Source: an uncultured Planctomycetales bacterium (GTDB taxonomy: Bacteria > Omnitrophota > Gorgyraeia > Zapsychrales > CAYRXT01). From it: a stretch of 64,000 bases of DNA. Below, in pieces: positions 1-64,000 of this stretch. The translations under genes were made by a program, and so were the position numbers. Each line of letters opens with the position of its first letter. Within the stretch, counting starts at the first letter, position 1. The notes beneath the pieces were generated by a model that did not search any database, was not told the DNA's origin, and worked only from the letters and a program-made list of their open reading frames with translations. Where the stretch lies: positions 4,382-68,381 of the forward strand of contig CAYRXT010000004.1 in NCBI GenBank assembly GCA_964428315.1, in the 5' to 3' direction.

Positions 1-569
1 ACAGAATCACAGATTTTCCTGAATTCCTTGAAATCAATGATGCGCGAATAGGCGGAAGCCCCGGCAAGAATCATCTTCGGCCGGTGGACATGGGCGAGTT
101 TGCGGATCTCGTCATAATCGATCAGTTCGGTCTTGCGGTTGACCCCGTAAGTCACGAAGTTATACGTCCGGCCCGAAAAATTCAGCTTGTGCCCGTGGGT
201 CAGATGTCCGCCGCAGGCGAGATCAAGCGCCAGAACCCGGTCGCCCGATTTTAGCGCGGTCAGATAGACGGCCATGTTCGCCTGGGAACCCGAATGCGGC
301 TGCACGTTGACATGATCGCCCCCGAATATCTTTCCGGCACGTTCGACAGCCAGGCGTTCAACGACATCCACGTTCACACAACCGCCGTACCAGCGGCGGC
401 CGGGATATCCTTCGGCATATTTATTGGTCATGACGCATCCCTGGGCCTCCAAGACGGCCTCGGACACGAAGTTTTCTGACGCGATCAATTCGATATTTTC
501 GTTCTGCCTTTCGATCTCCCGGCAGACGGCCTTAAAGACCTGTGGATCTGTCTTCTTGAGGTGTTGCAT
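1..569 (-). CDS. glyA: Serine hydroxymethyltransferase, N-terminal ~190 aa (C-terminal part lies beyond the window start)
   Basis: Reverse-strand translation from ATG at 569 reads [36 protein letters not shown]...[14 protein letters not shown]...[12 protein letters not shown], a classic SHMT N-terminus; GGAGG SD upstream; no stop before the window edge. Confidence 0.9.
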
Positions 570-720
570 ATTTCCTCCACAACAGTTGTTTTTGCAACCT
601 ATCGCTTATTTTTTGACGACCTTGTCCCGGGGTTTATTCTTCCCGCCGTTCAGGTGTTCTGGTCCGGAGGTCCATTGCGAAGTCAAGGGCAGGAATGTTG
701 TCAAAAATTCCCCAACCCTC

Positions 721-1209
721 TCATTTTTTTAAAAAAGACTTTTCGATTTTTTTGATCTGATTGACGCGGCGGGAATGCCGCCCCCCTTCGAAGGGTGTCC
801 TGAACCACTCTGTGATTATGGCAAACAGCGCCCTCTGCCCGGAGACAAAGCGCGCGCCCAGCACTAAAACATTGGCGTCGTTATGGGCCCGTGAAAGCCT
901 GGCGGCCGTCCTATTGTAACAAAGGGCGGCCCGAATGCCAGGTATTTTGTTCGCCGCAATCGTATGGCCGATGCCCGTCATACAGACCAAGATCCCCCTG
1001 GCCCCCTTGTGCCGGGCGACATGGACGGCCACCTTCCTGGCGTACCGCGGATAGTCGCAGTTGACACCTTCTTTGCCGATGCCCATATCGATGACTTCAA
1101 AATCTCTTTTCCGAAGAAAATCGATGACAGCGCCTTTCAGCCGGAATCCCCGGTGGTCGGCCCCGATAAACACGGCAGGGCGTTCATGATTATTTTTTAT
1201 TTTCTTCAT
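721..1209 (-). CDS. rpiB: Ribose-5-phosphate isomerase B
   Basis: 162 aa, RpiB/LacAB family pattern (VFIGADHRGF...GIGHTIAANKIPGIRAALC); typical size. Confidence 0.85.
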   Translation of the reverse strand: MKKIKNNHERPAVFIGADHRGFRLKGAVIDFLRKRDFEVIDMGIGKEGVNCDYPRYARKVAVHVARHKGARGILVCMTGIGHTIAANKIPGIRAALCYNRTAARLSRAHNDANVLVLGARFVSGQRALFAIITEWFRTPFEGGRHSRRVNQIKKIEKSFLKK

Positions 1210-1228
1210 GATTCAAGGATATCCCCTT

Positions 1229-2293
1229 TTAAACGAGATTCATGATTTTTCCTACGGCTTTCTTGATGATCCAGACACACTCTTCGTAAACCGGATAGGG
1301 CCTGCCGATAGGATCGGGGATATCCAGATCGTCCCCCACGGCCTTCGCGTCTTCGGCAAATTCACGAAGGCAATAAACACGCTTTTCAACCGAGGGGGCC
1401 ATATGCAGGATCTGTTCTCGGTGCCCCCGGGTCATGACAAAGATGAGGTCCGCCTTTTTCAGCATGATACGGTCGACGGGCTGCGAGCGGTGAGAAGATG
1501 CATCGATGCCCTCTTTGCGCAGGACACTCAGCGTGTCGGAACTGGCCCCTATCGGCACGTACACGCTCGTTCCGGCGGAGAGGATTTTGACATCGCCTCG
1601 CGATCCGAGCTTTGACCGCAATAAATACTCCGCCATCACCGACCGGCAGCTGTTTCCAGTACAAACAAAAAGCACGACCTTCTGGTTCACTGCCTCAAGG
1701 ATTTCATCCTCCGGCACCGGGCCTTCCCGCACCACCGCAAACGGGTCTCTCGTCGTGTCCAGGACGGTTGACTCCTTCCTTAAAAGGCATGGACCTCCTT
1801 CGATGGCGATTTCCACTTTTCCGTCCAAATCGTTCAGGGCTTCACGACAATCCACAGGAGGCCGCCGGCCGGAAATATTGGCCGACGGGGCGGCCAGAGG
1901 GCATCCCGAGGCCGAGGCCAGATGGAGAGCGATCGTGTTATCCGGCATCCTCACGCCGACTTTGGCATCCTCCTCCCTGCCCTTCACGAGAAGTGTCAGC
2001 GGGCCGGGCCAGAACCTGTCAATAAGCTTATACACGCCACTCCCCAGGTCGCCGCTTAGAGAATCAATCTCTTCTCTCATTCCGATCAGCGCGCTGAAGG
2101 GTTTTCCCTCAGGCCGGTTCTTGACCTCCCTCAACCGCGCCACCGCCCTGGGATTAAGGTAATCCGCCGCTACCCCGTATACCGTCTCCGTCGGAAATAT
2201 CACCAGACCGCCGCGCCGGATGACCGCGGCGCATCTTTCCATTTTTTCTTTTTCGGGAAACGTCGGATGAACATTCAGGACTTCTGTCTTCAA
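1229..2293 (-). CDS. Fusion protein: L-threonylcarbamoyladenylate synthase (TsaC/YwlC/Sua5 domain) + low-molecular-weight protein phosphatase (YwlE-like)
   Basis: N-terminal half has the YrdC/Sua5 fold motifs (IFPTETVYGVAAD...SANISGR); C-terminal half carries the LMW-PTP P-loop VLFVCTGNSCRSVMAEY (CX5R) and a DP motif; 4-bp overlap with purE. Confidence 0.8.
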   Translation of the reverse strand: MKTEVLNVHPTFPEKEKMERCAAVIRRGGLVIFPTETVYGVAADYLNPRAVARLREVKNRPEGKPFSALIGMREEIDSLSGDLGSGVYKLIDRFWPGPLTLLVKGREEDAKVGVRMPDNTIALHLASASGCPLAAPSANISGRRPPVDCREALNDLDGKVEIAIEGGPCLLRKESTVLDTTRDPFAVVREGPVPEDEILEAVNQKVVLFVCTGNSCRSVMAEYLLRSKLGSRGDVKILSAGTSVYVPIGASSDTLSVLRKEGIDASSHRSQPVDRIMLKKADLIFVMTRGHREQILHMAPSVEKRVYCLREFAEDAKAVGDDLDIPDPIGRPYPVYEECVWIIKKAVGKIMNLV

Positions 2294-2775
2294 ATATCGA
2301 CCTTTGTGTTACGGATCTTCTCGGCCTGCGCCGAGCGGTACCCGTCCAGCCTTTGAAGTATGTTTTCGTCGGAAAGCCCCAAGATACGCAAGGCAAGAAG
2401 CGCCGCGTTCTTGGCTCCGGCCTTTCCTATCGCCATCGCCGCTACGGGGACCCCGGGAGGCATTTGCGCGGTCGACAAAAGGGAATCCATGCCGTCGAGG
2501 ACCGACTCGATGGGGACACCGATAACCGGTAAAGGCGTATGAGCGGCTATAACCCCCGCCAGCGCGGCCGAACCGCCCGCCCCGGCAATAACGGCCTTAA
2601 CGCCGCGTTCCTGAAGGTGGCTCGCGTAACCGGCGGTTTCGACCGGCGTCCGGTGGGCCGATAGAACCCGCATCTCAAAGGTGACCTGAAAATCCTTCAG
2701 GATCACGCCCGCTTCGCGCATCGTCGGCAAATCGGACTGGCTTCCCATGACAATCGAGACAAGCGGCTTATCCAT
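2290..2775 (-). CDS. purE: N5-carboxyaminoimidazole ribonucleotide mutase
   Basis: 161 aa; PurE signature (VSIVMGSQSD...VIAGAGGSAALAGVIA). Confidence 0.9.
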   Translation of the reverse strand: MDKPLVSIVMGSQSDLPTMREAGVILKDFQVTFEMRVLSAHRTPVETAGYASHLQERGVKAVIAGAGGSAALAGVIAAHTPLPVIGVPIESVLDGMDSLLSTAQMPPGVPVAAMAIGKAGAKNAALLALRILGLSDENILQRLDGYRSAQAEKIRNTKVDI

Positions 2776-2792
2776 TATGTGCGCTCCTTATT

Positions 2793-4082
2793 TTAAGATT
2801 CCATCCTGTTTGATCTGGCCAGGGCCTTTTGGGCGATATCCCTTCGGTAATGGCACCCTTCAAACTGGATTTTTTCCACGCTATTATAAACATTTTTGAT
2901 GGCGCTGGCAATATCCGCCCCCAAAGCGGCCACGCTCAGAACGCGTCCGCCCGCGGTAACCAATCGCCCTTCTTCTTCCCTGGTCCCCGCGTGAAACACG
3001 ATAATATCTTTTACTCCGGCAATGGACTCCAATCCGCTTATCACCCTTCCCTTTCCGTAGCGGCCGGGATAACCCTGCGAACTCATCACGACGCAGACAC
3101 AGGCCCTCTCGTCCCATGTCAGGGTTTTGTCCTTAAGCGTTCCCCCGCAGGCAGACTCCAGGATTTCGACAAGGTCGCACTGAAGACGCGGCAAGACCGC
3201 CTGCGTCTCGGGATCGCCGAACCGGACGTTGAATTCCAGTACGCGCGGTCCGGAATCGGCAATCATCAGTCCGGCATACAAGACGCCGCGGAATGGATGT
3301 CCCTCCGCTTCCATCCCCGCGATAACCGGTTTGATGACTGTCTCTTCAATCTGTCCGGCCATTGTTCCGGTAATGACAGGCGCGGGCGAATATGCGCCCA
3401 TACCACCGGTATTCGGGCCAAGGTCGCCGTCAAAAATCCTTTTGTGATCCTGCGATGATTCAAGCATAACATAATCTTTCCCGTCGCTGACAGCCAGGAT
3501 GGATGCCTCCTCGCCGGTCAGGCATTCCTCGACCACGACACGGTTCCCGGCGTCCTGAAACACCTTCTCTCCCATGATCTTGTGCAATGACCGCAGGGCC
3601 TCTTCCCTCGAAGTGCAGACTGACACCCCCTTGCCGGCCGCCAGGCCGTCGGCCTTAATCACGGCGGGAAAACGAATTTCACCCGTATAGGCCATGGCCG
3701 CATCGACATCCTCGAAACTGCGGAAGGCCGCTGTCGGGATATTGTTCCGGCTCATGAACTCCTTGGCGAATATCTTGCTTCCCTCCAGCTGAGAGGCGAA
3801 CCTGTCCGGCCCAAAAATCTTCAGGCCTTCCTTTTGAAAGACATCCGCTATACCGGCGACGAGAGGGACCTCGGGCCCAACCACAGTCAAGTCGATATTT
3901 TCCTGCCTGGCAAAGCCTTTCAGACCCTGGATATCCTCGGCCTTAATATCCACGCATTCGGCCAAAGACGCTATGCCGCCGTTGCCCGGGGCACAGCACA
4001 ACCTCGTAAGCTTCCGGCTCTGTTTAAGCTTCCATACTAGGGCGTGTTCGCGTCCTCCCGAACCGACAACCAGTATCTTCAC
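2793..4082 (-). CDS. purD: Phosphoribosylamine--glycine ligase
   Basis: 429 aa; MKILVVGSGGREHAL N-terminus and ATP-grasp core typical of PurD. Confidence 0.9.
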   Translation of the reverse strand: MKILVVGSGGREHALVWKLKQSRKLTRLCCAPGNGGIASLAECVDIKAEDIQGLKGFARQENIDLTVVGPEVPLVAGIADVFQKEGLKIFGPDRFASQLEGSKIFAKEFMSRNNIPTAAFRSFEDVDAAMAYTGEIRFPAVIKADGLAAGKGVSVCTSREEALRSLHKIMGEKVFQDAGNRVVVEECLTGEEASILAVSDGKDYVMLESSQDHKRIFDGDLGPNTGGMGAYSPAPVITGTMAGQIEETVIKPVIAGMEAEGHPFRGVLYAGLMIADSGPRVLEFNVRFGDPETQAVLPRLQCDLVEILESACGGTLKDKTLTWDERACVCVVMSSQGYPGRYGKGRVISGLESIAGVKDIIVFHAGTREEEGRLVTAGGRVLSVAALGADIASAIKNVYNSVEKIQFEGCHYRRDIAQKALARSNRMES

Positions 4083-4106
4083 GTTGTCCCTTCCCTCTCC
4101 TTCGCG

Positions 4107-5108
4107 TTATTGAAAATGTATCTTCCGAGCCTTGTCCTTCACCACTTCGCCGATGTCCCGGCAGGGAACCCGCATTCTTTTCATCATGTCCCGAACGCCC
4201 GCGGCATCCTTCCGTGAAACGGCCAGCACCATGCCAATCCCCATATTAAAGACCCTGAACATCTCCCGCGTATCGATATTTCCCTTGTGCTGAATGCGCC
4301 GAAAAATCGGCGGGACTTCCCACGATCCCCGCCTGATCAAGGCACAGCAACCCGAAGGGATAATCTTTGTCAGTTTTTCGTAAAAGGACCCGCCGGTCAT
4401 ATGGGCTATACCCTTAACGGCAAATTTCTCCACCGCCCGCAGGACGGGTTTGACATAAATCCGCGTCGGCTTCAAAAGTTCTTCGGCATGACGTTTTTGC
4501 TCTTTCTCCGAAAAAACCTTCCGCACCAAAGAAAACCCGTTCGAGTGCAGTCCGTTAGATCCTAAACCGATAAGAACATCCCCGGCCTGAATTGTCCTTC
4601 CGTCGATCAGATTCCCTCTCTCCACAACACCTACAACGAATCCGGCCAAGTCGTAATCCTTCCCTTTATACATACCCGCCATTTCCGCGGTCTCCCCTCC
4701 GATCAGACTGCATCCGGCGCTCCGGCATCCGCGGGCGATTCCTGCCATCACCTTCTTTAACACGGCAGGATCAAGCCGGCCGCAGGCAATGTAATCCAGA
4801 AAAAACAGGGGCCGGGCCCCCGAGCAAACCACGTCGTTCACGTTCATCGCGACCAGATCGACGCCCACCGTATCGTGGAGTCCGGCAAGAGACGCTATCA
4901 TAAGTTTCGTCCCCACACCGTCCGCTGAAGACACGAGAACAGGAAACCTGTAGGCCCCGGCATCAAAAGAAAAAAGGCTGCCGAAGCCTCCTTTCTGTTT
5001 GAGAACGGCGCCGCTGTGCGTCGCCGAAACCAGAGAATCGATAGCTTGGATAAAGGCATTCGCCTTTTGAATATCCACGCCGCTTGTTTTATAGGACATT
5101 TTGTTCAT
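4107..5108 (-). CDS. purM: Phosphoribosylformylglycinamidine cyclo-ligase (AIR synthetase)
   Basis: 333 aa; SYKTSGVDI N-terminus and PurM/AIRS fold motifs. Confidence 0.9.
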   Translation of the reverse strand: MNKMSYKTSGVDIQKANAFIQAIDSLVSATHSGAVLKQKGGFGSLFSFDAGAYRFPVLVSSADGVGTKLMIASLAGLHDTVGVDLVAMNVNDVVCSGARPLFFLDYIACGRLDPAVLKKVMAGIARGCRSAGCSLIGGETAEMAGMYKGKDYDLAGFVVGVVERGNLIDGRTIQAGDVLIGLGSNGLHSNGFSLVRKVFSEKEQKRHAEELLKPTRIYVKPVLRAVEKFAVKGIAHMTGGSFYEKLTKIIPSGCCALIRRGSWEVPPIFRRIQHKGNIDTREMFRVFNMGIGMVLAVSRKDAAGVRDMMKRMRVPCRDIGEVVKDKARKIHFQ

Positions 5109-5121
5109 GTCAGGTCATCCT

Positions 5122-5931
5122 CTAAAGAATATGGCGGCGGATGTAATCCACCCCGTTGCGAATAATCAGCGCGCCGTCGCCGAAACGGCGTCTTTTGTCA
5201 TGCCGCGTCCACAACGGATGTTGGGTAGGCCAAAAATGCCTTTCCGGATGAGGCATCATGCCCAAAACGCGCCCCGTCGCATCCGCGATGCCGGCGATAT
5301 GCCCGACCGAACCGTTGGGATTGAAAGGATAATCCGCAGTGGCTCCGCCCGGATCACAATACCGGAAAATCACCCGCCGGTTTCTTTCCAGAGTCCTGAG
5401 AAGCCTAGTCGATGCCGGGACAAACTTGCCTTCCGCATGCGCAACGGGAATAAACAGGACACCCTTGAGACCCTCCGTCCATACGCTGTACCCCTCCGGT
5501 TTTAAAAAGGTCCACCTGTCTTCAAACTTACCGGAGTCGTTGATCATGAGTGTGGCCGTCTGAGCGAACTGCTTCACTTTTGAGGGACGACCCGGGGGGC
5601 CGGGCAAAAGGCCGGCCTTGACCAGAACCTGGAACCCGTTGCAGATCCCGATCACGGCCTTGCCGTCGCTGATGAACTTCCGGACAGGCTTCCCCAGCCG
5701 GAGACGCAGCTCGTTGGCCAGGATCCGTCCCGCCGCGATATCATCGCCATAGCTGAACCCCCCCGGAATAGCCAGGATATGATAATCGTCCAGCTCCTTC
5801 TGGCGGTGAAACAGACGGTTGATATGGACCTCTTCCGCCTCGGCTCCCGCTGCCCGGAAGGCATAAGCGGTCTCCCTGTTGCAATTGGTACCGGCGGTGC
5901 GCAGGACTAAAACCCTGACCTTCTTGGCCAT
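5122..5931 (-). CDS. purQ: FGAM synthase, glutamine amidotransferase subunit
   Basis: 269 aa; class I GATase pattern (GICNGFQ...HPE), typical PurQ size. Confidence 0.85.
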   Translation of the reverse strand: MAKKVRVLVLRTAGTNCNRETAYAFRAAGAEAEEVHINRLFHRQKELDDYHILAIPGGFSYGDDIAAGRILANELRLRLGKPVRKFISDGKAVIGICNGFQVLVKAGLLPGPPGRPSKVKQFAQTATLMINDSGKFEDRWTFLKPEGYSVWTEGLKGVLFIPVAHAEGKFVPASTRLLRTLERNRRVIFRYCDPGGATADYPFNPNGSVGHIAGIADATGRVLGMMPHPERHFWPTQHPLWTRHDKRRRFGDGALIIRNGVDYIRRHIL

Positions 5932-5970
5932 AGTCGCTCTGATCCTTTTTTGCCTTTTTTCACCTGGAAA

Positions 5971-6666
5971 TTAAACGAACTTCTTCTTTTTGACTTTCCG
6001 GATCCCCGTCCCTTTATTATAAAACTCTTTTATAATTGTAATGATTTCTTCCGGAGTATCGACGACGTGAAAGATGTCGAAATCCTTTTCATGGACGCAT
6101 TTTTCTTTCAGCATGGAAGACCTCATCCAGTCTATAAGGCCCTTCCAGTATTTACTGCCGGCGACGATAACCGGGAAACGCTCGTTGCGCCTGGTCTGAA
6201 TGAGGGTCAGGCTCTCAAACAGCTCATCCATCGTCCCGAATCCTCCGGGAAAGATCACAAAGGCCTTGGCGTATTTGACGAACATGACCTTCCGGCAGAA
6301 AAAATAATGAAAATTGATGAGGTTGGTGATATACCTGTTGGGTACCTGTTCAAAGGGGAGTTCGATGTTGAGCCCGACGGACACGCCACGGGCGCGGAAG
6401 GCGCCCCGGTTTCCGGCCTCCATGATACCCGGTCCTCCGCCGGTGATGATGGCGTAGCCTTCCTTCGCCAGAAGATAGGCCGTCTGTTCCGCAAGTTTAT
6501 ACATCTTATGCGACGTCCGAAGCCGCGCCGAACCGAACATCGTCACCGCCGGCCCCACCTGGGACAGCTCACTGAAACCCTCGACGAATTCCGCCATAAT
6601 GCGAAAGACCCGCCACGGATTCTCGATGTCAACATCTTCCGTTATTCCTTTTCGCCTGTTCTTCAT
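5971..6666 (-). CDS. LOG-family (cytokinin riboside 5'-monophosphate phosphoribohydrolase-like) protein
   Basis: 231 aa; both LOG motifs present (GGGPGIMEA and PGGFGTMDE); sits between purQ and purL. Confidence 0.8.
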   Translation of the reverse strand: MKNRRKGITEDVDIENPWRVFRIMAEFVEGFSELSQVGPAVTMFGSARLRTSHKMYKLAEQTAYLLAKEGYAIITGGGPGIMEAGNRGAFRARGVSVGLNIELPFEQVPNRYITNLINFHYFFCRKVMFVKYAKAFVIFPGGFGTMDELFESLTLIQTRRNERFPVIVAGSKYWKGLIDWMRSSMLKEKCVHEKDFDIFHVVDTPEEIITIIKEFYNKGTGIRKVKKKKFV

Positions 6667-6696
6667 AATTGTCCCGTCCTGTTTGACAGTGGTTAT

Positions 6697-9594
6697 TTAC
6701 CAGTCCAGCGTCTTCTTCCACGAACGCTTCAGGTCCCCGATCTTTTCCTCGATGCATAATTGGCCGTTCAGTCCGTAGACGGTCAGTACCGGCTCGTCTT
6801 CCGTGCATCCGACAAGTCCCCACGGGACGCCTTTCATCATTTCTTCAAATGCCTTCTGGTTTTCGGGAAGGATCTCCGCGACAAAACGCGCATTGCTTTC
6901 GGAAAAAAGGACGCAGTCGTTGCGCCAGCGTTTCCCCCGAAAAGGCACCTCGCTCAGAAAAACCGTCGCCCCCTTCCCGCCGCTAAAGGCCATCTCCGCG
7001 AGCGAAACGGCGAATCCGCCTTCCGAACAATCATGGAGAGAACGCACGACACCCGCCTTCACGGCCCGGCTGAGCGCCGAATAGGTCCGCAATCCGGTCT
7101 TCGTGTCCGCCTGAGGCGCATTACTGCCCAAAGCGCCGTAGGTGTCGAGATAAACAGAACCGCCGAGTTCATCAAAAGTTTCGCCTATGATATAAACGAG
7201 GCTGTTCGCGTCCTTAAAATCCATCGTAACCGTCTTTTTCGCGTCGTCGATGATCCCGATAGCCGAGATCAGGAGCGTACCGGGTATGGAGATCGACCTC
7301 CCTTTGTCGGTGTATTCATTGTACAGACTGTCCTTGCCTGAGATGAACGGGACGCCGTAGTCCCGGGCCGCCGCGTAACATCCCTGGGCCGCGCGCACCA
7401 GGGCCCCAAGCCTGTCAGGCTTGTCCGGATTCCCCCAGCAAAAATTATCCAGGATCGCGATCCGTTCCGGGGAGCCTCCCACCGCGACAATCTGACGGAT
7501 CGCCTCATCCACACAGGACACCGCCATCCAAAACGGATCGATCATGCCGTAACGGATGTTGATACCGTTCGAAACGGCAAAACATTTTTTCGACGTCAGT
7601 TTCGGACGGATGACGCTGGCATCCGAAGGGCCGTCGCAGGCCTTTCCCGTCAGCGGTTTGACCACACTTCCACCCTGCACCTCATGGTCATACTGCCGGA
7701 TCACCCATTCTTTGGAACAAACGTTATAATGGCCAAGCACGGCATGGAGTTTCTTCGTCAGATTGACCTTGCGGGGAAGAAGCCATTCGCGCAGTCTCGG
7801 GGCTTTCCACACCGCCTCCTTAGTGACGTTCGGAATGCCGTTATGCAAAAAATCCATTTCCAGGTCAGCGACCCGGGACCCGTTAAAAAAGAGTTCCAGG
7901 CGCCGGGTGTTTGTGAATTCCCCGATCGGGGTCGCTTCGACATTCTCTCCGGAAAAGAGAGCAAGCAATGTTTTCACGTTCTTCTTCGGCACAGCCAGGA
8001 CCATGCGTTCCTGCGACTCCGAGATCCAGATCTCGGTATAGCTCAGTCCAAGATATTTGAGGGGCACCTTGTCCAGGTCCACGCGCGCCCCGATCTTTTG
8101 CCCCATTTCTCCTACGGCGCTGGATAAACCGCCGGCCCCGCAGTCGGTGACGGCCGAACAGAGGTTTTTATCCCTCGCCTGCAGGAGTACGTCCAGGAGC
8201 TTTTTCTCCTGGATGGGGTCTCCGATCTGCACGGCCCCCGACGAGATGCTCTCGGATTCCTGCGTCAGCTCGCCGGAAGAGAAGGTTGCGCCGTGGATGC
8301 CGTCGCGGCCTGTCCTGCCGCCGGCGACAACGATGATGTCGCCGGGACGGGCCTTTTTCTTAACCTTGTTTCTGGGCATAATCCCGACGGTCCCGCAATA
8401 GACCAGGGGATTGCCGACAAAACGCTTATCAAAAAGGATCGCGCCGTTCACCGTCGGTATCCCCATCTTATTGCCGTAATCCCGCACGCCGCCCACCACG
8501 CCCTTCATGACCCTCTTGGGGTGCAGCGTCCCCCCCGGCAAGGCCTCGAATGGCGTATCCGGCGGCGCGAAACAGAAGACGTCCGTATTACAAACGGGCC
8601 TGGCTGAAAGCCCGGTCCCCAGAATATCCCGGATGACGCCTCCTATACCGGTATTGGCCCCGCCGAAAGGTTCAAGCGCCGAAGGGTGGTTATGCGTCTC
8701 GACCTTAAAACACAGATTCGAATCCTTGTCGAATCGTATGACGCCGGCATTGTCATAAAAGACCGATACGCACCACGATCTGTCGATCTCCTTGGTGGCG
8801 CGCATAATCGTGGATTTCAGGAGATTCCGGATCCGTTTGGTCGAACGCCGGCCTCCCTGCTCACAGTGAAACCGGATATCGCCTCGAAAGGTCTTGTGAT
8901 GACAGTGTTCGCTCCAGGTCTGCGCCACGGTCTCCAATTCACAGTCCGTCGGATTTCGTCCTTGGCGCCGAAAGTGTTTTTTTATGGCCAGCATCTCTCT
9001 CTCGTTAAGAAACAGCTGGCCCCGCCGGCTGATTTCCGACAACTTTGACTTGTCCGCCCCCAGGACATCCACCGTCACCACTCGGAAAGTTGAATCAGTC
9101 ACAGGCCGGGAGGCCGGCGCCGTCCGCCCACACCTCACTTCGTGCTGAATGAGTTTATTCGCCAGCACTTTATTGACAATGACCTCTCTTTGCCGGGACG
9201 AGAGCTTCCCCCGTAAAATATACTTCCGGCTTGCCCTGACCGATACCATCTGTGTCACGCCCAGATCGCGGATGCCTTTGAGGGTGGATTCCTCAACCGG
9301 ATCCGTCACCCCTGGATTATAGGCAATCTCGATGACCAGAGGGTTTTTGCTCGTGGGGGGACGGTACTGCTCGAAAGAAAGGAAGGAGAATTCTTGGACA
9401 ACGGGATCAACCAGCAGCTGACGACAGATCTTCTGGATCTCAGTCTTGGCGATTTGTCCCTCGAGGGAATAGACCCACACAACACGGACATCCTTGACGG
9501 AATCGATTCCCAGGTCTTCGATATTCTTGCGAATATCGTCACCCAAGCTGTCAAAAACGCCCTTCTTGTCTTTTATTTCGACTCGCCAAATCAT
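6697..9594 (-). CDS. purL: FGAM synthase II with N-terminal PurS-like domain(s) (PurS::PurL fusion)
   Basis: Tracked ORF runs to 9714, but its first 40 aa are low-complexity; likely start is MIWRVEIK (ATG at 9594). The N-terminal ~160 aa have two PurS-like segments (…KVLANKLIQ); the rest is PurL AIRS/AIRS_C repeats. Confidence 0.85.
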   Translation of the reverse strand: MIWRVEIKDKKGVFDSLGDDIRKNIEDLGIDSVKDVRVVWVYSLEGQIAKTEIQKICRQLLVDPVVQEFSFLSFEQYRPPTSKNPLVIEIAYNPGVTDPVEESTLKGIRDLGVTQMVSVRASRKYILRGKLSSRQREVIVNKVLANKLIQHEVRCGRTAPASRPVTDSTFRVVTVDVLGADKSKLSEISRRGQLFLNEREMLAIKKHFRRQGRNPTDCELETVAQTWSEHCHHKTFRGDIRFHCEQGGRRSTKRIRNLLKSTIMRATKEIDRSWCVSVFYDNAGVIRFDKDSNLCFKVETHNHPSALEPFGGANTGIGGVIRDILGTGLSARPVCNTDVFCFAPPDTPFEALPGGTLHPKRVMKGVVGGVRDYGNKMGIPTVNGAILFDKRFVGNPLVYCGTVGIMPRNKVKKKARPGDIIVVAGGRTGRDGIHGATFSSGELTQESESISSGAVQIGDPIQEKKLLDVLLQARDKNLCSAVTDCGAGGLSSAVGEMGQKIGARVDLDKVPLKYLGLSYTEIWISESQERMVLAVPKKNVKTLLALFSGENVEATPIGEFTNTRRLELFFNGSRVADLEMDFLHNGIPNVTKEAVWKAPRLREWLLPRKVNLTKKLHAVLGHYNVCSKEWVIRQYDHEVQGGSVVKPLTGKACDGPSDASVIRPKLTSKKCFAVSNGINIRYGMIDPFWMAVSCVDEAIRQIVAVGGSPERIAILDNFCWGNPDKPDRLGALVRAAQGCYAAARDYGVPFISGKDSLYNEYTDKGRSISIPGTLLISAIGIIDDAKKTVTMDFKDANSLVYIIGETFDELGGSVYLDTYGALGSNAPQADTKTGLRTYSALSRAVKAGVVRSLHDCSEGGFAVSLAEMAFSGGKGATVFLSEVPFRGKRWRNDCVLFSESNARFVAEILPENQKAFEEMMKGVPWGLVGCTEDEPVLTVYGLNGQLCIEEKIGDLKRSWKKTLDW

Positions 9595-9723
9595 TTTGCG
9601 GGAATAACGGATTGAACAAAACAGCGCTGCGGTTGAACTGACCGCACGGAAAAACGTCCGGTCAGCGACGACAGGTCTCTGCGGGGCGAAAACGGCTTCC
9701 CTTTGCCTGCACAAACGCCGGGA

Positions 9724-10428
9724 CTACTGTGTCACCCGGCTCAACACTTCCTGGTAGGCCTCTTCGATGTCTCCCAGATCACGGCGGAATCTATCCTTAT
9801 CCATTTTCTTGCCGGTGCCCTTTTCCCAGAGACGGCAAGTATCAGGGGAGATCTCGTCCGCAAGGATAATCGAGCCTCTGTAACGGCCGAATTCCAATTT
9901 GAAATCAATGAGATCCAGATTGATCGAGCCGAAAAACTCCTTCATCAAGTCATTGATCTTGAACGTATAGTCCTTGATGACCTTGATTTCTTCGTCGGTA
10001 GCAAGCTCAAGCGCGCGGATATGGTATTCGTTGACCATCGGATCATTGAGGGAGTCTTCCTTAAAACAGAATTCTAGGACGGGACAAGCCATGGCTGTGC
10101 CTTCGGCGATACTCAAAAAACGGCAAAGAGAACCGGCCGCCACATTGCGCACGATGACCTCCAGGGGGACGATGGCCACCCTCTTGATAAGCATCTCCCT
10201 TTCGTTCAAAAGCCGTTCAAAATGCGTCGGTATCCCGGCGGCGGCGAGATATTCGAATATCCTCGCCGATATCTTGTTATTGGCAATGCCCTTTTGGGCA
10301 ATGGTCCCTTTCTTGGCCGCGTTGAAGGCCGTGGCGTCATCCTTAAAATACTGGATCAGCAGATCAGGCGATTCGGTGGCGTAAACGATTTTGGCCTTGC
10401 CTTCATAGATCTTCTCTTTTTTCTCCAT
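9724..10428 (-). CDS. purC: SAICAR synthetase
   Basis: True start MEKKEKIYEGKAKIVY (ATG at 10428); the tracked ORF has a spurious 74-aa extension; PurC motifs throughout. Confidence 0.9.
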   Translation of the reverse strand: MEKKEKIYEGKAKIVYATESPDLLIQYFKDDATAFNAAKKGTIAQKGIANNKISARIFEYLAAAGIPTHFERLLNEREMLIKRVAIVPLEVIVRNVAAGSLCRFLSIAEGTAMACPVLEFCFKEDSLNDPMVNEYHIRALELATDEEIKVIKDYTFKINDLMKEFFGSINLDLIDFKLEFGRYRGSIILADEISPDTCRLWEKGTGKKMDKDRFRRDLGDIEEAYQEVLSRVTQ

Positions 10429-10462
10429 TACCCACCTCTCTCCTTGTACCGTGCTGACGTCA

Positions 10463-11755
10463 TTACAGCCCGACGCGTTTGAATATTTTGTCGCGATGAC
10501 GGATATAATACTTGATGTCGAACAGGATGTCAATCTCGTTGGTTGACAGGTGCTTTCTGATCTTCCGGTCCCTGTAAAGGACATCCTTGAAATCTGATGT
10601 CTCCTGCCAGACCTGCATGGCGCACCGCTGAATAATGGAATACGCCTCATCGCGCGTCAGGCCCTTCTTCATAAGCTCTACCAGAATGCGCTGGGAATAG
10701 ATAAGACCCCTCGTTTTCGTAAGGCTGGTGATCATGTTCTTCGGATAGACAAGCAGACCGTCGAGTATCGGCGTGAACTTCGCGAACATGTAATTCAGCA
10801 CAATCGTGCTGTCCGGAAGAATGACCCTCTCGACGGAAGAATGACTGATGTCCCTTTCGTGCCAAAGATTGATGTTCTCTAAGGCGGCCTGGGCGTTGGC
10901 CCGCAACAGGCGCGAAAGCCCGCAGATGCGCTCGCATGTCACGGGATTGCGCTTGTGAGGCATGGCCGAGGAACCGATCTGCCCTTTAAAAAACGGTTCT
11001 TCGAGTTCCAGGACCTCGGTTTTCTGCAGAAGCCTGATCTCCGTCGAAAACTTTTCCAACGAGGAACCGATCAGGGCGAGGGTCGACAAAAACTGGGCAT
11101 GATGATCCCTCTGGATGATCTGCGTGGCCACATTAGCCGCTTTCAGGCCGAGTTTTTCACAGACATATTCTTCCAGGTACGGATCAATGTTCGCGTAGGT
11201 GCCCACCGCTCCGGAAAGCTTGCCGATGCGCAGGTTTTCCCTGGCCTGTTCAAGCCGGACCAGATTGCGGTTCATTTCGTCATACCAGACGGCCAGTTTC
11301 AGTCCGAAGGTTGTCGGTTCCGCATGAACGCCGTGGGTACGGGCAACGCATACGGTGTCCTTGTATTTTTTGGCCTTCGAACGCAGGACCTTCAGCATTT
11401 TCTTTATATCCCCAATGAGGATGTCGCAGGCCTCGACACATTGAACCGAAAGCGAGGTATCCAGAAGATCGGAGGACGTCAGGCCCATATGCAGATAGCG
11501 TGATTCAGGGCCGAGGTTTTCTCCGATATTCTTAATAAAGGCTACGATATCGTGTTTCGTCTTTTCTTCAAGTCTCTTGACTTCGTCAATATCGTATTTG
11601 GCTTTCTTTTTGATCTTCTCGAGGGCATTCTTGGGGATTTCCCCAAGCTTGGAAAGGGCTTCACAGGCAAGGATTTCGATTTTCAGCATGATGTCGAATT
11701 TGTTCTTTTCTGACCAGATATTCCCCATCTTACTCAGGGTGTAACGGTCGATCAT
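10463..11755 (-). CDS. purB: Adenylosuccinate lyase
   Basis: 430 aa; fumarase/ASL family with the PurB-typical N-terminus MIDRYTLSKMGNIWSEKNKF. Confidence 0.9.
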   Translation of the reverse strand: MIDRYTLSKMGNIWSEKNKFDIMLKIEILACEALSKLGEIPKNALEKIKKKAKYDIDEVKRLEEKTKHDIVAFIKNIGENLGPESRYLHMGLTSSDLLDTSLSVQCVEACDILIGDIKKMLKVLRSKAKKYKDTVCVARTHGVHAEPTTFGLKLAVWYDEMNRNLVRLEQARENLRIGKLSGAVGTYANIDPYLEEYVCEKLGLKAANVATQIIQRDHHAQFLSTLALIGSSLEKFSTEIRLLQKTEVLELEEPFFKGQIGSSAMPHKRNPVTCERICGLSRLLRANAQAALENINLWHERDISHSSVERVILPDSTIVLNYMFAKFTPILDGLLVYPKNMITSLTKTRGLIYSQRILVELMKKGLTRDEAYSIIQRCAMQVWQETSDFKDVLYRDRKIRKHLSTNEIDILFDIKYYIRHRDKIFKRVGL

Positions 11756-11837
11756 AACGCCTCCTTCAAGAATAGTGGATTGGTATTTTTACGTGGATTT
11801 ATAGAGTTATAAGGAGTTGGGGCAAAATAACCTTCAT

Positions 11838-11866
11838 ACTATAGCAAAAATAAAAAATGGGGTCAA
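11838..11866 (-). promoter_or_regulatory. Sigma70-type promoter for purB and the downstream purine operon
   Basis: Minus strand reads TTGACC-17 nt-TATAGT in an AT-rich 200-bp intergenic block, ~80 nt upstream of the purB ATG. Confidence 0.4.
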
Positions 11867-11956
11867 ACAAAATAAAATAATTGGCGGTAAAATTTGACTA
11901 TTTATCAAATTCTTATTCTTTTTATCTCTAATGAGTTACGCGCTATGGCGAGGGGA

Positions 11957-13162
11957 TTACGAGGGAATAACGTCTTTTTGACCCAGCAGGCTCAGTAAAT
12001 CCTCTTCACGAATAAGCCCCATTCTTATAAGGGTCTGGCCAAGCAGTTCGCGGGATGTCCAGTGTTCAAACAAAGCCTCTCTAAGCCGTTTTTCATCCAA
12101 TACTTTTGCTTTAAGCAAAAATTGGCCCAAGGGCAATATCTTTGGCTCCCCGGCCTGCGTATAGTTGCGGTCAAGGAAAAAATTTCCATCCTCCCCTGAC
12201 GAAATATCATCTTCTCCTACTCGCCGATTGATCAGATATTTGCTCCCCGGGATAGACTTGAGATGTGTTTTTATCTCCGAAGCGAGTTCGGTCAATTCGA
12301 TCATGTTATGAATGGTCCGATACCGATTGTTGACAATTGCAATAGAGATGCCCATGATCGGCGCCTTGATGACATTCCTCTGGCGGTCTTTGACCGTAAG
12401 ATAGCCCGTCATACGGTCATTCGTGTCATAATGGTATGGAATCAACCGGTTGAATTCGCGGATAATGGCCCTCGCCAGCCCCTTTTCGCACCCTGGATCC
12501 GTCATGACGACAAAGTCATCTCCTCCCACATGTCCGACAAAATCCTCTTTATTCCCTTTGCGGACGACAGAGTCACTGATGATGCGGGCCGTCTGCATGA
12601 TCACGCCGTCACCGCGGAGATAACCGTACGTATCATTGAAGGCCTTAAAATTGTCGATATCAAGATACATAAAAGAAAACGCGTCTCCCTTGTTGATGCG
12701 CTGGCGGCTGACATATTCGATAGCCTTGTTCCCGGGAAGACGGGTCAAAGAATTGGCGTGCATCTGATGATCCGTCCGGCGCAAGGCCATCTCCAGGCGC
12801 ACCTGGAGATCGATAGGGTCGGGAGGTTTGAAGATGTAGTCATCCACACCCTCCTTGATTTCCAGGAGCTTTTTGCGCAATTGTCTTTTGTCGATCAGAA
12901 GGATAACCGGTATGTAGGAGGTGAGAAAATCCCGCTTTAGTATTTTGCATAATGAAATGCCGTCAACGACCGCGAGGTCGCTGTCGACAATAATGAGATC
13001 CGGGAGCTTCTGGCGGATTTGTTTCAGTGCGTGGGGGCCGTTGTCGGCCACCAGGACTTCGTAACCCATCGGCTTGAGGAACTGGGGAAGGATATCCGCG
13101 ATAACCGATTGCCCCTCGGCCAGAACGATTTTTTTGGTTTTTGCCGCGGCGGGATAGGACAA
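11957..13162 (-). CDS. Response-regulator receiver + GGDEF-type (GGDDF variant) + C-terminal MshEN/T2SSE_N-like c-di-GMP-binding domain
   Basis: REC domain with a phospho-acceptor Asp (LIIVDSDL); GGDEF fold with VGHVGGDDFVVM; C-terminus has two MshEN-type half-motifs (PLGQFLLKAKVLDEKRLREAL and LLGQTLIRMGLIREEDLLSLLGQ). Confidence 0.8.
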   Translation of the reverse strand: MSYPAAAKTKKIVLAEGQSVIADILPQFLKPMGYEVLVADNGPHALKQIRQKLPDLIIVDSDLAVVDGISLCKILKRDFLTSYIPVILLIDKRQLRKKLLEIKEGVDDYIFKPPDPIDLQVRLEMALRRTDHQMHANSLTRLPGNKAIEYVSRQRINKGDAFSFMYLDIDNFKAFNDTYGYLRGDGVIMQTARIISDSVVRKGNKEDFVGHVGGDDFVVMTDPGCEKGLARAIIREFNRLIPYHYDTNDRMTGYLTVKDRQRNVIKAPIMGISIAIVNNRYRTIHNMIELTELASEIKTHLKSIPGSKYLINRRVGEDDISSGEDGNFFLDRNYTQAGEPKILPLGQFLLKAKVLDEKRLREALFEHWTSRELLGQTLIRMGLIREEDLLSLLGQKDVIPS

Positions 13163-13199
13163 ACGGGGCCCCTCGCTTCCTGAAATACATCGATCCGCG

Positions 13200-13901
13200 C
13201 TATTGAGCGCTCTTCAATTTCTGCTCGAAATACATAAGACTTGCCTTGACGCTGTCTTCCATGATCTGGGGGGTTACGCGCAACATCTTCTTTCCTACGT
13301 CACTGCGGTAAAAGGCGACCAGGTCTTCCAGTTCCTCCCTTGTGAAATATTTGTCATATATCGGGACGATCTGCGCGATGACCTCATCGATATCCAGAAT
13401 ACTTTTTAACGTTTCCGCTTCCTCGGGGGAGCCGTCTTGCATGATTTGTTCGAAAGTTTGGACGAGATTGTCCCGAATACCGCTCATATCCATAAGGGTC
13501 ATGATCAGGTCGTCCTTTGACATGCCGGACAGTGAACGGCCTTCAATGGAAGAGAAGGTCTCCTTGCGATGCGCACCGAAGGGCTCAAGCGGTTGGTCCT
13601 GATAACTTTCGAATGGTTGTGGTTGTGCCGGTGCCGGCGTGTCCCTCTGAGACGGCAAGGTTGTCGCGGAATCGTCCGAGAACGCAGCCGGCCTTTCCTC
13701 GCCCTCGATGTATTCGATCTCATCGGAGAAATACGTCAACTCAATGCCTTTGACATTCAGACGCACATGGTCCGCAGACCGCTCGACGATCTCCCCCTCC
13801 ACGACCTTTCCGTTGGTTAGATGAATAACAGCCGCCTGGGCCGCGGCGCACCATACCCACACAAAGCACGTCCCCAAAATAAGGATTTTTTTCAACATCA
13901 C
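13200..13901 (-). CDS. Secreted hypothetical protein with signal peptide
   Basis: 233 aa; N-terminal signal peptide MMLKKILILGTCFVWVWCAAAQA; Pro/Gln-rich linker; C-terminal helical domain of unknown function. Confidence 0.5.
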   Translation of the reverse strand: MMLKKILILGTCFVWVWCAAAQAAVIHLTNGKVVEGEIVERSADHVRLNVKGIELTYFSDEIEYIEGEERPAAFSDDSATTLPSQRDTPAPAQPQPFESYQDQPLEPFGAHRKETFSSIEGRSLSGMSKDDLIMTLMDMSGIRDNLVQTFEQIMQDGSPEEAETLKSILDIDEVIAQIVPIYDKYFTREELEDLVAFYRSDVGKKMLRVTPQIMEDSVKASLMYFEQKLKSAQ

Positions 13902-14028
13902 GTCCCCTTTGCCTTTTCGACAGATTTATGCCTCTCTAAGCTAATTATATACTGATTTTATCAAAACCCCAAAAAAATTGCGCAAATTTACTGTCTGTGA
14001 TAGGATAGACCTTCATTGAACACCCATC

Positions 14029-15129
14029 ATGCGCCTCATGTTAACGAAACTGAGACAACACATCGACATAAGTCTCGTCGAATCACTGGAACAAGTGAAA
14101 AAACGCTATGGCCTGCAGGCCATAGACCCGCTGTTATTTGAGAGCATAAAAGAATACACTCTGCGTAAAGGCAAGCGCATCAGGCCTCTGCTTCTGGTTC
14201 TCAGCTATCTGGGGTATAAGCCTGGTTCTTCCCGGCCGACCAAGGCCATCTATCACGCCTCGACCTGCATGGAACTCCTTCATAACTTTATGCTTATCCA
14301 TGATGACATCATCGACCGTGCCAGTCTGCGCCGCGGCAAACCCACGCTCCATCGCCTTTTGCGCCGCGCGGCCCCCGCCCCCGACCGGGATAAGATGGGC
14401 GCTGATCTCAGCATTATTGCCGGAGATATTGTCTACGCTCTGGCCATCGACGCCTTCCTTGCCATCAAGGAAGAACCCGTGCGCAAGGAAAAGGCGCTCA
14501 AACATTTCATCCAGACCGCCGTCTTTACGGCGATGGGAGAATACATCGATATCATTTTCGGGGCGCGCAAGGTCCAAAGGATCTCTGAAGAAGATGTCTT
14601 CCTCAATTACACGTTGAAGACCGCGTGTTATACATTTGAATGCCCCCTGGTTGTGGGAGCCATCTTGGCCGGGGCCCCGCAGAAGGATATCGACAGCCTT
14701 TCTGACTTTGGTATCCGTGTGGGACAAGCCTTCCAGATCCAAGACGATATCCTGGGTATCTACGGATCCCAGAAGGCCATAGGGAAATCCATTTTAAGCG
14801 ACATCGCGGAATCCAAGAAAACCCTCCTCATCTGCCACGCCTACCGCCAGCTGAAGTCCAAAAGACGCAAGGACTTCCTCCATGTCTTCTCAAAAAGAAA
14901 GAAATCATACCGTGATCTTGTTGCCATTCGCAAGATGCTCAACGAATCGGGAAGCCTTGCCTATTCAATAGAGAAAACAAAAAGGCTATTGGAAGAGGCC
15001 CAATCCATTTCGATGTCGTTGAAGGTCAGAAAAAAATTCAAAAAGACCATATGGGCTTCTCTGATCTCTCTGTTTAACGAAAGCAATCAGATCGCCCGCG
15101 ACAACGGGATAGGCATCCCCGTTCCCTAG
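14029..15129 (+). CDS. Polyprenyl diphosphate synthase (trans-isoprenyl diphosphate synthase family)
   Basis: 366 aa; both DDxxD motifs present (LIHDDIID and FQIQDDILG). Confidence 0.85.
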   Translation: MRLMLTKLRQHIDISLVESLEQVKKRYGLQAIDPLLFESIKEYTLRKGKRIRPLLLVLSYLGYKPGSSRPTKAIYHASTCMELLHNFMLIHDDIIDRASLRRGKPTLHRLLRRAAPAPDRDKMGADLSIIAGDIVYALAIDAFLAIKEEPVRKEKALKHFIQTAVFTAMGEYIDIIFGARKVQRISEEDVFLNYTLKTACYTFECPLVVGAILAGAPQKDIDSLSDFGIRVGQAFQIQDDILGIYGSQKAIGKSILSDIAESKKTLLICHAYRQLKSKRRKDFLHVFSKRKKSYRDLVAIRKMLNESGSLAYSIEKTKRLLEEAQSISMSLKVRKKFKKTIWASLISLFNESNQIARDNGIGIPVP

Positions 15130-15167
15130 AGCGCCTTGTCTCGAAAGATTCCCGGTTTTTTGCTGTC

Positions 15168-15710
15168 TTGCGGAGGCCCGTCAGATATACTTGTATTGAA
15201 AGCCGTACGCCCATGGCCCTTCATCACACAACGTTCGTCTGTCCCAAATGCCAGGGAGACGACCTGGATCCGGTGCCCTATGTCTACCAAATCCTGAGGT
15301 CGGACGCCGCGGGCCGGCGCTTTTTCGCTGATCCAGAGAGCTTTTATCCCGGAGACAAAATGGACAAAAAGCACCGGGAACGCTTGTTACACCGGCTAAC
15401 GCCCCCGCCGGAACCCAAGAAATCCCTTCCGGCCGGAGCGATAGCTATCATGGCCTTCGTTCTCTCCTGGCTGATTACCGGCTCTCTCCTCATCGGCCGG
15501 ATAGGACAAACAGCTTATTTCGTTTCTTCCCTTATTGTCATCCTTTGCACGGCCTTCCCTTTTTACGCCACTCTGCGTTATGTCGACCGGGAATTCCGCA
15601 AATCGGTTGCCCGTTACAACCGTATTAAACCGCTGTGGAACAAACAGTACTTTTGCAACGGATGCCATCACGTCTTCATCCCAAAAAAAGGCGTCTCTTC
15701 CCTATATTAA
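15168..15710 (+). CDS. Membrane protein with N- and C-terminal zinc-ribbon-like CxxC pairs
   Basis: CPKC...CNGC flanking two predicted TM helices; start uncertain (alternative ATG at 15213). Confidence 0.45.
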   Translation: MRRPVRYTCIESRTPMALHHTTFVCPKCQGDDLDPVPYVYQILRSDAAGRRFFADPESFYPGDKMDKKHRERLLHRLTPPPEPKKSLPAGAIAIMAFVLSWLITGSLLIGRIGQTAYFVSSLIVILCTAFPFYATLRYVDREFRKSVARYNRIKPLWNKQYFCNGCHHVFIPKKGVSSLY

Positions 15711-15829
15711 ATCATGCGCGTCCAAATGAGGACCGGATTATCAACGGCGGATTGGAGGTTAGTCATGGAACCATGCCCTCCCCGCACGCTTTTAGCGGGG
15801 GAGACACCATTATTGAAATAGCAATGGTA

Positions 15830-16996
15830 TTAAAGGATGCGCACGCACAATTCATCCAGCACCAGGCGTCCTTTATCCGTAAGACAGACCCGGTCTCCCT
15901 GAGAGGAGAGAAAACCTTCCCTGATGAAATCCTTTACGGCCTCATGCTGGCGTTCCGTCAGCCCGTTTCCGAAACGTTCTTCTAGGCTGGGGATATCGAT
16001 CCCGGCGTTCATGCGCAGACCGAAGACAACGGCCTCGGTCAACCGTTCTCCGGCGCTCAACTGCTCCTCGCCCTCAACAGCCGTTCCTTTTTCCTTTATC
16101 CTCTGCAGATATGTCATGAGACGCGACGTGTTCCAAAAACGCCTCCCCTCGATATGGGAATGCGCCGCAAGGCCCAGTCCGATATAATGACCGCATGTCC
16201 AGTAGATGCGGTTGTGCCGGGACTCCTTACCCGGCATGCAAAAATTGCTGATCTCGTATTGAAGAAACCCTTCGGCCTTAAGTCTATCGCAAATCATTTG
16301 ATAATGCCGGGCCCGGTCATCCCCTTCCTTTAAGGCCAGACGGCGCGCATAAAAACGGCTTCCGCTTTCCACACTCAAATCATAAAGAGAGATATGATCA
16401 ACCGGCAGACGGATGAGCTGGCGGATGTCTTCTTCCGTGTCGCTCTGCCTCTGTCCGGGCAATCCGAACATAAGATCGCAGCTGATGTTTGGGCAGCCGG
16501 CCTCACGCAGGTCAGCAAGAACTCTCTTGGCATCGGATGAAGAATGATTCCTTCCAAGAAAGTTGAGATGTTCGTCATTGAACGTCTGAACCCCCACGCT
16601 GATCCGGTTAAATCCGATGTCCAGACAATGCGCGGCCTTCTCGGCGTCCAGCGATTCGGGATTAGCCTCTAGGGTCCACTCCGCATCATCGTCGACGCTG
16701 AACATTTCCCGGATGATTTCAACCAGCTCCGCGATCTCGGATCTGTCCAGAAGACTGGGCGTTCCGCCGCCGACATAAACGGATTTGACGCGCCTCCCCC
16801 GATAGGCTCCGGCCTCGCGCCGCAGGGCATTCACATAATCACCCCTCCGTTTTTTCTGTCCGACCGCAACGGCAAAAGAACAATAAAAACATTTCTTATT
16901 GCAAAACGGAATATGAATGTACAAGGCGAATGGATGCGATGAATGCGGCATGGACGTGTTAGACAAATTGGTTTCCCCAATCATTTTTCTAAACAT
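15830..16996 (-). CDS. hemW: Radical SAM heme chaperone HemW / HemN-like oxygen-independent coproporphyrinogen oxidase family
   Basis: LYIHIPFCNKKCFYCSF (CxxxCxxC + HemN signature), GGGTPSLL; start codon choice uncertain (16996, 16984 or 16951). Confidence 0.85.
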   Translation of the reverse strand: MFRKMIGETNLSNTSMPHSSHPFALYIHIPFCNKKCFYCSFAVAVGQKKRRGDYVNALRREAGAYRGRRVKSVYVGGGTPSLLDRSEIAELVEIIREMFSVDDDAEWTLEANPESLDAEKAAHCLDIGFNRISVGVQTFNDEHLNFLGRNHSSSDAKRVLADLREAGCPNISCDLMFGLPGQRQSDTEEDIRQLIRLPVDHISLYDLSVESGSRFYARRLALKEGDDRARHYQMICDRLKAEGFLQYEISNFCMPGKESRHNRIYWTCGHYIGLGLAAHSHIEGRRFWNTSRLMTYLQRIKEKGTAVEGEEQLSAGERLTEAVVFGLRMNAGIDIPSLEERFGNGLTERQHEAVKDFIREGFLSSQGDRVCLTDKGRLVLDELCVRIL

Positions 16997-17136
16997 TAGT
17001 ACAATTTATTTTTCATTTCATTATAAACGTTCTTTGATGTCGATCCCATAATTATTTTGTCGACGAGATATTTTGTTTTCCAGGCATTTTTCAAAAATTT
17101 TTACAATTGAATAGTCGAAAATAATTAAATTATTTT

Positions 17137-17164
17137 TTGCATATTGCATTCGGTATGCTAATAT
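17137..17164 (+). promoter_or_regulatory. Sigma70-type promoter in an AT-rich island
   Basis: TTGCAT-16 nt-TAATAT inside a ~200-bp AT-rich block in otherwise GC-rich DNA; followed by AAAGGAGA SD and the ATG at 17207. Confidence 0.4.
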
Positions 17165-17206
17165 AAATTTAGAAATAATAATTTTTTAAAGAAAGGAGAC
17201 TGGAAC

Positions 17207-17293
17207 ATGGCTGTAAAGAAAAAAGCGGCGAAAAAGAAGACAGCAAAGAAAAAGACAACAAAGGAAAAAGCGGCAAAAAAGAAAAAGAAATAA
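17207..17293 (+). CDS. 28-aa lysine/alanine-rich basic peptide
   Basis: MAVKKKAAKKKTAKKKTTKEKAAKKKKK; strong SD (AAAGGAGA, 9-nt spacer), own promoter and a rho-independent terminator right after. Confidence 0.5.
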   Translation: MAVKKKAAKKKTAKKKTTKEKAAKKKKK

Positions 17294-17319
17294 CGCTTGG
17301 CAGCGCAGATTTGAGAAAA

Positions 17320-17348
17320 CCCCCGCATCGAGATGCGGGGGTTTTCTT
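17320..17348 (+). terminator. Rho-independent terminator
   Basis: CCCCCGCATCgagaGATGCGGGGG hairpin followed by TTTTCTT. Confidence 0.6.
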
Positions 17349-17437
17349 ATGTCCGCATTAACTCCCCGCTTCGCGCCTCCCGCCGATGACAGCTTTCTAG
17401 CATTGCATTTTTCTTGAAACGAGGGATAATAAAAACC

Positions 17438-19768
17438 ATGGCAACGAAAAAAGGAACCGAGTTTGCGGCCGCGGCCGTCCTCCTGTTTGGTCTTTTAAGC
17501 CTCTCGTTTTATGATGTCTTCTTCCTCGGCAAGACGTTCAAGGTCACCACGGCCATCGCGCAGACCATGCCTTACGGGCCGTACAATCAAAGTGAAAACC
17601 GTCCGCGGTTCGTGCCCGTTAACGGAACGGACAGCCCGGTCCTGGAGGAGCCGACTTACGCCTTCATTAAAAAGAATCTCCGACGCGGCATTTTGCCGCT
17701 GTGGAATCCGCATCAGGCATGCGGGTTTCCCCTGATCGCCCTGATCCAGGTGGGGATGTTTTTCCCCTTAAATTTCATTCTCTATGCATTCCCGTCCTCT
17801 TTGGCCTGGGACATATTGATCATCAGCCGTTTCCTCCTGGCCGGCCTGCTGACGTATGCCTTTCTGCGGAGACTGCGCATGGACCGCATCTCTTCCGCCT
17901 CAGGCGCGGTCGTCTTTATGCTTACGGGCCCGATGGTTCTTCTGCAATACTGGACGGCCAATGTCGACATCCTCCTGCCGCTTGTTTTGCTGTGCTACGA
18001 GAACATCATCCGCAGTGCCAGCACGCGCGACTTGGGCTTTGGCGCGGCGGCCGTCGGTCTGACGGTCTTGGCCGGACATCCGGAACATGTCTTTCTGGTC
18101 AACGCCCTGGCCGTCGCCTATTTTTGTTTCCGCCTGGCCACAATCCGTCCGCGCGTCAGCTGGAAAAAACGCGCGACATGGCTCGTCACGGCGCTGGTCC
18201 TGGGCGCGGGGATCGCCGCGGTTGTCATCTTCCCTTTCGTCCGCAATTTCACGGCCACGCTCTGGAACGCCCATCCGCTGGGTGTGGGGCTTACAACGGG
18301 TGAACATCAGTACAAATTCATTTCCGTTTTTCTCCCGCACTTTTTTCAGAAGGAACCGCTCACCTATGATTTTCATTTCGCCGGCTGGTGGGGCGGTTAT
18401 ATCGGAATCCTTCCCTTCGCCTTCGTCTTTTTCAGCCTTTTCGGCCGCCAGAGACAGGGTCTCAACACCTTCTTCGCCATCGCCGCCGTTCTTATCATCG
18501 GAAAATGTTACGCCGTACCCATTATCAACTGGATTGGTTATCTCCCCGTTTTCCATAAGATCCGTTTTTATATCCATGCCACACATCTATTCTCATTCTG
18601 TATGGCCGTGCTGGCGGCCATGGGCGTGCGGTCGCTGGGCCTTCACCGCCGTGTTCTTAAGAAGGGGCTCCTCTTTGTCCTGATTGTCTTCGTCCTCGTT
18701 GCCCTTCATCTGCTTTACTTCCAAAAGGCCGACCATTTTCCCCTGTCGATGAGGGCGGCCGCGTTCTGTTTCGCACTCCTGGCGTTTTTTCTATCCTTGC
18801 TTTATTTGAGGGATACGGGACACCTGTCGCGACGTTGCCTCGGCCTTCTGCTGACCGGACTTCTTGTCTTCGAGCTATTTGCCTACATCCACCGCGAACG
18901 GCCGGCACGCTTTGATTCCTTCGGCCGGGTGCCTTATGTGGAATGGTTGAAGGAACGTCCCGGGCGGGACCGTGTCTACGGAATTTTCGGCGCCCTGTAC
19001 CCGAACACGGCATCCGGCTATTTTGTCGACGATCTGGGGATTTTCTTCGGACTCGTGCCCGAGCGATTCGTAAAGTACGTCAACAGCCTGCTCATCGAGG
19101 ATCTTTTCCGCAACAACCTGCGGCCCCCGGCGCTCAGGACGATCCCGGTGACCTTTCTTCCCGATAAAAAGCCCTTTTTAAACATCCTTAATGTCCGCTA
19201 CACGATCGCCCCGAAATCACTGGGCCGCATCATGCCGGTTACCCGTCATCCGGGATTCGCGGATCCGCTCTACGACGAGGAGGTCAAAATCTTTTCCCAT
19301 CCCGAGGCCCTGCCCCGGGCCTACGCTGTCCACCGTGTACTTTTCGAAAGCGACGACGAACGTGTGCTGGAATTGCTCAAAAAGCATAAAAATCTTTTGG
19401 CCTCCATGGCGGTCATATCCGCGGCTCCGGACGATGAGCTCAACCAACGTCTTCTGTCAGCGCCCTTGGTCGATTCCTCCCGCATCGACATTGTCCGGTA
19501 CACGGCCAATGAGGTTTGGCTCGAGGCTCATATGCAAAACGACGGCCTTGTCGTGCTCAGCGACGGATATCATCCCGATTGGAAGGCCTTCGTCGACGGC
19601 CGGCCGGCCCGTATCTATCCGACCAACTATCTGGTGCGTTCGGTGTTTGTCCCCGGCGGCAACCACAAGATCCGGTTCGCCTTCCGTCCCTTCTGGTTCT
19701 ACGTCGGGTCCGCTGTCTCTCTGGTCTGCCTGAGTATTGTTATTTATCTCATCCGTTCCAAATCCTGA
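17438..19768 (+). CDS. Large polytopic membrane protein, YfhO-like
   Basis: ~777 aa; many N-terminal TM helices, large C-terminal soluble region and a final TM helix. ATG at 17438 has a GAGGGA SD; the tracked ORF extends to a TTG at 17414. Confidence 0.5.
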   Translation: MATKKGTEFAAAAVLLFGLLSLSFYDVFFLGKTFKVTTAIAQTMPYGPYNQSENRPRFVPVNGTDSPVLEEPTYAFIKKNLRRGILPLWNPHQACGFPLIALIQVGMFFPLNFILYAFPSSLAWDILIISRFLLAGLLTYAFLRRLRMDRISSASGAVVFMLTGPMVLLQYWTANVDILLPLVLLCYENIIRSASTRDLGFGAAAVGLTVLAGHPEHVFLVNALAVAYFCFRLATIRPRVSWKKRATWLVTALVLGAGIAAVVIFPFVRNFTATLWNAHPLGVGLTTGEHQYKFISVFLPHFFQKEPLTYDFHFAGWWGGYIGILPFAFVFFSLFGRQRQGLNTFFAIAAVLIIGKCYAVPIINWIGYLPVFHKIRFYIHATHLFSFCMAVLAAMGVRSLGLHRRVLKKGLLFVLIVFVLVALHLLYFQKADHFPLSMRAAAFCFALLAFFLSLLYLRDTGHLSRRCLGLLLTGLLVFELFAYIHRERPARFDSFGRVPYVEWLKERPGRDRVYGIFGALYPNTASGYFVDDLGIFFGLVPERFVKYVNSLLIEDLFRNNLRPPALRTIPVTFLPDKKPFLNILNVRYTIAPKSLGRIMPVTRHPGFADPLYDEEVKIFSHPEALPRAYAVHRVLFESDDERVLELLKKHKNLLASMAVISAAPDDELNQRLLSAPLVDSSRIDIVRYTANEVWLEAHMQNDGLVVLSDGYHPDWKAFVDGRPARIYPTNYLVRSVFVPGGNHKIRFAFRPFWFYVGSAVSLVCLSIVIYLIRSKS

Positions 19769-19885
19769 AAAAAAATGGATGCCCGCGGGGTGCTTTGGGC
19801 AGGCTCGGTGTCCCCAGCAGCCTTGACTACGGCCTTCACCTACCGGACGCCCCTCCCTTCGATCCTACAGCCCGTGAGAAAAAAA

Positions 19886-19932
19886 GGCCCCTTCCTGGCC
19901 GTCCGCTCTGAGCGGACGGCCAAGAAGGGGCC
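19886..19932 (-). terminator. Long hairpin terminator with a U-run on the minus-strand transcript (possibly bidirectional)
   Basis: 23-bp inverted repeat GGCCCCTTCCTGGCCGTCCGCTC/GAGCGGACGGCCAAGAAGGGGCC with one mismatch, flanked by an A7 run on plus (a U-run for the minus-strand gene ending at 19948). Confidence 0.5.
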
Positions 19933-19947
19933 TGATCGTGTCAATCG

Positions 19948-20247
19948 CTATTTCTTCTTTGACTTTCCTGCCGGTGTCTTTGACTTTATTTTCTTTTTCC
20001 CGGCATCCTTCTTGCCGGTTCTTCCCGGCTTCCGGGCAGTCTTCTGTTTGGCCTTATGCGCCATATATTTTTCCGGCATATTGTATTTCATCCATCCTTC
20101 AGCATAAAGCCGCAACCACTCATCCATGGCCCTCTCAAAACCGATATTGTAACCCGCCTTCTGACTCTCTATCCACAAATGCTTGTTAATCTCTTCAATA
20201 ACCCGCTTGTCCTTCAGAACTTCTTTCAATTCGTTAATTTTCATCAA
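19948..20247 (-). CDS. Hypothetical 99-aa protein with Lys-rich histone-H1-like C-terminal tail
   Basis: Globular N-terminal ~65 aa (W/Y-rich) then KQKTARKPGRTGKKDAGKKKIKSKTPAGKSKKK. Confidence 0.5.
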   Translation of the reverse strand: MMKINELKEVLKDKRVIEEINKHLWIESQKAGYNIGFERAMDEWLRLYAEGWMKYNMPEKYMAHKAKQKTARKPGRTGKKDAGKKKIKSKTPAGKSKKK

Positions 20248-20344
20248 TCGGCCTCCTCATTGAACATTGTCGGATCTCTGCCCAGATTCAGGAAGTTATT
20301 CTAATGAAACAACAAGGGCATTGCAAGAAAAATTCATTGCCCTT

Positions 20345-21076
20345 TTAAGATCCGTTTCGCCGCGTTCTTTCCCTGTCGAGAACAAAACCCTCGGAAAAAC
20401 GGGAAAGAAAAATGCTCGTTTCATAAAGCAGCCAGAGAGGCACGGCCATCAATATCTGCGTCACGCAGTCCGGCGGGGTTATGAGGGCGCTGACTATCAG
20501 GATAGCCACAACGGCATGCCGTCTTTTCCGGATAAGATATTGCGGCGTGACGATGCCGAACCTTATCAAAAAGGCGACCGCCACCGGCAGCTCAAAGACG
20601 AGTCCGAAACCCAGCGCAAGCGACCCCACGAATCCGATATACTGGCTCACGTTGATCATAGGGACAACGAAGACACTGCGGAACCCGAGTAAAAAATCCA
20701 TGGCCAACGGCGCGATTAGCAACAGGCCGAATACGCTGCCGGAATAAAAGAGAAGAATTGATACGGGAAGATAGATGCCCAGATAACGCCGCTCCCGGGG
20801 AGTCAACCCTGCGCCCGCAAACCGCCACAGCTCAAAGAGGATATACGGCATGCCCGCAAAAAGGGCGGTAAAAAAGGCCACCCAGAGTTCGGCGATAAAG
20901 GCCTCGGCCGGAGAGAAAAAGACAACCCGGCCGACCGGCCGCAAGAGGAAGGGAAGGAGCCTGTCGACAAAACAGTAGGCGAAAATGAAGATAAGGCCAA
21001 AGACGATGATGATCCGTACCAGATGACGGCGGAGGTCTTCCAGATGCGCGAGGAATGGCTTGAGGTCTTCTTTCAT
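20345..21076 (-). CDS. tatC: Twin-arginine translocase subunit TatC
   Basis: 243 aa; six TM helices; TatC N-terminal pattern (FLAHLEDLRRHLVR). Confidence 0.9.
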   Translation of the reverse strand: MKEDLKPFLAHLEDLRRHLVRIIIVFGLIFIFAYCFVDRLLPFLLRPVGRVVFFSPAEAFIAELWVAFFTALFAGMPYILFELWRFAGAGLTPRERRYLGIYLPVSILLFYSGSVFGLLLIAPLAMDFLLGFRSVFVVPMINVSQYIGFVGSLALGFGLVFELPVAVAFLIRFGIVTPQYLIRKRRHAVVAILIVSALITPPDCVTQILMAVPLWLLYETSIFLSRFSEGFVLDRERTRRNGS

Positions 21077-21099
21077 GTCCTCCAGTGATCCGCGGTCCT

Positions 21100-21285
21100 T
21101 CAGGCCGCCCCTTTATCCTCATGTTCCCCTTCATCCAGATCTTTCTTGATCTCTTTGCTTGTCTTGCGGAATTCCTTGATGGCCCTGCCCAGCGCGCCGC
21201 CGATCTCGGGAAGCTTCTTGGCCCCGAACAAAACCAAAAGGATTAAGAAGATGATCAATAATTCCCACATGCCCAGCCGGCCCAT
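21100..21285 (-). CDS. tatA: Twin-arginine translocase subunit TatA/E
   Basis: 61 aa; single TM helix then amphipathic helix (LLIIFLILLVLFGAKKLPEIGGALGRAIKEFRK). Confidence 0.85.
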   Translation of the reverse strand: MGRLGMWELLIIFLILLVLFGAKKLPEIGGALGRAIKEFRKTSKEIKKDLDEGEHEDKGAA

Positions 21286-21297
21286 AACGGCTCCTCC

Positions 21298-21780
21298 TTA
21301 TATGATGTCCCTGATACCGAATTCCTTTTTCACCTTAATCTTGGCTTCGATAAATTCTTTATGGCCGACGCCCAGGAGGCCGGCTATCTTGCGGATCGTC
21401 TCGACCTCCTCGTTATCCAGCTCTTTGTCGGCACAGGCCACCCGGAAGAGATCTTCGATGATCCTAACCTTAACCCCGTAGCGAAGATCCTGTCCCACCT
21501 CCCTGGTGAAGCGGTGCATATCGATTCTCTGGCCCGCGGCCTCTTCCACAGCCTTAAGGACGTAAGGCACCTCCTCATCCGAAAGACGGCAAAAGCGTGT
21601 CAGGACGTCTTTGATCTTCTCTTTCTCCTGGGGAAGGAATTTCTGGTCTGCCTCCGCGACGATTCTCAGCAAGACACCAAAAGCGATCTTGTCGTCGACA
21701 ACCCTCTCCGGCTCCCCTGCCTCGTCTGTTAAGACCGAGGCCGCAACCTTTCTCCTGAACTGATCAAAAATGCCTGCCAT
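21298..21780 (-). CDS. TerB-like (tellurite-resistance TerB / DjlA N-domain-like) protein
   Basis: 160 aa helical protein with TerB-family acidic helical pattern; low specificity. Confidence 0.5.
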   Translation of the reverse strand: MAGIFDQFRRKVAASVLTDEAGEPERVVDDKIAFGVLLRIVAEADQKFLPQEKEKIKDVLTRFCRLSDEEVPYVLKAVEEAAGQRIDMHRFTREVGQDLRYGVKVRIIEDLFRVACADKELDNEEVETIRKIAGLLGVGHKEFIEAKIKVKKEFGIRDII

Positions 21781-21973
21781 GACTCTTTTTCCTCAAAACA
21801 TTATCCTGATGCCGGGGTATTCTACCGCTAAATATTTTTTGAAACAAGGCTTTTCCTTTCAGCGGGGTTTGTCCATATTTTACATCAGCCCAAGAGGATG
21901 GGAAGGACTGCCCCTGCCGTCAATCCTGCGTCCTGGCGCGTTCTCCCTCCAAGAACCCCACCAGAATGGTCGA

Positions 21974-23296
21974 TCACCGACCCTCGCCCTCCCGGCTCCC
22001 CTCCTTCACGCCCGGCCCTTGCCCGCGGAAACGTCTGAGTTGTTGTTTATAAAAGGCGTTATTCGGGTACCGGTAGACCAGATCCTTTTCAATAGCGACG
22101 GCCTCTTCCCGCCTCCCCATTTGATACAGGACCTCGGCCTTTGTGTCGAGGTAGGCCTCGTTCCTGGCATCGTTCCTGAGGGCGCGGTTGACGAGCGCGA
22201 GAGCCTCATCCAGGTTTTTTTGCGCCTTTGCGTAATGCCACGCCAGATCGTTATAGGCCTCATTAAAACCGGGGTCCCGGCGGATGCTTTCCTTCAAAAG
22301 CTCCTGTCTCTGTTGAGGCTTCAGATAATCGTAGAGGATCTGATACCTCATATAGGAAACATTGGACGCCGACAGGATCGGAACGATAATCAACAGCGCG
22401 TTATAAAGGTAGTGCGTGATCGTGCTGGGGATGGCAGACCCTGTCCACGAACGCAATAACGTCAAGCTGAATCCCATAATCGTGATCACGACAATGGCCA
22501 GCCAGTCGCCCCAATACTGTCCGACGTGCAGGTAAGCAAAGATAAGGGATACCGCCGTGATGGCGAAAACCTTACCCTTCATCTTCTCCAGAAAGGCAAA
22601 AAAGTAGCCCCTGAAGACTATCTCTTCCAGGAGCGGGGCCACCAGCACCGCCATCGCGGCAAACACGATCAAGGAGGTCGAAGAGTCCGCCGTTTTTAGC
22701 GCCTCGTCCAGCGGGGTTACGGGTTTATGGGGACGTTCGATGGTGATCCAACTCGACAAGACGCCCAGAATAATTCCAAAGGCCAAGGGGACAAGGACGA
22801 TCTTGACCAACGGCCTCCTGTTTGTCCTCAAAGACACCTTGTCCAGAAAGCCGCCCAGCGTAAACGGCCTGACCGTCATCGCGATCAAAACGACAAACCA
22901 TATGGACGAAAAGGTGCCGAGGATCAGCATCTGGTTCAGCGTGGTTTTCAAAAGAGGGACAAACACCTCCACCGTGACCAGCACCAGAGAGAAGAGACCC
23001 ATTCCCAGGAACCAGGCAATCAGTATCCCCGTGCCTTCCGAAACCAAAGACAACCTTTCCTGCCGCGGATCCCGTTGAAGCCCGGGATCCGGCCGCTGTT
23101 CAAGATCTTTATGAAACTGAAACCGCCGCAAAACGTAAACCGGCCAGACAAACACGGACAGAAGGAACCCGCTGATGAACCAGGCATACGCCGGCCATAA
23201 CAGTCTGCGTTCATAAATCTGACGATCCCGCAGCTGCAGGATCTGCGCGTCCTTATAGAGGATCCAGCTGAAGAAAAGCAGAACGATGAGGCCCAT
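21974..23296 (-). CDS. CPBP-family intramembrane glutamic protease (CAAX protease/Abi) fused to C-terminal TPR repeats
   Basis: EEIVFRGY motif and FAYLH motif in a polytopic membrane domain; C-terminal ~130 aa TPR-like (AYNDLAWHYAKAQK...). Confidence 0.8.
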   Translation of the reverse strand: MGLIVLLFFSWILYKDAQILQLRDRQIYERRLLWPAYAWFISGFLLSVFVWPVYVLRRFQFHKDLEQRPDPGLQRDPRQERLSLVSEGTGILIAWFLGMGLFSLVLVTVEVFVPLLKTTLNQMLILGTFSSIWFVVLIAMTVRPFTLGGFLDKVSLRTNRRPLVKIVLVPLAFGIILGVLSSWITIERPHKPVTPLDEALKTADSSTSLIVFAAMAVLVAPLLEEIVFRGYFFAFLEKMKGKVFAITAVSLIFAYLHVGQYWGDWLAIVVITIMGFSLTLLRSWTGSAIPSTITHYLYNALLIIVPILSASNVSYMRYQILYDYLKPQQRQELLKESIRRDPGFNEAYNDLAWHYAKAQKNLDEALALVNRALRNDARNEAYLDTKAEVLYQMGRREEAVAIEKDLVYRYPNNAFYKQQLRRFRGQGPGVKEGSREGEGR

Positions 23297-23354
23297 AACT
23301 CATTCCAATGTTTCAACCTTTATAAACTGTCGGGGTATCCATGCGGTCATAAGC

Positions 23355-25520
23355 TCAAGCCATTACGCTTTCATGCTTCGAATCACTCAAGAATAACACG
23401 GATGTGTCTACGACGGCAAAGATTTCGCGGATAAAGGTCAAATCCGGTTCCCGGGGCGGCATACCGAACATGTTGACATCGGCCTCCGGCGCCCGGGATA
23501 CGATCTCTCTGAATTGTCCCACCATCACCTTCGGGGTTGCGTTGCCGGGAAGACGAAGCACTTCTTGAAGACGCTGGAGGTACGCCAAAGCCGCCGCCTT
23601 GTGCTCTTCTTGATCGATGACCTGGATCAGGCGGACCGTCCCCTCCCAATTCTTCACCAGTTGCAGGGCCACCAGGATCGACAGATCGGCGTTGGGGCTG
23701 TGTTCCCGGATCCAGAGATTAACCGTTTTAGCCTGCCCCAATCCTTTGCGCGGATGAGACCTGAACACTATAATGCCAAGACCTTCCATTCCGGCTTTTT
23801 TCAGAAAAGTGTTCGTCACCGCGTCGTCCCTCGAATCTTCGTCCAGAAAATAAAACAGGCAGTTCGGGGGCAGGACCATGCCCTTCACGGCCTGAAGGGC
23901 GGCCAGCGCCCCGTCAAAGAATGATTTGGATTCAACGACCGTGGTTTCGACATAGATCTCTTCTTCTCTGAGCGCCTCCACCCCTTTGGCCAATTCGACT
24001 GCCAAATGTTCTTTGGCGCCATGACGCCGGACATCCGTGAACGAAGGATCGCGGACGGATGTCTGCGTTTCGCATACCGCGCAAAAAATACTTCGGCCCG
24101 ACGGATACACGATCGGATGGACCACGGGGATGACCTGCGTGATGTCGGCCAACCGCCGCACGGGGATCAGAAGATTGGGCTTCCATATTTTCGGATGGTA
24201 CGGCAGTTTGGCCGCCGCCTTGGCCATCTGCTCGGCCAGGAACGTCAGCATGCCGCTGCGGACGTCGGGCGAATAAATCCTGGTCTCCCGGCGCATAAGA
24301 AAGGCGTAAATCAAAACGATTACCGTCAGCGAAATCCAGGTAAACCCCGTGTCGATAAGGAACATGACAATGACACAGCCCGCGCTTCCGGCCAGCGGCA
24401 CAAGCCGCGGCACACGGAACGTAGGCCTGAAACTGGGGATCCCCAGCGTCTGTTCGATAAAGACGCTCAGATTCAGGGTGGCATAGGTAATGAGAAAAAA
24501 CATGGTCAGGAGATTCGCGACCTGGTTCAGCGTCCCCAGCATCAGGGTGATCAAACTGATAAGCGCCGTAAACAAAATGGCCGCCCTTGGTTCTCCCTTC
24601 GCGTTCAGGGTGACGAAACTCGACGAAAAAGGGATGACGCTGTTGCGGGCCAGCGCGAACAACGTGCGGGGGGCGGTAACGAACATGTTCAGGGCGGAAG
24701 ACAATGTTGCCCCCATAATTCCCAGGATTATCGGCCACCGCCATCGGCCCAGATCGATGATAAGGGATGTGTTTTCGGCCAGTTTCCCGGCAGGGGCGTG
24801 GGAGGCCAGCCATAGGGCCATGCCGACATAGATCACAAAACTGGTGATGATGGCGCCGAGCGTGCCCCGGGGGATGCTCCTTTTCGGATCGGTAAGCTCG
24901 CCGGACATGGTCACCCCGGCGAGAATACCCGTTACCGCCGGAAAGAAGACCGCAAATACCTTCAAAAATTCCGCGGTGTTCGCGCCGGACCAAAACCTGA
25001 TCTCTCCCGCCGGCAGTCCTTGACCGCCGAATATGGAAATAAGCGATAACACGATAAGGGCCAGGATCCCGAACTGCACACGGAAGGCCAGCCTGGCGCT
25101 GGTCAGAGCGATACCCCACATGACCAGCCATGTGCCGAAATAGATGCCCCAGGGGTTATGGCCGGGGAAGACCGAGATCCAGCATTCACTGAAGCCCACA
25201 ATGTAAAAGGCTACGGATATGGCCTGGGAAAAAAAGAGCGGGATGCCGATCGCCCCTCCGGCCTCCAGCCCCAGTGACTTGGTTATAATAGAGTAGGCGC
25301 CGCCGTGCCCGATGCGGATGTTCGTGACCGTCGAAGAAATGGCAAGTCCCGTGGCAAGACTGATCAGGTTGCTGAGGATAAGGATGACAAGCGCGCCGCC
25401 CAGGCCCACCTGTCCCACGACCCAGCCCAGGCGAAGGTACATGATGACGCCCAGGATGCTGAGCAGGCTCGGGACAAAGACGCCTTCGAAAGTCTTAAAC
25501 CGCTGCATCGTGCGTTCCAT
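23355..25520 (-). CDS. Cation-chloride cotransporter (SLC12/CCC) family transporter with C-terminal cytoplasmic domain
   Basis: N-terminal FEGVFVPSLLSILGVIMYLRLGWVVGQVG closely matches the SLC12 TM1 signature; 12-TM APC fold plus ~250-aa C-terminal domain. Confidence 0.75.
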   Translation of the reverse strand: MERTMQRFKTFEGVFVPSLLSILGVIMYLRLGWVVGQVGLGGALVILILSNLISLATGLAISSTVTNIRIGHGGAYSIITKSLGLEAGGAIGIPLFFSQAISVAFYIVGFSECWISVFPGHNPWGIYFGTWLVMWGIALTSARLAFRVQFGILALIVLSLISIFGGQGLPAGEIRFWSGANTAEFLKVFAVFFPAVTGILAGVTMSGELTDPKRSIPRGTLGAIITSFVIYVGMALWLASHAPAGKLAENTSLIIDLGRWRWPIILGIMGATLSSALNMFVTAPRTLFALARNSVIPFSSSFVTLNAKGEPRAAILFTALISLITLMLGTLNQVANLLTMFFLITYATLNLSVFIEQTLGIPSFRPTFRVPRLVPLAGSAGCVIVMFLIDTGFTWISLTVIVLIYAFLMRRETRIYSPDVRSGMLTFLAEQMAKAAAKLPYHPKIWKPNLLIPVRRLADITQVIPVVHPIVYPSGRSIFCAVCETQTSVRDPSFTDVRRHGAKEHLAVELAKGVEALREEEIYVETTVVESKSFFDGALAALQAVKGMVLPPNCLFYFLDEDSRDDAVTNTFLKKAGMEGLGIIVFRSHPRKGLGQAKTVNLWIREHSPNADLSILVALQLVKNWEGTVRLIQVIDQEEHKAAALAYLQRLQEVLRLPGNATPKVMVGQFREIVSRAPEADVNMFGMPPREPDLTFIREIFAVVDTSVLFLSDSKHESVMA

Positions 25521-25622
25521 TTTTGTATTATACCCAAAGCCCGTGCCTCAAACGAGAACTTTGTCGCGCAAATTCCTGTCTCAGATATTTACAGGCACTT
25601 CCTGTTGCTATAGAATATTGAC

Positions 25623-26195
25623 ATGCGTGGCGCCCTCTCTTCCATCTTCATTTGTCTTTCCGTCTTCCTGACAGGATGCGCCGGTGATGCCCCGGTCAAG
25701 GACATCACACTGGATTACCGCATCGTGGAAGAAGGTGCCTTTACGATGCGCTACCCCACGAACTGGAAGATCATCAGTGAAATCGGCGAATCGATAACCG
25801 GGATGGAGCGAACGTCGTTCCGGTTCTACCACCCCCGCAACCGCAACTGCTGGCTGAGCGTTGAGGTTATCCTGCTTTCGGAAGACGAAACAGAGTCCCG
25901 GGATCAGGTCGATCAGATCCTGGCCCACAAGACGCGCGAGGTTCGGGAAGACTTCGAACGGCGCGGCTTTTATAACTTCCGCGCCCAGACCTTCCAGGCC
26001 AGGCTTTCCGGACGGAACGCCAAAAAACTGAAACTATCCGCCGAATACGAAAATTTTACACGGGAAATCGGCGTTTACACCCTCAAGCATCGAAACCATT
26101 ATTACCTGATCAGCTATCAGTGGCAGGACAACTGGGATGAAGCGGCGAAAAACACCCTCTTACGCCGCCTCCATTCTTTCTCCGTCAGGGGTTGA
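25623..26195 (+). CDS. Hypothetical lipoprotein
   Basis: Signal peptide with lipobox (LTGC); no recognisable domain. Confidence 0.55.
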   Translation: MRGALSSIFICLSVFLTGCAGDAPVKDITLDYRIVEEGAFTMRYPTNWKIISEIGESITGMERTSFRFYHPRNRNCWLSVEVILLSEDETESRDQVDQILAHKTREVREDFERRGFYNFRAQTFQARLSGRNAKKLKLSAEYENFTREIGVYTLKHRNHYYLISYQWQDNWDEAAKNTLLRRLHSFSVRG

Positions 26196-26306
26196 AGTCC
26201 TTTCCCGCGACGTTTAATCCTCCGGGCATGACCACACAATAAGGCCAGCAACAGGCCTTCAGCAGCGGAAAGCGGGGAATTCTATATTCCCGGACGGGCT
26301 TTCATA

Positions 26307-29300
26307 TTAGTTTGAAAGCATTGAGAGGCTTTTTTTCTTCCTCTTGCCGTCGTCAAGTCCGAGAATAAAATTCACGTGGTTGGGGATGAGGTGGAACTGG
26401 AGGATATCGTATTCGAATCCGGGGAAGTTCTGTATCTCGGCGTCCGGGACGGGGATGTCTCCCCACCGGATATCGCCCTTGCCGTCGGAACGCAGCTTTA
26501 TTTCCGTCGTTGTCCAGTCGATACCGCCGGAATTCCCCCTGTCCGCCGGGGGCATTATCGGACTGCCGGATGAGACGGCAACGTGTTCTTGATCCTTTTC
26601 GGGGATCCCCTCCCTCGTTGCCTTTATATCAGCATTGTTTCTCCTTTCCCGCAGATTATAGACGCCCGGTGGTTCGCCAACAACGGATAGTACACCGTTA
26701 GAGGAGCCAGGTCCCGGGGCCTTTAAAGGTCGTGAAATTCCGCCGTGCCCGCTTGAGCCTGATATGCCATTGCTCCTATCCCTCCGGTTTGTTTTCCATT
26801 CCTGGAAAAAGGCATACACCTCCATCGTCAGGACTCCGAACAGCCCAAGGACGGGGAAGAAAAACGCACCCATGTAGAAGAGAGAGATGCCCCATTCCGG
26901 CATATCTCCGGAATAAATGTTACTTAAAAACTTGGCCCGCTTGAAATTGAACTTTTCAAAGAATCCTTTCATGCCGCGACAGGCCATTTTCGAAAACAAA
27001 CCGACCCCGGACGCTATGAGGCGCTGCAGTATGTTCAACCGGCCGTTATCTGCATTTCGCAGTATCTTGACCAACCGGTCATAATAAAAAAATTCGGCCG
27101 ACAGTTTCATTTTCGCGTTAAACGGCTCCAGAAAATGCTTTAGCAATAAATACAAAACACCGACGACCAGAAAAGACGACTGGCCGAAGACAATGGGGAT
27201 TTTCAGCAAGGGGACGAGGGCGACCGCCAGGGAATCGATCCCAACTGACGGCATACCCGTCCATAACGCCATGGCATTATAAAGTGAAAGCGCAAGCGTC
27301 AGACCGACAAGAACCGCGGATATCGATATGCTCCACATCCTCATATTGTTTAAGAAATGATACCCTCCGACGCCGCTGTAATTTGGCGGGAACATATATG
27401 TCATGAACAACTCTTTGGCCCTGCGTCTGAGGCGCCTGCGTTCCGAACTCAGATCTCTTTCCAACGCCGCCTCATCCAGGCTTTCCCCGAACAACGAGGC
27501 CTTCTTATTCTTCAATACCCTCAATTTCTGGATATATTTGTTTATGGCCTTGTATGTATTCAGTTGAAATTCATCGCTGTTGACCTTGATTCCCGAAAGC
27601 CGCCGGTTTAACTTCGCCCAGGGAAAACCCCATTTCATCCCAAATTTATCCGTATCCGGGTAATACCGGCTCTTATAGGAATCGACATTTGAAAAATTCC
27701 CTAAAGCTCCTTTGGCTTCGTTCAATGTCTCGACAAGCGTCAGCAGATATTCGAAACGCGCATGATAGTCATTCTCTTCAGATTTAATGGCCTCTCCTGC
27801 TTTTTCGTAAAGAAACCGACTGAGTTCGGAAGCCATCTTTCTCAATCTGGCGTAGTAGGTATCAAAATCCTTAAATTTCTCGAAGTCCAAAGGATAATTG
27901 TCCATGAAGACTTCAAGACCGGCTATTAAATCATCAAGCTCGGAGATCTGCGGGAGATCTTTTTCCATGAGGATCTTATATCCCCTGTTGAGGACCCCTT
28001 GGAAATCGTCCACTTTGACTGGAAGTTGCAGTTCCCGGTATCTTTTTTCCTGATTGCTATCCCGGAAACGGATTGTGGCCTTACCGTTTCCTTCAGCATC
28101 CCCCAGGGCGTCCTCAACCCTGATGCGGATCTTCGATTCCGGACTAATATCCAACGATATTTTTTCCGGGGGAATACTCCTGCCCCCGACCTTCAAGATT
28201 ACGTCCTCGGTTTCAAGCAGTCTGGCAATCCGCTCGCGAGTCTTTTTGCGAAAACGGTATGTCCCGATAAATCCTTCATTGACAAAGACGATTTCCAGCC
28301 CGCCGTTCATTCGCCGCACCTCCACGCCGGAATATTCTTCTCCTTTCAAAAGGAAAAGGGAAACCGGATTGAACCGGGATGTATTAATGCCCAGTTTTTC
28401 GTTCAAAGTCTTCAAGAATTCGTCTTCGGGTTTGCCTCCGTTCCGGCTGAAGAGGACAGGGTCTCCCTCGGTCCCGTCTCCTTCACTCACCTCCGCACTG
28501 TCTTTCCAGCGACGGTATTCCACGTTGATCTTCCTGTTGATCCACAGCGGCCCAATCAGAGCCCGGAAGGTCATAACCGTTAACAACTGACCGGCCGCTA
28601 GCAAAGCCGCCGGCGGCAATCCAAAAACAAAGAAGAGAAATGCTAACCCGGCGCCCATAGCCGCCATATTGTTAAAAAAGCGAAACAGGCGTTTGTGCTT
28701 GCTCGAAAGAGCGCGTCCGCTTAGATCCAAGGGGGGTTCCTCGATATATTTACGAAAAAGATAATACTCTTTCTCCAACCTGTCTCGTTTCAAAGCACGC
28801 ACAGGCCGCCGACGTCCAAGGATACGGGTCTCCAGGGTGTCTACACGTTCGCTCTGCCGGTAAAACCGGGGAAGAGACCGATGCTTCAAACGCCAGAAAT
28901 ATCTCTTCAACCAGAAATCCGATCCTGAAAGAAGGCGTTTCATTTTATCGATCGGAACGACCCAGCGATCCAGGAATTTCAGTGAAATCTTCAACTTGTC
29001 TTTCTCAGGTAAAAAGTCATGCCGGTAGCCGTATATGCTGGCAACAAGCGAGGCCAGGTGCCGCACCTCATTGCTGAGATCCTTTCTTTCCTTGAAATAA
29101 TGCAAATACTCATCCAGCTTAGCCAGGCACTCGTCACATTGCTGAAGGATCTCCGGTTTCCTGTACCCGGCGGCCGCCGCGCTCTCTCCCGTCAACGATG
29201 TCAGCTCTTCCCGCAAGCCTTTAAGACTTTCCTCATTTCCCCGTCTGTCGTTCTGCCCGGACGATAAGGCTTTCTTATAATTCTTCAGCACCGCCGTCTT

Positions 29301-32300
29301 CTCTTCTAAATGAATGATCGTGCGCCGGGCCAGGTCTCTCAGAATATAAGACTCATGGGCATTGGAGGAAAAGTTTTTGAGTTGAAAAGACATGCCGGGA
29401 TCATCTCGATAGGCGGCGGAGCGGCGCACGATATTTCTGAGTTCTGCCAGAGAGAGAACTTGTCCCCGAAGCCGTTCTTCCCAATAGTCCGATAATTCAT
29501 AAAAACGATTGCGCTTCAGTAAGATATCGAATTTCTGTCTTCCAGCATTTTCGGCCCGGAAAAAAAGATGCATGTATTCCGATCCGCCCATTTCTTTGAA
29601 ACCCTGAAATTTAAATATGATGTTGTTGGAATGGACCTCGAGGCCCCGGAACTGTAACGGAACCGACTTTCCGTTCTTGCGAACAATCCCGATGACGCCC
29701 TGTTCAAAGAGCTCCAGGATATGCCGTTCCATTTCTTTCAAATCGACAAATTTGTTTTTTCTCAAACCCGAATTGGTCAAAAGAATGAGCTTGATTTTAT
29801 TTCCGATGTAATTGGCCTTGATGCCAGTCAACCTGAATTGTTTTTGAACAAGGGGTTTGGAGGGCTGAACGTCGAATGTATTCTTCTTATCCTTCCTCAG
29901 ACTCCCGGATAACCGCCGGAGGAAGACCTCTTCTGCAGTAATGACCTTTTTGCGTGACCTCAGGTTTTTTGAAAGACTACCCGCCAGGCAAATGACCGAG
30001 ATAAACTCGATGATGGGAACGCCAAACTTTGACCACCATCTTCCGAGAGGCGTTTGGATTTTAGGGATATTGGCAATGGCCGGATTCTTGTTGTCTTCGC
30101 CGGTATTGTCTTTCCGCACAGCGGCGGCTCCTGTCTGTAAGTTCCCCGAATGTTCTGTGTTTTGATCTATCGCATCTATCCTTAAGACCCCGAATATCCG
30201 TTTTATCTTTTGCCAAATGCTTGTGACGGAAGAGCCTTCCTTCGTCCCCCCGTTTTCCAAGGCGGCTGTATCCGGGCTGTTCTTCTGATCTTTCAGTACC
30301 GGTAAGCTCTTATCGGACGGCTCTCCCTGCTCTTTTTTTGCTTCCCTGCCTTCCCCGGAAGGGGCCCTGTGCAGTTGGCCCTCTTCCCAAAGGACTTCCA
30401 CGGCGTCGGCAATCGCCGCATCGGAGGTGTCTTTACCGTCAAGGTTCTGATTGCCTCCCTTCCAGGGGATCGGACTGCTGACGATACGTCCGTCCGTAAG
30501 CCGGACATCACCCGTCACCGGGACCTTGTCGTGCAACTGCCGGGCCACGGCGAGGGCCTCGAAGGCAATCCTGGCGGGACGGTCCGGACGGCTCCAGTCC
30601 GTGCGCACCAGCACATCCACCGTATAATTTATATAGTCCTGATCGATGGGGCCGTCCCGGGCCGTCTCCTTCCCTATAAGGACAGCCAGGTAACGGTTCA
30701 GGGTTTTCCTGTCAAAGGGCAGGATCTTCTCTGGCCGGGGTGTTTCCGGTTGCCGGGGCTCATGTTCTTTCCCTGCGGGTTCTCCGGATTTTTCTTTCAC
30801 ATCTTTTCCCGCGGCAGCGTCAGCGGAAACGGTTTCAGCGCGGCGGGCATCTTCCCTCCCGGCGGCCTCATCAGAGACCTCTTTTTCACCGGGCACTTCT
30901 TCATCCACCGCGTCCACCGCCTTTCCCTGTGCTCTTTCGGCCGGATCGCCGGCGGCCAGTTCGACGGGCATCCATGGTTTCATCGCCTCCAGAAGCTGGC
31001 CGCGCTCGTCTTCATCGACCGGCATCCCGTCGATCTCCTCATGGTCCTGAAGGAAGGCGTACATGTCCGTGACGGGGACAAAGCCCGTATTCCCGATGAC
31101 AAAACCCCACTCCTCTTCATACCGGACCATGGGGCCCAGTCGTCCGCGGACGGCGGGATCCCGTTCCAAATGGACGTAATCCTCGGGCGGCCGGTTTTTC
31201 GCCATCTGCCCGTCCAGGTAATCCCTCATAATCTCTTCCAGCATGCCCTCCCCGGCAAGATAACGGGATCCCTGCGAGGCGAGGTACGCCTCCATCTTCC
31301 CCCGCACCTCTTCGAGCCTTCGGCGCTCTCTTTCCAGGTCCTCCATAAGTCTCAGGGTCCGGTCATGCTCGACGGACCGGAGCCGCTCAATCAATACCTC
31401 ATACGCCCTGATCCTTTCGTCAATATCGGCCATAACGCTTCCTTCAACGGTCCTGTGATGTTCATTCTGCCGGTCGGTCTGTTCGGCCAGCACCTTCTCC
31501 CTGGCCTTGTCCTGTTCCTCCCTGTCCCGGGCCTCCCCCATCGCGTCGTCGGGTGGATAACGGAATTCGGCGCGGACACCCGCCGTCTTGTCTTCCGCCA
31601 CGCGGATTCCCAGACGAAGGTTATCATTGACATCGTAATCCATCCCTCCGCTGATAGGTCTTCGGCCGGCGGGGTCATGCCCCTTGTTTTCCTGGTCCAA
31701 CAGATACGGCATACCCCCCTCCGTTATCCCCACCGGCATCTCGAAAACACCGCCCCATCGCCCGCGCCGGTATTCCGCGGCCATCCCGTGTCCCGGCCCT
31801 TCTCCCTGGAACGCGGCGATACGGTATCGCCATAACAGATTGCCCCCGAACAGGTCGGCTCCCACCGGAAAATCCAGGTAGGCGCCGGCCGCGTCCTGAT
31901 AGGGCACGTACACCACGCCCGCCGTCACCGGCACGGCGAATATCCCCCGTCCGCCGCTGCCCATCTGCGCGCTGAGATGCCACACGTTTCCGTCCAAGCG
32001 GTCCCAGTCATCGCCGCGCAGATTCAGGGAAAACCGGAAGGTGTGGCCGATGACCGGCGTCACCGCCCTCAGACTGAATCCGAAATCTTTCCGGGCATTG
32101 TCACCCAGCGCCGTATACCCAATCTCGCCGCCCTCGGAACTGTAACGGCCGACAAGCGAAAATCCCGCGGGGCCCACGTTAAGACCGCTTTCGGTATCCA
32201 CCGTCATCCGTCCCTGTCCGTCATGTCCGGTATAGGCGGCGTCGATACGGACATCCGGCCTGGCCGCGGGGCCTCCCCCGCCCCCCGGATCCAGTCCGCC

Positions 32301-35300
32301 GGCACCGGTCGGGATCTTCACCTTGGTATACATCTCGATCATGTTTTGGGAATCGTGCCCGATGGGTTCCGTGAAGTACCGTCCGCCCCATCCGAAATTC
32401 TCTATCCCGAAAGGATTCTTCAGCTCCACACCGTACTGCCATGCGTATTTCTCCGCCGACATGAACGGCACAATATTTTTGACAAGCGAGGGATCCTCAA
32501 ACTCACGCGTTACCCAGAATTTCCCGGACTTGGCCACATCTCCCATAGGGATGTTCTCTATGGCTCCCGTGTACCGGTTGTCGTTCAAGCGGTCCCCGCC
32601 GATATTGTTCCCGTCCAGCCTCTCCCAGGTAAAACCCACCGTTACCCCGTCCCTGATGAGTTCATACCCCACTTCGATGAGGCCGAAATACACGTTCCCG
32701 TATCCGTCCGTCACCGTCGGAAAATGCGGCCGCAGGATACTGAACTCAACGCTCGTCGACAATCCTCCCGAAAAGGGCGGCGACATGCCGAAATGGAAGC
32801 CCCGGGTTCCATAGCCCTGGTTGATATCCCGCACGACCCCGACGGAATGCGGCCAGGGAATCCAATTTAATGGGGCCTTCCATGTCAGTTGCGCCGAAAG
32901 CGCCCCTTTGTCCGGTTTCGCCTTGATGCCCACTTCGAGGGGCTTTCCCACGAGATCCCCGGCGTCGGCCGTGATTTTCGCCTCTGGGTATTTGTCCTTT
33001 CTCTCAACACCGCCGCCTCCGGCTATCGACCGGCCGCCCTCCGGGATCCAGTGTGACTTTTGTTTGACTTCAGCCTTCTTGATATTAATGTTTGCCATGT
33101 TGAACAAAGAGGGATCGCCTTGTCCCGCCGGCCGGACAACCTCCGCTTGACCGGATTCCGGGGAGGAAGGTTCCGCGATATCACCCTCGTTCCCCGCTGA
33201 TCCCCCGTTGTCTGTCCCGGGAACCGGCAACCCTTTCTTCGGAACGTTGTTTCCCGGCGGACTTCCGTTACCGTTACCGTCGCCGCTGCCGCCGTCCGAA
33301 CCATTACCGCCGCCGGGAACCGCGCCCAAACCGGATCCGGGGAATGAAAGCTCCGCGTCCCCGTCGCCCGGCATGATATCCAAAGGCACCGCCGCGTCCT
33401 GATCCCAGCGCTCCGTGAAATTACCGGTCTTCCACGCAATGTCGTCAAGCGCCTTGCGGAACCATCTCCAAGCGGTCTCATAACGTTCCGGGAACTTCGT
33501 GACCAGGATATTGCCCCCGCCGGGATAAGGGACATTGCTCACGAACTTCCCGTCCACAGGATAGTCGAAGGTCACCATGCCCCTGCCCGCATCCAGTTCG
33601 ACGGCGCCGAAAAGGGCCTCGGCGGCGATTCTCAAATCCTTTATCTCCTCCGTCGTCAACGCGGCGTCGGGATTTTGATAATAGGTTAGCAGGATCCTGG
33701 CCGTATTCCTGATATAGCCATCATTGATGTGTCCGAACTTTTTCAGAGGTTCCAGATACCGGACGATAGACGCCTCATCAAAAGACATATCCTTTTCTAT
33801 CCGGGGCCCGGTCTGCGCGGGAGGGTCGGCGAGAGGCGGATCAACCCTTTCGGGAGAGATTTTTGCCGTCTCTCCGCCGCTGACCTCGGTCTCCAAGGGG
33901 CCGGCCGGATCCCCGGAGCTTGTCGGGAGGATGTCTTCTTCTAAAGAGGTCCCCGTCATGTTTCCCGGTGACCCGGGCTCCAGATAATAATGCTCCGAGA
34001 GATGGACATTGGGCGGCGGGAGCACCGGGAAGAAACCGGCTGCTTGGTATCCATGAACAGCCGTCGGGATAACGTTCAGATGCGGTTCAAGCGGCGAATC
34101 GGAGGGATCCGGCGGCGCCTGTGGGAAAAGGGGCATTTGTGCCGATTCGATAGCGCCGAATATCGTCATCCCGATCATCAGAGCGGCCATATGCGGCAGG
34201 TATTCCCTGGCCTTGCCGCGCATGGAGACGAGGACATTGGGATTGAGCTCAAAACGCGAAGGCGTCAGGTGACGCCGTATAGCGGCATTCCGCATCTTAC
34301 GGCAGAAAACCTCCAGGTCATAAAACGTCACGTGCCTTTTTTCCTGAAGATGAAATTCCCGGTCTCGCAGGGTGAAATAATCCAGGAGTTTCTTCAGGTC
34401 GCTTTTTCTCCTGTCCGCGGAGGAAAAGGCGTGGTGGACCAGCCTCTCGGCCGCCTCGGTCCCAAACTCGTATTGCGCGGCCTCAAAAACCCATGCCTTC
34501 TTTATATTCTGGATGAGGCGGCGGATTTCCAGGACCGCCTCGTGCGCGTCCGTCCTGGGATCCACGAATATCTGCTGTTTGCCGTCGATCTGTTCGATCC
34601 GCACCATTTTGGATCGTTCGTTGTCCGCCACGTCATCGAAACGGGTGACCGTGACATCAAAGCGCCTGTTGAATATCATGTCGCAGGGCGAAGATATCTC
34701 CCGGATCTTCTCTTCAATGAGCTTCCACTCCTGAAAAAGGCCCCTGGCCAGTTCCTTGGCCTCCTGTCTCTGCCGGTCGCGAACGTCCTTTCTCCCGTGA
34801 TAATCGAAATGAAACCTGACGGGAAGGTAAGATGTCCGCAGAAGATAATCAGGCGCATAGGTCTCCAGCGCTCTGCCGATGAAACGGCCAGCCTTGTTCA
34901 GATATTTAATCTTGCGGCCGGACAAGACGACGGCATGCGAATCCGGGCCGTAAACGTACATGCCGCGGTCAACGGAAGTTTGGATGGTCTGCCTGGCCGC
35001 CAGCAGGGCGTCGGCATAGTCATCCTTCCCGTTGGCCAGTAATGCCGCCAGACGTTCGATCTCGCCCAGGGCCTGGCCGATCTGGTCCTCTTTCAATCCG
35101 GGCGTCGTCAGGATATCTGTTATCAGACGGTCCAGCCATCCCATCATCCGCCCGCCCAGGGCATTGATCTGGTCCTTGTTAACGGCCTCCGGCGCGAGGT
35201 CCGAATAAACCAGTTGGTCGATAGCCTCGCCCGTTATATTCCTGTGCGCCGCCTTCAGCCGCCCTCTGGAGCCTTTCAGCAGCCGGGAGATCAAGGGGGA

Positions 35301-36896
35301 CGGCCGCGCGTCCAAAGCCCCGTCGATCTTTTTCAATTGAATAGGGATCTTGTCCTCGAAGAATCCTTCCAGTACGGCCTGAAGGCTGAATAACCTTGCC
35401 ATGGGAAAAAGGATTTGGAGGAGGGCGGAATATCCCAGCACGCCGAAAGGACGCGCGCGGCCCTCCGGTTTGTTCCCGCTCTTCAAGGCATCAGGATCCG
35501 GTGTGGGACCGGCCGGCGTTGAAGGCATGGAAGGTACGGCATCCGGTTCCTCACCCGCGGTTTCGCGCCCAGAGGCCTTACCCAAGGAGGGCTTCGCAGG
35601 TAACGGGCCCATGGCCGTCTTGAGTTTTATGCTCAGTCGGTGAAGCTTCCCGCGGATATGATTCAGCATCTCCCGCCCGACGACGGGGCTTATGCCGGCC
35701 ACCTTGCGGGTCTTGACCCACCTTCGCAGGTTGCCCCATGACATGCCTCCGGAAAAATACCGGCGGTGCACGAAATCTTTTTTGAAGGGGTCATAATCGG
35801 TGCGGATGATGTCATGGGTTCCCTCTTTATAGGCGTCGATATAACGCTCATAGATTTTTTGTTTGGTCTCCCGGTCGTCAAGGTCGACGCCCCGGATCTT
35901 GTTCCTGTCGGCGTAAATGCGGTTCACGACGTTGCGCCTGAGATTAAGCTTGAACCAGGCCGCCAAGATCAGGGAATGGTAAAGCTGACGCAGACCGGTG
36001 AACTGGCGGCCCTCGTTGATCTCCTTCTCGATCTCCGGCAGGATAATCTCCGAGAATATCCTGCTTGACATATTGTGGACCTCGGTCACCTTCTCGGTCT
36101 CCAGGATGTCGGTACCGAGATTTTTGTTCCTGAGATTATTCTTGAGGGCCAGGTAATCCCCTTCCATCATCACCTTGAGCCGGCTCCTGGTCACGAATGC
36201 CTTGTTGCCGATCTCGTAAACAACAGCCTCATCGGGAAGGATCCAGACCTTATTGAACGTGTTGATCGGGAAATCCGTGGTTCCGTAAACGGCGTGCACC
36301 TTCTCATAAATCCGTTCCCAGAACCTGCGGCCGGAGGGTTCCTCGGGGTTGGTCAGCACCGAAGAGAGCTGCTTGAGGAGATAATCCTGGATAAGCAGAT
36401 CTTTTCCCGCGTCCGTGGCGCCGAGATAGTCCGGTATTATGCGGTCCGACTCGTACGGGGAAAGGTTCACCCAAAGGTCTTCTTCGGGCACGGTCAGGAA
36501 GGCCAGAAAATATTTCACTAGCCGCGAGGCCTCTTCTTCGTCGAGAGAGGCCTTGTCACCGGAATCGATGATGAAATCGATCTTAAAAGGGTCCTGGGGG
36601 TCGACCTGAATTCCCCTTAATATCGGCGGGGAAAATACCGTCGAGGACGGCATCACCGCGGAGGGGGCGGGCAGGACAAGCGGCGCCTGCGCCCGCGCGT
36701 AACGCAGTCGCGCGACGTCCAGGGCGATGATGTTTTCGCAAAAGAAGAGCAAAACGGCAAGGGAGAGAACGCGGAATGTCCTGGAGTCGCGACGGAAAGC
36801 GAAAAATCCCGGCCGTCCAGGCGGATATCTTGTCCGGTTCAAACCCGGCCTTCCGTTTCCGTTTTGCTGCGCCCTGTGTCTGGTCGTTCGGGTCAT
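26307..36896 (-). CDS. Giant 3,529-aa envelope-associated protein of unknown function
   Basis: Uninterrupted 10,590-nt ORF. N-terminal Arg-rich segment plus hydrophobic signal/anchor (VLSLAVLLFFCENIIAL...ARAQA). Gly/Asn/Asp low-complexity linker, a ~500-aa Gly/aromatic-rich beta-type segment, an acidic coiled coil, and a Lys-rich C-terminal third with several hydrophobic helices. No P-loop, protease, glycosidase, RTX or cadherin motifs seen. Confidence 0.85.
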   Translation of the reverse strand: MTRTTRHRAQQNGNGRPGLNRTRYPPGRPGFFAFRRDSRTFRVLSLAVLLFFCENIIALDVARLRYARAQAPLVLPAPSAVMPSSTVFSPPILRGIQVDPQDPFKIDFIIDSGDKASLDEEEASRLVKYFLAFLTVPEEDLWVNLSPYESDRIIPDYLGATDAGKDLLIQDYLLKQLSSVLTNPEEPSGRRFWERIYEKVHAVYGTTDFPINTFNKVWILPDEAVVYEIGNKAFVTRSRLKVMMEGDYLALKNNLRNKNLGTDILETEKVTEVHNMSSRIFSEIILPEIEKEINEGRQFTGLRQLYHSLILAAWFKLNLRRNVVNRIYADRNKIRGVDLDDRETKQKIYERYIDAYKEGTHDIIRTDYDPFKKDFVHRRYFSGGMSWGNLRRWVKTRKVAGISPVVGREMLNHIRGKLHRLSIKLKTAMGPLPAKPSLGKASGRETAGEEPDAVPSMPSTPAGPTPDPDALKSGNKPEGRARPFGVLGYSALLQILFPMARLFSLQAVLEGFFEDKIPIQLKKIDGALDARPSPLISRLLKGSRGRLKAAHRNITGEAIDQLVYSDLAPEAVNKDQINALGGRMMGWLDRLITDILTTPGLKEDQIGQALGEIERLAALLANGKDDYADALLAARQTIQTSVDRGMYVYGPDSHAVVLSGRKIKYLNKAGRFIGRALETYAPDYLLRTSYLPVRFHFDYHGRKDVRDRQRQEAKELARGLFQEWKLIEEKIREISSPCDMIFNRRFDVTVTRFDDVADNERSKMVRIEQIDGKQQIFVDPRTDAHEAVLEIRRLIQNIKKAWVFEAAQYEFGTEAAERLVHHAFSSADRRKSDLKKLLDYFTLRDREFHLQEKRHVTFYDLEVFCRKMRNAAIRRHLTPSRFELNPNVLVSMRGKAREYLPHMAALMIGMTIFGAIESAQMPLFPQAPPDPSDSPLEPHLNVIPTAVHGYQAAGFFPVLPPPNVHLSEHYYLEPGSPGNMTGTSLEEDILPTSSGDPAGPLETEVSGGETAKISPERVDPPLADPPAQTGPRIEKDMSFDEASIVRYLEPLKKFGHINDGYIRNTARILLTYYQNPDAALTTEEIKDLRIAAEALFGAVELDAGRGMVTFDYPVDGKFVSNVPYPGGGNILVTKFPERYETAWRWFRKALDDIAWKTGNFTERWDQDAAVPLDIMPGDGDAELSFPGSGLGAVPGGGNGSDGGSGDGNGNGSPPGNNVPKKGLPVPGTDNGGSAGNEGDIAEPSSPESGQAEVVRPAGQGDPSLFNMANINIKKAEVKQKSHWIPEGGRSIAGGGGVERKDKYPEAKITADAGDLVGKPLEVGIKAKPDKGALSAQLTWKAPLNWIPWPHSVGVVRDINQGYGTRGFHFGMSPPFSGGLSTSVEFSILRPHFPTVTDGYGNVYFGLIEVGYELIRDGVTVGFTWERLDGNNIGGDRLNDNRYTGAIENIPMGDVAKSGKFWVTREFEDPSLVKNIVPFMSAEKYAWQYGVELKNPFGIENFGWGGRYFTEPIGHDSQNMIEMYTKVKIPTGAGGLDPGGGGGPAARPDVRIDAAYTGHDGQGRMTVDTESGLNVGPAGFSLVGRYSSEGGEIGYTALGDNARKDFGFSLRAVTPVIGHTFRFSLNLRGDDWDRLDGNVWHLSAQMGSGGRGIFAVPVTAGVVYVPYQDAAGAYLDFPVGADLFGGNLLWRYRIAAFQGEGPGHGMAAEYRRGRWGGVFEMPVGITEGGMPYLLDQENKGHDPAGRRPISGGMDYDVNDNLRLGIRVAEDKTAGVRAEFRYPPDDAMGEARDREEQDKAREKVLAEQTDRQNEHHRTVEGSVMADIDERIRAYEVLIERLRSVEHDRTLRLMEDLERERRRLEEVRGKMEAYLASQGSRYLAGEGMLEEIMRDYLDGQMAKNRPPEDYVHLERDPAVRGRLGPMVRYEEEWGFVIGNTGFVPVTDMYAFLQDHEEIDGMPVDEDERGQLLEAMKPWMPVELAAGDPAERAQGKAVDAVDEEVPGEKEVSDEAAGREDARRAETVSADAAAGKDVKEKSGEPAGKEHEPRQPETPRPEKILPFDRKTLNRYLAVLIGKETARDGPIDQDYINYTVDVLVRTDWSRPDRPARIAFEALAVARQLHDKVPVTGDVRLTDGRIVSSPIPWKGGNQNLDGKDTSDAAIADAVEVLWEEGQLHRAPSGEGREAKKEQGEPSDKSLPVLKDQKNSPDTAALENGGTKEGSSVTSIWQKIKRIFGVLRIDAIDQNTEHSGNLQTGAAAVRKDNTGEDNKNPAIANIPKIQTPLGRWWSKFGVPIIEFISVICLAGSLSKNLRSRKKVITAEEVFLRRLSGSLRKDKKNTFDVQPSKPLVQKQFRLTGIKANYIGNKIKLILLTNSGLRKNKFVDLKEMERHILELFEQGVIGIVRKNGKSVPLQFRGLEVHSNNIIFKFQGFKEMGGSEYMHLFFRAENAGRQKFDILLKRNRFYELSDYWEERLRGQVLSLAELRNIVRRSAAYRDDPGMSFQLKNFSSNAHESYILRDLARRTIIHLEEKTAVLKNYKKALSSGQNDRRGNEESLKGLREELTSLTGESAAAAGYRKPEILQQCDECLAKLDEYLHYFKERKDLSNEVRHLASLVASIYGYRHDFLPEKDKLKISLKFLDRWVVPIDKMKRLLSGSDFWLKRYFWRLKHRSLPRFYRQSERVDTLETRILGRRRPVRALKRDRLEKEYYLFRKYIEEPPLDLSGRALSSKHKRLFRFFNNMAAMGAGLAFLFFVFGLPPAALLAAGQLLTVMTFRALIGPLWINRKINVEYRRWKDSAEVSEGDGTEGDPVLFSRNGGKPEDEFLKTLNEKLGINTSRFNPVSLFLLKGEEYSGVEVRRMNGGLEIVFVNEGFIGTYRFRKKTRERIARLLETEDVILKVGGRSIPPEKISLDISPESKIRIRVEDALGDAEGNGKATIRFRDSNQEKRYRELQLPVKVDDFQGVLNRGYKILMEKDLPQISELDDLIAGLEVFMDNYPLDFEKFKDFDTYYARLRKMASELSRFLYEKAGEAIKSEENDYHARFEYLLTLVETLNEAKGALGNFSNVDSYKSRYYPDTDKFGMKWGFPWAKLNRRLSGIKVNSDEFQLNTYKAINKYIQKLRVLKNKKASLFGESLDEAALERDLSSERRRLRRRAKELFMTYMFPPNYSGVGGYHFLNNMRMWSISISAVLVGLTLALSLYNAMALWTGMPSVGIDSLAVALVPLLKIPIVFGQSSFLVVGVLYLLLKHFLEPFNAKMKLSAEFFYYDRLVKILRNADNGRLNILQRLIASGVGLFSKMACRGMKGFFEKFNFKRAKFLSNIYSGDMPEWGISLFYMGAFFFPVLGLFGVLTMEVYAFFQEWKTNRRDRSNGISGSSGHGGISRPLKAPGPGSSNGVLSVVGEPPGVYNLRERRNNADIKATREGIPEKDQEHVAVSSGSPIMPPADRGNSGGIDWTTTEIKLRSDGKGDIRWGDIPVPDAEIQNFPGFEYDILQFHLIPNHVNFILGLDDGKRKKKSLSMLSN

Positions 36897-37335
36897 GATC
36901 TCAAATGTTTCGGAGAGAGGAATCTTATTGTGCGCAAAGAGATTAAAGACAAAATAAGACTACTCCAAAATAGTTAAGAAATTTTAAAATTCGTATGACT
37001 TTTAGAATAATTAGTTTTCGCGGTAAGGCCGTCGAGCCGACGGCGGTGACCTCAATAGACAGCGTTCCCCATGGCGGAGACAGAGGGGGAATCCGCCTCC
37101 CCTTCTGGGAGGGCCAGGGAGCTATCAGGAAAAGCACACCCGTATAGCCGCCCATCAAGCAAACGGCGCAAAACCCTCTTTTAGCCCAACCAGGATTCTG
37201 TAGAACCTGAATGTTTGACAGCCATCGGAGATCTCTTCAATGTGCATTAGGACGCGCCCGTGTCGTAAAGACCACGGGCGCCGTTTGGGGTGACTGGAGT
37301 GGGACTGTGGCTGGCATGTTTATGAACGGGCACCG

Positions 37336-38271
37336 TCAAATATGGACCGTGCCGCCTTCATTTATCACGGCCTCCTTCTTGTGCTCCCGGCTGTAAAGGT
37401 GATGCTTCCGGATGATCTCATAGGCGTTGTAGGGCAGCGTGGCAAGCCACCGGGGATCCTCTTTGCCCTGGAAAACGCCCCGGATCCTCGTTGAGGACGC
37501 CTCAAAGCCGATTGCCGGCATGATCTCGACCGGCACTCTGGCACGGATCAAACGGCCGATGCCCCCTTGTCTTTCGACAAAGAGCAACGAGACGGTATGC
37601 ATCAGCTCGTTATAATTGTAAAGCCTCCACCGGATATGATCTTCAATCTTTTGGATCGTGTCCTTATTTTGCCCGTCCCGCTGGAAACGCCGGTAATGGT
37701 CGGCTCCCGCGATGTAAAACGCGTCTATCTTCTGTCTGGGATTCAGACGGAGGATGCGGAAGACATTGGTCTCGCCGTCCAGATCCGTACAGCGGGCCAG
37801 AGGCGAATAGTTCAAAAAAGGATCAAAGTTCTTGATGACCGATTGGCTCATACGGTGGCGCATATGTTCATTGATCAAAGAATCTTTCAGCGGGTCTTCT
37901 CCCACCACGATATAGATAACCTTATCAAGCTGATAACTGGCGATGGCACTTAAACCGATAAGCAGGTGCCCCCAGTGGACGGGATTGCCCGAGATAGGAT
38001 AAATCCCGATGCGGTAGACGCGGTTTCCCGTATCAAAATCCTGCACCGGTTCCGCCGTGTTAATCCGGATCCTTGGATCGATCGCCCGGCATTCGATAAG
38101 ACGGATCATTTGCTCGATGATCTCATGGAAGGATTGGGCGATGGTGCGAATCGGTTCCTGCGTGATCTGCATCTTCAACTCATAGGCCATGAGATTAAGT
38201 TCCCAGAACACGCGGCACTTGATAAAATCGGCCAGGATTTTTCCAGACAGATTGGCGCGGGTTTTGTCCAT
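37336..38271 (-). CDS. NadD-like nicotinate/nicotinamide-nucleotide adenylyltransferase with ~95-aa N-terminal extension
   Basis: GIYPISGNPVHWGHL (the (H/T)xGH nucleotidyltransferase motif in NadD context) and C-terminal SSTRIR (NadD ISSTxIR motif). Confidence 0.65.
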   Translation of the reverse strand: MDKTRANLSGKILADFIKCRVFWELNLMAYELKMQITQEPIRTIAQSFHEIIEQMIRLIECRAIDPRIRINTAEPVQDFDTGNRVYRIGIYPISGNPVHWGHLLIGLSAIASYQLDKVIYIVVGEDPLKDSLINEHMRHRMSQSVIKNFDPFLNYSPLARCTDLDGETNVFRILRLNPRQKIDAFYIAGADHYRRFQRDGQNKDTIQKIEDHIRWRLYNYNELMHTVSLLFVERQGGIGRLIRARVPVEIMPAIGFEASSTRIRGVFQGKEDPRWLATLPYNAYEIIRKHHLYSREHKKEAVINEGGTVHI

Positions 38272-38378
38272 AGGTCGCTCCTTTATTTATCGTTCCTCAT
38301 TCATGGCCATCATATCCTGGGATTATTAATGCCTGTTAAAGAGGGGATTAAATTTTCAGACGAATTCAGTTTGGACAG

Positions 38379-38457
38379 TTTCTGCCTATTTGTTTCTTCT
38401 GCCTATTCTAGTGAAGAAAGTCCGGGCTTTTGCTAATGTCCAATTTGAATGTCCAAT
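38379..38457. promoter_or_regulatory. Two pairs of tandem direct repeats upstream of the nadD-like gene
   Basis: TTCTGCCTATT at 38380 and 38397 (17-nt period); AATGTCCAAT at 38435 and 38448 (13-nt period). Confidence 0.3.
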
Positions 38458-38458
38458 A

Positions 38459-39328
38459 TTAAGAATGGATGTGCTTCTTGGGCAGGGGGAGGATCTTCTC
38501 GCGAAGAAGAGGGAAGTTTCTTTCGGAACTGAGCAGATAAAATGCGTTCAGCTTCCAGGGATTGGATGTGCGGTCAAAAAGGGTGAGGTCGATATGATCC
38601 AGGATGCGGCCGTCTTTGAGGGAACGCAGGTCCATCCCCGCCGCGCGCACAACCGGCCAGGCCCCGGCAAAATCCCAGATGTTGCTCCTCAGAAGCGAAC
38701 CGCATGCGCGGCCGATAACCGGCCAGCACAAATCGACCGCCGCGCAGGCCGGGATGATGAAATGACAGTCCTTGTAGTCCCACTGAAAATACTGGAAGAA
38801 ACTGTCGCTGCACAAAAACAGGGACCGGCTGTCGATTTCAACGTCCAAGGGACGGATCAACCTCAACTTTTCCTTATCACCGAACGCGTCCTGGACAAAT
38901 ACGGACTGTTCTCCGTCACAATAGAACAGTTCCTTCAGGGCCGGGAAATAGACCGCCCCGAGCCAGGGCCGAAGGTCTTTGATCAATCCCAGGGAGATGC
39001 CGAAAAGCGGGATGCGGTTGGCATACAACCGCGTACCGTCAACCGGATCCAGGGACCATATGAAGGGTGTGCCTTCCAGGAGGTCCCTGTCCAGATAGCG
39101 GCTCCGGTCGGGTGATTCCTCATCGATAAGGATATGGCCCGGGATCTTCAAGTCATCGCTCAACCGCTCGCGCGCCAGCCGGGTCACCATCTCGTCCGCC
39201 TTGGTGATCACGGAACCGTCTTCCTTCAGCTTCGGCTCGCTGTTATGGAGATGTTCCAGCGCGAGCTTTCCGGCCTCGAGCATGAAATCCAGCATCAATG
39301 AAACATAGTGTTTTCGCATGTCCATCAC
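38459..39328 (-). CDS. Inositol monophosphatase family protein (IMPase/SuhB/CysQ-like)
   Basis: WSLDPVDGT metal-binding motif and overall family pattern. Confidence 0.8.
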   Translation of the reverse strand: MMDMRKHYVSLMLDFMLEAGKLALEHLHNSEPKLKEDGSVITKADEMVTRLARERLSDDLKIPGHILIDEESPDRSRYLDRDLLEGTPFIWSLDPVDGTRLYANRIPLFGISLGLIKDLRPWLGAVYFPALKELFYCDGEQSVFVQDAFGDKEKLRLIRPLDVEIDSRSLFLCSDSFFQYFQWDYKDCHFIIPACAAVDLCWPVIGRACGSLLRSNIWDFAGAWPVVRAAGMDLRSLKDGRILDHIDLTLFDRTSNPWKLNAFYLLSSERNFPLLREKILPLPKKHIHS

Positions 39329-39708
39329 AAAAAATTGAGCCCCACGCGGACGGTGCCTTTTTCGGGATCCGCGATCCTGCGGAAGGCCCCTTTGGTCAGA
39401 TCGACAATCCGCCCCTCCCGGACATAACGCCAGGCCGGTCCCCTGTCGTTGATGCGCACCACGACCGAACGTCCGTTCTCACGGTTGGTGACCTTCACCT
39501 TTTTGCCGAAGGGCACATTGCGCATGGCCGCCGTCATGGCCCGGTCGTTGAACCGCTCGTTGCTGGCCGTGCGCTTTGTCGTTCCCGGCGTTCTTCGTGA
39601 ATACCATGAGGCCCTTCCCGTCATATCATACTTTCTGGCGTCGCTGTTGTCGCGCACAACGGAAACGGCAAGAAACAGGAGCACGAGAAAAATGACGAAT
39701 TTTTTCAT
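39325..39708 (-). CDS. RlpA-like double-psi beta-barrel (DPBB) lipoprotein/septal-ring protein
   Basis: Signal peptide; ASWYS...TASNERFN...VKVTNRENGRSVVVRINDRGP closely parallels the E. coli RlpA DPBB domain. Confidence 0.8.
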   Translation of the reverse strand: MKKFVIFLVLLFLAVSVVRDNSDARKYDMTGRASWYSRRTPGTTKRTASNERFNDRAMTAAMRNVPFGKKVKVTNRENGRSVVVRINDRGPAWRYVREGRIVDLTKGAFRRIADPEKGTVRVGLNFL

Positions 39709-39709
39709 T

Positions 39710-39997
39710 TTACCCTATAGGCCGGCGTGGCCGGACAATGATTTCTTTATAGGCCGCCGTCTGTGTCGGGGAGGCGCACAGCAGGGCCGCCCGGGCGACG
39801 TCTTCCGGCTGGATGTAATCCGCGGCCTCGCCCCCTGCTGCCCGGATTTCTTCACGGACCTCGTCCAGTTTCTTTTCCCGGCGGGCCAGCAGTGCTACCC
39901 GTACTCCCTCCCGTCCGAAGGCCAGGGCGATGCCCCTTCCGATCCCGCTCGAGGCGCCCGTGACCACGATGTCCTTCGTTTTGAATCCCTCACCCAT
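39710..39997 (-). pseudogene. Internally deleted short-chain dehydrogenase/reductase remnant
   Basis: 95-aa ORF: N-terminal Rossmann TGASSGIG...ARR joined directly to an SDR C-terminal tail (EDVARAALLCASP...); the whole catalytic core with S-Y-K is absent. Confidence 0.5.
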
Positions 39998-40006
39998 CGC
40001 CCTCTC

Positions 40007-40549
40007 CTATCCGGATTGTCTCGTGCCGCTCAGGAGTCTCTCCCGCCGGACGACCGCGACGATCATAAGCGCCAGCGCCCCGCTGATGGCGTTCACCACG
40101 ACGTCCCGGACGTCGTAATAACGGCTGGGCAGAAGATACTGGATCCCTTCGTCCCCCCAGCCGATGAGGGCCGTGACCACGAACGCCAGGGCATAGAGGC
40201 GCCAGCCGCCCGTCGAAAACTGCATGGCCCGGTAAAAAAGATACGCCATGACCCCGTACTGGATAAAATGGATCTTCTCTTCCGGGATCTTTAAAGCGAA
40301 GAGGCCGTAGGCGTAGACCGCGCCGATCATCGCCATAAAAAGGTACGAACTCACGAGCCGCAGTCGAAATTTCTTGATCAAAATAAGAATCAGCAGCGCG
40401 AAAACAAGGACAAGTGTCGTATTGACCACGGGGGCAAACGGCAGCCGGGCGCGCAAAAAAGAACAGACGGGACGCACGACCGAGAGCGTCGAATAGATAA
40501 GCGCGACCCACCCGAAGGCATACAGCCACCGTTTTTTCTGTTCAGTCAT
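40007..40549 (-). CDS. VanZ-like family membrane protein
   Basis: 180 aa, 4-5 TM helices, VanZ-like topology; weak. Confidence 0.5.
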   Translation of the reverse strand: MTEQKKRWLYAFGWVALIYSTLSVVRPVCSFLRARLPFAPVVNTTLVLVFALLILILIKKFRLRLVSSYLFMAMIGAVYAYGLFALKIPEEKIHFIQYGVMAYLFYRAMQFSTGGWRLYALAFVVTALIGWGDEGIQYLLPSRYYDVRDVVVNAISGALALMIVAVVRRERLLSGTRQSG

Positions 40550-41417
40550 CGTCGGTCCTGACGGTTTGCCCGTCGCTCACAAAGGTTATCGTGCCGTCCC
40601 GGTCCGTGCGCAGAAGACGCCCCTTGAGCTGTTCCAGCTGCGCCTCTTTCGGCATCCCGAAGGCGTTCTCCCCGGTGGACACGACGAAGATCTTGCCTTC
40701 CATCTCTTTGACAAAGAGAGGGCTCACCGCCCCGCCGTGGTGCGGGACCTGGACGACCTGCGCCTCTTTGACCCGAGGAAACAGCCGGAGGATGTCATCC
40801 TGCTGCGGGGGCAGGATGTCGGCGGTTAACAGGAATCCCGTCTCCCGGTACGTGATCCAAAGCACGAGCGAATTCTCATTGGCCGATCCGTTCAGCTCAT
40901 CGGGGTGCAGCGCCTTTATCGTCACGCCGGCAGGTCCATTAAGGATGACGTCGCCCCGTCTCACCGTCTCGAAGGGAACGCCCCTCCCGCGGATCTCACG
41001 CACAAGCTCCCCGTAACCCGGCTCGGCCCGCCGATCGTCCCCGTTGAGATAAAAGGCCTCCACCGGCAGGCGTTCAAGAACGGCCGGGAATCCACCGAAG
41101 TGGTTCTCGTGGGGATGGGTGGCGATGCAGGCATGCAGCCGTTCGATGCCCCGTCGGGCGAGATAGTCCCTTAACGCCGGCGCCGTCCCGGCCGACCCCG
41201 CGTCGACCAGGATGTTCTTGCCGCCGGGGGTCTCGACCAGGATACTGTCTCCGTATCCCGCGTCGATGAAATGCACGCGCAATCCTTCCCGAGGAACCCC
41301 CGAAAAGACCGCGGACGTCAAGACAATGAGCATCGCGAGGGTGCAACAAAATTGAAATGTCTTCATTCCCTGTCTTCGCATGATGATGAAGGCCTTCGGG
41401 AAAGTATTGTAATTCAC
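40542..41417 (-). CDS. Secreted MBL-fold metallo-hydrolase (ComEC C-terminal-domain-like)
   Basis: Signal peptide; HACIATHPHENH metal-binding motif; beta-lactamase fold pattern. Confidence 0.75.
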   Translation of the reverse strand: MNYNTFPKAFIIMRRQGMKTFQFCCTLAMLIVLTSAVFSGVPREGLRVHFIDAGYGDSILVETPGGKNILVDAGSAGTAPALRDYLARRGIERLHACIATHPHENHFGGFPAVLERLPVEAFYLNGDDRRAEPGYGELVREIRGRGVPFETVRRGDVILNGPAGVTIKALHPDELNGSANENSLVLWITYRETGFLLTADILPPQQDDILRLFPRVKEAQVVQVPHHGGAVSPLFVKEMEGKIFVVSTGENAFGMPKEAQLEQLKGRLLRTDRDGTITFVSDGQTVRTDDD

Positions 41418-41482
41418 GCGGGGATACTTTGCAAATGTTTAGGCCGGGTTCGAGGATCCGCGCCGGCACGGGGGAATCCTCT

Positions 41483-41911
41483 TTATGCCTCTTGACGAGC
41501 CAGCCACCCGGCGACGGCCTGCTTAATCTGGTCTTTGATGCGGCGGGTTCCGGCCATGATCTCTTCCCGGGACCCCGTCAGGGCCGAGGGATCCGGGAAG
41601 CTCCAGTGGATCCTCTTGTTGACGCCCGGGAAGACCGGACAGCGTTCGGCGGCGGACTCGTCGCACACCGTGATGACATACTTGAACATCCTCCCCGCCT
41701 TGAACAGGCCGAACACGCTCTTCGTCTCTTTGCCGGTTATGTCGACGCCCTCTTCTTTCAGGACGTCGACGACGGCCGGGTTGAGCGTCCCGGGTTCTAA
41801 TCCCGCACTCTCAACCTCAAAACGGTCGCCCGCCAGTTTGCGCAGGAGCTCCTCGGCCATCTGGCTTCGCGCGGAGTTGTGGACGCACACAAACAAGACT
41901 TTTTCTTTCAC
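41483..41911 (-). CDS. arsC: Arsenate reductase, thioredoxin-coupled LMW-PTP type
   Basis: [13 protein letters not shown]-loop (CX5R) plus downstream VCDE...CP cysteines, collinear with B. subtilis ArsC. Confidence 0.85.
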
Positions 41912-41920
41912 GGAATCCCC

Positions 41921-42880
41921 CTAGGTTAAGAGAATCTGACACCAGTTGAAGAGATACCCGGTAAAGACGATGCCCGCCGTCGTGACCCCGAAAAAGAGCA
42001 CGATCAGTTTCAGGCGCATGGCCCGACGCAGCATCACCGCCTCGGGCAGGCTGAGGGCCGCGGTGGCCATCATAAAGGCCAGCGCCGTCCCCAGGGGGAT
42101 CCCCTTGTTGAACAGGACAACCGCCACCGGAACGATCGCCGCGCAGCTGCCGTACATCGGCACGCCGAGGGCCGTCGCGACGGGCACGGACATGACCCCG
42201 GTCCGGTCGATGATCCCCTGAACGGCCTCCTGGGGGACGTAGTTGTGAATGAGCGAACCGACGCCGACGCCCACCAGGACCCAAACCCAGACCTTCCTCA
42301 CGATGGAGGACGCCTCGCCTAGACCGAAGGCCAGCCTTCTCCTGAAACCGCGGTTTTTGTCTTCCTCAACCGACCGCGCCTGCCGGGTGACCAGGTCCCG
42401 GACAAGATGACGGTCCAGGCGCATGCGGCCCAGTACCCACCCGGCGAGGATCCCGATCAGGATTCCGCTGAGCACATAAATAACGGTGATCTTCCAGCCG
42501 AAAAACCCCAGCATCAGGACGACCAGGTACTCGTTGATCAACGGCGAGGTGATGAGAAACGAAAACGTCACGCCCAGCGGGACGCCAGCTTCCAGAAAAC
42601 CCAGAAAGATCGGGATGGACGAACAGGAACAAAACGGCGTCAGCGCCCCGAACAGGGACGCCGCGCCGTGCCCCGCGAGCCCCTTTTTCCCCAGCCAGTA
42701 TTTCACCTTGTCCTGCGGGAGAAACGTCCTCAGGAAACCGATGGCCAGGATCATAACATAGAGGAGGACCAAAATCTTGACCGTGTCATAGATAAAAAAA
42801 TGGAGCGCCCCGGTCCAGCGGGCGGCGGGATCCAGTCCGAGGATGCCGTAAACCAGGCGGTCTACCGCTAACTGCAGCAT
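41921..42880 (-). CDS. arsP: Organoarsenical efflux permease ArsP
   Basis: 8-TM permease with the diagnostic [10 protein letters not shown] motif; sits between arsR and arsC. Confidence 0.8.
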
Positions 42881-42994
42881 GAACCGTCACCCTTTTGGGA
42901 ATCACCGCCGCAGCACGAACCCCGAGATGTCCGCGCCTTCTCTTCCAGGGCCCTGTCGAGTCTCCTCATCCATCCGGTGAAGAACTTTTTGATT

Positions 42995-43393
42995 TTACTT
43001 TCTTTTTTCGAACCGTTTTCCTGAACCATGTCGACCTCCCTTTTTCTTTTCCGGTTTACAACAAATCACATCCCGGTTAATGCGTCCGGCCCGCCTCCGG
43101 TCCCGGACGATCACCTGGTCGTCGTTAAGCCGCGTCTTGATAAAGGCAAGCAGTCGGGCCGAACATCCGTCAACCGGACGGGAAAGGGCGTAATTCGTCC
43201 AGAAACTGTCCTGCTCTTCGGCGATGAGACCGACGGCCTTCATCTTCTTCAAATGACGGGAGACGCTGGGCTGGGCGATCCCGATGATGCCGGCCAGTTC
43301 GCAGACACACATCTTCCTTTTTTCCAGGAGCTTGACGATCCGGATCCGGTTTTTGTCTCCCAGGATTTTGAAGAGGGCCTCGAGTTCTTGCAC
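42995..43393 (-). CDS. arsR: ArsR/SmtB-family metalloregulator
   Basis: Winged-HTH with CVCELA metal-binding site. Confidence 0.85.
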   Translation of the reverse strand: MQELEALFKILGDKNRIRIVKLLEKRKMCVCELAGIIGIAQPSVSRHLKKMKAVGLIAEEQDSFWTNYALSRPVDGCSARLLAFIKTRLNDDQVIVRDRRRAGRINRDVICCKPEKKKGGRHGSGKRFEKRK

Positions 43394-43513
43394 GGGTACC
43401 GCCTTATTTATTTAGCCGTTTCGCTATATAGTTTACATGGATCGCAAAGGTTGTCAAGCGCCTTGTTATCAAGCGCCTTTCTTTTTTGCCGCCTTCCTTT
43501 TATAATAGGGGTG

Positions 43514-44008
43514 ATGAAGACGCTGCTGCTATTAAGACACGCCAAATCGAGCCGGGATGATCCCGCGCTGAAGGATCATGACCGCCCGCTGAACCCGCGC
43601 GGCGAGCGCGACGCCCCGCGCGTGGGACGGCTCATTAGAAAGGAAAACATCGTGCCGGAACGCGTGGTCAGCTCAACGGCCCTGCGGGCCAGGCAGACCG
43701 CCGAGGCCGTGGTCAGGGCCTGCGGCTGTGGAGGAGAGACGGTCTATTCCCAAAAGATCTATCTCGGCGGGCCCGAGGATTATCTCGCGGCCCTGAAAGA
43801 ACTCCCGGATTCGTGTTCCCGCGCGATGATCGTCGGACACAATCCAGACTCGGAATCCCTCCTGGAGCGGTGGACGGGACGATATCACAAACTGCCCACC
43901 GCGGCGCTGGTCCACCTTGAACTGCCGGTCGCCCGCTGGCGGGACCTGAACCTGTCCACAAACGCCCGCGTCCTGAACCTCTGGCGTCCGAAAGAATTAT
44001 CGCCCTAA
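43514..44008 (+). CDS. Histidine phosphatase superfamily protein, SixA-like
   Basis: MKTLLLLRHAKS (RHG-type catalytic motif), ~165 aa. The tracked 326-aa ORF 43028-44008 has a spurious N-terminal 160 codons antisense to arsR. Confidence 0.75.
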   Translation: MKTLLLLRHAKSSRDDPALKDHDRPLNPRGERDAPRVGRLIRKENIVPERVVSSTALRARQTAEAVVRACGCGGETVYSQKIYLGGPEDYLAALKELPDSCSRAMIVGHNPDSESLLERWTGRYHKLPTAALVHLELPVARWRDLNLSTNARVLNLWRPKELSP

Positions 44009-44025
44009 CCTCTTCTTTGTCCGGC

Positions 44026-45219
44026 TTAATAGACCGCCCCTTTCAAGGCCGCCGGAAAGACCGTCCATTCCCCCTCCCTGCGGTTGATGCGGTCGACGCA
44101 CTTCAAAAGCCTGTCCCGACGGGTCTGGGACTCGAAAAGATACAGAGGATCCGCCCGCGTCAGATTGGACACGCTCACGCCCAGGACCCGGGCGCAGATC
44201 TTTTTGAGGCCCATCAATCCCGCGATACGCAGACAGCGGCGGTATATTTCCCGGCCGTCGTAGGTGGGCTCGTAAAAGGTCTTGCGTTTGGAAAAGCCGC
44301 CGGTAAGTTCATCGCTGATGGTAAAACACACGGTCCGGCCCCAGAGATTCTTCCGCCGCAGGCGGAAACCCACCATCTCCGAAAGGAGATAGATCCATTC
44401 CCTGATATACCTCCCATCGGCCGTGGCCTCCCTCAGGGTCTGGGAATGGCCGACGGATTTAGGGGGCCCGTCCTTGTCCGCATAACAGCCGATACCCCCG
44501 GAATCCTCCGCCCGGCAGGCCGCCTTGAGCCACAGGCCGACCACCCCGAAATGTTCTTTGAGGAGGCCGTCGGGATATTCCCCCAGCTGGCCGCAGGTGC
44601 GGATCCCGAGGCTGTTAAAGCGTTCCTGCAGGCGGCGGCCGATGCCGCAGATCTTCTGCACGGGAAGGTCCCGGAGGATGGACAAGGCGTTGTCCTTGCC
44701 GAGGACGACGAGCCCGTCGGGTTTCCTGAGCTTGGCGGCCATCTTGGCGCTGAGCCTGGTCGGCGCGATGCCGACCGAACAGGTGATCCCGAAACGATCC
44801 CTGATTTTTCTTTTAATCATCCGGGCGATCTCTTCCGGCGGCCCCACCGAGCGCCGGCAGCCGTTGACGTCCAGGAAGAACTCGTCGATGGAGAACTTTT
44901 CCACGCGGGGGCTGAAGTGTTTCAGGAGCGCGAAGATGCTGTTGGAGGTGTACACGTACTTGGCCGTGTCCGCCGGGACGAAGACCGCCCGCGGACAGAT
45001 CCTGAGGGCCTTCCAGGAGGGCATGGCGTTGTCCACGCCCATGCGTTTCGCTTCATAAGAAGCGGCGCATATAATGGAGCGGTATTTGTTGTTGCGCCCG
45101 CCGATGATAACCGGCCTGCCGCGCAACGACGGGTTCACCTGCTGTTCGATGGAGGCGAAAAACGCGTCCATGTCGATGTGCATAATCAGTTCGGACACGG
45201 CCATCGGACGATATCTCAC
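44026..45219 (-). CDS. dinB: DNA polymerase IV (Y-family)
   Basis: IMHIDMDAFFASIEQ N-terminus plus palm/fingers/little-finger pattern. Confidence 0.9.
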   Translation of the reverse strand: MRYRPMAVSELIMHIDMDAFFASIEQQVNPSLRGRPVIIGGRNNKYRSIICAASYEAKRMGVDNAMPSWKALRICPRAVFVPADTAKYVYTSNSIFALLKHFSPRVEKFSIDEFFLDVNGCRRSVGPPEEIARMIKRKIRDRFGITCSVGIAPTRLSAKMAAKLRKPDGLVVLGKDNALSILRDLPVQKICGIGRRLQERFNSLGIRTCGQLGEYPDGLLKEHFGVVGLWLKAACRAEDSGGIGCYADKDGPPKSVGHSQTLREATADGRYIREWIYLLSEMVGFRLRRKNLWGRTVCFTISDELTGGFSKRKTFYEPTYDGREIYRRCLRIAGLMGLKKICARVLGVSVSNLTRADPLYLFESQTRRDRLLKCVDRINRREGEWTVFPAALKGAVY

Positions 45220-45503
45220 TCCATCGGCATCACTTTTTCCAGACGCCAGTGGGTGTGCCGGCTGTTGAAATAGATCTGGAAGACATTGCCGCCGTCGGTG
45301 ACGGTGAAATAATGCAGAAGGTCATCCCCCCTTCGGTCTTTCCAGCGGTAGGTGATCTCCCTGACCGCGTATCTGCGCCCCTCCCAGACGAACCAGCGCG
45401 GATAGAGCCGCCCTTTTTTGCAGATAACCCCGACCTCGATGGCCTCGGCGCCGCGGTCCTCGGCGGGGAGGTGTCTGTCCCAGCGGGAATCGTTGGTGAA
45501 CAT
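45216..45503 (-). CDS. Small Trp/Arg-rich hypothetical protein translationally coupled to dinB
   Basis: ~95 aa from MFTNDSRWD (GAGGA SD upstream); stop overlaps the dinB start (ATGA); no known motif. Confidence 0.45.
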   Translation of the reverse strand: MFTNDSRWDRHLPAEDRGAEAIEVGVICKKGRLYPRWFVWEGRRYAVREITYRWKDRRGDDLLHYFTVTDGGNVFQIYFNSRHTHWRLEKVMPME

Positions 45504-45750
45504 GGCCTCTGTCCTCAAACGTTTTTGCCGAATGCTAAGAGATGAGCGATGAGAAGAGACGGGAAAGGAACGGGCGGCCCTGCGCCGCATCAAAGATGCG
45601 GCGCAGGGCCGACCTTCTCCCGAACCGCAACAACTATACCACACGCCTGTGTGGGTGTAAAGATAATTCTTCTCCCTCAAAAAAATATCCCCCCGTCCCC
45701 GCCTGAGGCGGCAACAGGGGGATACAGATCACGGTCAACACAAAACACGC

Positions 45751-46803
<1,053 letters not shown>

Positions 46804-46877
46804 GATAATCACTCCTTTATTAAGCGGATTGTTCGTTAATGGATTGTTTGCGCCCGGCAAGCCCGTGAAATTGACAT

Positions 46878-46906
46878 ATGATACAACATCCAGCGTCCTT
46901 GTGCAA
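46878..46906 (-). promoter_or_regulatory. Sigma70-type promoter for fbaB
   Basis: Minus strand TTGCAC-17 nt-TATCAT, ~80 nt upstream of the fbaB ATG. Confidence 0.4.
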
Positions 46907-47049
46907 ATGAAAAAACCGAATTACCGGAAAATCGGGCGGGAAAAGATGAGGATATCATCACAACTCAATGCGTAAGATATGCATATGCCCTTTGGGAATT
47001 CTTTCTAAAGGCGGCATGTCAATCTGTCCGGATCCAAACACAAAACGGG

Positions 47050-48246
47050 TTATGTCTTGCCTTCTTTCGCTCTCTGAGCTTCAAGCCATATAAACAAGTA
47101 CTGGAGATCACTGGTAAACTTATATCCTCCCCGGTCGGCCTCCTTATCCTCCATTAGCACTCCCAATTCTTTCATCTTACGCAAAAAATTATCAAAAACT
47201 CTCGCCTCTTCCGCTTTAAGGTTGTTAACGGCATCCTTTCTCCTGAATTGAGTTTCAAAGGGTCTGTTGGCCAATTTGCGCAATATCGTCCGATACTTCT
47301 GACTCCGAATGGCGTTATAAACCTGCGGTTCAATATATTTCTGGCCGATAACATCCGCCGCTCTTAAAACACCCTGAAGCGCATCTTGATCATCAATCCG
47401 GTCATCTTTATCAACTTTGAAAACGGCATCTCCTATTTCATGAGCTAAAACAGGATACCCCCCGGAAAATTTGCACAGCGTGTTCAGGGCCTGAGGATCG
47501 ATCTCAACACCAACTTTCAAAAAAGATTGTTTAAAAAATTCAGCGGTTTCTTCTCGTGACAACTTTTGAATCTCAATGGGATCAAATACTCTTGCCAGAG
47601 ACGGCTGGCATTTGAACAGCTGCATTCTGCGTTCCGGCAGACCGACCAAAACAAGGAGCACGGGCAGAGGCAGATCCGATGTGGCGACTTCATCTACTAA
47701 ACTCTTCAACCAGTTTGCAAATTCCTCGGAGCAAGCCATGCCATTAATATCATCCAAAACCAGCACAATGCCCTTCTTGCCGTTACCAAGCTGTTGGATA
47801 AGGCGGCGCATAGACGAGGCAAAATGATTAACCAACGGATTCAAATCCTTTGCATCAGCGCTAAATTCCACGGTCACTCCAAACAGTCCCACTTCCCGAA
47901 CATGTTCCCCGAGAAAAGATTTGATTTTCTGATACCAAGGGCGATCAATACTGTCTCTTAATATCTTTTCAAAAATTCTTCTGACCATTTCCTGCAACGA
48001 ATTGACTCCGCCAAGAAAGACATGGACACCGAAGACTCCGGAGTCTTTTTCGGCAATAACCCTTCCAATATGGCACAATGAACTCTTGCCGATCCCTCTG
48101 TCTCCATAAACAAAAATACGCTCAATCCGTCCTTCAGAAGCAGCCTTAGCCTTATCCGCAATAGACCTGACCTCCTGGGCCCTGCCGACAAAAAAGTCCA
48201 CCGGGACAGGGACTCCGGGGGTAAAAGGGGAATATTCTTTGGGCAT
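47050..48246 (-). CDS. Orphan AAA-type ATPase (archaeal-ATPase-like family) in a low-GC island
   Basis: FFVGRAQEV...YGDRGIGKSSL Walker A, LVLDDI Walker B; gene and flanks are markedly A/T-rich versus surrounding DNA. Confidence 0.75.
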   Translation of the reverse strand: MPKEYSPFTPGVPVPVDFFVGRAQEVRSIADKAKAASEGRIERIFVYGDRGIGKSSLCHIGRVIAEKDSGVFGVHVFLGGVNSLQEMVRRIFEKILRDSIDRPWYQKIKSFLGEHVREVGLFGVTVEFSADAKDLNPLVNHFASSMRRLIQQLGNGKKGIVLVLDDINGMACSEEFANWLKSLVDEVATSDLPLPVLLVLVGLPERRMQLFKCQPSLARVFDPIEIQKLSREETAEFFKQSFLKVGVEIDPQALNTLCKFSGGYPVLAHEIGDAVFKVDKDDRIDDQDALQGVLRAADVIGQKYIEPQVYNAIRSQKYRTILRKLANRPFETQFRRKDAVNNLKAEEARVFDNFLRKMKELGVLMEDKEADRGGYKFTSDLQYLFIWLEAQRAKEGKT

Positions 48247-48445
48247 TTTTTATCTCCTGCGACCGTAAGTCTTCCAAAAAACTGTTTTATTTTAACATAC
48301 CTGCCTGAAACTTATGAAATAATTTTCAATTCCTTTCTTTTTAAACCGGAGCGGATTCACTGGATTCATAGAAAAAAGAGCGCCTCTGCCAAATTATGCG
48401 TGTCAAAATTAGGAATGCAATGTCGAGGAGAACTCGTCTTAGAGA

Positions 48446-48586
48446 CATGGAGCCCAACGGGCAAGCCCGTGATCCCTCTCTTATCCGACTTCGTAAATCT
48501 TCAGGCGCAATCCGACGAAGCGCCACGGCTTTTAGTCCGCATTCATCCACGGCTAAAAGCCGTGGTATTCTGCGAAGTCGGATAAA
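48446..48586. repeat. 141-bp structured repeat, copy 1 (REP/MITE-like)
   Basis: ~95% identical to 56513-56653, same orientation; contains hairpins CACGGGCaaGCCCGTG, GGCGC...GCGCC, CCACGGCTTTTAG...CTAAAAGCCGTGG, enclosed by TATCCGACTTCG...CGAAGTCGGATA. Confidence 0.7.
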
Positions 48587-48632
48587 CCGCCGTCACGCCC
48601 AGGACTATTGTCCAGCGGATCTCTTTCATATC

Positions 48633-49319
48633 CTATTTCCGGTAAGAGGAATAGACAATCCTCACTTTTTCCGACAGGACGAGATCGTGGGGAACTATCA
48701 TTCGCCGCTCCAGGGGCAGTTCACCTCCGGCAAGCATGCGGATAAAATCCTCATAAGGCCGCCAGTTCAAATCCCCAAGCCGCTTCAAGCCGGCGAGACG
48801 GATTCCCGCCCCGAACATTGACGCCTTGTAGATCAGCTCTGAACAGTAGATCTTCCGGTCATCCATTTCATAGAGGACATCGTACGGCCTGCCGAGGTAA
48901 CGGTAGGCGGCGGCAACAACGGCGGGGATCGCCGGTTTATAGGCATCTTTCAGACGGACAACGGTGCATTTCTGACCGATCCCGAAGGCGATCCATTGAT
49001 TCAACGGCGTCTCTTTCACGGGCCCCACCGCCTCCAAGACATAATAGCCGCCGCTTTTTTGGATGATGATGCCGCAGTGGTTGTAACGGCTGGCCGTCAC
49101 GCCGGAGATCACGTCCAAGAGATCGCCGGGCAACTGCTGAAAAATGAAATCGCCGTGGCGGACATCCATGCCGCGCGTGTAATTGATGAACCGTGCGCGG
49201 AAAAGCGCCGCGAGATAAGATGTCTCGTTGACGGCAAGAATATAAATGATCCCGACGATAAAAACGAACCAAAGGCAGATTGTTCTGATGCGGTCATGCT
49301 GCGGCTTCATGAAAGGCAC
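48633..49319 (-). CDS. Permuted papain-fold amidase, YiiX/YaeF (C92) family
   Basis: N-terminal TM/signal; His-then-Cys order (NHCGIII ... YCSELIY) typical of the permuted family. Confidence 0.65.
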   Translation of the reverse strand: MPFMKPQHDRIRTICLWFVFIVGIIYILAVNETSYLAALFRARFINYTRGMDVRHGDFIFQQLPGDLLDVISGVTASRYNHCGIIIQKSGGYYVLEAVGPVKETPLNQWIAFGIGQKCTVVRLKDAYKPAIPAVVAAAYRYLGRPYDVLYEMDDRKIYCSELIYKASMFGAGIRLAGLKRLGDLNWRPYEDFIRMLAGGELPLERRMIVPHDLVLSEKVRIVYSSYRK

Positions 49320-49328
49320 CGGTCGTGT

Positions 49329-49601
49329 TCAGCGGTCTTTTCGCCCCGTGTCCCGTAACTGACACTGTCCCAGGGCAAAGGCCAAGAGGGAGCCGAACAG
49401 GATCATCCACGGCAGATCGAAATGCCCTCTCTGCCGCAGGGAAAGATAACCCGTAAAGACAAAAAACGCGCCCCAGAGGACCTTCCGGCCGGGCTTTAAG
49501 CCGAAACCGTCACAATAGGAGAAATACATATAAAGCACGTAAGCTCCCAGCGCCAGCCATTCCAGAAAGATGTCCTCTGAAGAACAGGCTACCGCCATCA
49601 A
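49329..49601 (-). CDS. Small hypothetical membrane protein
   Basis: 90 aa, two hydrophobic helices. Confidence 0.45.
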   Translation of the reverse strand: MMAVACSSEDIFLEWLALGAYVLYMYFSYCDGFGLKPGRKVLWGAFFVFTGYLSLRQRGHFDLPWMILFGSLLAFALGQCQLRDTGRKDR

Positions 49602-49957
49602 TCATATCCTCCCTTGGAAAGCAGGTTATGAATAAATCTCTTTATCCGGCTCTCTCCTCCCAGTTTCCCGTGAACCGACTGCAGTTTGCTCTCCATGGTC
49701 AGGGGCTTGTCCTTGCGGTCATCCAGTTCGATGAAGGTCACGATCCTGTCGCTGGATTCGAGGGCGGCGCGGTGCATCTTTCCCGCCACCGTAAAAAGCT
49801 GTTCGATAGTTTCACCCTCGACGATCGTCCCCATCGGCGTCGTCTGGTGGGATGTGTCTTTTTCTTCATCCAGCGCTTTCAGGGCAGGAATAATCTTGTC
49901 GCTCACCGAAGCCGTCTTTGTGCCCAGAGGCAGAATCTTGATTTCCATAATCGGCAT
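49598..49957 (-). CDS. MTH1187/YkoF-family (UPF0045) small ligand-binding protein
   Basis: ~115 aa, MEIKILPLG...ASVS N-terminal pattern typical of the family. Confidence 0.6.
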   Translation of the reverse strand: MPIMEIKILPLGTKTASVSDKIIPALKALDEEKDTSHQTTPMGTIVEGETIEQLFTVAGKMHRAALESSDRIVTFIELDDRKDKPLTMESKLQSVHGKLGGESRIKRFIHNLLSKGGYD

Positions 49958-50203
49958 GATTGTTCCTCCTCGTCTCGTTCCCCCGGCCCCTCAAGGACCG
50001 GCACCTTCTTTAAATATTTTTCCTCTCATCATCCTGCTGTTTCTCATCATACCAAGTCACTTTCTCTCTGTCTATTCTTCTTCTTTAAATGTTGCCCCAT
50101 CCCCCCTCGTTCTGCCGCCCTCCGGCCATATTGACCCCCCGGGGGACTAATGATAGAATGATTTCCCCCGGCCAGGACTCCCTGGCCTCACGGAGAAGAC
50201 GCG

Positions 50204-50770
50204 ATGAGACACAAAAAACCGACAAGATTAGTCTGCCTCTTCATAGGGTTCGCCTTCTTCTTCGAAGGATGCGCCTCTCTCCCGGGACAGCCTCCCCCGT
50301 CCGTAAAAAAGACCGTTGTCAGCGGGTCCTGGGATCCCGCCGACGCGCGGGTCATCGCCTATGAACTGGTGAGCGACTGCCTGGGAAGCTCCTGGCTTCT
50401 GGAATTCAATGCCGAACATCAAAGGGAACCTGTCGTCACCGTGGGACCCGTCCTGAACCAGACCTCCGAAAAGATCGACATGACCCTCTTTATGGAAAAC
50501 CTCAGCCGGGACCTTCTCCGGCCGCGGGAAATCATCGTGAAAGATTTCGCCGATCCCGCCGCCGGGGACGCGCCCGGGGAGGCCGGCCCGGATTTTATCC
50601 TCCGGGGAAGCCTTCACGCCTTTCAGGAACCGTCCGGCGGACAGCCGGTGAACGTCTATCGGGTCAATCTGGAACTGGTGGAGGCGGCCGGCGGGAATAT
50701 CGTCTGGCTTGGGGAAACCGAATTGAGGAAACAAACACGTAAAACAGAATATCGTCACCTGTCGCTATAA
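50204..50770 (+). CDS. Lipoprotein, LpoB-like (penicillin-binding-protein activator) fold suggested
   Basis: Signal peptide + Cys; segments TVGPVLNQT and NVYRVNLELVEAAGGNIVWLGETEL parallel E. coli LpoB; weak. Confidence 0.4.
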   Translation: MRHKKPTRLVCLFIGFAFFFEGCASLPGQPPPSVKKTVVSGSWDPADARVIAYELVSDCLGSSWLLEFNAEHQREPVVTVGPVLNQTSEKIDMTLFMENLSRDLLRPREIIVKDFADPAAGDAPGEAGPDFILRGSLHAFQEPSGGQPVNVYRVNLELVEAAGGNIVWLGETELRKQTRKTEYRHLSL

Positions 50771-50796
50771 AACCGCTGACCCTTCCCTCTGCCGCC

Positions 50797-52179
50797 TCAC
50801 GAACAGTCGCGGATCAGAGGCGCCATGCGGGCCGCCTGACATACCGCCTTTTCTTCCATGCAAAGATAAAGATAAACTTTCGGGGCGTGCCGCCGTATCC
50901 ATCCCTTCATCTTTGTGAACATCTCCGTTCGTAATTTCCGGGGATAGCGGTATTTCCCGTCGTAGCCGGTCACGAGCGGTCCGTCGAGAAGGGTGTTGCG
51001 TGGAAAACGGTTCTCGATGACCCTTTTGACTCCGGCCGTCATTCGCAACGCGCCGAGACTGACCCAGGCCAGCCGGGATGGATCAATCCGCGAAAAGACG
51101 CGGTCCACGGTCTCCTCATAGTCTTTCTCCCAGTTGTCGTAAACAATCACGGGATCGAAATGAAAGCCCACCCTGTAACCCGCCCGGACGCAAGCCTCAG
51201 CTGCCTTGATCCTCTTTTCAAGCGGGGCAGTGAAAAGCTCGTTTTCCTCGACCATGCGCGGGGGGTTGACCGACCAGGACACGACAATGTTGTCGGACCC
51301 GGGGATCTTTAACAGGTTATCGATGTTATCGCTCTTGGTCTTGAATTCGAAGGTGCTGCCCGGGAAATCCCGGAAGAACCGGACGATGGGAACGGAGAAT
51401 TCCGTTATGTGGTCGAACACCAGCGAGTCCGTGAGCTCGCCCGAACCCAGCCGGATATCCTGTTTATACCGGCGGAAGGCGTCAAAGAAATCCCCAAGGT
51501 TCGCCGGGATCGTAATCCCCGGAGCGTTGATATATCCCTGGAGAAAACAGTAGGAACATTCAAACGTGCAGCCGGCGCCCAGGTTGACGTTATGGTAACC
51601 GCAGGAGACCGTCTTGAGCGAACACGGACAGGGCCGGAAAAAATCGTATTTCTCCCGGATAATATAGAACGTGTCGGGCCGGCCGTTATAATCCCCGATC
51701 GTAAACCGTTTTTCTTTCACGGTTGTTTTATAGGAATCTATTTCGGTGAATTCGCACCGAGAGCCGAAACGCCGTTTCAGGCGGGCCACAAAGTCCGTGC
51801 GGGCAACGGACCGCTCCACGACAAAACGCCTGGGCAAGGAACGCGGAGGCCTCTTCCCCGTCACCTCCATGCCTGCGCGGACATCCAGTCCGGGAAGGAT
51901 GTGGCCGCTGATTTCTTGGGAGGCCAGACCGGGAAAGCGCCGTTTCAAAAGAGAGGACTTGATATCCTCGAACCGCCCGGCGGTTTTTTCTGGACCGAGG
52001 ATCTGCCGAAAGTCGCTGTTTTCTTTCTTGGCGATCTCGAAGACCAGACGCGCGATCTGGTTCCGGCGGTTCGGCCCGAAGCGGGAGAAACGCTCCGAAA
52101 CAAAGACTCGGACGGCTTGGGCCAAATGCGCGGCGTCGGGTTGCGCGCGTCGACTATCGTGCTTGCAGTCCGTCGTCAT
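50797..52179 (-). CDS. Radical SAM protein, spore-photoproduct-lyase (SplB) family
   Basis: GCTFECSYCFLQ vs SplB GCMGHCHYCYLQ; FEFKTKSDNIDNLL and PLEKRIKAAEACVRAGYRVGF blocks collinear with B. subtilis SplB. ~100-aa N-terminal extension or a later start (MEVTG, ~51870). Confidence 0.75.
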   Translation of the reverse strand: MTTDCKHDSRRAQPDAAHLAQAVRVFVSERFSRFGPNRRNQIARLVFEIAKKENSDFRQILGPEKTAGRFEDIKSSLLKRRFPGLASQEISGHILPGLDVRAGMEVTGKRPPRSLPRRFVVERSVARTDFVARLKRRFGSRCEFTEIDSYKTTVKEKRFTIGDYNGRPDTFYIIREKYDFFRPCPCSLKTVSCGYHNVNLGAGCTFECSYCFLQGYINAPGITIPANLGDFFDAFRRYKQDIRLGSGELTDSLVFDHITEFSVPIVRFFRDFPGSTFEFKTKSDNIDNLLKIPGSDNIVVSWSVNPPRMVEENELFTAPLEKRIKAAEACVRAGYRVGFHFDPVIVYDNWEKDYEETVDRVFSRIDPSRLAWVSLGALRMTAGVKRVIENRFPRNTLLDGPLVTGYDGKYRYPRKLRTEMFTKMKGWIRRHAPKVYLYLCMEEKAVCQAARMAPLIRDCS

Positions 52180-52200
52180 AGTGTTATAATTCTATCATAA

Positions 52201-52941
52201 TTGATCCTTTTGGAAAGACGTCCTGATATGATCGCGTTCAAAAATCTCTTCGGCGTCCACGCGCCGGAGATCAAGAAGACCTGTGTGATCACCCCCTTTT
52301 TGACGAAAGGGCTGACCCGGGATCTGGGTGTCGGCGATCTTGCCAGGGGCAGGCCTTTCACGACCGGACAGGGCGAGCACTTCACGTTCATCCTCTCCCA
52401 GATCGGCTCTCCGCTTGTCGGGGACTGCGTGCTCTACCTTCAGGAAACATTCTGCGAGAACGTGATCCTGCTCGGGGCCTGCGGTCTGATCGAGGAAAAA
52501 CCGGGCCTGGCGCTGGGATCGGTGGTCACCCCTTCCCGGGCGCTGGCACTGGAAAGTTTTTCCTGCCTGGTGAAAGGACGGTTATCGGACGAGGAATGGG
52601 CTGAGGCGGACCGTCCCCTTCTGGATCAACTTAAACAGTCGGCCCAAAAGGCCCCGCCCAGGGAGGTCTCCTGCGCCACGTTAGGCTCGATCAAACTTGA
52701 GACGCTCTACAGGGAGTTTTTCAAGAGAAACGGCGTTGATGTCCTGGAAATGGAATGCTCCGCGTTTTTCAACGCGGCCCGGCATATCCGCGCGCGCGCG
52801 GCAGGAGTCTTTTACGTCAGCGACATCCTCGAAGGCCGCCACGTCTTCGAACCGTCCAGCGAAGCATACCTCCAGGACATGAAGAAGGCGCAGCAAACCG
52901 CCTGCCGGATCATCCGGGAGTTCGCCCGGTCCATCGTGTGA
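52201..52941 (+). CDS. PNP/UDP-phosphorylase-fold nucleosidase/phosphorylase (MTA-nucleosidase/futalosine-hydrolase-like)
   Basis: EMECSAFF motif region typical of the PNP_UDP_1 family; start may be at 52228. Confidence 0.6.
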   Translation: MILLERRPDMIAFKNLFGVHAPEIKKTCVITPFLTKGLTRDLGVGDLARGRPFTTGQGEHFTFILSQIGSPLVGDCVLYLQETFCENVILLGACGLIEEKPGLALGSVVTPSRALALESFSCLVKGRLSDEEWAEADRPLLDQLKQSAQKAPPREVSCATLGSIKLETLYREFFKRNGVDVLEMECSAFFNAARHIRARAAGVFYVSDILEGRHVFEPSSEAYLQDMKKAQQTACRIIREFARSIV

Positions 52942-52950
52942 GTCACGGCC

Positions 52951-53622
52951 ATGAAAAAGCACATCCTTATCTTTGATTTCGACGGCACCATCGCCGACAC
53001 GCACCGGTTTCTCCTGGAAATCTACAACCGGCTCTGCGCCGATTTCCATTACCGGGCCGTCGACCAGGAGGAAATCGCGCGGTTCAAGAATATGACTCCC
53101 CGCGAGATTATCGCCGAACTCAAGATCCCCTTATTGAAGATTCCCGTCATCCTCAACCGCGTAAGGAAAGAATATGTCAAAGGCATCTCGCGGGTCCGGC
53201 CGGTGGACGGCGTCAAAGAGGCCCTCTTCGCCCTCAAGGGGCCTTCGGTGCTTCTGGGCATCCTCTCCTCCAACGAACGCGGAAACATCCGCGCCTTTTT
53301 GGAAAATCACCGGATGGGATTGTTTGACCTGGTGCACACGACAAAGAACATCCTCTCCAAACACATCGCCCTGGCGCGTGTCATCCGGACAAACGGCTGG
53401 TCAAAAAACGAAATCATCTATGTCGGAGACGAGATCCGGGACATCACGGCGGCGAGGAAACTCGGCATCCGGATCGCGGCGGTGACCTGGGGCTACAACT
53501 CGGCCCAGGCCCTGCGCAAACATAATCCGGATTTTCTTTTTGACAGGCCGGAAGAGCTCCGCGATCTCCTCGGCCCCGATGTCCGGGGGGATGTTCAAGC
53601 GGGCGGGAGACCGAGCAGATAA
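52951..53622 (+). CDS. HAD-superfamily hydrolase
   Basis: ILIFDFDGTIADT motif I, VGDEIRDI motif IV. Confidence 0.8.
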   Translation: MKKHILIFDFDGTIADTHRFLLEIYNRLCADFHYRAVDQEEIARFKNMTPREIIAELKIPLLKIPVILNRVRKEYVKGISRVRPVDGVKEALFALKGPSVLLGILSSNERGNIRAFLENHRMGLFDLVHTTKNILSKHIALARVIRTNGWSKNEIIYVGDEIRDITAARKLGIRIAAVTWGYNSAQALRKHNPDFLFDRPEELRDLLGPDVRGDVQAGGRPSR

Positions 53623-54383
53623 TCCGTCTTGATGTTCCTCAGGGCGCCGAAGATATTTTTCACGACATCCTTGTTGTCTTTTTCTAATCGCGCGACAAGC
53701 CTTTTGATGGCCATACGCCGGGTGTTCCCCTCATGGGGACAGGGGTCTCCCGTCATCCCCTCCAGGCCGAGATTCCGGGCCAGACGCATGAGGTCCCTCT
53801 CTCTGACATAACACAGCGGCCGGATGATCGTCACCTTGCCGTCAAAAAGTTCCTGGCGTGGTTTCATGGCGCCGATCTCCGCGCGGTAGAACAAATTCAT
53901 CAAGATCGTCTCGACAATATCGTCCATGTGGTGGCCGAGGGCGATCTTATTGCAGCGTTCCGCGTCCATGAGCCGGAAAAGCGCCTTGCGCCTGTTCCAG
54001 GAACACCAGAAGCAGTCGATATCCTCCCAATTTTTACCGTCGAGAAAATCGGTCTTCTCGATACGGTGATCAAAGCCTTCCTTTTCAAAATGTTTCTTCA
54101 GTCTTTCCTGGTCAAGGCCGGGCGGGCCGCCGTCGATGTGGACGGCCAGGATGTCGAAACGGACAGGGGAGATCTTCTGCCGGTCCCTCATCAGGTGCAA
54201 AAGAGAGAGGCTGTCTTTCCCGCCGGATACCGCGACCATTACCCTGTCGCCTTCTTCCAGCATGCTGAAATCCATGATCGCCCTGCCGGCCTGTTTGGAG
54301 GCAGACGTAAATTCCGGGATGCTTTTTTCAGCGGCTTTCACGCGTCTCGTCCTCGAAGTCGACCATCTGCGGATAGACCACAA
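53595..54383 (-). CDS. ttcA: tRNA 2-thiocytidine(32) synthetase TtcA-like PP-loop ATPase
   Basis: VAVSGGKDS PP-loop, CFWC and CPH cysteine motifs, collinear with E. coli TtcA. Confidence 0.8.
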   Translation of the reverse strand: MWSIRRWSTSRTRRVKAAEKSIPEFTSASKQAGRAIMDFSMLEEGDRVMVAVSGGKDSLSLLHLMRDRQKISPVRFDILAVHIDGGPPGLDQERLKKHFEKEGFDHRIEKTDFLDGKNWEDIDCFWCSWNRRKALFRLMDAERCNKIALGHHMDDIVETILMNLFYRAEIGAMKPRQELFDGKVTIIRPLCYVRERDLMRLARNLGLEGMTGDPCPHEGNTRRMAIKRLVARLEKDNKDVVKNIFGALRNIKTDYLLGLPPA

Positions 54384-54403
54384 AACATTTCTGATCTTGG
54401 GTG

Positions 54404-55453
54404 TTAATCTGTCTCGATATGCACCGACCGGGCCACCCGGCGGAGTATGGCCGCGTCCTCTTTTTGCCGGTCAGGCGTGGTATCAAGCTGGAGGGAGATG
54501 ATCCTGTCACTCAACAAAAACTGATACGCGGCCCTGTAACGGTCATTCCCCCTATCTTCCATCTCGACAAAGGAGGCATAATGCCCGTTGATCCTGACCA
54601 GCCGGGGTTCGGAGACCGCCATGGAAGGGAAGGTCTTCCGCATATAAGCCTTGATATGTCTAAGGAATTCCTCCGGCGATCTCATCCCGGCCTGGGCGTA
54701 TTCCTTTGTGACGGTGATAACCGGAAGGGAGCCGTCTTCCCCCGGCGTATAAAAAAGAAAGGCCTTGTCCGGCTGGCCTTCCCGGTTGGCGGCCGCGACC
54801 CAGTCCCGGGGACCGTCGAGATAAATCTGGGCGGATTCGAACATGACCGCGTCATCATCCGGACCGACGATGCCGATCCCCTCTTTGTGCAGGGCCCTGA
54901 TCATCTCGCCCACGGAATTGTATCCGTTCCAGTCAACGGCCTCCGGCAGTCTTCCTTTATACTGTTTTTCTGCCAGTGTCTCCAGCATCGTCTTGAATCC
55001 CCGGGCCATCGCGTCATCCTCGTCCCTGCGCACGGCCTCTTCGACGGCCGCATAGCTCTTCTGCAGCTGGCCCGCATAATAATAGGCAGCGGCCAGCATG
55101 GTATAGGCCCGATGAGAAACGGCGAATTCCGGCGCCACCTCCATGGCCGTCTTGATATGAGAGACGGCCTCGGGGCCTTCGCCTTCCGAAAGGTACAGGG
55201 CCGCCAGCTGCATGTGGGCCTCGTAATTTTGCGGATCGTCCCGCAGGATCATATAATGGCTCAAGAGCCATTCATCGCGGTCGATCCTTTCGAGTTCGGT
55301 GAACGGTTCATCCTGCAGCAAAGTTTCCTTCCCGAAGGAAAGGCCCCCCGCTCCGGTTTCCTGTGCTACGGCCAAAGGCAAACCCCCGAGAGACAGACCG
55401 GCGACCCAATTCATGATAAGAAACATCCTTGTGTATGTTCGGCGCAATGTCAA
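54404..55453 (-). CDS. Secreted TPR-repeat protein
   Basis: Signal peptide (MFLIMNWVAGLSLGGLPLAVAQ, likely start ~55426); TPR-like helical repeats. Confidence 0.6.
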   Translation of the reverse strand: MTLRRTYTRMFLIMNWVAGLSLGGLPLAVAQETGAGGLSFGKETLLQDEPFTELERIDRDEWLLSHYMILRDDPQNYEAHMQLAALYLSEGEGPEAVSHIKTAMEVAPEFAVSHRAYTMLAAAYYYAGQLQKSYAAVEEAVRRDEDDAMARGFKTMLETLAEKQYKGRLPEAVDWNGYNSVGEMIRALHKEGIGIVGPDDDAVMFESAQIYLDGPRDWVAAANREGQPDKAFLFYTPGEDGSLPVITVTKEYAQAGMRSPEEFLRHIKAYMRKTFPSMAVSEPRLVRINGHYASFVEMEDRGNDRYRAAYQFLLSDRIISLQLDTTPDRQKEDAAILRRVARSVHIETD

Positions 55454-55519
55454 CTCCCTTCTCGCAAGGACAGTTCGAAAAACCCTTGTTTTAAAAGACA
55501 GATTATATATAATTCACTC

Positions 55520-55915
55520 ATGCACAAACTGGCCATATCTACCGGCAAACGGGAAGAAATCACCGACATCACCGGACGCATCCGGGACTTTATCGAAAAA
55601 AACAAATGCCGTTCGGGCCTCCTGGCCGTCTACTCGCCGCATACGACGGCAGGCATATCGGTGAATGAAAATTACGACCCGGACGTCAAGAGAGATATCA
55701 CCGCCTACCTCAACGCAACGGTGCCCGCCGATTTCGGATTCCGCCACGCCGAAGGCAACTCCGACGCCCATATCAAAGGGGCCCTGGTCAATTTCTCCCA
55801 GGTCTTCATCGTCGAGGACGGGCAGATCCGGCTGGGCACCTGGCAGGGCGTCTTCTTCATGGAGTTCGACGGCCCCCGCCGCAGAGAGGTCTGGCTTCAG
55901 TTCATCCCCGCTTAA
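55520..55915 (+). CDS. yjbQ: YjbQ/UPF0047 family protein
   Basis: 132 aa; C-terminal LGTWQGVFFMEFDGPRRREV matches YjbQ TGTWQGIWLGEHRIHGG. Confidence 0.8.
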   Translation: MHKLAISTGKREEITDITGRIRDFIEKNKCRSGLLAVYSPHTTAGISVNENYDPDVKRDITAYLNATVPADFGFRHAEGNSDAHIKGALVNFSQVFIVEDGQIRLGTWQGVFFMEFDGPRRREVWLQFIPA

Positions 55916-56039
55916 TACCGCGGACCGACAGCCGCACAAAGAGCCGTTCACAACCCGTCCTCCGCAGGAAACCGCAGTCATGCCGCGTCTCGCGTTACAG
56001 TGCGACAATCATAATATTTTTCGGATAAAACGGCAAGGA

Positions 56040-56468
56040 TTATTTGTCAGGCCCGGCGGACTTTTCATTCCCGGCCAGGACATCGTAAAGCAGGGCGAAC
56101 AGCGATCCGCCAACGGCCCCGGCGACGGCCCCGATGACAGGTCCCGTGACGGGAAAAGACCGGAAAATGATCATGTCATTGACCATCCCCGTCACCACGC
56201 CGGCCGCAAGACCGGCGAGGACGCCAAAGCCGATACGTCTCGTCTTTTCAAGTTTATTGAGCATCCAGGAGGCCGCCACGGCGGCGCAGAGAGCTCCCCA
56301 GCCTAAGCCCCAAAGATTCGCCAAAATGAAATGCGCTCCATAGTAGTAGGCTGAAAGGCGCATCAGGCCAAAGCCGAGCATAAAGAACATCCAGCTCACG
56401 GCCCCGCCGGACAAGATACACATCACGAACACCGCATGCCGCGCGATGAGTCTGCGTTTATCCGGCAT
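56040..56468 (-). CDS. Hypothetical Gly-rich membrane protein
   Basis: 142 aa from MPDKRRLIARH; glycine-zipper-like TM segments; last gene of the lepB operon. Confidence 0.5.
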   Translation of the reverse strand: MPDKRRLIARHAVFVMCILSGGAVSWMFFMLGFGLMRLSAYYYGAHFILANLWGLGWGALCAAVAASWMLNKLEKTRRIGFGVLAGLAAGVVTGMVNDMIIFRSFPVTGPVIGAVAGAVGGSLFALLYDVLAGNEKSAGPDK

Positions 56469-56500
56469 CGGACGCCTCCTTTCCTTTCCTGACGGGCCGG

Positions 56501-57283
56501 TCAAGGGCCCAGCATGGAGCCCCACGGGCAAGCCCGTGTCCCCTCTCTTATCCGACTTCGTAAATCTTCAGGCGCAATCCGACGAAGCGCCACAGCTTTT
56601 AGTCCGCATTCATCCACGGCTAATAGCCGTGGTATTCTGCGAAGTCGGATAAAAAAGAGCCAGCGCGTATAAATCAAGGTCACGAACGCCCCCCAGGCGA
56701 CGCCCCAGATGTCCCACGCCGGATTGGCAGACTGCCTGACGCCTCCGTCCAGATAGGAATAGTGATAACCGCTCATGAATCCCGCCCAGAGGTAATCACG
56801 GCTGACCGCGGCGCTGTAAGCGGCCGCCCCCAAGTAGATAACGGAACGCAAGACATTCCGCCTCCTCGGGTCAAACGCAAGTTTGGAAATATATCCCTTG
56901 GGCGGGACATCGATCAGCATGAAAAGGTTAGAGGCAACCAATCCGTTTATCGCTCCCGGATACGCACCAAAGACTAAATGTTTCCAGTATCCGGCAGATA
57001 GAAGCTCTCCTCTCAACAATCCCCCCAAGACCATGATACCGGCCCCGCACAACGCCGCCAGGGCCATGCCGTAGATGATATTTCTTTTTTCTTTCAGAAC
57101 CCAGACCATCAGCCAGGCGAAGAATAGTCCCGTGAGTCCGCCCAAAGACCAGGGCAAAATACGGGTAAATACAAAAGAATCCGGAGCATTGTTGTGGACA
57201 AAAAGCATAAAGAGATAACTGTTCGTCAAGATCATATAGACATAAACGACACCGGCCGCCGCCTTTGTTATCCTCTCATTCAT
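56501..57283 (-). CDS. Hypothetical polytopic membrane protein; C-terminal ~45 codons encoded by the 141-bp repeat
   Basis: Start MNERITKAAAG at 57283 (8-bp overlap with the radical SAM gene); the ORF reads into repeat copy 2, giving tail ...LLAVDECGLKAVALRRIAPEDLRSRIREG, which is also translatable from copy 1. Confidence 0.55.
   Translation of the reverse strand: MNERITKAAAGVVYVYMILTNSYLFMLFVHNNAPDSFVFTRILPWSLGGLTGLFFAWLMVWVLKEKRNIIYGMALAALCGAGIMVLGGLLRGELLSAGYWKHLVFGAYPGAINGLVASNLFMLIDVPPKGYISKLAFDPRRRNVLRSVIYLGAAAYSAAVSRDYLWAGFMSGYHYSYLDGGVRQSANPAWDIWGVAWGAFVTLIYTRWLFFIRLRRIPRLLAVDECGLKAVALRRIAPEDLRSRIREGTRACPWGSMLGP
56513..56653. repeat. 141-bp structured repeat, copy 2
   Basis: See copy 1; lies inside the 3' end of the CDS 56501-57283. 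Confidence 0.7.
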
Positions 57284-58511
57284 TGTTGTCTTCTCCCTCT
57301 TTCCATCCCAGCTGTTTGTAGAATTCCGGTATCCCGCCCTGGGAACACCGGGCGCACAGCGCCAGGGATTCGTCATAACCCAGCGGCAGCTTCCCCTTAA
57401 AGGCGGCCCGGATTTTATCGGCATTGGAAAGGATAAAGCATTGCCCCCGGGGCCGGCCGAAGGCCTTGTGCAGGCGGGCGAAAGGCGTCTCAAAACCTTC
57501 CTCTTTCAGGTTGCCGAAGGACAGCGGCGTGAAATCGCACGGGCAGAGGTTCCCGAAGGCGTCGACGTACATGTGCTGGACCCCGGCGCCGCAGCCGTAA
57601 AGGTCCTCGTCCTCGATATAGGCAAAGGCCACCACCTTCGGCATATCTTTGACCTTTTTCGTCTTGATGTGATACTCTTTGAGAAGCTGCCGCTCCTTTT
57701 CCCCGAAAAGCGCCTCCCCGCGGACCTCCATCAGTCTGCCCGTCGGCATCGGCTCCACCAGGCGGATCTCCTGCGCGCCGAGCTCCCGCACAAAACCGAT
57801 AAACCGGTCCATTTCCCCGTCGGACATAAGGTCCTTTGTCGCCGTCAACTGGACGGCCGTATAAAACCCGCCGGCCAAAGCCGTCCTGATCGCGCGGACG
57901 GCGGTATCGAAGGCCTTTGGCGACCCGCGCAGCCGGTTGTGTTTTTCCGGGTCATAATGGTCAAGGCTGATCGCCACATACGTCAGACCGGCTTCCTTCA
58001 ACCTCCCGGCCCGCTCGTCGGTCAGCCCGTCGCCGGTCGAAAACAGTATCGTCGCGGAGCGTTCGTCGATCGAACGGACGATCTCTTCCAGGTCCCTGCG
58101 CCACAACGGCTCGCCGCCGGTAAAACCGATCAGGCAGATCCCGTGGTCCTGAAGCTCGCGCGCGACGCGGATCCATTCTTCCGTCGTCAATTCCTTTCCT
58201 TCACGCAGTTCTTTACTGCAGTGCCAGCACCGGAACCCGCATCGGTCGGTCAGGGACAGGTACGTGGAATACGGGGCCGCGCGGCCTTCATAAATGGCCG
58301 CGGTCGTCCTAGTCAGCTGTTCAAAGGCCCGGCCGGGAAAGGGCGGCAGGAAGGTATGGATCACGTACCGGCCGTCCATCCGGGTAAGCTTTTCGTGCCG
58401 GAAGGTGCTGTTGAGATAAGCCTGCACACTGAGCGGAAGCTTGCGGACATACCCGGTGCGCGCGCGCACGGCGAGGATAACATCTTTCTTGAATCCCGTG
58501 ATATGTTTCAT
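57276..58511 (-). CDS. Radical SAM enzyme with C-terminal SPASM/twitch-type Cys cluster and ~90-aa N-terminal extension
   Basis: CGFRCWHC (CxxxCxxC) at ~residue 90; C-terminal CGAGVQHMYVDAFGNLCPC...CARC auxiliary-cluster cysteines. Confidence 0.8.
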   Translation of the reverse strand: MKHITGFKKDVILAVRARTGYVRKLPLSVQAYLNSTFRHEKLTRMDGRYVIHTFLPPFPGRAFEQLTRTTAAIYEGRAAPYSTYLSLTDRCGFRCWHCSKELREGKELTTEEWIRVARELQDHGICLIGFTGGEPLWRRDLEEIVRSIDERSATILFSTGDGLTDERAGRLKEAGLTYVAISLDHYDPEKHNRLRGSPKAFDTAVRAIRTALAGGFYTAVQLTATKDLMSDGEMDRFIGFVRELGAQEIRLVEPMPTGRLMEVRGEALFGEKERQLLKEYHIKTKKVKDMPKVVAFAYIEDEDLYGCGAGVQHMYVDAFGNLCPCDFTPLSFGNLKEEGFETPFARLHKAFGRPRGQCFILSNADKIRAAFKGKLPLGYDESLALCARCSQGGIPEFYKQLGWKEGEDNNE

Positions 58512-59398
58512 TGTCTTTGCGCGATCCCGGCGGCATATTTGTGGGACACCGTTATGCCCTCTGCCGTTTTATAGTCGCGTTCCATGATCTCGACAAAGGC
58601 GGCGTCACACTGCGCCCGGACCGCCGGATCCATCATGCGGTCGAACCCCGCGCTCGCGCCGGTGCGCATGACCCACTCGAGCACTTCTTTCCCGTCTTTA
58701 AACAGAAAATCGATCCGGCCCTGCCAGAGTGTCAGCGGTCTTAATCCCGCCTTCCGAAACCATCCCCCCAGCTCTTCTTTATCTTTCGGCAGGCGCTGTG
58801 TGAGGACCATCAGGCCCTGGATGTGATTCGGGAAGCGGCGCATCACCTTGAGTCCCGTCTCGCGCAAAGGGGCCAGTGTATCCTGGCGGTTTTCTATTAT
58901 GCCTACCCTTCCTCCCGGTTTGAGGTTGGCCTTGATCTGTTTCAAGAGCGCATGCGGCCTCGCGTATCCGATGGCCCACCCGCAGGTCACGAAGTCAAAG
59001 GTGGCCTTGGGGAAACGCTGGACGGCCGCGGCCATATCGGCCTCGACAAACTGCACGTCTCCCTTCACTTTATGCCTTGCCGACTCCAGCATACCCCTGG
59101 AGGCATCGACCGCGACGATCCTGCCGCGGCCGCCCAGTATGATATCGACCGCGGAGGTGATGTTTCCCGTCCCGCAGGCGAGGTCCAGGACGCTGGCCCC
59201 GCGGTGGATGTTCATTTTCTCAATGAGTTTATGGGCGTGAGGCCGCGTGAAACGGGCGAAGCATTCATCGTAACCGCGGGCCAGCCTGTCGTAATCCTCG
59301 ATGACGACAGAGGCCGGGATGACCTTCCGGCTCAGGAAAAGCCGAAGAATGCGCCGGTAAAAAACCGCTGACCGCATCAGATCTTCTATACGCGCCAT
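58508..59398 (-). CDS. Class I SAM-dependent methyltransferase
   Basis: True start MARIEDL (ATG at 59398); VLDLACGTGN motif I; 4-bp overlap with the radical SAM gene. Confidence 0.8.
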   Translation of the reverse strand: MARIEDLMRSAVFYRRILRLFLSRKVIPASVVIEDYDRLARGYDECFARFTRPHAHKLIEKMNIHRGASVLDLACGTGNITSAVDIILGGRGRIVAVDASRGMLESARHKVKGDVQFVEADMAAAVQRFPKATFDFVTCGWAIGYARPHALLKQIKANLKPGGRVGIIENRQDTLAPLRETGLKVMRRFPNHIQGLMVLTQRLPKDKEELGGWFRKAGLRPLTLWQGRIDFLFKDGKEVLEWVMRTGASAGFDRMMDPAVRAQCDAAFVEIMERDYKTAEGITVSHKYAAGIAQRQ

Positions 59399-59417
59399 AT
59401 GACAATTCCCGCCATGA

Positions 59418-60245
59418 TCATTGCGGCCTCCAGATGGGATAACCCTTGCCCTTGATCGCTTCCCTCGGGACGAACCCCCAGATCCGGCTGTCCAGGCTGA
59501 CCGCACTGTTGTCGCCCAGGACATAGTAATAGCCCTCCGGCACTTTGACGGCTTTGCCCTTCCGTCCCAGGGGACCGCGGTTGAAGTAACGGACATTTTC
59601 CGCGCCCGGGATTTCGGTCCTTTCGCCGTTGATCCAGATGTCCCCGTCCTTGATCTCGACGGTCTCCCCTCCCGTTGCCACGATGCGCTTGACCATATGC
59701 CGGTGGCTGGTCGCCGGCTCATCGAAGACGATCACATCTCCTCTCTGAGGCGGTGATTGCCTGTACACGGCCTTGTCCAAAAGATAGATCCCGAAGGGCG
59801 GAAAGTTCGGCTCCATGGAATTGGAACGTATCGAAAAAATATGGGCCACACTGCCGGTAATCCACCAGCCGAACAGAAACGGCGGGTTGATGAAAATACA
59901 CTGGAACAGGATAAGCGTCAGGATGTAAATCCGCCGGCCGTGGAACGTGAACCGGACGAATTCTTTTGCCTGCCCGATGAGGGGGAATATCTTGATATGC
60001 AGGTCGGTGAAAAACATGATATCGGAGGCGCTGAGGATATGCAGAAGCCACAGCAGGGGCACAAGAATAAAAAGCCAGGCGAGGTCGGTATGGTTGTTGA
60101 CGATAATGCCGGTTAGCGTGAAAAGGAGGCAATAACCGAGGACAAAGGCCAGACCGCGCCAGGGCCGGTGGACGCGGAAATGCCCCAGCCCGGGGATAAT
60201 GAGGGAACGCACGATCATGAGCAGCTGCCGGTCCGTAGGGTTCAC
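59418..60245 (-). CDS. lepB: Signal peptidase I with extended N-terminal membrane region
   Basis: SNSMEP (catalytic Ser box), KR box (HMVKR), GDNSAVSLDSR box. Confidence 0.85.
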   Translation of the reverse strand: MNPTDRQLLMIVRSLIIPGLGHFRVHRPWRGLAFVLGYCLLFTLTGIIVNNHTDLAWLFILVPLLWLLHILSASDIMFFTDLHIKIFPLIGQAKEFVRFTFHGRRIYILTLILFQCIFINPPFLFGWWITGSVAHIFSIRSNSMEPNFPPFGIYLLDKAVYRQSPPQRGDVIVFDEPATSHRHMVKRIVATGGETVEIKDGDIWINGERTEIPGAENVRYFNRGPLGRKGKAVKVPEGYYYVLGDNSAVSLDSRIWGFVPREAIKGKGYPIWRPQ

Positions 60246-60460
60246 GGAATCAATTATATATGAAAAAATGGGGCTTGACCATATCCTGCCGGAACTTTTC
60301 GAGACGGGACATCCTTAACATTATTAAGCACATAAACCTTTTAAGCGGATTACAGGTCAGGCACGTTTTGTGGCTTTACCCTGTTGCCCAAGGTTCCCAT
60401 TGCGGGCGGGGCTAAGCCCGGCGAGGACCCCGAAGAAAGGGCAATGTGACGGAACAATCG

Positions 60461-60925
60461 CTACGGCTGTTCCTCTTCTGATCCCGCGGCCTCCGTCGGA
60501 GAGGTCAGGCTTTCCCGGACCGTCTCTCTTAACGCGTCCATATCCCGCCGCAGCCGCTGTTGACTGTCTTCAAGGCCATTCAACCGCGACCTTAACCCGG
60601 GTTCCAATCCGGCATCGGTTCCGGTTTCCTTCAGTGCCGAAAGGGTTTTCTCGAGCTCCGCCAGCCTGTTTTCCATTTTCCTGATGCGGACCAGCATGCC
60701 TTCGTCGGGATCATCGACGATGATCTGTCCGCCGATCTTCCTGACCTTCGTCCCCTCCGGGACGATAACCTTGTACCCCTCCGTCACGTGGATGGTCTCC
60801 ATGCCTTCGGGGGCATCCGCCTCCATGGGGGAAGATCCCTGCTGGGCGCCCGCCACGGAAAAGGCAGTTAAGGCCGAAATCCCAACGAAGAAGCCAATCA
60901 AGATGACACGTATCCATTTTTCCAT
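60461..60925 (-). CDS. Secreted coiled-coil hypothetical protein
   Basis: 155 aa from MEKWIRVILIGFFVGISALTAFSVAGA (signal peptide; AAGGA SD); C-terminal heptad-type helices. Confidence 0.55.
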   Translation of the reverse strand: MEKWIRVILIGFFVGISALTAFSVAGAQQGSSPMEADAPEGMETIHVTEGYKVIVPEGTKVRKIGGQIIVDDPDEGMLVRIRKMENRLAELEKTLSALKETGTDAGLEPGLRSRLNGLEDSQQRLRRDMDALRETVRESLTSPTEAAGSEEEQP

Positions 60926-61194
60926 GATTTTTTCCTTTTTGGTTTTTATTGTACCACCTGCCAATAACATGCCAATGAAAAATTGAGGGAAACCCTGTAT
61001 ATCTAAAGCTGTAAAACATGACATTGTGTCAGAATCATTCATGTTGGATCCCTGCTTCAAGCTTGCCCCAAAAGGAGCCGGCCCCTAAGGAGGGCCAACG
61101 GCGGGGACGACAACAACCAATGGCATACCCGCAGGCGTGCAGGTAACATGGCGGCCCGGCGCCAAACTGACTTGTGCTCTTGTTTCAAAAGACA

Positions 61195-61234
61195 GGCCGG
61201 GGGGCCGGTCCCGCTTTGCGGGACCGGCCCCCCG
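61195..61234 (-). terminator. Strong GC hairpin downstream of the SpeE-like gene
   Basis: 15-bp perfect stem GGGGGGCCGGTCCCG/CGGGACCGGCCCCCC with loop CTTTG; the minus-strand read gives a following TCTTTT. Confidence 0.35.
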
Positions 61235-61453
61235 TCTGAGGCTGGGTTATCAGACGCGGAATAAAGGCTTTAAAAGCCTTTGGGGGATAAGTGGGATAAA
61301 TGAACCCTGCTAAGTGTTTTTACTTTATCGAAAATCCCCGTATTTGAGAATGGGTATTTCCCCCCATTTATTGACTTTTTCCCCCTTACGCGATCCTCTT
61401 ATCACAAACCGGAGCATCCCGGCCGATAAGGTTTGGGCCATAAAGATATATCT

Positions 61454-63646
61454 TTACCAGCGAAGGTAGTCAAAACCGGTAAGCTCTTCGACAAAATCCT
61501 TGAGCCGGATGACAGGCAGGAGATTGGTGTATTGATCCGTCCACGGCCGGATACCCTCTTTAAACCGCGGCGTATTCCATTGGAGGCGGCGCCGCAGCCT
61601 TTCTGTTTTACTTCTATCCCAGCTCACGGCGGCCCAGAGCGAGAAAAAGGCGTCGTCCTCTTCGCCTTGTTTGCGGTAGAATTTGACGCTGCATTCCGCG
61701 CCGAGGTGACGCGCGTTGACGGCCACCACCGGCACAAGGTCCAGATAAAGATTGGAGACATGAAAGAGGATCAGCCCTCCGGGGCTGAGATGCCGGCGGT
61801 ATTCGGCGATCGCCTCGACGGTCAAGAGATGGACAGGCACCGAATCGCCGCTGAAGGCGTCGATGATAATAAGGTCATAGTGGTTTTCGGGCATTTGCCG
61901 CAAGGTGAGACGGGCATCCCCGAAGACAAAACGCAGTCTGCCCCGGGCGTCGCGCAGGTAGGTGAAATGCCGCCCGGCCATCTTATAGACATCGGGGTCG
62001 ATCTCGAAGAAATCCATATACGTCCGCGGCGAGGTATACCGCGCCAGGGTCCCGGTCCCCAGTCCGACAACCGCGACCCTCGTGAACCGGAAAAGGTCCG
62101 ACGTCAACACCTCGCCGACCGGCGCGCGCCGGTGGAAGTAGGCCAGCGCGATCTTCCTTTTCGCCTGTTCGATGTACTGGACGCCGTGGATGGTGGCCCC
62201 GTGCATCAGATGGACCTTCCCCCTCTCGCAGTACACCTTATAGATGCCGTAATAATTGCGGTGTTTGTCGATAAACATTTTCTGCGTCCAGAGGAGTTCC
62301 AGCAGGGAAATCAGCAAGATCACGGGGATCAGGCTTAAGAAAAGAGCCTGGGGGTTCTTTTTCAAATGGCCGTAGATAATCCAGAAGGCCGCTGTGATAA
62401 CGATGAGACCGATCAGGCTGTATTGACGGAAGACCATCGGCCATAAGACCAGAAAGAGCACAGCGTACACGATCCACCGGATATCCTCCCCCCTGACCCC
62501 GGCCCACGGCCGGCGTTTGATCAAGGCCGATGTCAGGACGGCGAGCCCGATAAGAAATTCGGCCATCGTTTTCGACAGAAGCGGGATCACCCAGCTGACC
62601 AGGACCCCGCCGGCGAAACCGCCGAAGGCTATCCACAGATAATACGTCGTCAAACGGCTGACGTCCGCCGGACGGCGCCTGTACAATTCCCTTTGACAAA
62701 ACATGCACAGCACAAAAAGCAGGATCAGGAAAGCGGCTACTTCCAGCAGATAAGGCAGGATGCGCTTCTGGGCCAGGAAAAAGAGGACTACGCCCAGGCC
62801 CATGAACTCGGGCATCCTGTTTGTCATCCATAACGGACATAACGGCGGATCGCGAAAATTCAGTGCATAGGATAGAAGATAAATACACAATGGCACGACC
62901 CATAAAAGCGGGACCGGGGCGACTTCATAGGTGAGGATGTTGGTCACCGACAAAAACAGGACCGGGCCCGCCGCGGCCAGCAGGAACCACTCCCTCGCTT
63001 CGTGTTGCGGCGCGGCCGGCTCAAAACGGCGCCTACCCTCACGGTTGTCTTTTTCAGTTCTGACCAACAGGAAGACAACCCCGAACAAGATCAGCAACAC
63101 GGTATAGCCCCACCGCCAGAGGATAAGCTGACGGCCAAGGTCCAGCCGGGCCTCAAACACAAAGGGGTAGCTTAACAAGGCGGCGAATGAACCAAAATTG
63201 GAGACCGCGTAGAGAAAATAGGGGCTGTGCCGGCCCGGTAATCGGGACGCGGCCGTCCAGTCCTGCATAACGACGCTCATCGTGCTCAGGACAAAGAAGA
63301 CCGGCCCGACGGTGACCAGCAGTAAGACAAAGACGTCGGCCGCCAGGGGCAAAGACGCGTGGGGCGATATGTCCGGTAACGGTCGTCCCGGGAAAAAAAG
63401 AAGGGGAACGCCCATCAGCAGAAAATGAAACGGACGGTATCGGTCAATGCCCTGTTTTCTGAGGACCAGATGGGCATACAGGTATCCCCCAAGCAGCATC
63501 CCCTGAAAGAAGGCCACACAGGCCCCCCACACCAGATAGCTCCCGCCGAACTCGGGCAGAAGGAGCTTGGCCATGATCAGCTCGATCTGGAAGAGCAGGA
63601 ACGCGGCGAGAAGGACAACGGCGCCGGTTATCCAAAGGAGGATCAT
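61454..63646 (-). CDS. Spermidine-synthase-family (aminopropyltransferase-like) domain fused to a large polytopic membrane domain
   Basis: ~13 TM N-terminal region; C-terminal VVGLGTGTLARY...DLIIIDAFSGDSVP SpeE-like Rossmann motifs. Confidence 0.75.
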   Translation of the reverse strand: MILLWITGAVVLLAAFLLFQIELIMAKLLLPEFGGSYLVWGACVAFFQGMLLGGYLYAHLVLRKQGIDRYRPFHFLLMGVPLLFFPGRPLPDISPHASLPLAADVFVLLLVTVGPVFFVLSTMSVVMQDWTAASRLPGRHSPYFLYAVSNFGSFAALLSYPFVFEARLDLGRQLILWRWGYTVLLILFGVVFLLVRTEKDNREGRRRFEPAAPQHEAREWFLLAAAGPVLFLSVTNILTYEVAPVPLLWVVPLCIYLLSYALNFRDPPLCPLWMTNRMPEFMGLGVVLFFLAQKRILPYLLEVAAFLILLFVLCMFCQRELYRRRPADVSRLTTYYLWIAFGGFAGGVLVSWVIPLLSKTMAEFLIGLAVLTSALIKRRPWAGVRGEDIRWIVYAVLFLVLWPMVFRQYSLIGLIVITAAFWIIYGHLKKNPQALFLSLIPVILLISLLELLWTQKMFIDKHRNYYGIYKVYCERGKVHLMHGATIHGVQYIEQAKRKIALAYFHRRAPVGEVLTSDLFRFTRVAVVGLGTGTLARYTSPRTYMDFFEIDPDVYKMAGRHFTYLRDARGRLRFVFGDARLTLRQMPENHYDLIIIDAFSGDSVPVHLLTVEAIAEYRRHLSPGGLILFHVSNLYLDLVPVVAVNARHLGAECSVKFYRKQGEEDDAFFSLWAAVSWDRSKTERLRRRLQWNTPRFKEGIRPWTDQYTNLLPVIRLKDFVEELTGFDYLRW

Positions 63647-63672
63647 TATGTTCTTGTCCTGTTAAACAAACA

Positions 63673-63717
63673 AGGGCGTCCCCGCGCCCCCATCTTTGAT
63701 GGGGGCGCGGGGACGCC
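63673..63717 (-). terminator. Rho-independent terminator for the gdh-like gene
   Basis: 19-bp perfect inverted repeat GGGCGTCCCCGCGCCCCCA/TGGGGGCGCGGGGACGCCC; the minus-strand read is followed by TTGTTTGTTT. Confidence 0.6.
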
Positions 63718-63758
63718 CTCGCGTCTATGTCAATCCCTGCCTGTCATGCATGAAACTC

Positions 63759-64000
63759 TCACACCCAGCCGCGGGCCTTCATCGCCTCCACGACCCTCTT
63801 GACGGCAACGACATAGGCGGCCTGACGCATGTCGATCTTGAACTTCTCCGAGGTATCGCAAACCGCCTGATAAGCCATCGTCATCTTCCGGTCGAGACGC
63901 TCATGGACCTCGTCCTCATACCAGTAATACATGTTGTAATTCTGAACCATCTCGAAATAGGACACCGTGACACCCCCGGCGTTGGCCAGGAAATCCGGTA
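63759..64000 (-). CDS. Glu/Leu/Phe/Val dehydrogenase family, C-terminal fragment (gene continues beyond the window end)
   Basis: C-terminus ...AAYVVAVKRVVEAMKARGWV resembles the GdhA C-terminus; reading frame is open to position 64000. Confidence 0.55.
   Translation of the reverse strand, partial: PDFLANAGGVTVSYFEMVQNYNMYYWYEDEVHERLDRKMTMAYQAVCDTSEKFKIDMRQAAYVVAVKRVVEAMKARGWV

What the first reader, a model, noticed from the sequence alone, without database searches (positions are those of the whole stretch)
26307..36896. Single uninterrupted 10.6-kb ORF encoding a 3,529-aa envelope protein with no recognisable domain
Directly seen: one stop-free frame of 10,590 nt on the minus strand, impossible by chance, especially through its A/T-rich 3' third. 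The product starts with an Arg-rich segment and a hydrophobic signal/anchor (VLSLAVLLFFCENIIAL...ARAQA). It is followed by ~1,100 aa with no motif I can assign, a Gly/Asn/Asp linker, a ~500-aa beta-type Gly/aromatic-rich block, an acidic coiled coil (IDERIRAYEVLIERLRSVEHDRTLRLMEDLERERRRLEEVRGKMEAYL) and a Lys-rich C-terminal third containing at least five strongly hydrophobic helices. None of the usual giant-adhesin signatures are visible (RTX GGxGxD nonapeptides, tandem Ig/cadherin repeats, LPXTG, T1SS C-terminus), and no internal tandem repetition was seen. Giant surface proteins of unknown role are known from a few uncultivated lineages, but this architecture (signal anchor, embedded beta-rich block, C-terminal membrane module) does not map onto a described family.
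Basis: partly seen in the sequence, partly recalled or inferred. Interest (0 to 1): 0.8.

Follow-up and report, generated by a model that had tools for sequence, protein, structure and literature searches.

The report
Omnitrophota giant exported protein, orphan body
This real 10.6-kb gene encodes one member of a very large, uncharacterised family of giant exported proteins, found almost only in Omnitrophota bacteria, that share a signal peptide, a conserved front domain and a short conserved tail around an otherwise unique middle; the middle of this one resembles nothing among 1.8 billion proteins.

Summary
The ORF is real: 26307..36896, minus strand, 3,529 codons, with in-frame GC3 bias throughout. 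Chance of no stop is about 1e-66. No Pfam, NCBIfam, PHROGs or PDB match exists anywhere in it.

It is not family-less. Residues ~30-400 are 38-54% identical to the N-termini of 577 other proteins of 1.9-6.1 kaa, and to at least 594 loci in GTDB representative genomes. Nearly all are Omnitrophota, with several ancient paralogues per genome.

The family architecture is:
- a cleavable Sec signal peptide ([small]-x-A|Q)
- a ~330-aa N-domain with no known relative or fold
- a hypervariable body
- a ~70-aa C-terminal motif (GGIDxNP...GFxPVIINI...LG), which the query keeps at its extreme C-terminus

The query's body is an ORFan.

Best reading: an exported envelope protein anchored in the inner membrane. 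Its two constant ends probably serve a common, undescribed export or sorting route, and its body is variable payload. It is a new variant of the known Omnitrophota giant proteins. Function is inferred, not shown.

The parts
26307..36896 (-). Complete ORF, 3,529 aa plus stop. The public model P0001 starts at codon 19, a TTG at 36842.
36897..37335 (-). 439-bp upstream intergenic region. The last ~140 bp are AT-rich. No Rfam match.
36690..36896 (-). aa 1-69: Sec-type signal peptide with a long Arg-rich n-region, an h-region at aa 43-61, and ARA|QA at the position of the family's signal-peptidase I site.
35697..36689 (-). aa 70-400: conserved family N-domain (motifs DPFxxDFIID, DLWVNLSPYE, NTFNKVWI, PEIEKExNxGxxF, RRYFSGG). 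It is 38-54% identical to hundreds of Omnitrophota giant proteins.
35370..35426 (-). aa 491-509: marginal hydrophobic segment (KD 1.61, internal Arg). It is positionally conserved in the closest subfamily. TM status is unresolved.
33810..35369 (-). aa 510-1029: orphan region ending in a Pro/Glu-rich spacer (aa ~900-1029).
33504..33809 (-). aa 1030-1131: X module, copy 1.
33102..33359 (-). aa 1180-1265: Gly/Asn/Asp/Pro-rich linker (27% Gly).
31527..33101 (-). aa 1266-1790: Gly/aromatic beta-rich block with no Cys. It has 22 amphipathic alternating 9-mers (10-12 in control regions) and ends ...GVRAEFRY.
31218..31424 (-). aa 1825-1893: charged helical segment with heptad-like periodicity (putative coiled coil).
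30441..30743 (-). aa 2052-2152: X module, copy 2.
29970..30026 (-). aa 2291-2309: TM helix opening the C-terminal membrane module.
28680..29969 (-). aa 2310-2739: repeat module R1 (net charge +38; predicted cytoplasmic).
28554..28679 (-). aa 2740-2781: TM hairpin between R1 and R2.
27345..28553 (-). aa 2782-3184: repeat module R2, a diverged copy of R1.
27144..27344 (-). aa 3185-3251: cluster of 2-3 TM helices.
26805..26888 (-). aa 3337-3364: last TM segment.
26322..26534 (-). aa 3455-3525: family C-terminal motif, subtype B (GGIDW...GFEYDILQF...ILG...LS).

Best explanation
The ORF is an intact gene for a giant exported envelope protein of an Omnitrophota-type bacterium. It belongs to a very large, phylum-centred, multi-copy family of 2-6-kaa proteins.

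The family architecture is: a cleavable Sec signal peptide, then a ~330-aa conserved N-domain of unknown fold, then a hypervariable body, then a ~70-aa conserved C-terminal motif.

Shown: family membership at both ends, the orphan status of the body, the internal duplications and the TM segments.

Inferred:
- The protein is translocated by Sec and its signal peptide is removed.
- The two constant ends are the handles through which one common, still undescribed pathway sorts, anchors or processes all family members. The body is the variable payload.
- In this member, about 2,200 residues (N-domain, orphan region, X module, Gly linker, beta-rich block, coiled coil, second X module) lie outside the cytoplasmic membrane.
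- The C-terminal module anchors it. That module has about six TM helices carrying two basic ~430-aa cytoplasmic repeats and returns the C-terminal motif to the outside.

By analogy with larger Omnitrophota giants, the likely role is envelope or surface scaffolding, or host/prey contact.
For: **Gene is real.**. The identical product is recorded from NCBI and from Logan assemblies.

**N-domain.**
- 577 hits, all listed ones 1,943-6,139 aa, matching only query aa ~30-400 and always at their own N-terminus.
- 53 invariant columns in 15 diverse members.
- At least 594 loci in GTDB representatives. Of the best 79, 59 are labelled Omnitrophota/Omnitrophica and 19 are 'uncultured Planctomycetales' bins.
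- 3-5 copies per MAG among the best 79 loci alone, only 50-72% identical to each other.

**Signal peptide.** [small]-x-A|Q in 75 of 93 members; the query has ARA|QA.

**C-terminal motif.**
- Present in 99 of 119 members by regex, plus about 11 more by eye.
- A profile built from them hits the query at aa 3455-3525, its extreme end (E 7.6e-7).

**Export of the family.** 101 of 120 members have no strong internal TM, so the family as a whole is predicted to be fully exported.

**Variable bodies.**
- Only 3.5% of member pairs share any body similarity.
- The query body has no relative by word-index search or by exhaustive HMMER over 1.84e9 proteins for aa 1030-2229.

**C-terminal module.**
- Collinear with P0002 over 1,245 aa, including TM positions and the tail.
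- R1 has net charge +38, consistent with the positive-inside rule.
- P0002 has a PG_binding_1 match after its N-domain, consistent with a periplasmic location.

**Literature.** Omnitrophota long proteins are overwhelmingly predicted to carry a signal peptide and/or TM helices.
Against: - No experiment or predictor (SignalP, DeepTMHMM) was available. TM number and parity in aa 3185-3364 are unresolved, and aa 491-509 could be a TM helix, which would put the body in the cytoplasm.
- The query's c-region is atypical, with charged residues between the h-region and ARA|QA.
- The 'handle' role of the N-domain and C-terminal motif is inferred only from conservation and position. No conserved partner gene lies within 3 kb upstream. 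No secretion genes are in this window.
- The N-domain model is only moderate (pLDDT 63) and the tail model is unstructured.
- Many family bodies carry cytoplasm-type enzymes (PGK, ABC1 kinase, REC), which fits awkwardly with export.
- The taxon of the window itself was not determined directly.
Confidence: 0.6

Rival explanations
1. Envelope-spanning protein. The Gly/aromatic block (aa 1266-1790, especially 1555-1790) is an outer-membrane beta-barrel embedded in the middle of the chain. One polypeptide would then be held in the inner membrane by its C-terminal helices and in the outer membrane by the barrel.
For: - 16% Gly, 11% aromatic, no Cys.
- 22 alternating amphipathic 9-mers against 10-12 in control regions.
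- The last strand, TAGVRAEFRY, resembles an OMP beta-signal.
- The topology would be self-consistent if both flanks are periplasmic.
Against: - No Pfam or NCBIfam OMP model matches, even at E<=10.
- No homologues exist to build a profile.
- No structure prediction was possible.
- Soluble beta-rich folds (beta-helices, CBM-like barrels) are what was reported in unannotated parts of Omnitrophota giants.
- The beta-signal motif is degenerate.
Confidence: 0.12
2. Adhesin or 'coat' protein for attachment to a host or prey cell, as proposed for larger Omnitrophota giant proteins. This is compatible with the best explanation but is more specific about function.
For: - The literature links Omnitrophota giant proteins to attachment and predation.
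- The large exported portion, Gly linkers and coiled coil resemble surface fibrils.
- The closest relative, P0002, lies directly downstream of a T2SS/type IV pilus-like cluster.
Against: - No adhesion domains (Ig, cadherin, discoidin, dockerin, lectin) are detected.
- No T2SS or pilus genes are in this window.
- The body is unique to this organism, so no comparative support exists.
Confidence: 0.3
3. Cytoplasmic-body topology. The segment aa 491-509 is a true stop-transfer helix, so only the N-domain is periplasmic. The body (aa 510-2290) would be cytoplasmic and the R1/R2 modules periplasmic.
For: - A hydrophobic segment preceded by basic residues is positionally conserved in the closest subfamily (query, P0002, P0063, P0076).
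- This topology would make sense of cytoplasm-type enzymes in other family bodies.
Against: - KD is only 1.61, with an internal Arg.
- Most family members have no such segment (median best KD 0.93; 101 of 120 have no strong internal TM).
- P0002 has a PG_binding_1 match just after its segment, and P0076 has similar-looking sequence by eye.
- R1 has net charge +38, which argues it is cytoplasmic.
Confidence: 0.15
4. The N-domain is an enzyme, for example a Ser/Lys-type autoprocessing peptidase or a ligase. It would cut or attach the giant precursor, so the gene would encode a polyprotein.
For: - Very strong conservation, with invariant polar residues (S146, K175, K216, E149, D171, N144, R303...).
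- Peptidase domains near the N-termini of larger giants have been proposed to cleave them.
Against: - No sequence or fold similarity to any peptidase or enzyme.
- No invariant His or Cys.
- The most conserved motif lies in a low-confidence loop.
Confidence: 0.1
5. Assembly artefact or fused pseudogenes: two or more genes joined in frame by misassembly.
For: There is a GC3 step at about aa 2100. The source is a metagenome-derived contig.
Against: - The ORF starts with the family signal peptide and N-domain and ends with the family C-terminal motif, exactly as intact relatives do.
- P0002 shows the same N-domain, C-module and tail order.
- Coding bias is continuous.
- The identical protein is recorded from two sources.
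- The X module occurs on both sides of the putative join region.
Confidence: 0.03

Closest known systems
Omnitrophota giant proteins ('Archaeovorins' and multi-enzyme giants; West-Roberts et al. 2023 bioRxiv 10.1101/2023.11.21.568195; Seymour et al. 2023 PMC10066038; Nielsen & Lui 2026 bioRxiv 10.64898/2026.06.07.730766)
   Same: - Same phylum-level distribution.
- Very long, mostly unannotated, signal-peptide and/or TM-bearing proteins.
- Relatives of the query carry the same kinds of embedded domains (HEAT, methyltransferase, NUDIX, glycolytic enzymes, REC, AAA).
- Its closest relative sits next to a T2SS-like cluster, as reported for the giants.
   Different: - These papers treat proteins of >=10-30 kaa; the query is 3.5 kaa.
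- The query has no SecA-DEAD, glycosyltransferase, HEAT or dockerin domain.
- None of the three papers read describes the conserved N-domain plus C-terminal motif. West-Roberts states that N-terminal regions 'generally lack identifiable domains'.
Type IX secretion cargo proteins (Sec signal peptide + payload + ~80-aa C-terminal domain)
   Same: The logic is the same: a cleavable signal peptide, arbitrary payload, and a short conserved C-terminal element shared by many otherwise unrelated proteins in one genome.
   Different: - No match to T9SS CTD or any other sorting-signal model in NCBIfam or Pfam.
- The tail is predicted unstructured, not an Ig-like beta-sandwich.
- T9SS cargo lacks a conserved N-domain.
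- T9SS is described in Bacteroidota.
Two-partner-secretion exoproteins (FHA, CdiA: signal peptide + N-terminal TPS domain + multi-kaa variable body)
   Same: A conserved ~250-330-aa domain sits immediately after the signal peptide of very long, variable exoproteins, and there are multiple paralogues.
   Different: - No Haemagg_act/TPS domain match.
- The N-domain is predicted to be mixed alpha/beta, not a beta-helix.
- No adjacent TpsB-type transporter.
- TPS proteins lack the conserved C-terminal motif.
Polymorphic toxin / effector systems (Zhang et al. 2012, PMC3482391)
   Same: Constant trafficking module(s) combined with highly variable payloads, and a multi-copy family within genomes.
   Different: - Here both ends are constant and the middle varies.
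- No toxin or immunity pair, or known trafficking domain, was detected.
- The paralogues are ancient (50-72% identity), not recent cassette swaps.

Membership tests
Unnamed Omnitrophota family: signal peptide + N-domain + variable body + C-terminal motif (defined here) | Conserved ~330-aa N-domain directly after the signal peptide | tested here: met
   - 38-54% identity; E down to 1e-130.
- Always N-terminal in the hits.
- All 53 invariant columns of alignment A1 are present.
Unnamed Omnitrophota family: signal peptide + N-domain + variable body + C-terminal motif (defined here) | Sec signal peptide with a [small]-x-A|Q cleavage motif | tested here: met
   ARA|QA at aa 67-71, in register with 75 of 93 members. 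The c-region is atypically long and charged. No SignalP run was possible.
Unnamed Omnitrophota family: signal peptide + N-domain + variable body + C-terminal motif (defined here) | C-terminal GGID...GF.x.I...LG motif within ~60-110 aa of the end | tested here: met
   The family profile hits aa 3455-3525 (E 7.6e-7, 15.4 bits). The alignment is in register, with invariant GG and G. The query carries subtype B, as in P0002.
Unnamed Omnitrophota family: signal peptide + N-domain + variable body + C-terminal motif (defined here) | Host organism in Omnitrophota | not tested
   Inferred only from the family's distribution. The window's genome is not a GTDB representative, and no marker gene was classified.
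Archaeovorin-type giant proteins (West-Roberts 2023) | Length >30,000 aa, with SecA-DEAD, glycosyltransferase, methyltransferase, NUDIX and HEAT domains | tested here: not met
   The protein is 3,529 aa and has no Pfam domain at all.
Archaeovorin-type giant proteins (West-Roberts 2023) | Proximity to a T2SS-like locus, with pilZ genes downstream | tested here: not met
   No such genes were found among the window ORFs scanned. The feature is met only for relative P0002.
Dockerin-type giant proteins | [quoted passage not shown] | tested here: not met
   No Pfam hits.
T9SS cargo | C-terminal domain matching Por_Secre_tail / TIGR04183-type models, with a beta-sandwich fold | tested here: not met
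   No NCBIfam or Pfam hit for the query tail or for 60 family tails. The AF2 model is unstructured.
Two-partner secretion exoproteins | TPS (Haemagg_act) domain and an adjacent TpsB transporter | tested here: not met
   No Pfam hit. Neighbours are unrelated.
RTX / T1SS adhesins, autotransporters, LPXTG proteins | GGxGxD nonapeptide repeats; a C-terminal autotransporter barrel; an LPXTG sorting signal | tested here: not met
   No matching Pfam or NCBIfam models. The tail is the family motif instead.
Outer-membrane beta-barrel proteins | Closed amphipathic beta-barrel with a terminal beta-signal | tested here: inconclusive
   Composition and the strand pattern are suggestive. No OMP model matches. 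No structure prediction was available for this block.

The most novel reading that the evidence does not exclude
The conserved N-domain and C-terminal motif are the recognition handles of an undescribed secretion or sorting pathway centred on Omnitrophota. That pathway would carry hundreds of otherwise unrelated giant payloads, including metabolic enzymes, to the cell surface or into host/prey cells. This particular member, with its embedded beta-rich block and helical membrane module, would be a membrane-inserting or envelope-spanning component of that system.
Probability: 0.2. Interest if true: 0.85.

Novelty: new variant of a known kind. Interest (0 to 1): 0.58.

Why it matters
Omnitrophota are widespread, ultra-small, largely uncultured bacteria with predatory or symbiotic traits. 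Their giant proteins are a recognised puzzle: nobody knows how they are exported or what they do.

This gene exposes a simple, sequence-defined rule shared by at least ~600 such proteins: a signal peptide, a ~330-aa N-domain and a ~70-aa C-terminal motif around a free-varying body. None of this appears in Pfam, NCBIfam, the PDB or the three key papers read here.

If the two ends are sorting or anchoring handles, they give concrete targets for several experiments:
- reporter fusions
- AlphaFold-multimer screens against envelope proteins
- phylogenetic profiling to find the partner machinery
- proteomics (is the N-terminus at Q70? is the tail cleaved?)

The member itself shows how far the payload can drift. 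About 1,200 residues have no relative among 1.84 billion proteins, combined with a membrane module seen in only one other protein.

Tried and rejected
**Curated libraries.**
- Pfam (whole protein, and 500-aa tiles at E<=10), NCBIfam and PHROGs gave nothing.
- PADLOC gave one 12.6-bit hit (PDC-S67, E 0.016), judged to be noise.
- Pfam tile hits CotJB (E 0.19) and LMP1 (E 5.3) were judged to be noise.

**Solved structures.**
- PDB sequence search with the protein and with the N-domain profile gave nothing below E 1.6.
- The afdb50 library was unavailable.
- AF2 of the C-terminal motif with 61 sequences was unstructured (pTM 0.22), so no fold search was run on it.

**Homologue searches for the body.**
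- aa 470-3529: only the protein itself.
- aa 1260-1795: none.
- Exhaustive HMMER on aa 1030-2229: only the protein itself.
- Local phmmer of 11 segments against 119 family members: only P0002, and only in the C-module.
- aa 470-1029 and the C-module were not searched exhaustively.

**Metagenome and contig look-ups.**
- C-module alignment scan found no relatives.
- An exact 40-mer of the gene was absent.
- The look-up of encoding contigs for P0001: not on record.

**Other tests.**
- Plain self-BLAST found no repeats. Repeats emerged only with Smith-Waterman plus shuffles and with cross-protein comparison.
- The two halves of the beta block are not repeats of each other (z 1.3).
- No conserved upstream neighbours in 79 loci.
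- No second N-domain copy in the window.
- No Rfam family or tRNA in the window.
- A Tat signal was considered because of the FRRD sequence and a TatC gene in the window. It was rejected: there is no S/T-R-R-x-F-L-K consensus, and family n-regions are ordinary Sec-type.
- Literature searches found no description of the two-ended family.
Full report
**1.
- The ORF listing and translation give one ORF at 26307..36896 on the minus strand: ATG to TAA, 3,529 aa. No other frame in the region has an ORF longer than 488 aa.
- With the gene's own base frequencies, a stop is expected in 4.2% of codons, so 3,529 stop-free codons have P of about 1e-66.
- GC3 > GC1 > GC2 in every 300-codon block, as in the neighbouring housekeeping genes, so the frame is coding from end to end.
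- The 3' third is indeed A/T-richer: GC3 is 0.58-0.62 after about aa 2100 and 0.68-0.74 before.
- The public model of the same protein, P0001, is recorded from NCBI and Logan. It is 3,511 aa and starts at codon 19.
- The surrounding genes are ordinary chromosomal genes: a purine operon, TatC, a cation-chloride cotransporter, IMPase and radical-SAM enzymes. There are no secretion genes, no tRNA and no Rfam match.

**2. 'No recognisable domain' is true for curated resources.**
- Pfam (whole protein, and nine 500-aa tiles at E<=10), NCBIfam and PHROGs give nothing.
- PADLOC gives a single 12.6-bit hit that I regard as noise.
- PDB sequences give nothing below E 6.

**3. The protein is not family-less.**
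- A search of 5.8 billion proteins returned 577 hits. All 119 listed besides the protein itself are 1,943-6,139 aa long (median 2,623). They match only query residues ~30-400 at 38-54% identity, always with their own N-terminus.
- Their precomputed Pfam content downstream is extremely varied: M48 peptidase + ABC1 kinase, PGK, hexokinase, malate synthase, PGM, HEAT, methyltransferases, REC, AAA, NUDIX and others. I confirmed four first-hand.
- Fifteen diverse N-termini align with 53 invariant columns. The motifs are DPFxFDFIID, DLWVNLSPYE, DYxLKQ, NTFNKVWIxP, PEIExEVNxGxNF and RRYFSGG.
Of the best 79, 59 are labelled Omnitrophota/Omnitrophica (including Ca. Aceula), 19 are 'uncultured Planctomycetales' bins, and one is a 2.3-kb contig of a Ca. 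Elulimicrobium bin.
- Single MAGs contribute 3-5 loci to the best 79 alone. Their N-domains are only 50-72% identical, so the paralogues are old and maintained.
- The window has a single copy.

**4. Both ends of the family are constant.**
- *N-terminus.* The N-termini are textbook cleavable Sec signal peptides: a basic n-region, an h-region, and a [small]-x-A|Q site in 75 of 93 members. The query has ARA|QA at aa 67-71.
- *C-terminus.* Reading the C-termini revealed a second conserved element, GGIDxNP...(~35 aa)...GFxPVIINIxPvxNLPxLLG...LS. It lies 58-110 aa from the end in 99 of 119 members by regex, plus about 11 by eye. Most of the rest look truncated.
- A profile of these tails hits the query at aa 3455-3525, exactly its C-terminus (E 7.6e-7). 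The 61-sequence alignment is in register.
- The query, P0002 and a few others carry a variant of the motif ('GF.F.I..F') and also share a short N-domain extension.
- *Export.* 101 of 120 members have no strong internal hydrophobic segment, so as a class they are predicted to be fully exported.
- *Bodies.* Only 250 of 7,140 pairs share any body similarity.
- *Neighbours.* No conserved gene lies within 3 kb upstream in 79 loci.

**5. Neither end resembles anything known.**
- The N-domain AF2 model (15 sequences) has pLDDT 63 and pTM 0.61. It shows a mixed alpha/beta domain, and the most conserved motif (WVNLSPYE) sits in a low-confidence loop.
- Fold and profile searches with the N-domain:
  - Foldseek against 350,542 chains: best E 0.45.
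  - N-domain profile against PDB sequences: best E 1.6.
  - Scanning all 15 members against Pfam at E<=1 gives no shared hit.
- The tail is predicted unstructured on its own (pTM 0.22). None of 61 tails matches an NCBIfam model, including the known C-terminal sorting signals.

**6. Anatomy of this member.**

| aa | Feature |
|---|---|
| 1-69 | Signal peptide |
| 70-400 | N-domain |
| 401-490 | Pro/Gly spacer |
| 491-509 | Marginal hydrophobic segment (KD 1.61) |
| 510-1029 | Orphan region ending in a Pro/Glu spacer |
| 1030-1131 | X module, copy 1 |
| 1180-1265 | Gly-rich linker |
| 1266-1790 | Gly/aromatic beta-rich block: no Cys; 22 alternating amphipathic 9-mers against 10-12 in controls; ends GVRAEFRY |
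| ~1825-1893 | Charged, heptad-like helix |
| 2052-2152 | X module, copy 2 (Smith-Waterman 89 against 28 +/- 4 for shuffles, z 14.7) |
| 2291-2309 | TM helix |
| 2310-2739 | R1 (net charge +38) |
| 2740-2781 | TM hairpin |
| 2782-3184 | R2 |
| 3185-3251, 3337-3364 | TM segments |
| 3455-3525 | Family C-terminal motif |

- R1 and R2 are diverged copies of one module. The in-register cross-matches are: q_R2 to P0002_R1, E 9e-8; P0002_R1 to R2, E 2e-8; q_R1 to q_R2, E 0.006.
- The whole C-terminal 1,245 aa is collinear with P0002 at 24% identity, including the TM positions.
- P0002 is the only relative of anything beyond the N-domain. It lies directly downstream of a T2SSE-T2SSF-pseudopilin-PilMNO cluster and has a PG_binding_1 match after its N-domain.
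- The rest of the body is an ORFan:
  - No hit for aa 470-3529 or aa 1260-1795 by word-index search.
  - No hit for aa 1030-2229 in an exhaustive HMMER scan of 1.84 billion representatives.
  - No hit to 119 family members by phmmer.
  - No hit in JGI metagenome contigs.

**7. Most likely mechanism.**
- *Shown:* family membership at both ends, the orphan body, the duplications and the hydrophobic segments.
- *Inferred:*
  - Sec export and signal-peptide removal.
  - About 2,200 residues outside the cytoplasmic membrane.
  - Anchoring by the C-terminal module. R1, R2 and the basic loop at aa 3252-3336 would be cytoplasmic (positive-inside rule). An even number of helices would leave the tail outside, as in the TM-less majority of the family.
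  - The N-domain and the tail act as handles for a shared sorting, anchoring or processing step. They are the only parts kept under strong selection across hundreds of otherwise unrelated payloads.
- This logic resembles T9SS cargo (signal peptide + payload + C-terminal domain) and two-partner-secretion exoproteins (signal peptide + N-terminal TPS domain + giant body). Membership in either was tested and not met.
- The functional class (envelope scaffold, or host/prey contact) rests on analogy with published Omnitrophota giants.

**8. Rivals.** In short:
- an embedded outer-membrane barrel making the protein span the envelope (0.12)
- an adhesin or coat role, compatible with the main reading (0.3)
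- a cytoplasmic body, if aa 491-509 is a TM helix (0.15)
- the N-domain as an autoprocessing enzyme (0.1)
- an assembly chimera (0.03). This is disfavoured because the ORF begins and ends exactly like intact relatives, P0002 has the same order of parts, and the X module lies on both sides of the GC3 step.

**9. Novelty and score.**
- Giant, mostly unannotated, exported proteins are a published hallmark of Omnitrophota, so a 3.5-kaa orphan-looking envelope protein there is not surprising in itself.
- What is not in the three papers read, nor in Pfam, NCBIfam or the PDB, is the two-ended family rule. The combination in this member is also new: an ORFan body, duplicated X modules, a beta-rich block, and a duplicated membrane module seen in only one other protein.
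- I rate it a new variant of a known kind, with interest 0.58.

Noticed in passing
L001:1083-9852 and gene 10001-15895: The closest relative, P0002, lies immediately downstream of a T2SSE, T2SSF, pseudopilin and PilM/N/O cluster on the same strand. This echoes the T2SS-like loci reported next to much larger Omnitrophota giants. The query's window has no such genes.
   Followed up: partly
family-wide (P0002-P0120); query aa 385-430 and 3455-3525 (window 35607-35744 and 26322-26534): The C-terminal motif comes in two flavours. Type A is 'GFxPVIINIxPvxNLPxLLG' (the majority). Type B is 'GF.F.I..F' (query, P0002, P0063, P0076, P0107, P0007, P0032, P0039). Some type-B members (query, P0002, P0063, P0076, P0107) also share an extension after RRYFSGG, which suggests the two ends co-vary.
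   Followed up: partly
window 30600-30900 (about aa 2000-2100 of the ORF): GC3 drops from about 0.70 to about 0.58 near the start of the part shared with P0002 (X2 plus the membrane module). This hints that the C-terminal third has a different evolutionary history.
   Followed up: partly
window 47050-48246 (46-50 kb patch): A STAND/AAA_16 NTPase gene has unusually low GC3 (0.46) and sits in a ~4-kb low-GC patch. It may be horizontally acquired or defence-related.
   Followed up: no
window 1229-11755: A compact purine-biosynthesis operon lies on the minus strand. It includes a PurS-PurL fusion (1,005 aa) and a Sua5/YrdC-LMW phosphatase fusion. The purC and purB ORFs overlap by 188 nt as called, so the purC start is probably further downstream.
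   Followed up: no
L079 (DYOU01000113.1, 2,278 bp): One N-domain locus sits on a short contig binned as Candidatus Elulimicrobium, which NCBI places in the Patescibacteria group. It is either a binning contaminant or evidence that the family extends beyond Omnitrophota.
   Followed up: no
window 36842-36896: The start codon is ambiguous. The ATG at 36896 gives a 42-aa Arg-rich n-region. The public model uses the TTG at codon 19. Family alignments start near query aa ~28. An FRRD pair precedes the h-region but does not fit the Tat consensus.
   Followed up: partly
window 17414-19768: A YfhO-like membrane protein gene coincides with a strong negative AT skew (-0.23) in the 18-20 kb bin. A similar skew (-0.20) occurs at 30-32 kb inside the giant gene.
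   Followed up: no

Follow-up and report, generated by a model that had tools for sequence, protein, structure and literature searches.

A sharp compositional break at a module boundary within a giant gene of the Omnitrophota N-domain/GGID-tail family

How a single bacterial gene comes to change composition abruptly along its length is the question raised by an open reading frame (ORF) of 3,529 codons plus stop which, according to the ORF list and its translation, occupies the minus strand from position 36896 to 26307 of the 64,000-nucleotide stretch of DNA analysed here (the window). A preliminary description of the locus had proposed a fusion of two modules of different evolutionary origin, such as the capture of a low-GC membrane module. 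Gene calling on an 87-kb NCBI contig and on a 50-kb Logan contig, from two assembly sources, gave an identical product of 3,511 aa. The protein has no match in Pfam, NCBIfam, PADLOC or PDB sequences; its hits bear the name Candidatus Omnitrophota, and the neighbouring 12-TM permease is nearest to Omnitrophota MAGs.

Sliding 500-nt windows gave a GC content of 0.57-0.65 at 30.3-35.7 kb versus 0.42-0.52 at 26.5-30.2 kb. The maximum-likelihood change-point of GC3 was located at codon 2184 (window 30344), where GC3 falls from 0.705 to 0.586 with an LLR of 26.1, compared with at most 8.6 across 200 shuffles. GC1 provided an independent change-point at codon 2193 (window 30317; 0.625 to 0.51, LLR 22.4), within 10 codons of the former, and the joint analysis of GC1 and GC3 reached an LLR of 47.7, the interval listed in Table 1 being that of 2-unit support. 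Four-fold sites alone drop from 0.76 to 0.67 across the break, and the two parts of the ORF do not share the same synonymous codon usage (chi2 117.6, 41 df, p = 2.5e-9). The lower GC of the C-terminal tract reported in the preliminary description is thus borne out by sliding-window GC, by both change-points and by four-fold sites, and GC3 and codon usage are not uniform across the gene. The change-point sits in the linker that joins an orphan middle region to a membrane module, and the composition break is a sharp module boundary. It had been placed at a hydrophobic helix (FGVPIIEFISVICLAGSL) followed by NLRSRKK, which is near; however, this helix, TM1 of the module (about aa 2291-2309), begins about 108 codons downstream of the change-point. 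Just before the break, the second copy of an internal repeat has a GC3 of 0.67-0.83 in 30-codon windows. The junction displayed no excess of repeats or of promoter-like or terminator-like signals. At the other end of the module, GC3 rises back to its former level in the tail (change-point codon 3447, LLR 4.0, permutation p = 0.17), a return that is suggestive only.

Table 1. Features of the ORF at 26307-36896 (window positions; amino-acid ranges in brackets)
Feature	Position	Strand	Basis or value
Arg-rich N-terminus (aa 1-42), then N-terminal TM anchor (aa 43-61)	36714..36896	-	hydropathy peak 2.16
N-domain (aa 62-440), family-defining, conserved; GC3 0.73, residual +0.064	35577..36713	-	
Lineage-specific middle region (aa 441-2183); GC 0.593, GC3 0.70	30348..35576	-	
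Internal repeat copy 1 (aa 1031-1131), ~100-aa domain of the middle region	33504..33806	-	BLASTP
Internal repeat copy 2 (aa 2053-2152), last folded-looking domain ahead of the break	30441..30740	-	BLASTP
Compositional change-point, support interval codons 2166-2230, best codon 2183 (30347)	30206..30398	-	joint GC1+GC3
Polar linker (aa 2184-2290), GC3 already low (0.56)	30027..30347	-	
TM1 (aa 2291-2309) and basic motif KNLRSRKK, conserved module start	29970..30026	-	hydropathy, relatives' alignment
Soluble domain A (aa 2310-2748), beta-sandwich, then long helical bundle	28653..29969	-	alignment, AF2
TM hairpin (aa 2749-2781)	28554..28652	-	hydropathy; position conserved in relatives
Soluble domain B (aa 2782-3184), ancient duplicate of domain A	27345..28553	-	hhalign
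C-terminal cluster of about 4 TM helices (aa 3185-3360), GC3 0.64	26817..27344	-	hydropathy, relatives' alignment
Gly/Ser/Pro-rich linker (aa 3361-3446), GC3 0.51	26559..26816	-	
C-terminal tail (aa 3447-3529; GGIDW...FPGFEYDILQF...), conserved family-wide, GC3 0.72	26310..26558	-	

Relative to the middle region, about 60% (63%) of the GC drop occurs at codon positions 1 and 2, because the middle region has an unusual amino-acid make-up. The remaining ~40% is a true synonymous shift of even depth along the entire module: GC3 stays flat at 0.56-0.58 over the linker, domain A, the hairpin and domain B, and the higher value in the TM codons of the C-terminal cluster means that low GC3 is not tied to TM segments. 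When amino-acid composition, which accounts for ~0.013 of the 0.125 GC3 difference, was controlled, the GC3 residual was -0.096 (z = -7.4) in the C tract, +0.016 in the middle region and +0.064 in both the N-domain and the tail. The TTR share of Leu codons in the C tract is 0.38 versus a background of 0.19. Its RSCU correlates with that of the window at r = 0.80, the minimum among same-size native chunks being 0.85, and its GC3 of 0.578 is below that of the lowest such chunk (0.607). The codon usage of the C tract is shifted toward that of the low-GC relatives of the module, with which its RSCU correlates at r = 0.39, the N part showing a correlation of about 0. In amino-acid composition, it is the middle region that is odd (Gly/Ala/Arg/Asp/Pro share 0.42), whereas the membrane module is similar in this respect to the gene's own N-domain and to the relatives of the module. 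Several traits first taken to set the C tract apart need qualification. Its Lys content (8.1%) does exceed that of the middle region (4.5%), but the first 450 codons, which hold the N-domain, reach 7.3%, and the K/N/I/F/Y share is 0.28 in the N-domain and the C-terminal module alike; the Gly/Ala/Arg/Asp/Pro richness attributed to the N-terminal two thirds holds for aa ~450-2183 but not for the first ~450 codons. The tract had also been called more A/T-rich than neighbouring genes, but its total GC of ~0.49 is ordinary for the window, where the housekeeping tract at 10-18 kb has 0.49-0.51.

The gene belongs to a large, uncurated, Omnitrophota-specific family, and its product is a membrane-anchored member of it. 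The family plan comprises a TM anchor, a conserved N-domain of ~370 aa, a highly variable cargo and a C-terminal 'GGID' tail of ~80 aa. All 119 top hits align solely to aa ~50-400, with 45-55% identity; the N-domain alignment contains 46 invariant columns, and identities within it are star-like (42-52%). The AF2 model of this domain (pLDDT 68, pTM 0.70) had no match among PDB folds (best E 0.55). A similar N-terminal TM is found in most family members and a GG[IV]D tail in 95 of 125 family proteins, tail-to-tail BLAST matches with the giant protein being weak. The window holds no paralogue of the gene. In nine other family genes the best GC3 change-point had an LLR of at most 9.0, versus 26.1 here. 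The 1,740-aa middle region, probably extracytoplasmic, includes a coiled coil and a beta-rich stretch as well as linkers of low complexity. A word-indexed search with aa 450-3440 returned no homologue of it besides itself, and BLAST against 124 family proteins gave no hit. The two copies of its internal repeat share 35% identity (E = 4e-8), and its dinucleotide signature is the most deviant in the window (delta* 84-86; mean 43, SD 13).

The polytopic module (1,260 aa, aa 2184-3446) is arranged as a TM, domain A, a TM hairpin, domain B and four TM, and its seven hydrophobic TM-like segments agree with the several TM helices noticed earlier. Comparison of the two soluble domains with hhalign gave a probability of 99.9% (E = 5e-35) over 341 columns, and the module is an ancient tandem duplication of a unit of TM plus beta-sandwich/helical-bundle domain, followed by the four-TM cluster. 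Domain A, modelled with a pLDDT of 70-90 over most of its length, matched nothing in the PDB beyond generic Ig-like folds (E >= 0.017) and would be cytoplasmic according to the positive-inside rule. Judged from anatomy, the giant protein may be an envelope-spanning scaffold or signalling protein, in which seven TM segments would link a large outer part with two domains in the cytoplasm.

An exhaustive phmmer search with aa 2230-3420 against 1.84 billion representatives identified only six relatives of the module and no standalone module gene. Five are full-length (P0002, P0121, P0122, P0124 and P0125, unnamed hypotheticals of 1,755-1,964 aa); the sixth, P0123, is frameshifted and fragmentary: it comes from a 4-kb contig, and the same protein carries on in the frame upstream of it. 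Module homology with the giant protein runs end to end at 19-21% identity, and the TM with its basic motif of the (N)LRxR type can be aligned in each of the five full-length relatives. Each of these holds the N-domain, the module and the tail within one ORF, and the subfamily shares with the giant protein the N-terminal TM, the N-domain (45-49% identity), TM1 and basic motif, domain A, TM hairpin, domain B, TM cluster and GGID tail. The linker of the relatives measures 230-330 aa and carries a conserved PG_binding_1-like repeat once or twice; in its place the giant protein has 1,740 unrelated residues from which this repeat is absent. The relatives' genes have low-GC contig flanks (36-46.5%) and an even composition throughout, the residual of the N-domain exceeding that of the module by 0.004 to 0.048, whereas the giant gene has a GC3 step (+0.158, z = 5.5). 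Of the two-module origin first proposed, the sharp boundary with a synonymous shift therefore stands, but the capture of a free-standing low-GC membrane module does not: searched separately, the module proved fused in every full-length relative.

The giant gene is an ordinary mosaic gene and the break is its seam, rather than the edge of a captured free-standing gene. How the seam arose is less certain. At a probability of roughly 45%, we favour an exchange of the module tract by recombination from a lower-GC lineage, followed by partial amelioration. The frame made of N-domain and GGID tail carries variable cargo, here the orphan middle region and the polytopic module; the tract, brought in or replaced, would derive from recombination with this family gene's allele in an Omnitrophota lineage of lower GC, and would have resided in this ~55% GC genome for a shorter time than the N-domain, the middle region and probably the tail. 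Since neither a donor nor an orthologue closer than the 19-21% identical relatives was found in any collection searched, we infer the recombination from composition. Several findings speak against it. The left junction lies in non-conserved sequence, which leaves a homologous crossover there unexplained; the GC3 residual of the C tract falls short of the window mean by no more than about 1.5 gene-level SD; its dinucleotide signature is ordinary (delta* 54); and the return in the tail is that suggestive one.

The ordinary dinucleotide signature would suit a gene with no foreign history, shaped by within-genome heterogeneity or by region-specific selection on synonymous sites, although we consider this rather unlikely. 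Codon choice could be tuned to translation or insertion of the polytopic module, the local mutational environment could differ, or the steepness could be mostly apparent and due to the adjoining, unusually GC-rich and low-complexity middle region, as the share of the drop at codon positions 1 and 2 would suggest. GC3 residuals of the window genes are indeed widely spread (SD 0.062, range -0.21 to +0.125), with housekeeping genes at 10-17 kb at -0.04 to -0.07; the tetranucleotide profile of the C tract resembles that of the native housekeeping tract at 9.5-15 kb (correlation 0.756; purB-to-HemN tract 0.70-0.75); and all five relatives have a small offset of the same sign. Contrary to this, the offset in the giant gene is at least three times that of any relative, the nine other family genes lack a comparable change-point and TM codons are not below those of the soluble domains. 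The adjoining permease has a residual of +0.009 and flanking genes are not low either (+0.026); membrane genes of this genome are therefore not low in GC3 as such. Furthermore, expression-linked codon selection cannot vary within one ORF, and amino-acid composition covers little of the GC3 difference. It is improbable that the polarity is the reverse, with the module and the N-domain/tail frame being old and the N-terminal two thirds the newcomer. The orphan middle would then have replaced the short PG_binding-like linker, by insertion or expansion, and the N-domain and tail would later have been homogenised with resident paralogues, possibly by GC-biased gene conversion. The replaced linker, the absence of homologues of the middle in the searches, its own repeat and its outlying dinucleotides fit such a history, as does the fact that in two-fold codons the N part exceeds the window background in GC-ending codons and the C tract is near it. 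However, an old resident tract is expected at the synonymous equilibrium of the genome, and the C tract is below every same-size native chunk in GC3 and RSCU correlation; the residual of the middle is host-typical, and a conversion partner is missing from the window.

A fusion of two genes, one for a GC-rich exported protein and the other for a horizontally gained, free-standing low-GC membrane protein, is quite improbable. The GC3 and codon-usage step at the linker is real and the sole relatives of the module are in low-GC genomes, but the only short hit is the frameshifted fragment, the module lies between the same N-domain and tail in all full-length relatives, and the giant protein keeps the family tail after it. 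An assembly chimera, in which contigs from two populations of unlike GC were joined within the gene, can hardly be the explanation, even though the source is a metagenome and paralogues with conserved ends abound in the family. The identical product comes from two assembly sources, the frame is open for 10.6 kb through the junction, which lies in unique sequence without repeats, the architecture is that of the relatives, and composition is host-typical again in the genes downstream of the module.

Two groups of known proteins invite comparison. Two reports (West-Roberts et al. 2023, bioRxiv 10.1101/2023.11.21.568195; Nielsen & Lui 2026, bioRxiv 10.64898/2026.06.07.730766) treat Omnitrophota giant proteins of at least 10 kaa, of which 80% are singletons at 30% identity; TM segments or a signal peptide occur in 94%. 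The available text of these papers does not mention the N-domain/GGID-tail frame, and a term search of the latter text for breaks in GC or codon usage within genes retrieved nothing. The giant protein resembles these long mosaic proteins in phylum, great length, TM anchor, shuffled domains and largely unique sequence; however, the published giants, as described there, have 10,000 aa or more and SecA_DEAD, C39 peptidase, dockerin or multi-enzyme content, in contrast to 3.5 kaa and zero Pfam domains here. In Rhs genes, one account credits the composition contrast to foreign origin, the GC-rich core being believed to come from a high-GC organism (PMC7259588), and polymorphic toxins have C-terminal toxin cassettes swapped by recombination. 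Unlike Rhs, the giant protein contains no YD/Rhs repeats, toxin or immunity domain in domain searches, and its step is modest (GC 0.59 to 0.49). Instead of a short variable C-terminal tip, its low-GC part is a polytopic region conserved in five relatives, with a tail after it, and the gene is not followed by an immunity-like one: the next ORF (25623-26195) is on the opposite strand and gave no hit in searches. Yet the giant gene and Rhs are alike in being long ORFs with a sharp intragenic drop in G+C between conserved and exchangeable parts, and its family, like Rhs proteins and polymorphic toxins, combines variable cargo with conserved ends.

The giant gene is read on the minus strand, from 36896 to 26307, as a single uninterrupted ORF of 3,529 codons, along which GC content per 500-nt window is 0.57-0.65 at 30.3-35.7 kb and 0.42-0.52 at 26.5-30.2 kb. 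A likelihood change-point scan placed a GC3 step at codon 2184 (window 30344), from 0.705 to 0.586, with an LLR of 26.1; the maximum reached in 200 shuffles was 8.6. The same type of scan independently found a GC1 step at codon 2193 (0.625 to 0.51), and the joint best change-point is codon 2183 (window 30347; support interval, codons 2166-2230). GC at four-fold sites is 0.76 before the step and 0.67 after it, and the two parts of the ORF differ in synonymous codon usage (chi2 117.6, 41 df, p = 2.5e-9). The change-point, four-fold and codon-usage tests demonstrated that the break is real and far beyond chance, and the sharp intragenic break claimed in the preliminary description is thus borne out. 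Its position and its setting have to be revised. The hydrophobic helix at which it had been placed (FGVPIIEFISVICLAGSL, followed by KNLRSRKK; aa 2291-2317) lies ~108 codons past the change-point. The Gly/Ala/Arg/Asp/Pro-rich character attributed to the N-terminal two thirds of the protein holds for aa ~450-2183 only, since the K/N/I/F/Y share of the first 450 residues (0.28) equals that of the C-terminal part. Nor does the low-GC part after the break (the C tract) stand below its whole neighbourhood, as had been supposed, because total GC as low as its ~0.49 also occurs in a housekeeping tract of the same window (10-18 kb). The junction DNA contains no repeats and no excess of promoter- or terminator-like sequences. 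The return of GC3 to a high level in the tail gives a further change-point, at codon 3447, that is not significant (p = 0.17).

The gap in GC between the middle of the protein (aa 441-2183; 0.593) and the membrane module that follows (0.485) is located for 63% in codon positions 1 and 2 and for 37% in position 3. Expected GC3, derived from the window-wide codon preferences of each amino acid, is nearly equal across the parts of the ORF (0.653-0.672); the residuals are listed in the table. Within the C tract, GC3 remains flat at 0.56-0.58 through the polar linker, domain A, the hairpin and domain B, and the TTR share of Leu codons doubles from 0.19 to 0.38. The RSCU of the C tract correlates with that of the window at r 0.80, lower than in any native chunk of equal size (0.85 or more). 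With the RSCU of the low-GC relatives the correlation is 0.39 for the C tract and about 0 for the N part. Codon tuning for co-translational insertion was rejected, because the TM codons of the module have a GC3 of 0.64, above that of the soluble domains, and the adjacent permease is not low.

Parts of the giant protein, in order from the N-terminus, with their positions (minus strand) and GC3 residuals
Feature	Residues (aa)	Window	GC3 residual
Arg-rich N-terminus, then TM anchor	43-61 (anchor)		
N-domain	62-440	35577-36713	+0.064
Middle (1,740 aa): Pro-/Gly-rich linkers, ~100-aa domain twice, beta-rich stretch, coiled coil			+0.016
~100-aa repeat, first copy	1031-1131	33504-33806	
~100-aa repeat, second copy	2053-2152	30441-30740	
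C tract (low-GC part after the break)			-0.096 (z = -7.4)
Polar linker, between middle and TM1			
TM1 + basic motif	2291-2309		
Domain A	2310-2748		
TM hairpin, between domains A and B			
Domain B	2782-3184		
~4 TM helices	3185-3360		
Gly/Ser/Pro linker, between TM cluster and tail			
Tail	3447-3529	26310-26558	+0.064

The two copies of the ~100-aa repeat (35% identity, E = 4e-8) flank a Gly-rich stretch, a beta-rich region of ~470 aa and the coiled coil, and the second copy is closely followed by the break in composition. From the positive-inside rule we infer a predicted topology in which the N-domain and the middle would be extracytoplasmic and domains A and B cytoplasmic.

The two ends of the protein define a family. 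Searched against 5.8 billion clusters, the giant protein had 577 matches at E <= 1e-3, many of them named Candidatus Omnitrophota, and the 119 non-self matches listed (1,943-6,139 aa long) align to aa ~50-400 only, with 45-55% identity. In this region the TM anchor is followed by a ~370-aa domain with WVNLSPxE, LKQ and SGG motifs, and the family alignment of the N-domain contains 46 invariant columns. At the other end, the tail was recognised by two features of the last ~130 aa, a GG[IV]D motif and a hydrophobic segment of the F/L-x-P-V-I type. The giant protein carries it as GGIDW...FPGFEYDILQFHLIP, the family pattern being GGID(L/F)NP...PVIxxIxP..LPxxLG; of the 125 family proteins, 95 have a GG[IV]D tail, and BLAST aligns the tails with one another only weakly (E 0.013-5). 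The cargo enclosed by the two ends includes a UbiB kinase plus M48 peptidase, response regulators, methyltransferases and HEAT repeats, together with metabolic enzymes (PGK, malate synthase/ICL, PEP synthase). Because the ends are common to the family and the cargo is diverse, the gene belongs to an uncurated Omnitrophota family in which the frame is conserved and the content varies. The giant protein has no Pfam match at E <= 1 and no NCBIfam, PADLOC or PDB-sequence match, and an AF2 model of the N-domain (pLDDT 68) gave no PDB fold match. We flag this widespread family, which counts at least 577 detectable members and for which neither Pfam nor NCBIfam gave a model, as uncharacterised; its N-domain/tail frame has the look of a scaffold for targeting or display. 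At one locus (L014, 1-9160 and 10001-24826) a PilZ gene separates a tandem pair of family members (4,924 and 4,941 aa), an arrangement reminiscent of the PilZ genes reported beside giant Omnitrophota genes.

The membrane module is much rarer. An exhaustive phmmer search of 1.84 billion representatives with aa 2230-3420 found six other proteins only, and a standalone module in none of them. Five of the six are full-length (P0002, P0121, P0122, P0124 and P0125; 1,755-1,964 aa), with E values from 2.4e-27 to 1.5e-09 for the four closest and 4.7e-04 for P0125. The sixth, P0123, is located on a 4-kb low-coverage contig on which the protein can be followed further upstream in a different frame, and it is therefore a frameshifted fragment. 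All five full-length relatives have the same N-domain, the same tail and a module that can be aligned end to end with that of the giant protein (19-21% identity), in the common order of TM1 with its basic motif, domain A, hairpin, domain B and C-terminal TM cluster. Domains A and B (27345-29969, minus strand) are ancient duplicates (hhalign 99.9%, E = 5e-35), each preceded by one or more TM segments and sharing the motifs DFR, YFxxLA and KSxYLPD. In the module model (mean pLDDT 57.6) each consists of a beta-sandwich and a helical bundle, and the structural matches of the model are generic Ig-like only, at E of at least 0.017. This rare duplicated module is likewise flagged as uncharacterised. 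A search for related loci with the module gave no relatives in either genome contigs or metagenome contigs.

What distinguishes the giant protein from these relatives is the segment before TM1. The place of the 1,740-residue middle is taken in the relatives by 230-330 residues that include one or two PG_binding-like repeats. This PG_binding_1-like repeat is conserved in all five (30-55% identity) and was undetectable anywhere in the giant protein by BLAST, HMM or hhalign, so that, compared with the subfamily of P0002, the short repeat-bearing linker between N-domain and TM1 is missing. A word-indexed search of limited sensitivity (it also missed P0002) recovered only the protein itself with aa 450-3440. 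Because the relatives keep the module in the frame but have a different linker, it is the GC-rich middle that is, in architecture, the lineage-specific piece, and the module regularly accompanies the frame. The identities are star-like (42-52%), which carries no signal for phylogenetic discordance between N-domain and module. The neighbourhoods of the module-bearing relatives contain recurrent genes: an exosortase EpsH gene is located 2 kb downstream of P0124 (L006 8227-9117), OmpR-type response regulators downstream of P0124 (L006 6426-7121) and P0125 (L009 11736-12434), and MamF_MmsF, acylphosphatase and LigA downstream of P0121 and P0122 (L003 10543-10896; L004 10795-11163).

The compositional step is specific to the giant gene and is a property neither of the module nor of the membrane proteins of this genome, because the relatives are uniform, nine family genes show weaker change-points and the permease is not low. 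The five module-bearing relatives, with contig flanks of 36-46.5% GC, are compositionally uniform, and the difference between N-domain and module residuals is +0.004 to +0.048 in them versus +0.158 (z = 5.5) here. The best GC3 change-point in nine family genes has an LLR of at most 9.0, and the adjoining 12-TM permease has a GC3 residual of +0.009. Among the other family genes, P0124 alone (L006 537-6065; LLR 9.0) has a GC3 change-point that is significant; GC3 is 0.478 in the first 228 codons and 0.332 after them, a step that falls within the N-domain.

The surrounding window is itself patchy. Housekeeping genes at 9500-17000 (purB, GGDEF response regulator, polyprenyl synthase, HemN) form a lower-GC tract (GC 0.49-0.51; GC3 residuals -0.04 to -0.07), and a tract of GC3-high genes at 40500-46900 has residuals of +0.08 to +0.125. 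The lowest GC3 by far (0.464, residual -0.21) belongs to a STAND/AAA_16 NTPase gene (47050-48246, minus strand), which has no PADLOC match and is the clearest candidate for foreign DNA in the window. Homologues of the adjoining cation-chloride-type permease were found at 80 loci among GTDB species representatives, at identities up to 56%, and none of these loci showed synteny to a giant gene. The first 12 loci are mostly labelled Omnitrophota and have 37-52% GC; the source lineage is therefore one without a close sequenced relative, at the GC-rich end of those sampled.

Our preferred explanation, to which we assign a probability of roughly 0.45, is that the seam divides tracts of unequal residence time. 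The module tract would have been brought in, or swapped, by recombination, the donor being an allele of the same family gene in a lower-GC lineage, and its composition would since have been partly ameliorated toward the host. The C tract lies below every native chunk of its size in both GC3 and RSCU correlation. No donor, orthologue or syntenic locus was found among genome contigs, metagenome contigs or permease-anchored loci, and recombination is therefore inferred from composition. Four results point the other way. The C tract residual (-0.096) is the second lowest of 42, yet only ~1.5 gene-level SD low against a host sequence of 64 kb, because the residuals of the window genes spread widely (-0.21 to +0.125, SD 0.062). 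Its dinucleotide signature is ordinary (delta* 54; mean 43, SD 13), the outlier of the window being the middle, its tetranucleotide profile resembles that of the native purB-to-HemN housekeeping tract, with equal correlation, and the return of GC3 at the tail is the non-significant one. Intrinsic heterogeneity or selection is somewhat unlikely as the origin of the step. A reversed polarity, in which the middle was inserted and the conserved ends were homogenised, is quite unlikely.

The preliminary description had proposed a fusion of two modules, for example by capture of a low-GC membrane module. The seam on which this proposal was built stands; the fusion of a free-standing membrane gene is very unlikely, since the relatives show the same contiguous architecture (the module lies in the same frame in 5/5), standalone homologues of the module are absent from the representatives searched and the search of limited sensitivity gave no homologue of the middle. 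That the seam is an assembly chimera is barely credible, given that the same product occurs on two contigs from two assembly sources, that the reading frame stays open across it and that the resulting architecture is the canonical one of the relatives. The import we prefer can be extended, speculatively and with little likelihood, into a more general proposal. The N-domain/GGID-tail frame might be a cassette-display system of Omnitrophota, whose cargo blocks, from metabolic enzymes up to an entire seven-TM module, would be swapped whole between lineages by recombination within that frame, and the GC3 plateau from codon 2183 to the tail would be the footprint of a fairly recent swap. Functionally, this would be analogous to the exchange of polymorphic-toxin tips, here for envelope machinery. 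If the tract was truly imported, the gene would offer a dated and localisable example of the way in which Omnitrophota put together their very long, sequence-unique envelope proteins, and it would indicate that block exchange within a conserved frame, rather than slow drift, builds them. As it stands, the compositional finding is a modest curiosity in a gene class already known as mosaic.

Among known systems, Rhs genes combine a GC-rich core with an AT-rich extension (PMC7259588). The likeness of the giant gene to Rhs and polymorphic toxins is one of pattern only, an intragenic switch (codon 2183) from GC-rich and conserved to AT-richer and exchangeable. Unlike Rhs, it has neither YD/Rhs repeats (PF05593, PF03527) nor toxin or immunity features in Pfam and PADLOC, and unlike polymorphic toxins, it is followed by an ORF on the opposite strand that has no match. 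It also differs from the Archaeovorin/dockerin-type giants, which reach 10-30 kaa or more and contain SecA_DEAD, C39 peptidase or dockerin domains, in having 3,529 aa and no Pfam domain. Published studies, which cover proteins of at least 10 kaa, describe the long proteins of Omnitrophota as TM-anchored, sequence-unique and mosaic (West-Roberts et al., 2023, 10.1101/2023.11.21.568195; Nielsen & Lui, 2026, 10.64898/2026.06.07.730766). The present family fits this description, and its N-domain/tail frame does not appear in the parts of those studies that were consulted. In conclusion, the giant gene is best classed with the long mosaic envelope proteins already known from Omnitrophota.

Follow-up and report, generated by a model that had tools for sequence, protein, structure and literature searches.

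What is the 141-bp segment that occurs twice in the window (the whole stretch of DNA that was analysed, 64,000 nt), and how did it come to lie at both places? The initial annotation had described a pair of highly self-complementary repeats, ~95% identical, 8,067 bp apart and set in unrelated flanks at the 3' ends of minus-strand genes. The pair itself was as described. The two copies are direct repeats, 8,067 bp apart from start to start, and are identical at 136 of 141 positions (96.5%). Similarity is lost abruptly on either side, where the flanks are unrelated. The five mismatches lie at positions 48456, 48472, 48473, 48527 and 48557 of copy 1 and are of the types A/C, A/T, T/C, G/A and A/T (copy 1/copy 2). 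Beyond these two copies, an exact-seed repeat search, BLASTN and a covariance model found none in the window, and roughly 6 kb of extra flanking sequence in Logan contigs did not hold the unit either.

Repeats of this kind might in principle be created by assembly or by duplication, and the initial annotation had named such an artefact among the things that would refute its reading. We give this explanation next to no credence. Logan contigs, assembled independently from the runs SRR7048225 and SRR7048224, matched the window at 100% identity. Contig L018 spans 48558-56569, L024 (from the second run) spans 48557-50006 and L025 spans 56627-61205; these contigs pass from unique flank into the unit and end where the copies turn identical. 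Three of the four junctions were reproduced in this way, namely the high-coordinate side of copy 1 (in both runs) and both sides of copy 2. No contig spans copy 1 at its low-coordinate junction, where L001 ends at 48435, 10 nt short, and the interior of the unit was the break point of all short-read contigs retrieved. An artefact is opposed by these three junctions at 100% identity from two runs, by the five positions at which copies 1 and 2 differ and by a third copy that lies on a separate contig. The 141-bp segment is a genuine repeat, with three or more copies in a single uncultured Omnitrophota-like bacterium.

Each unit combines a 105-nt module, which is a three-way junction with the perfect inverted repeat P1 as its closing stem, and a second module, a 35-nt tail (Table 1). 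Read along the minus strand, the unit begins with TTTATCCGACTTCG, the 5' arm of P1 (a perfect 13-14-bp stem), and continues through a CAGAATA junction into P2, within which the short hairpin reads CCACGGCT-TTT-AGCCGTGG. P3 follows (GGCGC...GCGCC, with the GTCGGAT core in its loop), then a TGAAGATTTA junction and the 3' arm of P1, CGAAGTCGGATAA. The tail is made up of a purine-rich linker (AGAGAGGG), the hairpin CACGGGC-TT-GCCCGTG and the end of the unit, GGGCTCCATG, with a terminal GGGCTCCAT(G). On the plus strand the short hairpin within P2 is CCACGGCT-AAA-AGCCGTGG (48547-48565, 8 bp), and it competes with the longer stem. Two uncompensated substitutions affect the long stem of P2 in copy 2 and leave the short hairpin undamaged.

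Table 1. Positions of the repeat copies, their parts and the neighbouring features in the window (the strand of a copy is that of its flanking genes).
Feature	Position	Strand	Remarks
Copy 1 of the 141-nt element	48446..48586	-	Intergenic
Copy 2 of the 141-nt element	56513..56653	-	In-frame inside the ORFan membrane-protein ORF
P1 left arm, TTATCCGACTTCG	48481..48493		Perfect 13-bp inverted repeat; copy 2, 56548-56560
P1 right arm, CGAAGTCGGATAA	48573..48585		1 nt from the high-coordinate element end; copy 2, 56640-56652
Long hairpin P2, CCACGGCTTTTAG ... CTAAAAGCCGTGG	48523..48565 (arms 48523-35 / 48553-65)		13 bp; copy 2, 56590-56632
Short hairpin P3, GGCGC-aATCCGACgaa-GCGCC	48504..48524 (arms 48504-08 / 48520-24)		Copy 2, 56571-56591
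Tail module	48446..48480		35 nt, outside the inverted repeat
Isolated 13-mer TCACGGGCTTGCC	46856..46868	-	Identical to part of the copy 1 tail hairpin
nSTAND1/AAA_16 ATPase gene	47050..48246	-	Directly downstream of copy 1; low-GC island
ORFan membrane-protein gene P0001, 260 aa	56501..57283	-	Residues 211-257 encoded by copy 2

The stems GGCGC/GCGCC and CCACGGCTTTTAG/CTAAAAGCCGTGG named in the initial annotation are both present, and the outer inverted repeat that it had reported exists as well, with a length of 13 bp rather than 12. This repeat does not enclose the whole structure, as had been stated, for the CACGGGCaaGCCCGTG hairpin lies outside it, in the 35-nt extension on the low-coordinate side. 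In copy 1 this tail hairpin is ACGGGC-aa-GCCCGT (48457-48470, 6 bp; the arm reads AACGGGC), and the 7-bp form of the CACGGGCaaGCCCGTG hairpin is reached in copy 2 only (56523-56538). The core of the inverted repeat, ATCCGAC, recurs in direct orientation in the loop of P3. The 105-nt junction holds three ATCCGAC boxes in all (two direct, one inverted) and three CCACGGCT boxes; a 7-mer is repeated three or more times in 1.4% of shuffles. This threefold occurrence suggests that the boxes are candidate repeated protein-binding sites.

The self-complementarity noted at the outset is far above chance. Folding of both strands, which had been proposed as a check, gave strong structures on each: z-scores of the 141-mers were -5.2 to -6.9 as RNA (about -5.2 to -5.7 for minus-strand RNA) and -5.9 to -8.0 as DNA, and none of 200 shuffles folded as well. 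All stems are perfect Watson-Crick stems, and the two strands fold equally, also as DNA. Such perfect pairing on both strands is a signature of DNA palindromy, whereas an RNA would make use of G-U pairs.

The third copy was deduced at the protein level alone, from an ORF that reads through it. Translations of all three stop-free frames served as queries against protein databases, the searches including a full HMMER search of 1.84 billion representative proteins. Two genuine matches were obtained, P0001, which is the window's own ORF, and P0002; matches of the translated element to three giant proteins were weak and short and were judged to be spurious. The P0002 ORF lies on a 6,027-nt contig, which we take to be part of the same assembly as the window. 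It runs through copy 3 and continues into a gene for a PF05635 four-helix-bundle protein, and its element-encoded stretch is 94-97% identical to that of the window. Between RSRI, at the end of P1, and ERDHRLARGAP, in the tail module, the frame passes from -0 to -1 with 21 unrelated residues in between, so that ~62 nt separate the junction and tail modules in copy 3. The two modules, as read from this translation, are separable and yet travel together. The flanks of copy 3 deduced from P0002 are ATGGTN on one side and A(Y)AGYAA on the other.

The placement of the two window copies was then compared with their surrounding genes. Copy 1 lies 3' of the gene for a YiiX-like C92 peptidase, as annotated, at a distance of 46 nt from its stop codon (48633-35) and not the 47 nt first given; on its other side, the nSTAND1 ATPase gene has its ATG 199 nt away. 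That gene belongs to an island of ~1.6 kb with 43-47% GC, compared to 55-60% in the flanks. Copy 2 had been placed inside the 3' end of a membrane-protein ORF (56501-57493), which is correct. The next gene, for an ORFan membrane protein of 142 aa, has its ATG (56468) 44 nt downstream of this copy. In its host ORF, copy 2 is an exact 47-codon in-frame insert three codons ahead of the native stop. When its 141 nt are removed, the ORF reads ...TRWLF-LGP and terminates at an unchanged stop codon. This clean in-frame copy is the strongest single argument for a secondary arrival of the unit. One of the three frames on the strand of copy 2 is open, so that an in-frame insertion is in itself unsurprising. 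The position at the 3' ends of minus-strand genes is true of both window copies but carries no signal, since ~3/4 of the window genes are on the minus strand and most spacers therefore adjoin the end of one minus-strand gene and the start of the next.

We also compared the locus with those of relatives. Among named sequences, the best homologues of the adjoining genes come from Candidatus Omnitrophica MAGs; amino-acid identity to the nearest relative is only 63%. The loci of the nearest relatives, reached via the SPL radical-SAM gene, share 53-63% protein identity with the window and are not syntenic with it, and no homologues were found for the two ORFan membrane proteins. In each of the two runs the Logan contig passes into copy 1 from the high-coordinate side, so that neither run shows an empty site there. 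Neither a Pfam scan nor reading by eye revealed a transposase, integrase, reverse transcriptase or RAYT among the window proteins.

The unit was not a family that the initial annotation recognised, and the searches for relatives agreed with this. Rfam gave no match in the whole window at gathering thresholds, and at E<=10 around copy 1 it gave mir-879 and mir-135 only, both below 30% of their thresholds and regarded as miRNA noise. A pattern scan for ATCCGACTTCG-N65-95-CGAAGTCGGAT, which demands exact 11-bp inverted-repeat arms and so would miss diverged relatives, returned 2 matches from the GTDB species representatives and 13 from JGI metagenomes, all of them unrelated (the window itself is in neither collection). 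Most of these matches were REP-like palindromes of the form CGAAGTCGGAT-wwATCCGACTTCG in Xanthobacteraceae MAGs and soil-type metagenome contigs. Scans of plasmids and phages (BLASTN) and of IMG/VR yielded no related sequences. No diverged copies were detected when the window, three relatives' loci and four Logan contigs were scanned with the covariance model. On these searches the repeat family appears to be restricted to its lineage.

The likeness to known families of small repeats was assessed feature by feature. A MITE has terminal inverted repeats as its boundaries and target-site duplications in its flanks. The minus-strand ends of the unit, TTTATCCGAC... and ...GGGCTCCATG, do not complement each other; only one of them is reached by the 13-bp inverted repeat, and the other lies 35 nt beyond it. 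Target-site duplications, for which a check had been suggested, were found neither in the minus-strand flanks of copy 1 (GACGGCGG and TCTCTAAG) and copy 2 (GGCTCTTT and CTGGGCCC) nor in the deduced flanks of copy 3. The classical bacterial MITEs (Correia/NEMIS, ERIC, RUP) have the same size of 100-150 bp and strong secondary structure, and they also lie near gene ends, are co-transcribed with their neighbours and occur as near-identical copies within a genome. The repeat differs from them in an inverted repeat that is terminal at one end only, in true ends that are unrelated and in flanks that are unduplicated, and the proposed MITE analogy was abandoned on these grounds.

The analogy with REP/BIME elements fared no better. 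No GT[AG]G is present at the feet of the hairpins: on the minus strand CCACGGCT is preceded by AATA and CACGGGC by GGAT or GGGA, and on the plus strand CCACGGCT is preceded by TCAT and (A/C)ACGGGC by CCCA or GCCC. Single CACGG...CCGTG hairpins dispersed outside the units were not in excess in the window (3 found, 1.5 expected). The copy number is low, with 2 units in the 64 kb, and copy 2 is inside an ORF, contrary to the extragenic rule for REPs. Whereas REPINs number in the tens to hundreds, three copies of this repeat are known. The ends of the IS200/IS605 family have subterminal hairpins, no terminal inverted repeats and no target-site duplication (PMC6006769), and terminal inverted repeats and target-site duplications are likewise lacking from the REP/REPIN sequences mobilised by RAYT (PMC6006769, PMC3116915). 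The unit shows the same layout, with subterminal hairpins at both ends and neither of the other two features: on its minus strand CCACGGCT-TTT-AGCCGTGG begins 21 nt from the 5' end and CACGGGC-TT-GCCCGTG ends 10-11 nt from the 3' end. It resembles these families, the miniature derivatives of IS200/IS605 elements included, further in folding equally well as single-stranded DNA, in being small, non-coding, species-specific and found between genes, and, with REPINs, in an inverted doublet of a short palindrome that forms a larger hairpin (P2). A left guide candidate, AATA, is complementary, position by position, to TTAT at the 5' boundary, three copies being too few to tell a target motif from the element. 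The tetranucleotide at the right, GGAT or GGGA depending on the copy, varies while the 3' terminal nucleotides are identical, which counts against an HUH enzyme. In contrast to the IS200/IS605/REPIN families, the repeat has a three-way junction closed by a 13-bp inverted repeat, without counterpart there, lacks the GT[AG]G guide at its feet, has one copy in a gene and is not accompanied by a Y1 transposase gene among the window proteins.

A further likeness, at the level of description, is offered by the Rickettsia palindromic elements (RPE). These are palindromic repeats of ~100-150 bp which, like copy 2, reside in-frame in a gene without breaking it, and which also have no obvious terminal inverted repeats or target-site duplications. 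The repeat differs from RPE in that only one of its three copies is in a gene and in its phylum. The repeat is a new sequence family of a familiar kind, one that is common in bacterial genomes.

Could the unit act as RNA instead? On this reading it would be a cis-acting structured RNA of the minus strand (a 5'-UTR or intercistronic processing site, a stabiliser or an attenuator) or a multicopy sRNA, and would control the next downstream gene. Each of the three copies precedes a gene on that gene's coding strand by a short distance (199, 44 and about 15 nt), and the tail module is the part closest to the start codon. The minus-strand fold is strong (z given above), P2 can alternate between a 13-bp and an 8-bp hairpin in the manner of an attenuator, and one stem substitution in copy 2 leaves a G-U pair in minus-strand RNA, where the plus strand would have A-C. 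The remaining stem substitutions are disruptive and uncompensated. The initial annotation had seen that the stem changes in copy 2 are not compensatory; two such changes were verified, and they argue against a conserved RNA. Among the three copies there are ~7 substitutions, 4 of them in stems (~54% of the unit is stem) and none compensated, a comparison of low power at 96% identity between copies; the stem substitutions would fit neutral decay. Same-strand placement is the default where ~3/4 of the genes are on one strand, and the downstream genes, which encode an nSTAND1 ATPase, an ORFan membrane protein and a PF05635 four-helix-bundle protein, are unrelated in function. Furthermore, a promoter-like site belonging to the nSTAND1 gene itself lies downstream of the element, the gene upstream of copy 2 has its coding end within that copy, and perfect Watson-Crick stems of 13 bp are unusual for regulatory RNAs. 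Rfam offered only the miRNA noise described above, the covariance model found no counterpart in the relatives' loci, and a consensus scan found no promoter-like and no minus-strand terminator-like site inside the unit. We consider a role as RNA unlikely. Two specific RNA candidates were rejected. An intrinsic terminator had as its sole match the tail hairpin of copy 2 plus CCTCTCTTAT on the plus strand, with a weak pyrimidine run and no plus-strand gene upstream. A hammerhead reading of CUGAAGA...GAA in the junction lacked the A15.1-U16.1 pair, had surplus nucleotides in stem II and found no Rfam hammerhead match.

Nor did the genes beside the copies decide for a site of recombination, in which the unit would be an attachment module at the edges of accessory-gene cassettes and the tail hairpin a crossover site, loosely like attC or att. 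The three downstream genes are all accessory or ORFan, copy 3 has additional DNA between the junction module and the tail hairpin, and the nSTAND1 island has copy 1 at one edge and the 13-mer TCACGGGCTTGCC at the other. This 13-mer is in direct orientation, at the far edge of the low-GC island and ~55 nt upstream of the aldolase ATG; 0.23 matches are expected in the whole window and 0 of 200 local shuffles score equally, in a post hoc result among 18 comparisons. It is possibly a recombination core or relic, and possibly chance. The case depends on this single post hoc match, which is only suggestive after correction for the 18 comparisons, and past the gene downstream of copy 2 we found only the 9-mer TTTATCCGA and a weak match (p about 0.035). 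The window has no integrase gene, and the copies, 8 kb apart with housekeeping genes of both strands between them, do not form a cassette array. With integron attC sites the unit shares a length at the upper size limit (141 nt), an imperfect dyad symmetry with a branched centre, a position behind the 3' end of one gene and 5' to an accessory gene, and the presence of similar copies in one genome, as in sedentary chromosomal integrons. An attC assignment was nevertheless rejected: the dyad ends are ATCCGAC/GTCGGAT and not the core sites RYYYAAC/GTTRRRY, P1 is a perfect stem without bulges, extrahelical bases or an unpaired spacer, and the window encodes no integron integrase. The sole GTTRRRY (GTTGGGC, minus strand) is in copy 1 only and has no partner. 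A cassette-edge role of this type is quite unlikely in our judgement. We regard it as very improbable that the repeat is the template/variable repeat pair of a DGR or the non-coding RNA of a retron. Copy 2 is at the 3' end of a gene, like a variable repeat, and copy 3 adjoins a gene of PF05635, a family which presumably includes the DGR accessory protein Avd; the plus-strand order of inverted repeat, short hairpin, long hairpin and inverted repeat recalls the a2-msr-msd-a1 order of a retron. The five differences (types given above) are not limited to the adenines of one copy on either strand, just five sites vary, copy 1 is intergenic, and the unit is palindromic, unlike DGR template or variable repeats. 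Together with the lack of a reverse transcriptase gene in the window or beside copies 1 and 2, the non-adenine differences and the palindromic unit effectively refute both readings.

We return to a mobile DNA element. The view that this is a dispersed repeat acting at the DNA level, put forward in the initial annotation, has stood, unlike the MITE and REP/BIME analogies that accompanied it. By a narrow preference, we infer that the repeat is a low-copy, recently spread, non-autonomous mobile element without terminal inverted repeats, whose two modules are the ends of a parent element and whose enzyme is supplied in trans. The unit would have inserted secondarily at three or more unrelated sites of one Omnitrophota-like genome, and the ~96% identity of the copies suggests that this spread was fairly recent. 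The same sharp boundaries are seen in the three copies, in surroundings that are unrelated. The 105-nt junction and the 35-nt tail, with its GC hairpin ~10 nt from the end, would represent the two ends of the parent. This idea draws on the extra sequence between the modules in copy 3, which resembles a deletion derivative of a larger element in which both ends have survived. Since the unit has neither terminal inverted repeats nor target-site duplications, the likeliest mover would be a trans-acting enzyme for which the folded or specific ends are the substrate. An HUH/Y1 single-strand transposase (IS200/IS605-RAYT type), an IS110-type recombinase and other site-specific recombinases are the candidates. 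No conserved target motif was visible in the three sets of flanks. Three copies are known, with neither evidence of amplification nor an empty-site allele among them, and all three have the same direction relative to the next gene, which also fits a cis-acting RNA. Most probably the repeat is selfish DNA.

A more speculative extension, to which we attach a low probability, is that an undescribed transposon or recombination system without terminal inverted repeats has these modules as its left and right ends. The junction, with its three ATCCGAC boxes, would then serve as a DNA or RNA recognition or guide structure for a recombinase encoded elsewhere, and the tail hairpin as the crossover for accessory genes. 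The candidate captured genes would be the nSTAND1 island, bracketed by TCACGGGCTTGCC, and the PF05635 gene.

Small structured repeats affect gene ends, operon transcripts and the quality of assemblies. Our literature search found no paper describing the mobile elements of Omnitrophota, an uncultured phylum. As it stands, the repeat adds one further orphan family, and it bears on no open question unless its partner enzyme is new; interest would rise only if a search of the full genome yielded a new type of partner recombinase. Once catalogued, a two-module repeat such as this one could lead to the enzyme that mobilises it and could serve as a strain marker.

The search for the inverted-repeat arms of the 141-nt structured repeat (the element) in GTDB species representatives and JGI metagenomes incidentally caught a REP-like palindrome family, CGAAGTCGGAT-(A/T)(A/T)-ATCCGACTTCG, which occurs as inverted pairs with a spacing of about 100 nt. 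Its carriers were two Xanthobacteraceae MAGs (L002 and L003) and the metagenome contigs L004, L006, L008, L011-L013 and L015. Apart from the 11-14-nt arm that the search pattern itself imposed, this family has no relation to the element. Within the window, the region downstream of the gene for the 142-aa membrane protein contained two weak echoes of the element. The one that directly follows the stop codon of that gene, TTTATCCGA, equals the element's initial 9 nt, and the other, CCGCGGTATTAAGCGGGGATGAA, is similar to the short hairpin contained in P2, the long 13-bp hairpin of the element (P~0.035, uncorrected). Both echoes are probably due to chance.

Features noted in the window, with coordinates
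Feature	Position	Strand	Length
Giant ORF	26307-36896	minus	3,529 aa
Candidate DinB-type Y-family DNA polymerase ORF	44026-45219	minus	397 aa
DUF6504 ORF	45216-45680	minus	
13-mer, one island edge	46856-46868	minus	13 nt
Low-GC island	46900-48450		
nSTAND1/AAA_16 ATPase gene	47050-48246	minus	398 aa
Promoter-like site of the nSTAND1/AAA_16 gene	48318-48289		
End of Logan contig L001	48435/48436		
13-mer, other island edge	48461-48473	minus	13 nt
Weak echoes of the element	55900-55923 and ~56030	minus	

Outside the two copies of the element, its longest partial match in the window was the 13-mer TCACGGGCTTGCC, for which the chance expectation is 0.23. This 13-mer is found in direct orientation at the two edges of a low-GC island, where GC content drops to 43-47% from 55-60% on either side, and the second occurrence lies within copy 1 of the element. 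The sole gene of the island encodes an nSTAND1/AAA_16 ATPase and has a promoter-like site of its own; no PADLOC defence model matched it. The island looks to have been acquired horizontally. At the copy 1 junction, the independently assembled Logan contig L001 ends 10 nt short of the element, whereas the other Logan contigs extend about 30 nt into it. A gap in coverage, or a sequence polymorphism that affects this junction within the population sampled, may explain why L001 ends early.

Elsewhere in the window, the giant ORF scored strongly as coding sequence but gave no Pfam match at E≤0.001; it encodes a giant protein of no recognised type. Judged by eye, a further ORF resembles a Y-family DNA polymerase of the DinB type, and the DUF6504 ORF lies directly upstream of it and overlaps its start. 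Together, the putative polymerase and DUF6504 ORFs may constitute a damage-tolerance or mutagenesis cassette.
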